This document shows positions 1 to 33,332 of a DNA stretch of 33,332 nt, one piece after another (position 1 is the first letter of the stretch; each line of letters begins with the position of its first letter). The DNA lies in assembly GCA_008636045.1 (NCBI GenBank), contig SNRW01000059.1, forward strand, positions 1 to 33,332, read 5' to 3'. Source of the DNA: Streblomastix strix (Eukaryota). The notes under the pieces are model-generated. The model had not been told where the DNA came from, made no database searches, and worked only from the letters and a program-made list of their open reading frames with translations. Both the position numbers and the translations under genes were made by a program.

Positions 1-210
1 GCGTGAATGTGGAAAAAATAATTTTTAAGGATAATTCTTATTTGTAAAAATTATATAAAAATTCTATCTCCTGAATATCTCAAAAAGCATAATAATTAAA
101 AATAAAATTAAAAAAAAGGGGGGTTAAAAAATTTGTCAAAAATCGAAAAAAAAAATTATTTTATCTTACCAATTTTTGCATTTTGGCCCTAAATCACAAA
201 ATACAAAATA

Positions 211-285
211 GGCCGCTTTGTGGGATTTGAACCCACTACCTCGATAGAAAATCCACCTTTCTATCCATTGTGCTACTGATAAACC
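211..285 (-). pseudogene. tRNA-like remnant (A-box/B-box, non-canonical cloverleaf)
   Basis: Minus strand reads GGTTTATCAGTAGCACAATGGATAGAAAGGTGGATTTTCTATCGAGGTAGTGGGTTCAAATCCCACAAAGCGGCC. It has an A-box-like TAGCACAATGG and a perfect T-arm GTGGG-TTCAAAT-CCCAC, but the acceptor and D/anticodon arms do not fold canonically. Confidence 0.55.
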
Positions 286-360
286 TAAAAATATTATATT
301 AATGCAATTATTAACACTAACCATTTCGTTAACACTTATTTAATTTATTTTTATTAATTA

Positions 361-657
361 ATTAGTATCATTGATGCTGCGCAGATTTTTTTAGCATTGT
401 CCATGAAGAATGATCGTCGTTAGTTCAAAATAATATTTATTATAATCAGTTTATCCACGCTTTGTCTATTTCATCAGTTTGTTCATTTTCCTAGGACTTG
501 TGGTATTATACCTATGTATACGCTTCCGCTCTAGGCAAAATCGCAAATTGACGAAAAAAGTTCAAAATCGCGGGTAAATTGATTATAATAAATATGATTT
601 TGAACTTACGGCAAACTTCTTCATTCAATACTACTAGTATTAGCCAGATGAGACTAA
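361..657. mobile_element. Degenerate small foldback/MITE-like inverted repeat
   Basis: 403-495 (atgaagaa...tagttcaaaataatatttattataatcagttt...ttttcctag) is an imperfect reverse complement of 531-624. Weaker matches extend to ~361/657. Confidence 0.55.
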
Positions 658-1051
658 AATTATTAAATTTATAAATTATAAATTTAGATCAAATAATGTT
701 ACTGACGATGAAGAAATGAAAAATTCATTTGGTCCATTACTTTTGGTTGGAATAACGATTGAATTCACTCAAAGTGAATTTCATATCACGAATATAAGAT
801 GCAATCGGTTAAACTTTATTCAAATATTAATGAATTTTAATAATTATACTTCAGATTCGTTAGTTAGATTGAATAATGCCGATCTGTTCTAAAGAAATTA
901 ATTTTATCAATTGCTATTAACTTACTAAACGATCTTTAATAATTAATATGTCAAGTATAATTCTTCGTTCTTCAATTTATTATTAATTGATAATCTAAAT
1001 AGAATAATTTTCTATTGCATCATTAATCATCATTTCATTAATTTCAATTAT

Positions 1052-1897
1052 GGTTCCGTGAAAAAGTCGCTCTGGCAAACTTTCTGAAACAACCAAGTAT
1101 GATCAATTATTGTTTAATATGTATATATATGTTAATCATATAGTAGTTGAAAACGCGAGATATTGGCTGATGGCAGTTGAGTTTTGGATATATGATTTTT
1201 ATTTTTGTATGTTTTTATCAGCTGCCTTTAAAGTCTTTTAATTTGTTGTTAGTAATATTTTTCGTAATAATGAATCAATCAACATAATAAATATATATAT
1301 GTAATATATATTCGCATATAATTAAAATTAATATGAAATCAAAGTAAAAGCTGCCCTTATCAAAATCTCGAAATACAGATATTTTTCCTATATTTTATTA
1401 TATGGAAATTTTAATGAGTAGTCATAACTTTTTAAATAGCAATTTAAATTCAATTATTAATTTAATAAAATAATATAATGATTAAATATTAAATAATATT
1501 TTAAATTTATTTAATTTTGATAATTATATAAAAAGTTAGAAGTACTCATTGAAATTTTCATATAATAAAATATAGGAAAAATATCTGTATTTCGAGATTT
1601 TGATAAGTGCAGCTTTTACTTTGATTTCATATAAACTATAATTATATGTGAATATATATTTATTATGTTGATTGATTCATTATTAAGAAAAATATTACTA
1701 ATAACAAATTAAAATACTTTAAAGCAGCTGATAAAAACAAACAAAAATAAAAATCATAAATCCAAAACTCAATTGCCATCAGCCAATATCTCGCGTTTTC
1801 AACTACTATATGATTAACATATATATACATATTAAACAATATTTGATCATACTTGGTTGTTTCAGAAAGTTTGCCAGAGCGACTTTTTCCCGGAACC
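1052..1897. mobile_element. Non-autonomous foldback/MITE with ~380-bp TIRs (GGTTCC...GGAACC), AT-flanked
   Basis: 1052-~1433 is a highly similar reverse complement of ~1531-1897, with a ~100-bp AT-rich spacer. AT flanks both ends (1050-1051, 1898-1899). Confidence 0.85.
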
Positions 1898-1904
1898 ATA
1901 ATAA

Positions 1905-3735
1905 ATGAACTTTATTTTAAAAAATAACAATAAATCATTAAAAATCATTTTAGCAATATTTTCTGCATCTCAGTCTTTCTTTTATACAGAATCTTTAGTA
2001 TTAACTTACACAGACTATAATTATATTGATACAACAAATCCACTCTCTCTAACTACAGTACAAAATTATGACTTATATTCAGTTAAAGATTGCACATTCG
2101 CAAACAGAAGTAGCGATTTAATATGAGGAGATAACATGTTCAGTTTTATATCTAATGGAGCGACTGTTTCAATAAGTAACTCATCATTTGTTAATTGTTA
2201 ATGTGGCGATTCCGGTGGTGCAATGTGGGGTTGCTATTCAACATAGAATGGAGAAGGCCTCTAAGTTCAAATATTTTCATCAAATGATGAGACAGTAGTC
2301 TAATTAAAAATTATATATATTTTAAGTTGTTCAAGTGAATGGAACGGTGGAGGTATTTATATTGATGCTCGTAATAATTCTACATTATCTTTGATTGGCG
2401 AATTCACATTTGATAATAGTAGTATTCAGTTTTGTGGAGGTTGTTTGTTCATACAATCTGCAGATAATGGTACTATAGAAATGGATAATTTTACATTTAT
2501 AGAATGTTCTGCTAATCAAAGTGGAGGTATTTTCAGGAATTTAGTAAATGACATCAAATATATCATCAAAAAAGGGAAGTTTATTAATTGTTCAGCTCTG
2601 AGAGAAAGTGGAGGAATACTCGCATAATTTTCTAATAGTTTCGAATTTATACTTAATAAGTTATGTGAATTCAGCAAATGCTTTTGCTAAGGATGTGATG
2701 GAGCTATATATTCAATTATATTCAAATATAAGCTACAATTTACCTTTCTTATTCCTGATTATCAACTCACTTTTTCAAAAATGTGTTGCATTAGTAAACA
2801 CATTACCAACATTTCCTATTGGATATGGATGAAGTATCTTTATTAATGGAACTGGAGATTATGACCCATCAACCGAAAGTCTTGATTTTAGAGGAATGAA
2901 TATAAATGGTAATATTGCAGACAATGGCGGATAAAGTTAATGTGTTGAAATGCCAAATATAAATTAGCAGTGCAAATATGGTGATGTTGGAGAATATATA
3001 AAATGTAACTATAGTGATAAATTGTCAGTTTTTTAAGATATTGAAGGAATATCAGTTAATTCTACGACATTATATACCCCTTCTTTAGAATCAATTCGAC
3101 AATAATAATCAGTTCTTCACTGTTATTAGTCCGATATATCATGTCTCACTAAAGTATCTGTTACTATTAATATATCAAATATCATTTAATCATTACAAAT
3201 TAATCTTGAAGCATATAATATGATTGAATGATAATTTACTATAAAAATTATAGAATTACGATAAATAAGTTAAATGAATAAATTAAAAGAAAGATAAACA
3301 TCAAATAATAATAATAAAAATAAAAAAACACAAATTAAAATTCAAAACAAATCTTCAAATTCTTTATTAACTGAAGCAAGTACAAATTCTAACTATATTG
3401 ACAAACTTAATCATTTGAACAATTATGATTTTGAGATTATTTATCCTCCAGATGATGGATCAACGATGCCTATTAATATTGAAGGTGATCCATAAAGTTT
3501 GTAAACTGCATCATTTGGAATGAAATATATTTCATGGTTCGACTTTGATAATAAACATTATAGAGTCTTTGTATCAAATGATGGAAGGATATTCACTGGA
3601 ATTATTGGAAAATAAGATTAAGCATATCCATTAGAAGTAATAGTAGTAAAACTTGAAATATCAAATATCACAAAAGTAACAGCTACTTTAAATATTTCAA
3701 ATGTCAATTAACCATTCTTAATTAATCTTTATATC
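1905..3735 (+). pseudogene. Decayed host surface protein (GGxI-repeat, beta-helix/polymorphic-membrane-protein-like family)
   Basis: With TAR=Gln it reads SGGAMWG, NGGGIYIDA, CGGCLFIQS, SGGIF, GTGDYDPSTESLDFRGMNINGNIADNGGQS and EIIYPPDDGSTMPINIEGDPQSLQTASFGMK...SNDGRIFTG. There are in-frame TGAs and frameshifts. A domain repeat begins near 3660 (ITKVTATLNISN vs LTKVSVTINISN at ~3145). Confidence 0.7.
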
Positions 3736-4400
3736 TAAGGAAAAATCCTTCTAATTTAAAACTAATAGCTTTTAATCCAAGATGAAGTGCCAATATTACT
3801 GTTCCAATATTCAATACAACTTTGTCATAACCAAAGAATAATGAAATAAGTTAACAGCTCGTTCATTCATATTCTGAGTATTTATAAATTCGTACCTCTG
3901 ATGCGACTTCTCCAAAGTCACCTAGACTTTCTTAAACTATATTCCAATTTCAGTTTCATAAATCATATCCAAATTAGATTTGTCCTTCTTTTCTTTAGCA
4001 TTAATAAATACAAGTACCAATTACAAAAAAAGATATTGATCCTCCATTAAAGAAAGATCCTCCAGTTTATCCAGAAGTAGAACAATCGCATTATATTAAT
4101 TTTGAAGAACATCCAATTATTATTGTCTGGAACAGTTTTAAGAAAACAAGCATCCCTCCATTTAGATATAAAAACAAGAAGCACTGAATTTTTAATCATA
4201 ACTTTATCTTATTTATATTTATTTAATTATCCTTGTTTCAAATTTTGTTATTTCTTATTTATTAATTATTTATCCTTTCTTTAAATTAACTTACTTAAAA
4301 CTATTTAATTATTTATTAGATCTTTTTTATTTTGTAACTAATAGGAAATAAATTAAATATTTCTTTTAAATAATTTCAATTTTTTCTTCGATTATATATT

Positions 4401-4714
4401 AGTAGTATATAATGGAGATTTATGCCCCAACTTCAAAAAGTATTCAGTTTTATAAAAATTTTCCACTCCAACAATTATTAAATTTTGACCTTAAATCAAT
4501 ACTTAAAAAATGTTTTTTATGGTTTTTTCATAAAATTAATACCTTTGAAGTTAAGACACACTACACCATTATATAAAATAATTAAAATAAATAATTAACG
4601 GGTAAAAAAATATCTCAAATATGTTCTCCCATGAATTTATAACAATATACAATAGCAAATAGTTGATACACATAATTTATATATTAATTTTAGCATGGAG
4701 ATTTAACAAAAATG
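4401..4714 (+). repeat. Left TIR of the Polinton
   Basis: Reverse complement of 25596-25912 with scattered substitutions. Degenerate similarity continues inward to ~4810. Confidence 0.95.
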
Positions 4715-4972
4715 CCGTCTTTAACGAATGAACCAAGTGGATTTGGTGGACCGAGTAAAAAATTGCTATAAAAAAGTGTGGCCAATCGGACAATCTGACC
4801 AAAAATTTGTTCTTGATGAATGGCTTATATAATTAGGATAAAATAATTTAATATTTAATAAATTTAATAATTAATAATAAAATTTATTGATGATAAGGCT
4901 TTGAAAGTCGATAAAATAAAATTATAGGATTTTATAAGAAATTTAAATTTTCATTTTAAAAAACAGTTTAGT

Positions 4973-6729
4973 ATGAACAATTTGTAAGAATTATTTGAGA
5001 ATAAAACTATATCATAATGGTATAAAATTTACTTGGATAATTTCACGAAATATCACGTTGAAAGAATAAAACAAACAACAAAGCCATAAGCAAAGCCAAA
5101 ATAGGAATAATAACCTTAGCGAATGACAAATATATTTCGTAGTAAAATTTAAAATAAAAATGATGTAGTATAAGACATAAAAATAAAGCCATTAAAAATG
5201 CACTAAAGACCATATTTTTTACCAGAGCTTGGAAGCTGGGAAATTGATATAATTTTTGTAATGCACCAAACGATAAATAAAATTGTATAATAATATTTGT
5301 TTTGCATTAATATTAATACCAAATTTTTAGTTGTATTTCCTTTAAAGGATAAAAAAGCAAACGAACTACTAAGATGTATAAAGTAGCTTATCAAAGACTA
5401 AAATGTTAATAGCATACGTTCTGATGGTGAAGCGGCTTTAGGTAGCAAATAAATCGAGGAGTTTTAAAAAGAAAATGATATAAAATATTTTTTTAATTCT
5501 TCATCTTTCATGAATAAAAATCGAGTTGTTGATTCAGTAGTAAGAACAATAAGAAACGCATTTGTAAATGACCCTTAACTAATGGCTAATAACAAATAAA
5601 TATAGCAAGTAGTTGACAAATGTAACAACAGAAAATATAATGCTTTAAAGCTTTAAAAATAATCTTTTAGTCCTTCATAAGTTAATGATAATGAAGATTT
5701 AGAAGGTATATTTATACGTAAGAAAATGGAGTAATTAAAAAATATAAAGGACTTATAAAACAAAAATAAATAACTAGATTTAATAAAAGGGAATATAATA
5801 ATGACACATTTGGTCCTATCAAAAACTTCTCATGGATTTTAAAAGAAAAGAAGGTAATTTAATGAGATAGCAACATTTATAAAATATGAGCATGGCAATG
5901 TTATATGGGTAAGTTTGGTTGGAAATAACATTTTACTATTTTATTTGATTAAATATTTATGTGTGTGTAAATTAAGAAAATGAATGTATTTTTAATTGTC
6001 AATTCTCCTTGTCCAAGGAGAAACAGTATATTTTGAAAACCTCCTATATTGAGTCTGAAAAGATTTTATTTAATATGAATATATTATTATTTAAATTAAA
6101 AGTTCAAATATAAATATTTTAAATAATTGTTTTGTAAAATTTATTTGAAATTGAAATGAAAATAAAATTTTAAATTGGTATTTAATTGAAAATTTTCAAA
6201 ATTGGTTTGTAACTGTAATATGTTTTAATTTTTATTATTGAATGCTTTATTTTGTTATTGTGATCTATTTAAATGTTTTTATGTGAAATAATTATAAAAA
6301 TATCTTAATAAATTTTTTATTTGAAAAATATAAAAAAATTTCAATTTATTGACTTATTTTGTACTACTATAACTAAGTAATTATTTAAAATATTTATATT
6401 TGAACATTTAATTTAAATAATTGTATATACATATTAAATAAAATCTTTTCAGACTCAATATAGGAGTTTTGCAAAATATACTGTTTCTCCGTGGACAAGG
6501 AGAATTGACAATTAAAAATACATTCATTTTCTTAATTTATGCACATATATTAATATTTGAAAATATTATATTGTTTGTCAAAATCCAACCAAACTTACCC
6601 ATATGTGAGTTGTTAAAACCATATAAAGATATAAAAACAGTTGAAGTTCCGGTATATTATACCCATAAAGTTGCTGACAATATTGATGTATTACCTGAAT
6701 AATATAAAAGACCCTTTTAATTATTTTGA
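4973..6729 (+). CDS. Retroviral-like (rve) integrase, ~352 aa after removing the MITE at 5907-6600
   Basis: The frame is open from ATG 4973: WEID (D at 5246), YLFCININTKF, IRSDGE (D at 5423) and NRVVDSVVRTIR (D at 5531, 36 codons later). Removing the insertion and one ATAT gives ...HGNVICELLKPYKDIKTVEVP...F* (TGA 6727-6729). Confidence 0.9.
5907..6600. mobile_element. 694-bp MITE nested in the integrase (GGGTAAGTTTGGTTGGA TIR, ATAT TSD)
   Basis: Perfect 17-bp terminal inverted repeat plus long internal inverted arms (~5960-6130 vs ~6380-6545). ATAT lies at 5903-5906 and 6601-6604. A 4-bp TSD restores the integrase frame; a 2-bp AT TSD would not. Confidence 0.92.
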
Positions 6730-6753
6730 TTTATTTTTTTATTTGTATATTAA

Positions 6754-7065
6754 ATGGAAGATATAAAAATTGTAAAACAAACTTTAAAAGCTGGAAGACC
6801 TAAAAAATATTAAACAAAAGATTAAGCAAAAAATATAGCAAGATAATAACGCAAAGAATATAAAGCTAGAAAAAGCGAGGAGTTAAAAAAGTTTAACCTA
6901 TAAGCTTCTACTCTACAAATATAAGTAATAAAATTATTAGGTAAATTAGTGTTAGATATCGAAGATATAATAAAAATAAACGATATGATACAAAAGAAAA
7001 TAAAATAAGATGAGGTCTTAAAAGCTAGCGTTTTAATGAAAAATGAAGCAACTATTTTATCATGA
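6754..7065 (+). CDS. Small basic protein with AT-hook-like GRPKKY motif (103 aa), likely DNA-binding
   Basis: MEDIKIVKQTLKAGRPKKYQTKDQAKNIARQQRKEYKARK...; intact ATG-to-TGA frame with TAR=Gln. Confidence 0.65.
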
Positions 7066-7069
7066 TTTC

Positions 7070-8163
7070 TTTTTCTTATTTTTAATGTATTTATTCTTTA
7101 GTTATTTTTATGCTTGTAAAGACTTTTATAACTAGCTTGATGGCACATAATTTTTATGTTTTCGTGGCCTATTCATTCTGTCTTCTTTCAGCATTAAATC
7201 CTTCTTTGTTTGTTAATATAATTGGCCCCCTTCATTCATATAATATCCAACTTTTTTTGTGGCATATGGTGTTTTGCTATAATACTGATTTTCTGGGGCA
7301 GTTCCTCAATTTAATCCGTTTGTAAAATATTCTACACCCCTTTGTGTTTGTGCGTTATCTTGTTATAAAATTTATCCTTCAACTTATTTTTCTCTCTAAT
7401 ATTGTTACTACTCATTTATTGGACTTATTTGCTGTTATTAATCTGTAAAATTTTATAGTTAGTATTCAAAAAGCATCTAGTATATTATCAGGACCTTGAT
7501 TATAATAAATATTGTCTTTTTTCTTTACCTTTTCCTTTTCCTTTTCTTAATGAGAGCAAAACAAAAAATTCATCAGTTCATCCTCTTTATTAATGCCTTT
7601 TGGTGGTGCTGTTGCACGTAGTGATGGTTAAGGAAGTCTCTGAATTTCCGTAGCCGAAGGCTTACGACTAACTGGAGTAGGAAATTTATGGATTCCTATA
7701 TCATTTGCCAGTTCATTTGCTCTAGCATTTAAACCTAGAGACTAATCACTCATAGCTTCGTTTCTATAAACACCTTATAATGGATCATGAACATCTCGTA
7801 TATGTTCATCTAAATCCCTATAATATTTTATAATATCGTTAGCGTCAACACCATCAAAATGACTTTACCTTCATGTTGTACTTTTCATACCTTCAAAAGC
7901 TGCATCAACATCTCCACGGGTAATATTAGAGTTATACTATCTTACTTAATCAATTATTTCTTTCCGCTACTTTTACTACCTGCACCTAATTTTTTATCAG
8001 CCTCCGATAGTTTTAATTCATCTAATATTGATGGTATTTTACTTACATTTCGTGGCTAAACTTATTAACCCTTATGTATATATGGCATTTTTGATTCAAT
8101 AAATTCACTAACACGTGTTTTAGGTTTTGCTTTTTTAACTGGTGCAACTCTCTTTGGTGACAT
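7070..8163 (-). pseudogene. Frameshifted basic hypothetical viral protein (possible core/DNA-condensing protein)
   Basis: Starts MSPKRVAPVKKAKPKTRVSEF. Coding-like sequence continues across several frameshifts and TGAs. The 3' boundary is approximate. Confidence 0.45.
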
Positions 8164-8333
8164 TTTATTTTGTTTAAGATTATATATTCTTATTAATATT
8201 TTTAATAACAAACAAATGGCATAACAACACATATTTTGTAAAATAATCATTATAATTTCAAGTTTCTTACTTATTTTTTCATAATTATCAACGATTAAAA
8301 ATAATTTATTTGTTTATTTTATTTTTATTAAAA

Positions 8334-8591
8334 ATGTCTTCGAGCTAATGCGCATAGTTAATGCCTCCACGAAAGTTGTTGAAAATAACCTGTGATGAAT
8401 ATATGATCTTTGCAAAGTTTTTAAATTCATTAGTATCTTTAGCAACAAAAGCACCACCAGAAATAGAATTACGTTTTTTATTACGATAATTCAATATACG
8501 GTTGAAAATGGACTAGTTAAAAGAAATAATAGATGTAGCATATGAAAATAGCCAAAATTCTGTTATGAAGCTATTTGAATATTTGATTTGA
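8334..8591 (+). CDS. Hypothetical viral protein (85 aa)
   Basis: MSSSQCAQLMPPRKLLKITCDEYMIFAKFLNSL...FEYLI*; intact frame with upstream TTATTAAAAATG context. Confidence 0.6.
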
Positions 8592-8611
8592 CATTATTTT
8601 TTGATAATAAA

Positions 8612-10081
8612 ATGAGTGAAGTAGGTTTGCAAATTATAAACTCTGACTCTGATAAGGATTTTGTACAGTGGGACACAACAATACCAAGTGGTTGCTAAAG
8701 CTTTCAAGTTAATAGCATAAATAATATACCAATTAATTTAACATATTATTTAAATGGTGATTATATCGAAATATAGCATAACATTGTGTCTTTGGATATG
8801 ATGAAAATATACTAACAAATAAATATATCAAATGATAATTTTAAGCTATAACTTATTGACAAAATACCTCCAATATGATTAAACATGAATACAGCAATTG
8901 ATAACTGTTTTACAAGCGACTAAACGGTATAAGGATATAAGTATATGCCTACAGTATTAGCCCATCCATTAGCCAATATATCAAGCTTTGTTGATACAAT
9001 GTAGAAGCATTTTAATACATAAATAACGTTGAATAGTGGAGCAATATGCTTTAATAATGGAATGAATTAGCACATATAGAAACTATAAATAGTGTTTACT
9101 AGTTAAATACAAATTATGTGTAAGATATTGTTAGTTCTGCAATTAATTACATAAATTTAAGGATTTTAGCATTTTTTTTATCACTACTGGATACTAGACA
9201 CAACCGCTAATGTAGCACATCGAGCTATTGGGTTAATTCGATTATATTGTCCTACAACAAATAATTATATATCATCTATAGAGCCAAAACAATTTGGAGC
9301 ATAAAATAATTTAGCAGTTAGATATTTATTTGGTAAGTAAGTAGATATTAACCCGAATGGAACATTTACGTCATCAGATGTATAACCCATTAATGTGTAG
9401 CAACAAACAATGCAGTAAATTATTAATAATATTAATACGTTTCCTGTAAGATTAATTTGTTCCTTATCAGCACCATGTATAACTTAATTGTAAGTAATTT
9501 ATAATTTATTTGGCAGAATAAGTTTTTATGGCTAGTTTATCCCAGAGATTATAAGCGATTACGTCAAGACATTACACACTTACTGGTTCGCTAATAGAAT
9601 AATTTTATCGCCTAATTTGTACGTATAACTAGCTGGTACGTAAGACTTATATGATGGACTTAGTGAAAATGGGGCTAATCAAGTAATAAATTTATCATCT
9701 GCAATTAAACAAATAGACCTAGATATATAGTTTTACTAAACAAAATTTGATAATTAAAGCATAGAAACTGATTTACTAATTTTTTGCCCAAATATTGGTA
9801 ATTTTCTTGAATATCCACAAATGTTAATAATTAGTGTATTAAACTAGATATAAGGCATTACTTTGCAGTCTATTGGTGGCAATGGGTTTCCAAACGTATA
9901 CTTTAAATAAAACTTGGAAGATGCTCCGGTATTATGGGGGAAAAACATGATGTTTTAATAGTGTTTGATAGATTAAAATAAGTCCCTTTTATTCACTTTA
10001 TATGACAATTTTGGCAGGAAAATACCTATGCAGTTTATGGAAATATACAATAATTTACTAATAGAGATACAGTATCAATGA
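8612..10081 (+). pseudogene. Probable minor capsid (penton) protein, ~490 codons, with an in-frame TGA at 8876
   Basis: Beta-strand-rich ORF. The C-terminal LLFTLYDNFGRKIPMQF...LLIEIQYQ* resembles penton C-termini. The assignment rests on motif impression and context. Confidence 0.5.
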
Positions 10082-10599
10082 TTTTAATTTTAAATAAATG
10101 GATAAAAAAAGTAAAGTTTTGACGATATTTGAATTATCAATACTACATTATAGCACAGCATTATAGGACATAAAAAGGTTTGAAAAACAACTTTAAAACG
10201 CATCAAATTATACTAAATAATGTGAAAGAATAATAGGAGTTAATTTGCATACTATTATTTATACGATTGATGAAGTGGTGAATAATGCAAAAAACAGATA
10301 AAGCACTATACAAAAATGATGGAAAACAATTTGGAAACAATAAACATTTTATATATTGCGTATCCATAATTATAGCAGGAGTTTGATAATTTTATTGATG
10401 AGCATTAAATAACCTTTTGAGTCATATTTTTTTTCTCTTTCCAAAACTATTTTTACACATTTTAATTTTAAATATCTGGCCCCACTCCGTAAATAATAAT
10501 TTATATAATTAATAAAAATTTATTAGCCTAATTTCGATGAAAACCTAAAGATTCCACAATTAAGATAAAAATTGTGAGGTTATTTAACTTTTCAACATT

Positions 10600-13500
10600 A
10601 TGTTTAAAGAAAAAATAATTATAATAAAATCAGCTAATATACTTAAGATCATGTAGCCCGTAGAAACGCATATGAATAAAGACTATAAAAAGCTAGATTA
10701 TAACGTTATTAAATTAAAAGAACAAATGATAGAAACGAATAGTATGACTAAAATTTATAAGAATATAGAAGAGAATAAGAACAATAAGAAGCAGATGTAT
10801 TTTGGACTGATTACCAAAGATAATAAGCCGAAGAAGCAAAACGAATAATGAATAAAGAACATGATTTGATGTTATTATAAGAGTCAAAGAAATTTACAAA
10901 ACCAAATAATTTTAAAGAAATATAAGAGCATTTTATATTTCCATTATATTTTACAAGCTAATAATAAATCAAAGAAATATATAATAAAATATAAAAATAT
11001 GAATGATATTAAATTAATTAAATTAAAAATGAGACAGAAACATTGCTATTATTTCCACCAATTGATAACGAAAAATTTGATTAATAGGTTAGACGTACAA
11101 GACAAGGGTTTTAACGTGAAAAGGAACTCATGTCTGACGATGGCATAAGTCCAATATAATATGAAAATTACATAGATTCTTGGGATAAAATAGAAGAATT
11201 TGTCGATATAATTTATAACAAATAAGACCATAGAGTATTTAAAATACTGTTTAATTTTAGTATTATAGTGGAAGAATTAGACCATGATAAAAATGGTAAT
11301 GAAGTTGTTAATTATAAATATTTATTGCCACGAGAAGCAAGAACATAAGCACATGCACCAAAGAATATATAAACACAAGAAGATATAGAAGAATATAAAC
11401 AATATATAAAGGCTGAGATTATTGACATGTAAAATTATAATCTGGACAGTACAAAAGAACGTCATATAGCAATTTATTCGATGATGATTAAAATATTTAA
11501 ATTGTAAAAGGTAGTGGTTGGGTCAAGTATGAAGGAATTGATTCAAAAACACTGGTTTGAATTCAAGAAAGTTTTATATAAAAATGATGGAGAAAATAAT
11601 ATGTGTTGTTATGGAAGTATTAGCCGGAGCATTAAATCATGATAAACGCAAGGCCGACGGAGGCGCAGATAATAAACGAATTAAATCAAATTCGATTATA
11701 AGCATTAGCCGTTATTATCTTGTTAAGGTATTAGACCTACGCTTCGATGCAAAAAGTAGATAAATGACTGAATTTTTAAAAACATTTGAAGGTTTAGACT
11801 TTACGAAATACTCCTAAATTATAACACAAAAGTTTATGATTAATTGGAATATATACTTTTATGATGATGAGCACAAAGTTTATCATTTGAGTGATATAAT
11901 TAAATACATTGAAGAGGAACAGGACCAAGAAGAAACGAGTGAACAATAAAATTATATCCCAACCGTTGAATTACTAATCGTTCAGGAAGAAATTGACGGA
12001 AAATTAGCTCAACACGCATTTGCTATAGCTAACAAAGAAGCACTTACTAGGTTAAAATTTTGTCCATATTGCAAGTCAAAAGGGTTTGATACTAAAAGCC
12101 CACACTTCCTAGGAGACTATGAAAAACATACTAAATAGTGTGAATAAAATTGTGGTAAAATAGTTAAAAATATTTAATTTGATTAGATATAAAAACCGTT
12201 TTGCCCATATATCACATAAAACAAAACCTACTAATATCTTTTGGCATTTGGAAGATAAAAAGAATTTATACCGACATAATACTATATAACATATGACTTG
12301 GAAACAGTGGAAAATATTGTTAATTAATAATTTGGAAAGTCAAGCAAATAGATATCCGAATTAGTGCTTTTATCTGTTGCTTCTACTATTAAAAATAAAC
12401 ATGGTATTCACACAATATATTCTGACTTTCGAATTGGAAATGATTTTATAACGCAATGGTTAAAGCAGGTGTTCAATGAGGCAGTCATCATATAACAAGA
12501 TAATCATTATTACACACCCGTAGGAACCATATACAAAAAAATGCAATATAATGTGAAGATATCAGTAATTGGATTCAATAGTTCAAAGTTTGATTTTTCG
12601 CTAATATTCAGGAATTTATAAAGAGCTGACTGGAAAATAAAGAGTAATATTGCCAGTTCAAGAATAGCCAAGCAAATAGTTGCTTAACATAAGCACTTGA
12701 ACGTTAAACTTAAATTTATTGATGTATTGACTTATTACGTACCAATTTCTTTAAAAGAATTTGCATAAACTTTTAATTCTGAAATTAATGGATAAAAAGG
12801 CGTATTTCCTTATGAATTTATAAACATTGATAACTACAAAGAAATTTTAAACTAGTCATAATCATTTCCAATAGAATCATTCAACTCTATGCTGAAAAAT
12901 ACATCAATGAAATAAAAAGAATATAATTAATATGTGTAAGATGCAAAGCTATTCAAAAACAGATGGGAATATCTTTAATATTATAATGAATAAGACAAAA
13001 AATATTGATAGAACCAATTGATGCTTTGATTCAAATGTATATGAAGTTTTACATCGATATGTTTAGTTTTATGTCAATGGTTGCATGTGCAAATGCAACT
13101 AAATATGCACTAGCTTATAAAGAGTTTAACATTAATGGTTATTATCCTAACTATATTGATAATTCGCCTAAATTTGTTTTATAATAAAGATATTGGAATA
13201 GTAAAGCATATTATTATAAAATGTAGGATTCGCAACAAAAAAGAGATACCACCAATAATGTTAAAGAGTCAGATTTCGACTATTTCAAACAACTATTTCA
13301 AAACAATAAATGTGTGATTTGTGGCGACGAATTCACATTAAATAATAAGCCAACGCTCGATAGAATTGATAATAAAAAGGGTCATTCAAAGGATAATATT
13401 TAACCGTGTGGTTTGTATTGTAATACCTTTTGTTCGAATAAAGACAAAAACATCCAAAAACTATTCATATAATTAAGGAGATTTTGCAGCTTCAACCACT

Positions 13501-15107
13501 TACCAACTAATTTAACAGACATTGATATTTATAAACTAATCAGGTAATGCATAACTGGTGGCTTGTCTAACGTGATGCATAGGGTTAATATTGCAGGGAA
13601 AGACTATATAAAGAAATTTTGGTATAATAAATAAGCTTTCAGAGAAAGCGCCACATTTAATCCTTATGACTAATCAGGCGGGATGCTTCGCACCCCTGTT
13701 ACGGTTTTAACATCTGACCATAGAATAACACATATAATAGGTATAGATTTCAACTCTTTATATCCCAGTGTTATGTCATCAGAACCTCGCAAATTCATTA
13801 AATAAACCGGTGGCAAAATGTATATGCCTGGGTCTGTTGTTAGTAAAATATTGAATAATTCCGAAGAAAATAAGCAAAAAATAATTAATATAATAAATAA
13901 CTAAAATAGATATAATAAATGGGGACAATTATTTATAGCAGAAATTAAGGGACACATCGATGAGAATTATTTGAATGATTTTATTAATTTCCCACCAATT
14001 TTAAGAAATTATGAGTTTATTACTAATGAAGAAACAATTGGTAAATACATGTACGAACATATGAAAGATAGTGGAACAAAAAATGATTAAAAATAGCGGA
14101 AATTAACAAATTTGTTATCAACAATGGACGGTTATATGTCATTTTCAAGTTATTATTTATGGTTTTTGATTGATGACTGCCATTTTATAATTGATGATGT
14201 TAAACAGTTGGTTTTGTTTGATAAACATGACAAGTTCAATGGATTTGTGAAAGAATTTACAAGCCAACGAATTTAGGCAAAAATTGAAGGGTAAAAAGGA
14301 TTAGAACAATTTTGTAAAATCAATATGAATAGCTCTTATGGAAGTGATGGTATGAATACTGAGAAATATACAAAGATAAAAATAATGAGTTAAAAACAAG
14401 CATTACAAGCCCATTTATCGAATACTTTTATGGATGATTAGAAACTTGGCGATGATGTTTATGCTGTATAAATGAATCCAGAGACATGCGCATGTAAAAC
14501 TTCTTTATAAGTTGCTTATTTTGTATTAGACAGCGCAAAGTACTGGTACCTAAATTTCATTTACAATTTCATGTATAAGTGTTTTGATATGAATAAGCTG
14601 CATTTTGTAGAAGGAGATACTGATTCAGCATATTGAACGGTCAGTGGTGATGAGAATGCCTGAATTAAATAATAGTTTAAACAAGTTATAAAAAATCAAT
14701 AGTTTTATGATGAAAAAGCCAAGTATTTTTTCCCGACGGTTGAAGGTGATTTGTTGGACGAGAAAAAGATACTTGGGTTAGCTATCGAAAGAGAAGGAAC
14801 AGAAATGATAGCATTAGCTCCAAAAAACTATTTTATAAAAATTGGTGATAAAGAAAATATAAAATTAAAAGGTGTTAATCAAAATATTAATAAAATTACT
14901 AAAGAATAAATAATGGATAATATAACCAGTGGAAAAATAACTAAATGTACGAATATGCGGTTAGGATAAAAGAATTACCAAATGAGTAAATTAGCTACAG
15001 AGAAAAATGGTATAACAGGAATTCATACAAAAATGGTGGTACTAAGTGATTAATCATGTAGTCCTTATGTATTTGGTTTGAAAGCAAGTGATTATAAGGT
15101 CTAATGA
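10600..15107 (+). pseudogene. polB: Protein-primed family B DNA polymerase with N-terminal terminal-protein/OTU-like region and HNH-like insertion; disrupted
   Basis: ExoI YDLET (12292), ExoII GFNSSKFD (12571), KGVFPYEF, ExoIII YLQYYNEQD, motif A DFNSLYPS (13746), motif B KINMNSSYG (14316), motif C GDTDS (14613), ALAPKNY and KLKGV. Frameshifts near 11605 and 13000; TGA at 14634 and 14661. The start is approximate. Confidence 0.93.
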
Positions 15108-15505
15108 AAAAATAAAAATCAAACCGGTTATTTTTATGGATAGTTTAAAAGTTTAAAGTATAAAATATATCTGCAATGAGTCGCTAATTCCAAGTCTTTA
15201 CTAATAATGGCATCATTCAAAAATTTTTCGATTTATCCAACGTTTAGCTATGACCAATGCAATTTAGGCTGTTGTTTATCCATTTTTCTTTTATAAAAAA
15301 AAAATATAACATAAACCGTTATATTTAGTGGTACCAACACTATATCAAAATAGCCCCATAATTTTTTAATTAAATTAACGATTTCGGTCAGCTGCTCAGG
15401 AATAGATACAGACAAAACAGATATAATAAAATTAACGCTATAAAATATGTAATTCATTAGACTCATAAACAAATTCAATAAGTTCATTTTATTATTTTTA
15501 AAAAC

Positions 15506-16522
15506 ATGACACTGCAAGAGATATAAAACATAACATTTTCAAACTAGGATTTACTAAACGAATATAAAACACGACCATTAACCAAAAACTCCATATTCCT
15601 TGTTAATGGAAACCATTATATTGTTGGGGCTGTTGGTAGTGGTAAAACAACATTAATGTCTAAGCTAATAGTAATATACTAAAAAGTAATCAATCCATTC
15701 ATATTATACTTTTCAAATTTTGGTGCTGACGAGACAATGGCATTAAATCTTAACAGTAAAAATATATTATTAACCAATATAACATATGGGGAAACATAGT
15801 TGTTTTTACCAGAATTTGATGAAATAAAATATTCAACAAAAGAGGTATATACTTGGTATAAATTGCATGAGTAAGGTTTCACATATACCAGTGACTTTAT
15901 TAAAAGAGTCGAAGAAAAAATAATATAATAAAATGAAGCTAAAAACAATGAAAAACCTAATGATTATCTTAATCGAATTGCTGAACTATTCAAATAAAAA
16001 GTAATCGAGACCATTAATACACATAGCTAGCCATTCAAAATATTACGTTTTGATATTCCAGCACTTATATAAAACATTAGCTATGAAAAGAAAATGAAAG
16101 TAATTGATGATAAACAAACAGTCGATATAAAAATAATGAAAATACCAGTACTTTTTAAAGCATAATTGTTAAATACACTAATGCTTTTTGATGATATTGG
16201 AAGTAATGCCGATATCTAACGTTTTAATTCTTCACTTGCTAAATCAATTACTCATTTGGTTAGTGATTCAAGACATTCAAAAAATACCATATTTTTCATA
16301 GCATAAAGACCAAGTTATTTGTTTAAAACTGCAAGGATATTATCCCATGTAATAACAGTAGTGGTTAATCTTGGAGAGAGTGATTTAAAACAAGTTGATG
16401 AAGATAAAACAATATAAAACCTTGATCTTGAAGAGTTTTTACTGTTATATTCCACATTATAAAAATATGAATTTATTATTTTAAACAAGCTTTTCAGCAA
16501 GTATGAAATATTGCGAAATTGA
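15506..16522 (+). CDS. A32/FtsK-HerA-like genome packaging ATPase (338 aa)
   Basis: Walker A GAVGSGKT (15626-15649), Walker B LMLFDD (~16181), then SRH...FFIAQ(TAA)RPSYLFKTAR. ATG and TGA are in the same frame. Confidence 0.9.
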
Positions 16523-16542
16523 TTATTTTGTATGTAAATAAA

Positions 16543-16791
16543 ATGGAATAATTGTATTAACTAGCCACAAACATTGGCCTATAATATAATGCTACGGACT
16601 ATGAAATTTTCAAAATATTTGAAGCATTAATTGAAAATGATGATATGAATGAACAAGAAAAATAAATATATCAATAGTTTAAAAGTCATTACAGTTTTTT
16701 AGAGTCTTTGCAGAATAAAACGGTGTAAATAATAGAATATATTTAATACCTCAATTTATTGATGCGGTTAAATTCATCTGATAATAATTGA
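16543..16791 (+). CDS. Hypothetical viral protein (82 aa)
   Basis: MEQLYQLATNIGLQYNATDYEIFKIFEALIENDD...; intact frame with TAAAATG start context. Confidence 0.55.
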
Positions 16792-16823
16792 CCAAACCAC
16801 TATTTTATATATCATTAACAAAT

Positions 16824-17204
16824 TCATTATACATTTTTTTCCTGCTCATTTGCTTCAGATATAATGTATTTTTTTATTTGCTATGGCTAATTGTTTTAAT
16901 CCAGTTGTTTTTTAATACAATTATACTTATTTTTATAATATTTTTCTTACTCGTTGAACAGTTTATTTTTATAATCTTCTTCATCAACATACCGCTTTAT
17001 CTGCTATAATTTATTTTACTAATTCATAAACAACTTACTTATTCTTGTTAGTTCTTAGAGTAATGGGTGTAGTATTATTTCTTTATCTTTTACTAACAAT
17101 TTTTATAGTGCATCAATTGTTGCTTTTATCGAATCATCACTTTCAAAATTTTACTTAATTACTTTATTAAACAATTATTTTATAGGGTTTTTGCATGAGG
17201 TCAT
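16824..17204 (-). CDS. Hypothetical viral protein (126 aa, helical/coiled-coil)
   Basis: MTSCKNPIKQLFNKVIKQNFESDDSIKATIDALQKLL...; intact frame. Confidence 0.55.
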
Positions 17205-17272
17205 TTATTTAAAAAAAAAATTATTGCATTACATGAACAAAATAGGATTTAGAAGTCCAAAAGAGAAAAACA

Positions 17273-19578
17273 TCATTAATTTTAGTAGTTCGGATCAAAT
17301 TATAATGTGTGGTCTCTCCAGAATACAGTAGTTCCATCACTATAAAATCCACCATCTGTTCCAAGACTTTTTATATTCCATACTATCGGATTGACTTATG
17401 AATAATTAACTGAACCGCCAGCAATAACATACTCTTTGAAAGTTAAAATATTTCCATCAGCGGAAATTAATAATCCTCTATCAGTCCATCCTTCATATCC
17501 TGCTTTACGATGACAAAACCAAGAGGATTTGCACCATTATTTCCAGTTGATCCTACCAGCCATTAGTTATCAATCTTACCAGAATTTGAATTTGGATCAC
17601 TACCTAATTATATATTACTCCATTAATTTATTTGGTTCTTACTTATTCGTATCCCTTCGTTAAATGTTCCATTAGTTGTTGGATTAACTTATATTAATTT
17701 ACCGTATGTTTTTATTCCAGTTATCGTTTAATCAGTTGGTATATCAACGAATCCATTACCATTAAATGCTAATGTTTATCCATCAGCACTAATTTGCAAA
17801 CCTCTGGTATTATCACCAGCTTATGAGGCCAACGCTATAACAAAACTTTAAGGGTTAGAAATTGCGGTATTTGGTGGTGTAAATATTGACCATTATCCTA
17901 CAATAGCATCAGTGTTATATGTTCTACTACTTCCTAACTAAATCGATGAATTACCTGAATTTTCACCAGATCTGGCTATTCTCAAACCATCATCATAACT
18001 AGTTGCTGTAGAATTTATTTATATACTATCATTTTATGTGAATTGAGCTTTATTTATAGTAAAATAGTTAGATTATAAATTAGGAAATAACTTTTATGAA
18101 CTTGTGAAATCAGTTGGCGTTTAATCAACAGGTTCCGATGTTAATATATCAGAAATACATTCGGGTTGATTGAATAGTTCAATTGTTTATGTTATCTATC
18201 CTTCATGGCAATATTTTAATAATCGAACCTATAAATCAGCTGTTTTATTTACTCCTTCAACGTAGAATAATGCAGTTGGTTTATTAACTCTTTCATTAAT
18301 GAAAATACACGGTTTATAGTTATAAATGAAACCCTCCATATCTTCATTATAGTTTAAATTTGCTTATGTTTTTCCAAATCTCTATCTACATTACATATCA
18401 AATTCAATAAATGTATATTAAAATATGGCGCTTGCGTTAAAATGACATAATTTAATATATTTATCTGTATCAGTTTAATTTGATATATTTTTTACTTTAA
18501 CACCATTAATATATTTAGTGTCACCATTAGCGCAAAGTACTTCCGTAGCCAATCTTCTAGTCTTAATAAATTTTGTAGCTGTAATGTTTCCATCATATAT
18601 TAATTACTATGGATGGACGTGGTCATTTCTACTATAAATATCACTCGTACCATTAGCCGCAGCAGTGGTATTTAATTACAGAACATAAGCAGTAGTTGGA
18701 TCAACATTTAATGGATGTTAATGTGTTGCACTAGCATATATATTAGCCGTGCATGCTGTTCCTGTTCCCGTATCTTTTAGAGGTACGTCATTACTTAGAT
18801 TTACATGATGTGTATGATAAGACCTGGAATAAGTGGTAGCAACTCCTGCCTCACCATTTGCAATATCTTTTGTAGGTAAAACAGTTGAAATTTATAAAGG
18901 ATGTTAATGGTCTCCCCTCTCATATTCATTACTAGTTCTTGCACTACCATTTGCCACACAATTTGAAGGTGTTGCATCACTTGCTGGGGTTACCTAATCA
19001 GGTACTATATCACCACTGTTATACCAACTTTATTCAGAAAGCCCACCTTGTGTACTTATTTCATACATCCATACGGTTCCACTTTCTGCACTAAAGACAA
19101 AATCATCACTAGCCGAATTAGATAAGTTTTATATAACACTATTCAACAAATAATAGCCTCAAAAAAACATCTATCTCGCTAGATCTTACTAAGTAGTTTA
19201 TATTTCACTTTTTAATCCATCAATATCTTACTTTACCCCTCCTATTGGCGACTATAGTTAATTTACTTCATTAATTAACTGGTTAATTTATGCAACCAAA
19301 TCAATGTTTATTACCTTTAAATTCTTTATTGTCAGCAGTCCATTTGGTGCTATTTTTAGTGCATAATCAGTTGCATAACCATCAACTATTTAATTATTAG
19401 CTGCATATACAAGTGCATTGTCATTATCTATAAACAGTTAACATTCATCATTTTGCAACATTTCACCGCTAAAGCTTCCCATTTTTTAATACTGTATATA
19501 ATATGCTATATCATTGGTGATAAGCTAACGAACTGTTCGGATTTGCTGCTGTATTAATGGATTATTTTAGGTAATCAT
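17273..19578 (-). pseudogene. Large phage tail-fibre-like protein (~765 codons), disrupted
   Basis: An N-terminal coiled coil precedes four HxH repeats (YERGDHQHP, YSRSYHTHH, YASATHQHP, YSRNDHVHP). These are followed by TATKFIK...LCANGD, two G(L/I)RI...GLxISADG modules and DQTITGIKT. There is a TGA at 19159-19161 and frameshifts near 17440 and 17510. Confidence 0.75.
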
Positions 19579-19614
19579 TTTAATAAAAATAAAATAAGGA
19601 ATGCGAAATATTAA

Positions 19615-19830
19615 TCATGCAACATCGGAGCTTCTTTACAAGTCGATCCACAGCTACTGCAAGGTTAGCCCAGCACCTAGTGCTCCACCAATTCCTGGGT
19701 GTATCATTCCTATAGTGCCTGATATTGTTGATAGTACCTTATGAAGAGTTGGTGCTACCCACTACGCAGCATGTTTAATACCTCCCAAAATTTTACTTCC
19801 GATGTTTGCTATACCACTGAAAAATCCCAT
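19615..19830 (-). CDS. Small Gly-rich amphipathic-helix protein, candidate membrane-penetration (adenovirus protein VI-like) peptide
   Basis: MGFFSGIANIGSKILGGIKHAAQWVAPTLHKVLSTISGTIGMIHPGIGGALGAG...; head-to-head with the putative MCP. Confidence 0.65.
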
Positions 19831-19854
19831 TTATTTATTTTTAAAAATATTAAA

Positions 19855-21842
19855 ATGTCATTCTCAGCATCTGACTACCTTTAATGACTATCCAAAATGC
19901 CACACTCCGATTACGTTAGTGGATACATACAACTTGGTTAGGTGTTAAAAACATTATCAATTCATGCCTAATCCTTCGCAATTTCTAAGCAATAATTTTT
20001 TGATTAGCCAGTAAATTAGCTTACATCATCAGGTGTTAGATATACACGTACGCCATTGGCTGCTAGAGGAACAGCAACTTGTTCAATGGAATAAACCTGC
20101 TAAGTAAATTGGACTATAACAATCCCCACAAATATATTAGCCGTATAATTAAATAGGTGTGAAGTTGCAGGAGCTACTGACGACAACTTAAGAGCAAGGG
20201 TTAATTTTAATGTGGATGATGACATCACAGCAGCCCCCGAGAATATGACATAAAACAGACAAAAAAATTATGGTAAAACTGCTGATGATGAAGAAAAAAG
20301 CGAACATCTGAAGTTTTGGTTTGGTTTCTCCACTGCTTGCGGACCCTTTAATTAGGTTGCAATATTACGAGATGCTTAAAATTTATGGAATACAACAATA
20401 TATGCAAGAGAGTAAGCAGTTATTTGTTCAAATTCATTGACAGATTTATGCATTAATAATAGCATCAACGTTTCACCACTTGAGAGTATCATTGCTGGAA
20501 AACGTCATTGTGGTATTTTTATGGGTATACCGCTTAGTGATATAGATTTATAAGCTACGGAAGCAGAAGATTAACCAAGAACACCATATTATTTTAGAAT
20601 ACCATATGATATAACTTTTAGTGATGTATTAGATTTGAACTAATTAAACCCAATTTTAACTCATTCCCCGTACTTAAAAGAAACTATGCATTATTATACT
20701 TATAGCTATGGGTGTAGGATTTCCTTTAGGATTTAAAAATTGTGTGGCTTAACAAGTCAGATACTATTAAAAACCGTCACTTGGCATATGCAATGATTCC
20801 ACCAGAGAAATCAGACATTGTTTATTTATTAAGTGAAAATGGTGCGGCTCCACTATCATATGAATATTATGCTGTTAGGCTAGTTAATATGTAAAATGTT
20901 GCGAATAATGCAATAGTACCATAAAATTCCATTAGTCAAATATCAGATGCTAAATTCGAAAAGCTAGAAATATAAAATGTATGTCTTAATATAGAAAATG
21001 AAGAAGCAATTATTCAGATGATAAAAGCATTGAGAATAATAAATTTCCTTACATAAGTTATAAGGTCTTAATCTTCAAATTTTCCCTTCAGTGGATTTTA
21101 TGCTGTTTCTGGTAGTATGTAAAGTATAATGTCATTTGCTAAAATAAAGGCACTATTCATGACATTTGCCATGCCACAATATCCTACTTGGTTTTTCCCT
21201 GTACTATTTTATAACTTTAATTTGGTTGTTGATTAAAAGAATTAAATACCATAACCATATAAAGCACTGACCCAAACAACTAATAGCTAAATATTTGATT
21301 GTTTTGTCGATTAAGATGTTGTAAGTGCTCCATCAGACCTATACCATTCACTTACTTTTGAAAATGTAAATGCTGATGATAAAAACAGTTTTTATGGATA
21401 TATTGACCCTGGAGGAAATGTAGGAGCTAATGCTAATATATTTTATAGTACATCATTATACAAAGGAAGTAAAGCCACAATAACATTATACCGAAATAAG
21501 TATATGCTGGCATGGAAAATGGCAACTGATGACACTTTTATGCATGGCTATAACTCTTCAAAAATTGGTGCAAGGACAAATATATAGTTGATTTTAAACG
21601 GAAATTTGACTAAAGGAATTATAGATACGACACAACTAATTCCTTCATAGAATTAGAATGATTTTAAGCAATTTATTGCTAAGCAAAGCTATCCAGATCC
21701 TCATTCGGTTGCACAAACGCCTATAATGCATTATTTGTGTGATGCATTTATTCGCATAACTTTTGATGATAACCCAGATCCATAAGTATTAAGCATGGAT
21801 GTTATTGGAGAGATAGGAGGTTCATCAATTAGGAGCGGTTGA
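19855..21842 (+). pseudogene. Probable double jelly-roll major capsid protein (~660 codons), disrupted
   Basis: Long beta-rich ORF including LKFWFGFSTACGPFNQVAI, LDLNQLNPI, IKALFMTFAMPQYPTWF, MLAWKMATDD and IMHYLCDAFIRITFD...SIRSG*. TGA at 19885 and a frameshift near 20660. MCP identity is inferred from size and context. Confidence 0.65.
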
Positions 21843-21912
21843 AAAAAAGTCTGCCTCTATGATTAATGAATAAAAATAATTATTTTTTCATTATTTTTGT
21901 TTATTATTCCTA

Positions 21913-22053
21913 TCAACCATATATTTAATTTCTAACCTCTTCGCTAATTTCTTCGCAATCCATTTTTATTAATGCTATCACTAATATACAACCAAGCAAA
22001 TTATTACAAGCTATAACTATTATTGATATACTAGTTATTATTTCCCAAATCAT
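21913..22053 (-). CDS. Small single-pass membrane protein (46 aa)
   Basis: MIWEIITSISIIVIACNNLLGCILVIALIKMDCEEISEEVRNQIYG*; hydrophobic N-terminal stretch. Confidence 0.5.
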
Positions 22054-22111
22054 TTATAAAAAATAAAATTAAATTTTTCACCTGCAAATTTTCGATTCAA
22101 CGGTTTCACCG

Positions 22112-22267
22112 TCAAATCTTCGATTCGCAAGCAAATTTAATTGCTGCTTCCCAAAAAGCCTTAAAGATATCATGCCAATTTATATTTAATTATTCAAGGG
22201 AATATATTATAGACTACGTGCTAATGCTTTCATTAAATCCGTTGCTTGCTTGACCGAAGGAAATCAT
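22112..22267 (-). CDS. Small hypothetical protein (51 aa)
   Basis: MISFGQASNGFNESISTQSIIYSLEQLNINWHDIFKAFWEAAIKFACESKI*; the stop falls at a hairpin/duplication junction. Confidence 0.45.
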
Positions 22268-22286
22268 TTATTTATTTTTAAAATTA

Positions 22287-23195
22287 TCAAGCTGATTAAT
22301 TAAAAACAGCGTATGATTCGCAAACCTATACACAAAAATCATCTGGTAAATTAAGCTAACACATTGTATTTATAATAGCATTTCCATTAGGATTAATGAA
22401 GTAATCAATAGGAATAGCACCATTCCAACATATAGGATAACCAATAACTTTTTACGCAAACATAACAGCATTTAAAGGTATATTATAAGGTGTTCCTGTG
22501 AATTTTGGCTTTATGACATTATTAACGATTGAAAACATAGTATAATCTGATTCTGTTAATGTATTTGGATCTGAATGAGTTATTTACAGAGATATATATA
22601 TACGTTCTTTTTATGATTTAATTGTTCCCCAAATTAAATACTCATACATTCCATAAGCAATAGACTAATATATTGCATATTCGATAGGGACGGGAGGAAG
22701 AGGTGATACAATTTAATTGTTAAATTTTAATGTCGTACAATCAAATTCAATAATTATACCCTTATAATCATATGCTTAATCTTCTTATTTTTATATCCTA
22801 AATTTTGATGAAGTTGATCCAACTTTCCATACACCATCAATATCCGATGGGTCAGCATTACAGCCCGTGAGTACGAAACTATCCCAATTATTTTTATTTT
22901 TCATTATCCGTATGCCTTAGTCTAAAATTGTATTACTCGGTTCAATAATTAATTACCCCATTGCATGAGGATAATATTTAGGCAAAAAATCCCCTATGTC
23001 TGTTGTATCACCATTAGTGAGTAAAATTTCGTTGGTTGTACCTTTGTTTTTAACGAATTTTTAAGCAAGAATAGGCTATAAAAACGTCTTTACTCCATTA
23101 ATTACTTGACTTGTATGTAAATTTACATAATAAATTGAATTCCTGAAAAAATGACTCAAATAATTAAAGTATTTAATAATTTCGTTATCTATCAT
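22287..23195 (-). CDS. Second fibre-like protein (302 aa) with a distinct C-terminal putative receptor-binding domain
   Basis: MIDNEIIKYF...QVINGVKTF...AQKFVKNKGTTNEILLTNGDT...DQGIRIMKNK...GIIIEFDCTTLKFN shares modules with 17273-19578. The frame is intact. Confidence 0.7.
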
Positions 23196-23332
23196 TTATA
23201 TAGGAGTATTTTTTACTTTGTCTAATTTTGCTATTCTTCCTGTATTTTCTATAACCTTTTTTATTCTTCCTACAAGTTTTTTAAATCATCGTCATCAATC
23301 AATGATAATTCGCTAATTGGTTAATCGTTCAT
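23192..23332 (-). CDS. Small coiled-coil ORF (46 aa), coupled by an ATGA overlap to the fibre-like gene
   Basis: MNDQPISELSLIDDDDLKNLQEEQKRLQKIQEEQQN...; its stop overlaps ATG 23195. Confidence 0.45.
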
Positions 23333-23356
23333 TTTATTATCCAAAAATAAATCACA

Positions 23357-23773
23357 TCATTCATTAACATAGTAATCAATACAATTAACTAGTTCTTTAA
23401 CACTACATTAGCCATATTTATTATATTTAATTTAAAATTACATTTATTCTACAGCATCTTTTGATTCACGGTATTTTATCCCAAAGTCCCTGTTATCACA
23501 TAAGACTTTCATTTGTTCGGTATATTCTTTAGTTATATCCTCGATATGCTCATTGTTTCGCTTCTCAATTATTATATAAACTATTTATAGATATTTATCA
23601 GGTTATTTTCCATATCGTTTTAACAACTTATAATATGGCTTATTATTTTTACTTAATGTTCTTTAATAATAATCATCATCACACTAATAAATAGGTTCCA
23701 CGTATATTTCTTTTGGAATATTTTAAGAATGTACCAACAATTTACCTCTTAAAACAATTTCTAGCAAGTTCAT
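23357..23773 (-). CDS. Hypothetical viral protein (138 aa)
   Basis: MNLLEIVLRGKLLVHSQNIPKEIYVEPIY...IDYYVNE*; intact frame. Confidence 0.6.
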
Positions 23774-23823
23774 TTTTATAGATAATAAAAATAATAAAAA
23801 AATAAATATGGATAAAATAATTA

Positions 23824-24519
23824 TCAAAAATCATTATCTGTAATTTCTACCTCTGGTGCTTCGCTTAAACGAATAAAGTCGCAATTTACTCGATATAGTT
23901 TTTCAATAGAGTTATATAGCACATTATCCAACACTTTTACAGATGCATTTTTTAGTAAAATATCTTATACTCTACTAAGGTCCTTTTTCTTGAATTTTTT
24001 AGGTATGCAAGTATGTGGTTATATATAATTGCTTCCTCAAGTACTATTTCAACGTCATTTTCATCATTCTATGTGATTAGTGCCCAAAATTTTATAAAAT
24101 TTTCAGAAGAAAAAACAAAATCATCACCTCGTTATCTTTGAGTAATGGTGCGCCAAATAACGTCAATTACAAACTTTTATACTATGAGATTAGGATGTGA
24201 TAAGTTTATACTTTTGGCTATTCTTCTGCTAACTATTGAATTGTCTCTTCCGGTTCTACTTATGCCTTTGTTCTATCTACTTCTTTATATTTAATTATAT
24301 TATATTTTTTATGCAGTATGTTTTCATTTTAATTTTCAATAGGTTTTTAGTGTGTTGTTTCTTAGTCAGTTGGCAGTATTTTTTTATACGATTAATTGCA
24401 TCATCAATTAGTTAGAGTCTAAGTTTATCCTCATCTGCCAACTCTTTTTTCTTAATATCAGCCATTTATTTCTTACTCCTCGACATTCTTACTTGGTTTC
24501 TTTCTATACCCTTTATCAT
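23824..24519 (-). pseudogene. Frameshifted hypothetical viral protein
   Basis: MIKGIERNQVRMSRSKKQMADIKKKELADEDK... and C-terminal ...VNCDFIRLSEAPEVEITDNDF* are separated by frameshifts. Confidence 0.45.
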
Positions 24520-24543
24520 TTTATTAATTTTTAAAATATTAAG

Positions 24544-25209
24544 ATGGAATTATCACATGTGTTTAAAAATTTGATAGAAAACTGGACAAACATAGAATAT
24601 TTTGATAAGGGCTATTTTGTATAGATTAACAAACAAATAGAGGTATATGATAATGGCAAAAAGCAACTACGAAAATTGTCACAAACATAATAAAATAAGC
24701 TATTGCTTTAAGCTCGAGGAGGGGGTGAAATAAAGAAAAAACCATTAAAATAATCTGTATAAAAATAAGCTGTGGATAAAGAAGTAGATTTTATAAATTA
24801 TGAATAATAGGAAGAAAGACATAGAGATATACAGTAAGATATGAACGAAAGCGATGATGAAATAATTAGTTAAAGCGAAAGGCCGGAAAGGCCAATAAAA
24901 CATTAACGTGAGGTTAAACAATCACATAAAAGAGTTATAAAAGCATCAAAATAGCCATAAATCAACTATACTAATCCATATCTTGATTTGGAAGAATTAA
25001 TACGTTTAAGAACTGAAAATACTTTTATAAAGCAATAACATTAAGACGCTATATAATAAATAGAGAAATACAAGCAAAAAGTTAAACGTTATAAGCAACC
25101 AAAATAAGCTATTGAAAAACAAGAGGAATAACAAGAGATTCCACAAGAGCCTATAGAATAAAATTATTAACAAGAATAAAAATTTAGCGAGTATGACTTA
25201 TATAATTGA
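24544..25209 (+). CDS. Q/E/K-rich coiled-coil hypothetical viral protein (221 aa)
   Basis: MELSHVFKNLIENWTNIEYFDKGYF...LDLEELIRLRTENTFIKQQHQ...YDLYN*; intact 666-nt frame. Confidence 0.65.
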
Positions 25210-25595
25210 TAATAATTATTTTTAACTAATTATAAAAATGGAAGAATTTTATAGTCTTTTATAAGGTTAAGAACCAAAAATTACAACAATAGCTTTAACA
25301 AATAAGTAAAGAAATATAAGACTTTAACATAGAGCTAAAAAAATCATAAATTTCAACTTTACTTTTTGCACTTAGCAATATACATGATATAATGAAAACA
25401 TTAGAGCCTTATTACGGTAGTTAAAAATATAATATAATCTTATGAGAAAAATATATTTGGCAGATTGGCACTCTGGCAGCATTTTTTTATGACAATTTTT
25501 TACTTTTTTGTTAAAAAATGTCGTAATACTCGATGCATCCGATGCACTTTTTTGTTAAAGAACGTCTAAAGACATGGTGATATCCGTGGCTATGT

Positions 25596-25912
25596 CATTT
25601 TTTGTTAAATCTCCATGCTAAAATTAATATATAAATTATGTGTATCAACTATTTGCTATTGTATATTGTTATAAATTCATGGGGGAACATATTTGAGATA
25701 TTTTTTTTAACCGTTAATTATTTATTTTAATTATTTTACATAAGGGTGTAGTGTGTCTTAACTTCAAGCGTTTTAATTTTATGAAAAAACCATAAAAAAC
25801 ATTTTTTAATTATTCATTTTAAGGTCAAAACTTAAAAATTGTTGGAGTGGAAAATTTTTATAAAACTGAATACTTTTTGAAGTTGGGGCATAAATCTCCA
25901 TTATATACTACT
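25596..25912 (-). repeat. Right TIR of the Polinton
   Basis: Reverse complement of 4401-4714. Ends TATACTACT and is followed by the TSD TATATT. Confidence 0.95.
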
Positions 25913-25960
25913 TATATTGCACATCATTTGTATCTATGATGTTTGATATATTATTTTTTT

Positions 25961-26400
25961 AGGTATGTCATATGAGCCAACCCCCCCCCCCCTGGCTCGG
26001 CCAGCCAGGACAAATGCTCTGAGCCATGACCTTGGCTCTATATAAATTTTATCAGATAAATAATTCAAATAAAAATCTAAAAATGTTTGTAGTAATCAGA
26101 TGTTTTGAATATAATATTAAAATAGTATATATAATAATATAACAATATACTATAATATTTTCTTGAAATACGCTCTAAAATTCAGTAAAAATCTTTTTGA
26201 AAGCGCCTATGGGGATTGGGCCAAAGTTGGCCGAGCCAAATCGGGTATTGTTACTCCCACCCGTAAACACACCTCCACCCGGCTGGGTGAGTTTAATTTT
26301 TTTTTCTTACGCTCACCCAGCCGGTGAGCGTAAGAATTTCAACCTTAAATCCACCCATTGGGTGAGTATAAGATTTTACCTTATACTCACCCAGGTTAAA
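25961..26400. repeat. GC-rich palindrome cluster (probable transposon terminal/subterminal region)
   Basis: TGGCTCGGCCA (25993) pairs with TGGCCGAGCCA (26228). Perfect stems: 26279-26291/26312-26324, 26304-26317/26323-26336 and 26359-26372/26380-26393. Confidence 0.7.
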
Positions 26401-26829
26401 AAATAGAACATATTTAGTATATACCTTATATAATATGTTACATTCCACTGGACATGTGTACAAGCATATTCAAATGATTATATATGATATGTTCTGTATA
26501 TATTCTATTCATTAACATAACATTAATGCATAATGGTCACCGTGTGTCGCTTTTTTAGAACTCTGCGTTTTGTTCACCATGCCAGTTAAATTATTAACAT
26601 TTATAATTAGTATTTATTATTATACATATTATAACATACACCCAATAAATTATTTACTATTTTTATTGATCGGATTAGTTAATTCAATTGAAAAAGTAAA
26701 AACATTCTTTTCTTGCTATTAACTACTTATACTATGATTATTAAAATAAAAATCTATTTTATATTAATATTTGCAAATAATTTTTAATAAAATATCATTT
26801 TAATAATTTATTTTTCAAAATTTATTTAG

Positions 26830-27180
26830 TCAGCTTTAGAGTAAGAAGCGATACCAACAGCATTAAAGATAAAATGAATGCAACCAGCATAACAATTCAC
26901 TCATTCATATCTATAGATGTATGAAACAATGAAAGTTATATGTGGATTAATGCTTGTTGGTGAGACCGGAACTGGTAAAACAAAATGTTTGAGAGCATTA
27001 TAAGGAAAACCATAATGTAGTGGATTTGGATAACTGAGAACAATTGTACTTAATCCAAAAGCTGTAACAGTGGGAGAATTATATGGAGAATTCAATGAGA
27101 TAACTCGTGAATGGTATGATGGACTTGTATCTTACTATGTGAAAGGGATGATTGAATAATCAAAGGAAGCTGTAGTTGTC
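26830..27180 (+). pseudogene. Dynein heavy chain fragment (AAA2 P-loop region)
   Basis: QMYETMKVICGLMLVGETGTGKTKCL...LNPKAVTVGELYGEFNEITREWYDGLV; in-frame TGA upstream and abrupt end. Confidence 0.85.
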
Positions 27181-27230
27181 ACAACATTAATACAATATTT
27201 TATTGTTTTATTAATAAATAACTAAATTAC

Positions 27231-30200
27231 TTATAAACAACTGTGATAATGTTCACTTTTCATTTGGTATTATCACAATTCTTTCTCTTCTACTTTTTAT
27301 CTAAACTATTTCCATTTGCATTTTCATGTAATCTAAATACTTCAGGTGTGTTTGCTATTGGGAGGTTACGCATAAATTGTTCCTTTTCTTCATCATAATC
27401 TACTTCATTTTCTTATCCTTCTATATTATCTAAATCTCCTCATTCATCCTCATCACCTTCATTATAACCTCCAAGATACTATAAAAGTATTTCTCTGCTG
27501 ACATCAAGATCAGCTAAAGTCCAATCATATTAAATGTTCCATCCAAGTGGTCCAAACTTATGACGTTCTTAAACAACTGCATTAAAGAATCCAATTCCAA
27601 ATAATAGACGATGCTAAACATCAGTTCTGCTGTGCGCATCAAAGTGTTCTTAGATTGATGCCAATGATCTTTATATATTAACTTGCAATCCTAGAGGTGG
27701 TTCATTCGTAATATTAATCGATGTTTGTAATACAGCAACTGGAAATGCTTTTGATAGTATTGATGTTAAAAACAATCGGAAATCAGGACTAATTTTAGAC
27801 GTAGAATCAGCTGATCCAAGTTTTTCAACAATCGCATCAAGTGAAGGCATCCAACTTGTGCATAGATGACAGTTTTATAATAAAACCCAAAGCCCTTATT
27901 CTTTTCCACGTTCTATAAGTTTCTCAGTTACTGGACCTTATCCTTATCCTAATGATTTAACTACCAATCTTTCACTCGCTCCTTTCTCAGCTGCAAAATT
28001 ATGCATGATTTATGCTGGATCTGTTCCAGGTGATAAAATGAATATAACTGGAGTCGCATAATCTGAACTTGAAAATGTTTCTTTCATATCAAATGGTGGA
28101 AGATCACTATAAATTGATCCAAAAATATATTCAACTATTTTACGAACACTGAATGCAACTCTTTCTTCACGAAGACATCGATGAAGAATTAATTGTTGTA
28201 AAGTATTCAATTTTGTATTCCAAGGAGCAGGAGGTCCTTAATCTTCAGGATTTGGTAAGTTGATATATTCTTCCCATTATTAAGTGCCATGTTGTGCAAT
28301 AGAGAATTTAATTCCTTCTTATGGAAGTGTTTATTTGGTTGTATTACCTGGTCCACTCTTTGATACTACAATCTTCTCTAATTCATTAATTAAAGTCTAT
28401 TATTCATCTTTAATGAATTCTGTTTTCTGCAAATCACTAAACATTTTACTTGGTTTGTTTCCACCTTCTTCTTCATCTGATCCTGTTGATTTTATTGGTG
28501 CTGTTCCTAATAAGAATAACCTCCATTCAGATGTACTAATAATACCTCGATATCGAGCTACTTGAGTTGTTATGATAAATGAGAAGATTTGCTTGTTGCG
28601 TTCAAAGAGACTTCAACACACATTAGCGAAGACAGTTTTGGTTATAACATCAACAAGTAAGTTAAAATGAAGTGATGTTGCTTCTGTTGATGGTGCAACT
28701 CCTTCTGGAAGAGGAGGTTTCTGTTTCTGGCATTCTTTTATGCATTTTGAGAAGAGATTTGTGAAGAATGCTAAAGAGAATTGATACATTGGATCTGCAT
28801 TAGCCATGTCTGCAATAACAAAATATATCAATGATCCTCTGCGTGATACATCTCGATATTAGTTACGAGTTGAATTAATCAATGCGGTCGTTTCTTTTGT
28901 TTCTTGAACTCTTTTCTTAATTTCTCCTGCAATTTCTTTAGATTTATCTAATGCTTAAGTAACTGATTCATTATCAAGAACAGATCCTGTAACTGAAGGA
29001 AGAAGTTTAAGAATATCATCTTCAACTTTACTTATATCATCTGCATCTTTGGCTGCTTATACAATCAATGAATCTCTTTATGCTTCAAGTACAGGTCTTT
29101 CAATTCGAACTGTTTCTGCTAAAAGTTATTCATCTAAACCAGCTGGTATCATTTTGAAGTTAATTATAGTTGTAGCAATTGAGATCTCAGGTGTGTAATG
29201 TGGATTGGGAAGTGTTGTTTTAATGTGAAGTGAGAAATCTTCTGAATAATCAACATCCTGATCATCAATACGCATAGTAAGACGAGTTCCAGCCCTTGTT
29301 ATGCTCTTATTAAGTATTGGAGTGAGTGCAGGATCAAATGTCTCTCCTGCATTCTCAAGTAAGACAGGTACTCCAACACGAACTCCATTCTCCATTGTGC
29401 GTATAAGAGTTACGTCATGTGGTTTAACTATTCGAATTCCTCTTTCTTTCCAAAGATTCTTAACTCATCGAATTGCTTATTTCTGTGGATATATCATCAG
29501 ACACCATCTACGACTTCTAGTTGCAATAATAGCCTGTGATGTACTCAGTGCATCAGAAGGTAATCCTGCAAGACGTCATTATCGAATTTGAATTGGATTC
29601 CCTAATGTCGCATCAAGACTGAATTCTCCTTCCGTCTTAACAGGGATCTGTTTCTTACTAATATACTTCACCCAAAATGCTGCCAACTATTTACGATATT
29701 CACTCGTGAATGGTCCTATATAAGTATCATATCATGTTGCAATAAGTGCATCTCCATGTAATGTTGATCTTGAAGCTGTCAGATCTTTAACTGATTGTGT
29801 CCATCTTTCATATTAATCACTTAATCCACTAAGAAACTTCTCGGCTCGATCTAATTTCACTCGAGAAGCTTCAATCTCAGCTTCAATTTTATCTTTCTTT
29901 GATACTGATGCATCATATTTAGCTTTCAATTATGCTAATTTATCTTAAACTTAACGAAGTTCAGCTTTTTTAGCTGAAAGTGCTTCATTCATCTGAGCAA
30001 GTTTCGTCATTGATTCTTTCGCTTTTGCTTTTTTTGGAGCAACTTCCTTAGCTACTTCACTATATTCATAGAGAGTACGAACCCACGCGCATAGTGATTT
30101 AGCTGCTTTTGATACACTCTCGACAACTTCAGGTTGGAATTTGGGTGAATTTATATAAGATGCTTTTAGTTTAGATTTCATTTTCTCATCAAGAATATCT

Positions 30201-32785
30201 TTATCATAATCTGATAATTTACCTAAGAATTTTGCATTCATTAATTTTTTAGTTTATTCCCAAGTTTATGGTTGATTGAATAATAAACAAACAGATGCCA
30301 TAACAAACGTAACTAATTCTGGAGGACGAGCAAATGACTTAACTTCATAAATATCAGACTTATCAAGAGATTGAACAGCATTAATAGTAGCAATATATTT
30401 AGGAAGAGTTCTACTCAGATCTTTCTAAGAATCTTCAGCTAATGCTTCGGCTTCATTTGTTTATTATGTCACAATTGCTTCTTCTCCGCGAACTACTTCT
30501 TCTTTTCCTTCAACTTCTTTCTATTAAACAGTCAGTTCTGCCATAATAGCAATGGTATCTTTCTGTGATTGGTTCAAACGAGGTTAAATTGCTATAAGTT
30601 ATCCTTACATCACTTCAACCTCGCTATTTGTACGAATAAGTGATTATAAACCATTGTTTAGTTTTCTGTGCCTGGCAGCAATTGATTAATCCATTTCTTT
30701 TAATATTCCTTCATAAGAATTATGCAGTTCTAAATATGAAGTTGGTGTTGTGTAATTGTGTCTCTTCATCTCAGATAGGAATCTGGATGATGCTTATTCT
30801 ACTGATAAATGCATATGAACACAAGCTTCAGCCATCTTATCAGTGTATCTCTGATCTACTGCCCATGTTACTGTTCTTCTTCTTGCAACCTATAAGAGAG
30901 CATGTTATGGCCATGGATCATATCAATCCATTGTACATCAATTGACTAATGATGGGAATTGACGTAATCTATTTCTGAACTATTTGCCTGATGGTGACAT
31001 GCAAAGTACAACATGTAAATTAGATCTTACTAAGGATGTAAAATAAGCCATAACATCATCTCTTCCAAGGGGCTTTCCAGCTTCTTTTGCAAGTGGTCTC
31101 ACAATTTCTACAAGTTCATCTATTTCATCTGGTTGTCATATGTTTGGAATATCTCCAACATTCAATAAGTTATTAAGATCTTCTAAGAATGTTTCTTTAA
31201 CTATATGATTATCACTTATATACAAAACACATTATTATTTCTTCTCTCCAGCAACACGAAGTGGTTTCTTCAAATCTTCTCTGAATACCATTTGCCCATA
31301 ACTTTTTATCACTTCAACTGTTTAGAGTTTGCAATTAGCAATATGTGCAGCTAATCGAATAAGAGATTGTCTGCCAGATCCTCCAATTCCAACAATTAAT
31401 GCATTTCCACGTGCCATTCAGATAATACGTGCAATTCGAGCTAAATGAAGAATAGCATCATCAAATAGAATTAAGAGCTTCGGTTTCTGAGATGCTAAGT
31501 TATAATCATCTAAACGATCCATTAAGATTCTCGAAAGTTCATCACCCATTTTGAATTCTTTATAAATCTATTGTTATGCTGGTCTTTCAGGGAAATCTGT
31601 AAAAACAAGTTGATTAGGTTTTTCTTCAATATCAAATGGTTCAGATAGTGGTTCTTTTGGATATATGAAGAAATCTCTTTATACATCTGATATTACTTGA
31701 TCAAATGCATTTCTATCAGCATTATCTATTAATCGATCTAGGAATACACGAATTCTTTCATGTGTCCATAATTTAGCAACTGTTGATGCTAGTTAATAAC
31801 ATCCAGATGAAGCATGCAATACTCCATTTACTAATGAAGATGCATCTCTCAAATTGAATTTATAATGCGACTTCGATGGTGTTGGTAAGAAAGTAGAACA
31901 TGCTTTATGATACAGTTCTACAGTTGCATCTACTAATGGTTATGTTAATTCTTGTACTGTTGCTGGAAGACTTGGTTTCTAATTAGATAAGAATCCAGCA
32001 ACGATAGAAGAGAAAATTGTAATCATAGCTGCTGTTCCTACTTGAGGCATTCCAATCGTATGGAATTATCGAGTCAATCTCCGAGTAACTTCGTGTTTTC
32101 CACCTCCTGGAGGTCCACATGCTGCTACAAATACTGTGTCTGTCAGATGTATGAATGTCAGCTTCTTACGATCATATACGCCAAATTAAGTAACACATTA
32201 TCTGATAAGCTCAATGGGTGGTTTATGCAAAGTAGATCTCAGGTATTGGAGTATTCATATCATCAATAAATACAATTCCTTGTTTACCAACAGGCGGTCC
32301 AATCAAATTAGATCTTCGATGTGTTAATCTTCCTTCATGTACTTCTTATATTCCTTTTGCACTTGATTGAGCTGAGAAGTTGATTTGGAAGAATAATGAT
32401 TTATCTTGAACTGTTGATATATGCAAGAAATCATTAATAACAATAGTCTTATCAGTTCCTGTTGTTCCAGTAACAGTAATATTAGCTTTCGCATTAATAA
32501 GCATATCAAGTATCGTAGTCGTTGCAACTGTGTCTTCAGTTTGTACAACAATCTCTTCATAAGGTTATTTTGGATTATATTTATATACAGAAACTCTAAC
32601 TTATCATCTTTCACATCATCCGTTCGACTCATTCACAACAACATCAATTACTGTTTTGATATCTCGTGGGAATGATACTGATATCATCAACTTCCTATAA
32701 GCATCTTCTTTAATAAAATCATCTGATACTCGATATGGTAATTTATATTTGGGTGTTGTTCCACGAGATTGATTTGGTGTATTAT
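27231..32785 (-). pseudogene. Axonemal (inner-arm-type) dynein heavy chain fragment, AAA3-AAA4-stalk/MTBD-AAA5-AAA6
   Basis: GTTGTDKT...VFIDDMNTP...AACGPPGGG (AAA3), GNALIVGIGGSGRQSL (AAA4), KSFARPPELV (MTBD), GVPVLLEN (AAA5), and PVIFILSPGTDP, SLGQGQGP, LQNCHL, ERHKFGPLGWNI (AAA6). Multiple in-frame TGAs at Trp/Gly positions. Confidence 0.92.
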
Positions 32786-32789
32786 TATT

Positions 32790-32886
32790 CTTCTTTTGAG
32801 CTGTTACGAAGTGAATCTACAATTGCATCTGCTTCTTCTGATTACCAGATATTTGGAATATCTCCAATGTTCAGTAAGTTATAACA
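32790..32886 (-). pseudogene. Short out-of-order dynein AAA4 fragment from a diverged copy
   Basis: NLLNIGDIPNIWQSEEADAIVDSLRNSSKEE, compared with NLLNVGDIPNI*QPDEIDELVEIVRPLAKEAG at ~31080-31175. Confidence 0.7.
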
Positions 32887-33332
32887 TAGCATGTTCAATT
32901 GCAGAGATATTTACTCCAGAAAACAGATTACTGTTTAAAATATTGTCTATGTAAAATAAACATAAGATAAATATATATATAAAAACATATTTTTATAATA
33001 ATAGTTTAAGTAGTTGAAAGCATGAATAGAATGTTTTTAAAATTTTAATTGTATCAACTAATTCTATCAATAAAAATAGTAAATAATTTATTGGGTGTAT
33101 GTTATAATATGTATAATAATAAATACTAATTATAAATGTTAATAATTTAACTGGCATGGTGAACAAAACGCAGAGTTCTAAAAAAGCGATACATAGTGAA
33201 CATTGTGCATTAATGTTATGTTAATGAATAGAATATATACAGAACATATCATATATAATCATTTGAATATGCTTGTACACATGTCCAGTGGAATGTAACA
33301 TATTATATAAGGTATATACTAAATATGTTCTA

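Follow-up and report, generated by a model that had tools for sequence, protein, structure and literature searches.

Polintons, or Mavericks, are defined in the accessible part of one source (PMC5499653) by the presence of a family B DNA polymerase that is protein-primed (pPolB), along with an RVE integrase, and canonical members of ~20 kb carry a homing-endonuclease insert in pPolB, an RVE integrase, an ATPase, a double jelly-roll (DJR) major capsid protein (MCP) and terminal inverted repeats (TIRs) (10.1101/2024.03.18.585575; PMC5718144). In Streblomastix strix, the available sections of Bellas et al. 2023 (PMC10120064) assign 820 viral MCP hits to one cluster (Table S4) and state that the endogenous viral elements (EVEs) of this protist use TAA/TAG (TAR) as Gln; the Metamonada (MMN) MCP cluster was seeded from T. 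vaginalis and linked at 25% identity over 30%, or at BLASTP E < 1e-4. The initial annotation of the locus described here had proposed a divergent lineage invisible to standard-code annotation. Neither invisibility nor an unreported status was supported, as that paper already states the TAR=Gln usage, and NCBI/UniRef contains sibling proteins of the element, a few of them annotated as Major capsid protein. The novelty of a recoded Polinton-like virus in S. strix is largely published already, and the main gain from this locus is an end-to-end example with defined TIRs, target-site duplication (TSD) and gene map. We analysed a window of 33,332 nt (positions 1 to 33,332 of contig SNRW01000059.1) and conclude that it very probably contains an integrated DNA virus of the Polinton/Maverick type that is full-length yet has broken genes, and that uses the TAA/TAG=Gln code. 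It is likely one of many divergent copies in S. strix, a termite-gut oxymonad to which the homologs point as the likely host.

The element occupies 21.5 kb (4401-25912), its first bases being AGTAGTATAT at 4401 and its last bases ATATACTACT closing at 25912, with the following boundary features:

4395 to 4400, + strand: left TSD, TATATT
4401 to 4712, + strand: left TIR with AGTAGT start, 301/312 identical to the right TIR
25599 to 25912, + strand: right TIR with ACTACT end
25913 to 25918, + strand: right TSD, TATATT

AG ends and a 6-bp TSD are criteria for Polintons/Mavericks, and AG-ended TIRs flanked by a 6-bp TSD were found here. The 312-base TIR alignment contained 2 indels and was perfect over the outermost 76 bp; in the flanks, TATATT is found at 0.2% of positions. 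The AGTAGT termini, TIRs and perfect 6-bp TSD of the initial annotation were thus all recovered, and its description of the element as complete applies to the boundaries, not to the genes, most core genes being broken. We found no literature pairing Mavericks with AGTAGT, no tRNA genes, and no empty insertion site in the 15 joints shown out of 56, for which the stretch compared spans one flank only.

Translation with the standard code (table 1) yielded no ATG-initiated ORF of at least 80 aa inside the element; the window as a whole has 5, each of them in the right flank. Translation of the element with table 6 produced long ORFs matching DNA_pol_B_2 (E 2e-7) and, with a score short of the Pfam cut-off, rve (E 1e-4), in agreement with the earlier claim that the integrase, pPolB and ATPase are open only if TAA/TAG encode Gln. 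The TAA at 16304, proposed as an ATPase Gln, indeed lies in frame within IAQRP. The replication and packaging genes, together with a nested insertion, are:

4712 to 6732, + strand: RVE-type integrase with a D-D-D triad, putative start at 4712
5907 to 6600, no strand assigned: nested MITE-like foldback of 694 bp with GGG...CCC ends, ~225-bp TIRs and a 4-bp ATAT duplication
10485 to 15107, + strand: pPolB carrying an EndoVII/HNH insert, with an approximate start
15506 to 16522, + strand: open frame of 338 aa for a packaging-type P-loop ATPase, with GAVGSGKT, LMLFDD and IAQRP

The RVE integrase gene is broken by TGAs at 4796, 4814 and 4817, and the MITE-like element interrupts its 3′ end, which continues from 6601. 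Its rve match, under the gathering score, was accompanied by 17 ORF matches in 80 related loci; the third acidic residue is D in 6/6 homologs displayed, and the tail carries an EVPxY/FYT motif, as the homologs do. The TIRs of the MITE-like element are identical at 199/219 aligned bases, and its terminal 17-mer occurs 2 times against 0 expected. The polymerase, with 100 homologs, matched phrog_1035 endonuclease VII (E 4e-13) and phrog_1907 polymerase (E 8e-11), its gene being interrupted by frameshifts near 11630 and 13000 and by TGAs at 10575, 11004, 14634 and 14661. The ATPase, which we take to be of the A32 type, carries Walker A/B motifs; Pfam matched it to generic P-loop only, and phmmer, among 13 candidate ORFs, linked it to ATPases of related elements at E ~1e-7.

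The remainder of the element encodes candidate virion proteins and unassigned ORFs; some of the roughly ten ORFans proposed initially have S. strix siblings:

6754 to 7065, + strand: basic ORF, 103 aa, no Pfam match
7068 to 8163, − strand: basic ORF broken by frameshifts, to which S. strix P0290 aligns in two frames
8612 to 10081, + strand: candidate minor capsid (penton) protein, ~489 aa, identity putative
10099 to 10319, + strand: short ORF
15119 to 15487, − strand: hydrophobic ORF, 122 aa
16543 to 16791, + strand: ORF, 82 aa
16824 to 17276, − strand: ORF, up to 150 aa
17273 to 19578, − strand: long ORF, likely fibre or receptor-binding, with coiled coil and DHxHP-type repeats
19615 to 19830, − strand: small ORF with MGFFSG start and amphipathic N-terminal helix (hydrophobic moment 0.4-0.5)
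19855 to 21842, + strand: DJR MCP, ~660 aa, 74-87% identical to S. strix siblings
21890 to 22267, − strand: ORF, likely broken
22287 to 23195, − strand: second fibre-like ORF, label putative
23357 to 23773, − strand: ORF, 138 aa
23800 to 24519, − strand: ORF(s), broken
24544 to 25209, + strand: Gln/Glu/Lys-rich ORF, 221 aa

The MCP gene of the element is itself broken (TGA at 19885, frameshift near 20650). A fold was obtained for the sibling P0002, 74-84% identical to the element MCP, with pLDDT 77 and pTM 0.84, compared to pLDDT 39 in an earlier model from a shallow alignment. Foldseek matched the P0002 model to the DJR capsids of PBCV-1, Sputnik and mavirus (best E 1e-11), which substantiated the proposal that 19855-21842 encodes a capsid protein. 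The MCP gave no sequence match in Pfam or PDB, and its Atlas features scored 0.95-0.97 to capsid clusters, the nearest being those of Preaxostyla and Parabasalia; all 25/25 homologs in the first search were S. strix proteins. The candidate minor capsid gene (TGA at 8876, locally shifted stretch near 9060-9180) had 11/11 homologs from S. strix, one with a locus tag adjoining that of an MCP sibling; the Atlas score of its homolog P0284 was at most 0.76, with no PDB match and no hhalign match to the penton-like ORFs of two related loci (L024 and L021). The long fibre-like ORF, broken by a TGA at 19161 and a frameshift near 17500, presumably deserves its fibre/receptor-binding label from the motifs; neither this ORF nor the second fibre-like ORF matched PDB, PHROG or Pfam. 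The 19615-19830 product is predicted from its sequence to be a membrane-active virion protein, presumably resembling adenovirus pVI. Neither Pfam (27 ORFs) nor a motif scan nor an HMM built from 2 sequences detected a Ulp1/adenain-type cysteine protease, tests that are weak because Pfam also missed the protease-like ORF of L024.

The proposed long adaptation of this lineage to the alternative code gained support from both codon usage and phylogeny. TAR accounts for 247/332 Gln codons of the element, far above the yield of ~2% post-insertion decay, which argues for long residence in the TAR=Gln code, and the pPolB lies within a deep all-S. strix clade. In the C-terminal pPolB frame, the homolog residue at TAR codons was Gln in 21.5% of cases, an 8-fold enrichment with 87 non-S. 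strix pPolB homologs as subjects; Gln content reaches 5.9% in 13 S. strix pPolBs vs 3.1% in the 87 others. A flanking dynein gene is also readable with TAR=Gln, and its TAR share of Gln codons (63% vs 74% in the element, p 0.05) is only an indicative reference because the dynein is itself a likely pseudogene. S. strix proteins made up 13/100 pPolB matches; 4/100 homologs with coverage under 60% were left out, and 40/97 rows were used in two trees and the AU test. In three trees the S. strix pPolBs split into two clades, but the AU test does not reject a single clade (p 0.48, LG+G4 quick tree), and we make no claim that the host was invaded twice.

TGAs or frameshifts break the genes for the integrase, polymerase, MCP and minor capsid candidate as well as one fibre-like gene, and the MITE-like element also splits the integrase; this copy is likely dead. 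We counted 6 TGAs in 4274 codons vs ~4 expected from the TIR divergence, a decay estimate of ~1.8% per site that assumes identical TIRs at insertion. That the host also reads TGA as Trp, which would turn the "stops" of the element into sense codons, is extremely improbable. The flanking dynein does contain 9 internal TGAs in 1597 codons without a frameshift in that stretch, one of them aligned to Trp in the displayed part of the alignment and two further ones presumably at Trp positions, and one pPolB TGA falls on a Trp column. However, other TGAs stand opposite Arg, Cys, Phe, Gly, Lys or Ser, the element has 14 TGG vs 1 TGA at Trp columns, the MCP terminates at a TGA exactly at the sibling end point, and the frameshifts would be left without explanation; we rejected TGA=Trp. 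An intact and active copy, with stops and frameshifts arising as assembly artefacts from collapsed similar copies, is also very unlikely, even though polishing removes many EVE stops according to the accessible text of Bellas et al. 2023 (PMC10120064), siblings are abundant, an indel distinguishes about half of the depth at 20653, and foldback duplications in the window are possible amplification artefacts. Between the TIRs there are 11 differing sites, a divergence that the TGA count fits, and the integrase is split by a nested MITE that has a TSD of its own. Among X1 contigs aligned to 19860-26400, 391/3489 showed at least 99% likeness, pointing to many likely divergent copies in S. strix; those with zero differences match the element copy at ~120-fold depth and bear its version across 24211, where siblings show an indel, and they add no independent support for the breaks because X1 may be the source sample.

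A spread as a self-synthesizing transposon only, with the capsid module as a relic, is unlikely, though clearly less so than either reading of the breaks. The missing protease signal, the candidate status of the penton and IMG/VR scans without a confirmed relative fit such a history, and the virion module is only partly shown because the minor capsid is a candidate and no Ulp1-type maturation protease was detected. Yet the MCP frames of S. strix siblings remain full-length (616-669 aa, 52-87% identity), and distant members of the MCP family, at 21-28% identity, sit on 20-22-kb metagenomic contigs. A metagenome scan with P0225 gave no confirmed relative. Of the runs listed, 4/4 were termite-gut metagenomes, in line with the likely host, and none was an RNA dataset. 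We retain the initial proposal of an endogenous virus of the Polinton/Maverick type whose host reads TAR as Gln, on the basis of its pPolB, RVE integrase, ATPase, DJR MCP, TIRs and TSD. The termini with their TIRs and TSD, the genetic code, the gene content and its breaks were observed directly. The active ancestor would have used the DDD-type RVE integrase to insert its TIRs, with their AG ends, into host DNA at a 6-bp stagger, producing the TATATT duplication. After excision, the linear genome would be copied by the pPolB, with protein priming at the TIR ends, and packaged by the ATPase into a double jelly-roll capsid bearing fibres. Descent from standard-code relatives is likely, with gene ends being forced to TGA, followed by drift to TAR at about three quarters of Gln codons, which would confine the lineage to TAR=Gln hosts; neutral decay (~1.8% per site) and MITE uptake in the integrase likely followed insertion of this copy.

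Judging by sequence comparison, the ~650-aa capsid family may represent a second, uncounted S. strix family. It shares 15% identity (hhalign E 5e-4) with the ~540-aa MCPs of loci resembling a related element, L007; with default filters, profiles A2, A3 and A4 gave no match at E 0.01 among the ORFs of the 80 loci, and unfiltered A2 matched the L007-type MCPs weakly (E 0.002). Locus-tag numbers of S. strix MCP siblings were without a match in 4/6 cases and hit only unrelated accessions in 2, among the supplement rows listed. We somewhat favour a second S. strix family with its own ~650-aa capsid, a DDD integrase, no protease, capsid-module exchange and TAR=Gln lock-in. The exchange so postulated would take place around a polymerase clade common to gut protists. 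Should this capsid family fall outside the published cluster, current counts would understate both viral load and viral diversity in the S. strix genome, and Pfam and PDB sequence searches would be missing a capsid lineage. Standard-code and recoded relatives within one polymerase clade also make the speed of code adoption, and trapping by it, testable.

Compared to known systems, the MCP model is closest in structure to the capsids of Sputnik, mavirus virophage and PBCV-1 (E 3e-11 to 5e-9), a link at the fold level only, with 7-10% identity and TM 0.35-0.40 by query. With canonical Polintons/Mavericks the element shares a pPolB with an inserted endonuclease domain, the RVE integrase, ATPase, DJR MCP and TIRs; it differs in the lack of a detected Ulp1-type protease, in D rather than E as the third catalytic residue of the integrase, in an MCP without Pfam or PDB sequence match and in its non-standard code, and we do not file it under canonical Polintoviricetes (animal Group I/II). 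The L007 relative (8972-23276), a complete element of 14,305 bp with a CATATG duplication and near-copies of its own, has the same AGTAGT ends, 6-bp TSD and TIRs, a pPolB 39% identical and a DDD integrase 28-31% identical to ours; in contrast, it is 14.3 kb long and uses the standard code, a ~540-aa MCP type and another gene order. Across the 80 related loci, TAA terminates 60/102 long ORFs, which fits a standard-code origin of the lineage. The L007-type MCPs, which resemble the MMN representative of Bellas et al. by eye only, served as a proxy for the published MMN type as far as the available text describes it. In that same text, the S. strix representative MCP measures 562 aa vs ~650 aa in the family of the element, and the S. 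strix EVEs of the MMN group resemble our element in likely the same host, a DJR MCP, high copy number and the TAR=Gln trait, which the element displays.

The element at 4401-25912 began with AGTAGT at 4401, ended with ACTACT at 25912, and was flanked by two copies of TATATT, a hexamer found at 0.2% of positions in the flanks. Its TIRs were identical at 301 positions of a 312-bp alignment containing 2 indels, bearing out the Polinton-type termini, TIRs and 6-bp TSD proposed in the initial annotation. Under the standard code, no ATG ORF of 80 aa was found within the element, whereas translation with table 6, in which TAA and TAG (TAR) encode glutamine and TGA is a stop, showed it to be densely coding, as had been claimed; the conserved ATPase Gln at 16304 is indeed TAA. 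At the TAR columns of pPolB, Gln reached 8 times background in the non-S. strix homologs when TAR positions were masked. TAR accounted for 247/332 Gln codons of the element compared to 51/81 in the flanking dynein, a likely pseudogene. Because ~2% of post-insertion decay is unable to yield such a TAR share, the lineage already used TAR=Gln when it was active. The suggested long adaptation to a TAR=Gln host thus stood and predated insertion, but it was not new: the available text of Bellas et al. 2023 (PMC10120064) already reports that S. strix EVEs use TAR=Gln and suggests a long association. We conclude that the element is genuine: an endogenous Polinton-like virus that is full-length but decayed.

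Annotated features of the element and its right flank
~10485-15107, pPolB with an EndoVII/HNH insert
15506-16522, ATPase, open frame, weak match to ATPases of related elements
27260-32600, minus strand, heavy chain of an axonemal dynein (DNAH6-like), 9 internal TGAs over 1597 codons

The integrase gave a weak rve match in Pfam and 17 ORF matches in related loci, and carried a D-D-D triad whose third D was common to all 6 of the 6 homologs displayed. An HNH-like motif was present in 93 of the 100 pPolB homologs, consistent with the endonuclease inserts noted in polinton pPolBs in the accessible part of a preprint (10.1101/2024.03.18.585575). No Ulp1-type protease was detected in the element's ORFs by tests that were weak, Pfam having also missed the protease-like ORF of L024, a locus with a related pPolB. 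Two putatively fibre-like ORFs and a small amphipathic ORF were labelled from their motifs; the fibre-like ORFs had no PDB or PHROG match. In head-to-head gene pairs (15485-15508, 19828-19857, 24517-24546, also 22265), CAT and ATG were separated by a shared AT spacer of 16-24 bp that has TTTTAAAA as its palindromic core. From its sequence, this spacer is likely a bidirectional promoter, which would leave the 5' leaders very short.

Folding of the 19855-21842 protein from 22 close siblings alone failed, and distant relatives were then added from among the best 150 of 215 matches in a library-wide HMM search. With this deeper alignment, the model of its S. strix sibling P0002 (pLDDT 77, pTM 0.84) matched double jelly-roll (DJR) capsids, the top Foldseek hits being those of PBCV-1, Sputnik, iridovirus and mavirus. 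This result, with which the Atlas agreed, substantiated the assignment of 19855-21842 as a capsid gene (MCP). All 25 of its 25 homologs, among searched proteins of 612-2000 aa, were named Streblomastix strix. The 11 homologs of the penton candidate (8612-10081) were also all from S. strix, and the locus tag of one adjoins that of an MCP sibling. The candidate had no PDB match and no hhalign match to the penton-like ORFs of L024 and L021 (another such locus), and the Atlas similarity of its homolog was at most 0.76, leaving 8612-10081 as a candidate minor capsid gene.

The element had been called complete, which holds for its ends and fails for its genes. In the MCP, the frame is cut by a TGA (19885) and shifts near 20650; pPolB has two frameshifts and four TGAs, and breaks also affect the long fibre-like gene and the penton candidate. 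The 3' end of the integrase is interrupted by a 694-bp MITE-like foldback (5907-6600) with GGG...CCC ends and a 4-bp ATAT duplication, beyond which the frame resembles the integrase tails of homologs; these ends and the 4-bp TSD are reminiscent of Sola-type transposons. TIR divergence corresponded to ~1.8% change per site, a level at which ~4 TGAs would be expected among the 4274 counted codons; 6 were observed. Reading TGA as Trp was rejected: Trp columns held 14 TGG and 1 TGA, and other TGAs fell at Arg, Gly, Lys and Ser columns. Over 19860-26400, some contigs of the termite-gut metagenome X1, which may be the window's source sample, showed zero difference from the window among thousands of divergent siblings, and 391/3489 were at least 99% alike to it; sibling contigs were also present in X3, from a second study.

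The TGA-bearing stretch of the flanking dynein was free of frameshifts, and its TGAs aligned to columns of W, R, C or F. A 345-bp inverted repeat (94%; 26404-26748 and 32988-33332) brackets the dynein fragments; it and a dynein-like piece on the plus strand (26878-27246) reflect either an inverted duplication or a chimera. The left flank contains an 856-bp near-palindromic foldback (1047-1902, 89% self-complementary), weakly similar to the interior of the 694-bp element, which is either another foldback element or a product of artefactual amplification.

Thirteen of the 100 pPolB homologs were named Streblomastix strix, and the 4 runs listed were all termite-gut metagenomes. Together with the MCP and penton-candidate homologs, this makes S. 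strix the likely host. The window pPolB grouped exclusively with S. strix sequences, in a clade of 6 rows (SH-aLRT 99) that had long internal branches and lay among metagenomic polymerases. A second S. strix clade stood apart in the trees, and a single origin was compatible with the AU test (p 0.48). Two homologs with prokaryote labels are likely misbinned. Mean Gln content was 5.9% in S. strix pPolBs versus 3.1% in the other 87 homologs, an enrichment that appears to accompany the code change. The codon data suggest that an ancestor entered from a standard-code lineage, which would then have switched to TGA stops and drifted to TAR, and would thereby be confined to TAR=Gln hosts. By established Polinton biology (PMC5718144 and the Krupovic preprint 10.1101/2024.03.18.585575, as far as their available text goes), the integrase would insert the element with a 6-bp stagger, protein-primed replication would start at the TIRs, and the ATPase would package the genome into a DJR capsid.

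In the available text of Bellas et al. 2023 (PMC10120064), 820 S. strix MCP hits form one cluster in the Metamonada group, with a 562-aa representative; the only other item returned by literature searches on Streblomastix or termite gut was a Yaravirus preprint with an irrelevant passage. Judged by eye, ~540-aa MCPs beside related polymerases resemble that representative, and we used them as proxies for the published set. The window's MCP family shared 15% identity with these proxies (hhalign E 5e-4), had distant relatives of their own (ten picked by hand, 21-28% identical to P0002, three on 20-22-kb contigs), and gave no sequence match in Pfam or PDB, which makes a separate family plausible. 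Against this reading, the Atlas puts the MCP family beside Preaxostyla and Parabasalia clusters, and 7/25 matches already carried the UniRef label "Major capsid protein". On balance, the window's MCP family is plausibly, and somewhat more probably than not, a second, uncounted S. strix capsid family.

Related loci use the standard code, 60/102 of their long ORFs ending in TAA. L024 and L021 (contigs of ~21-23 kb) carry pPolBs of the same clade as the window's, a third MCP-like type (650-657 aa) without a match to the window's family, penton-like and protease-like ORFs, and no match to the window's integrase, a gene combination that suggests module exchange. Another of the 80 loci with related pPolBs contained a whole element:

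L007:8972-23276, Maverick-like, complete, standard code, 14,305 bp, AGTAGT ends, 191-bp TIRs, CATATG TSD

Surrounded by eukaryote-like genes, it encodes pPolB, a ~540-aa MCP-like ORF, an ATPase and a DDD integrase. The L007 and window elements both have AGTAGT ends and a 6-bp duplication; of the two, only the L007 element uses the standard code.
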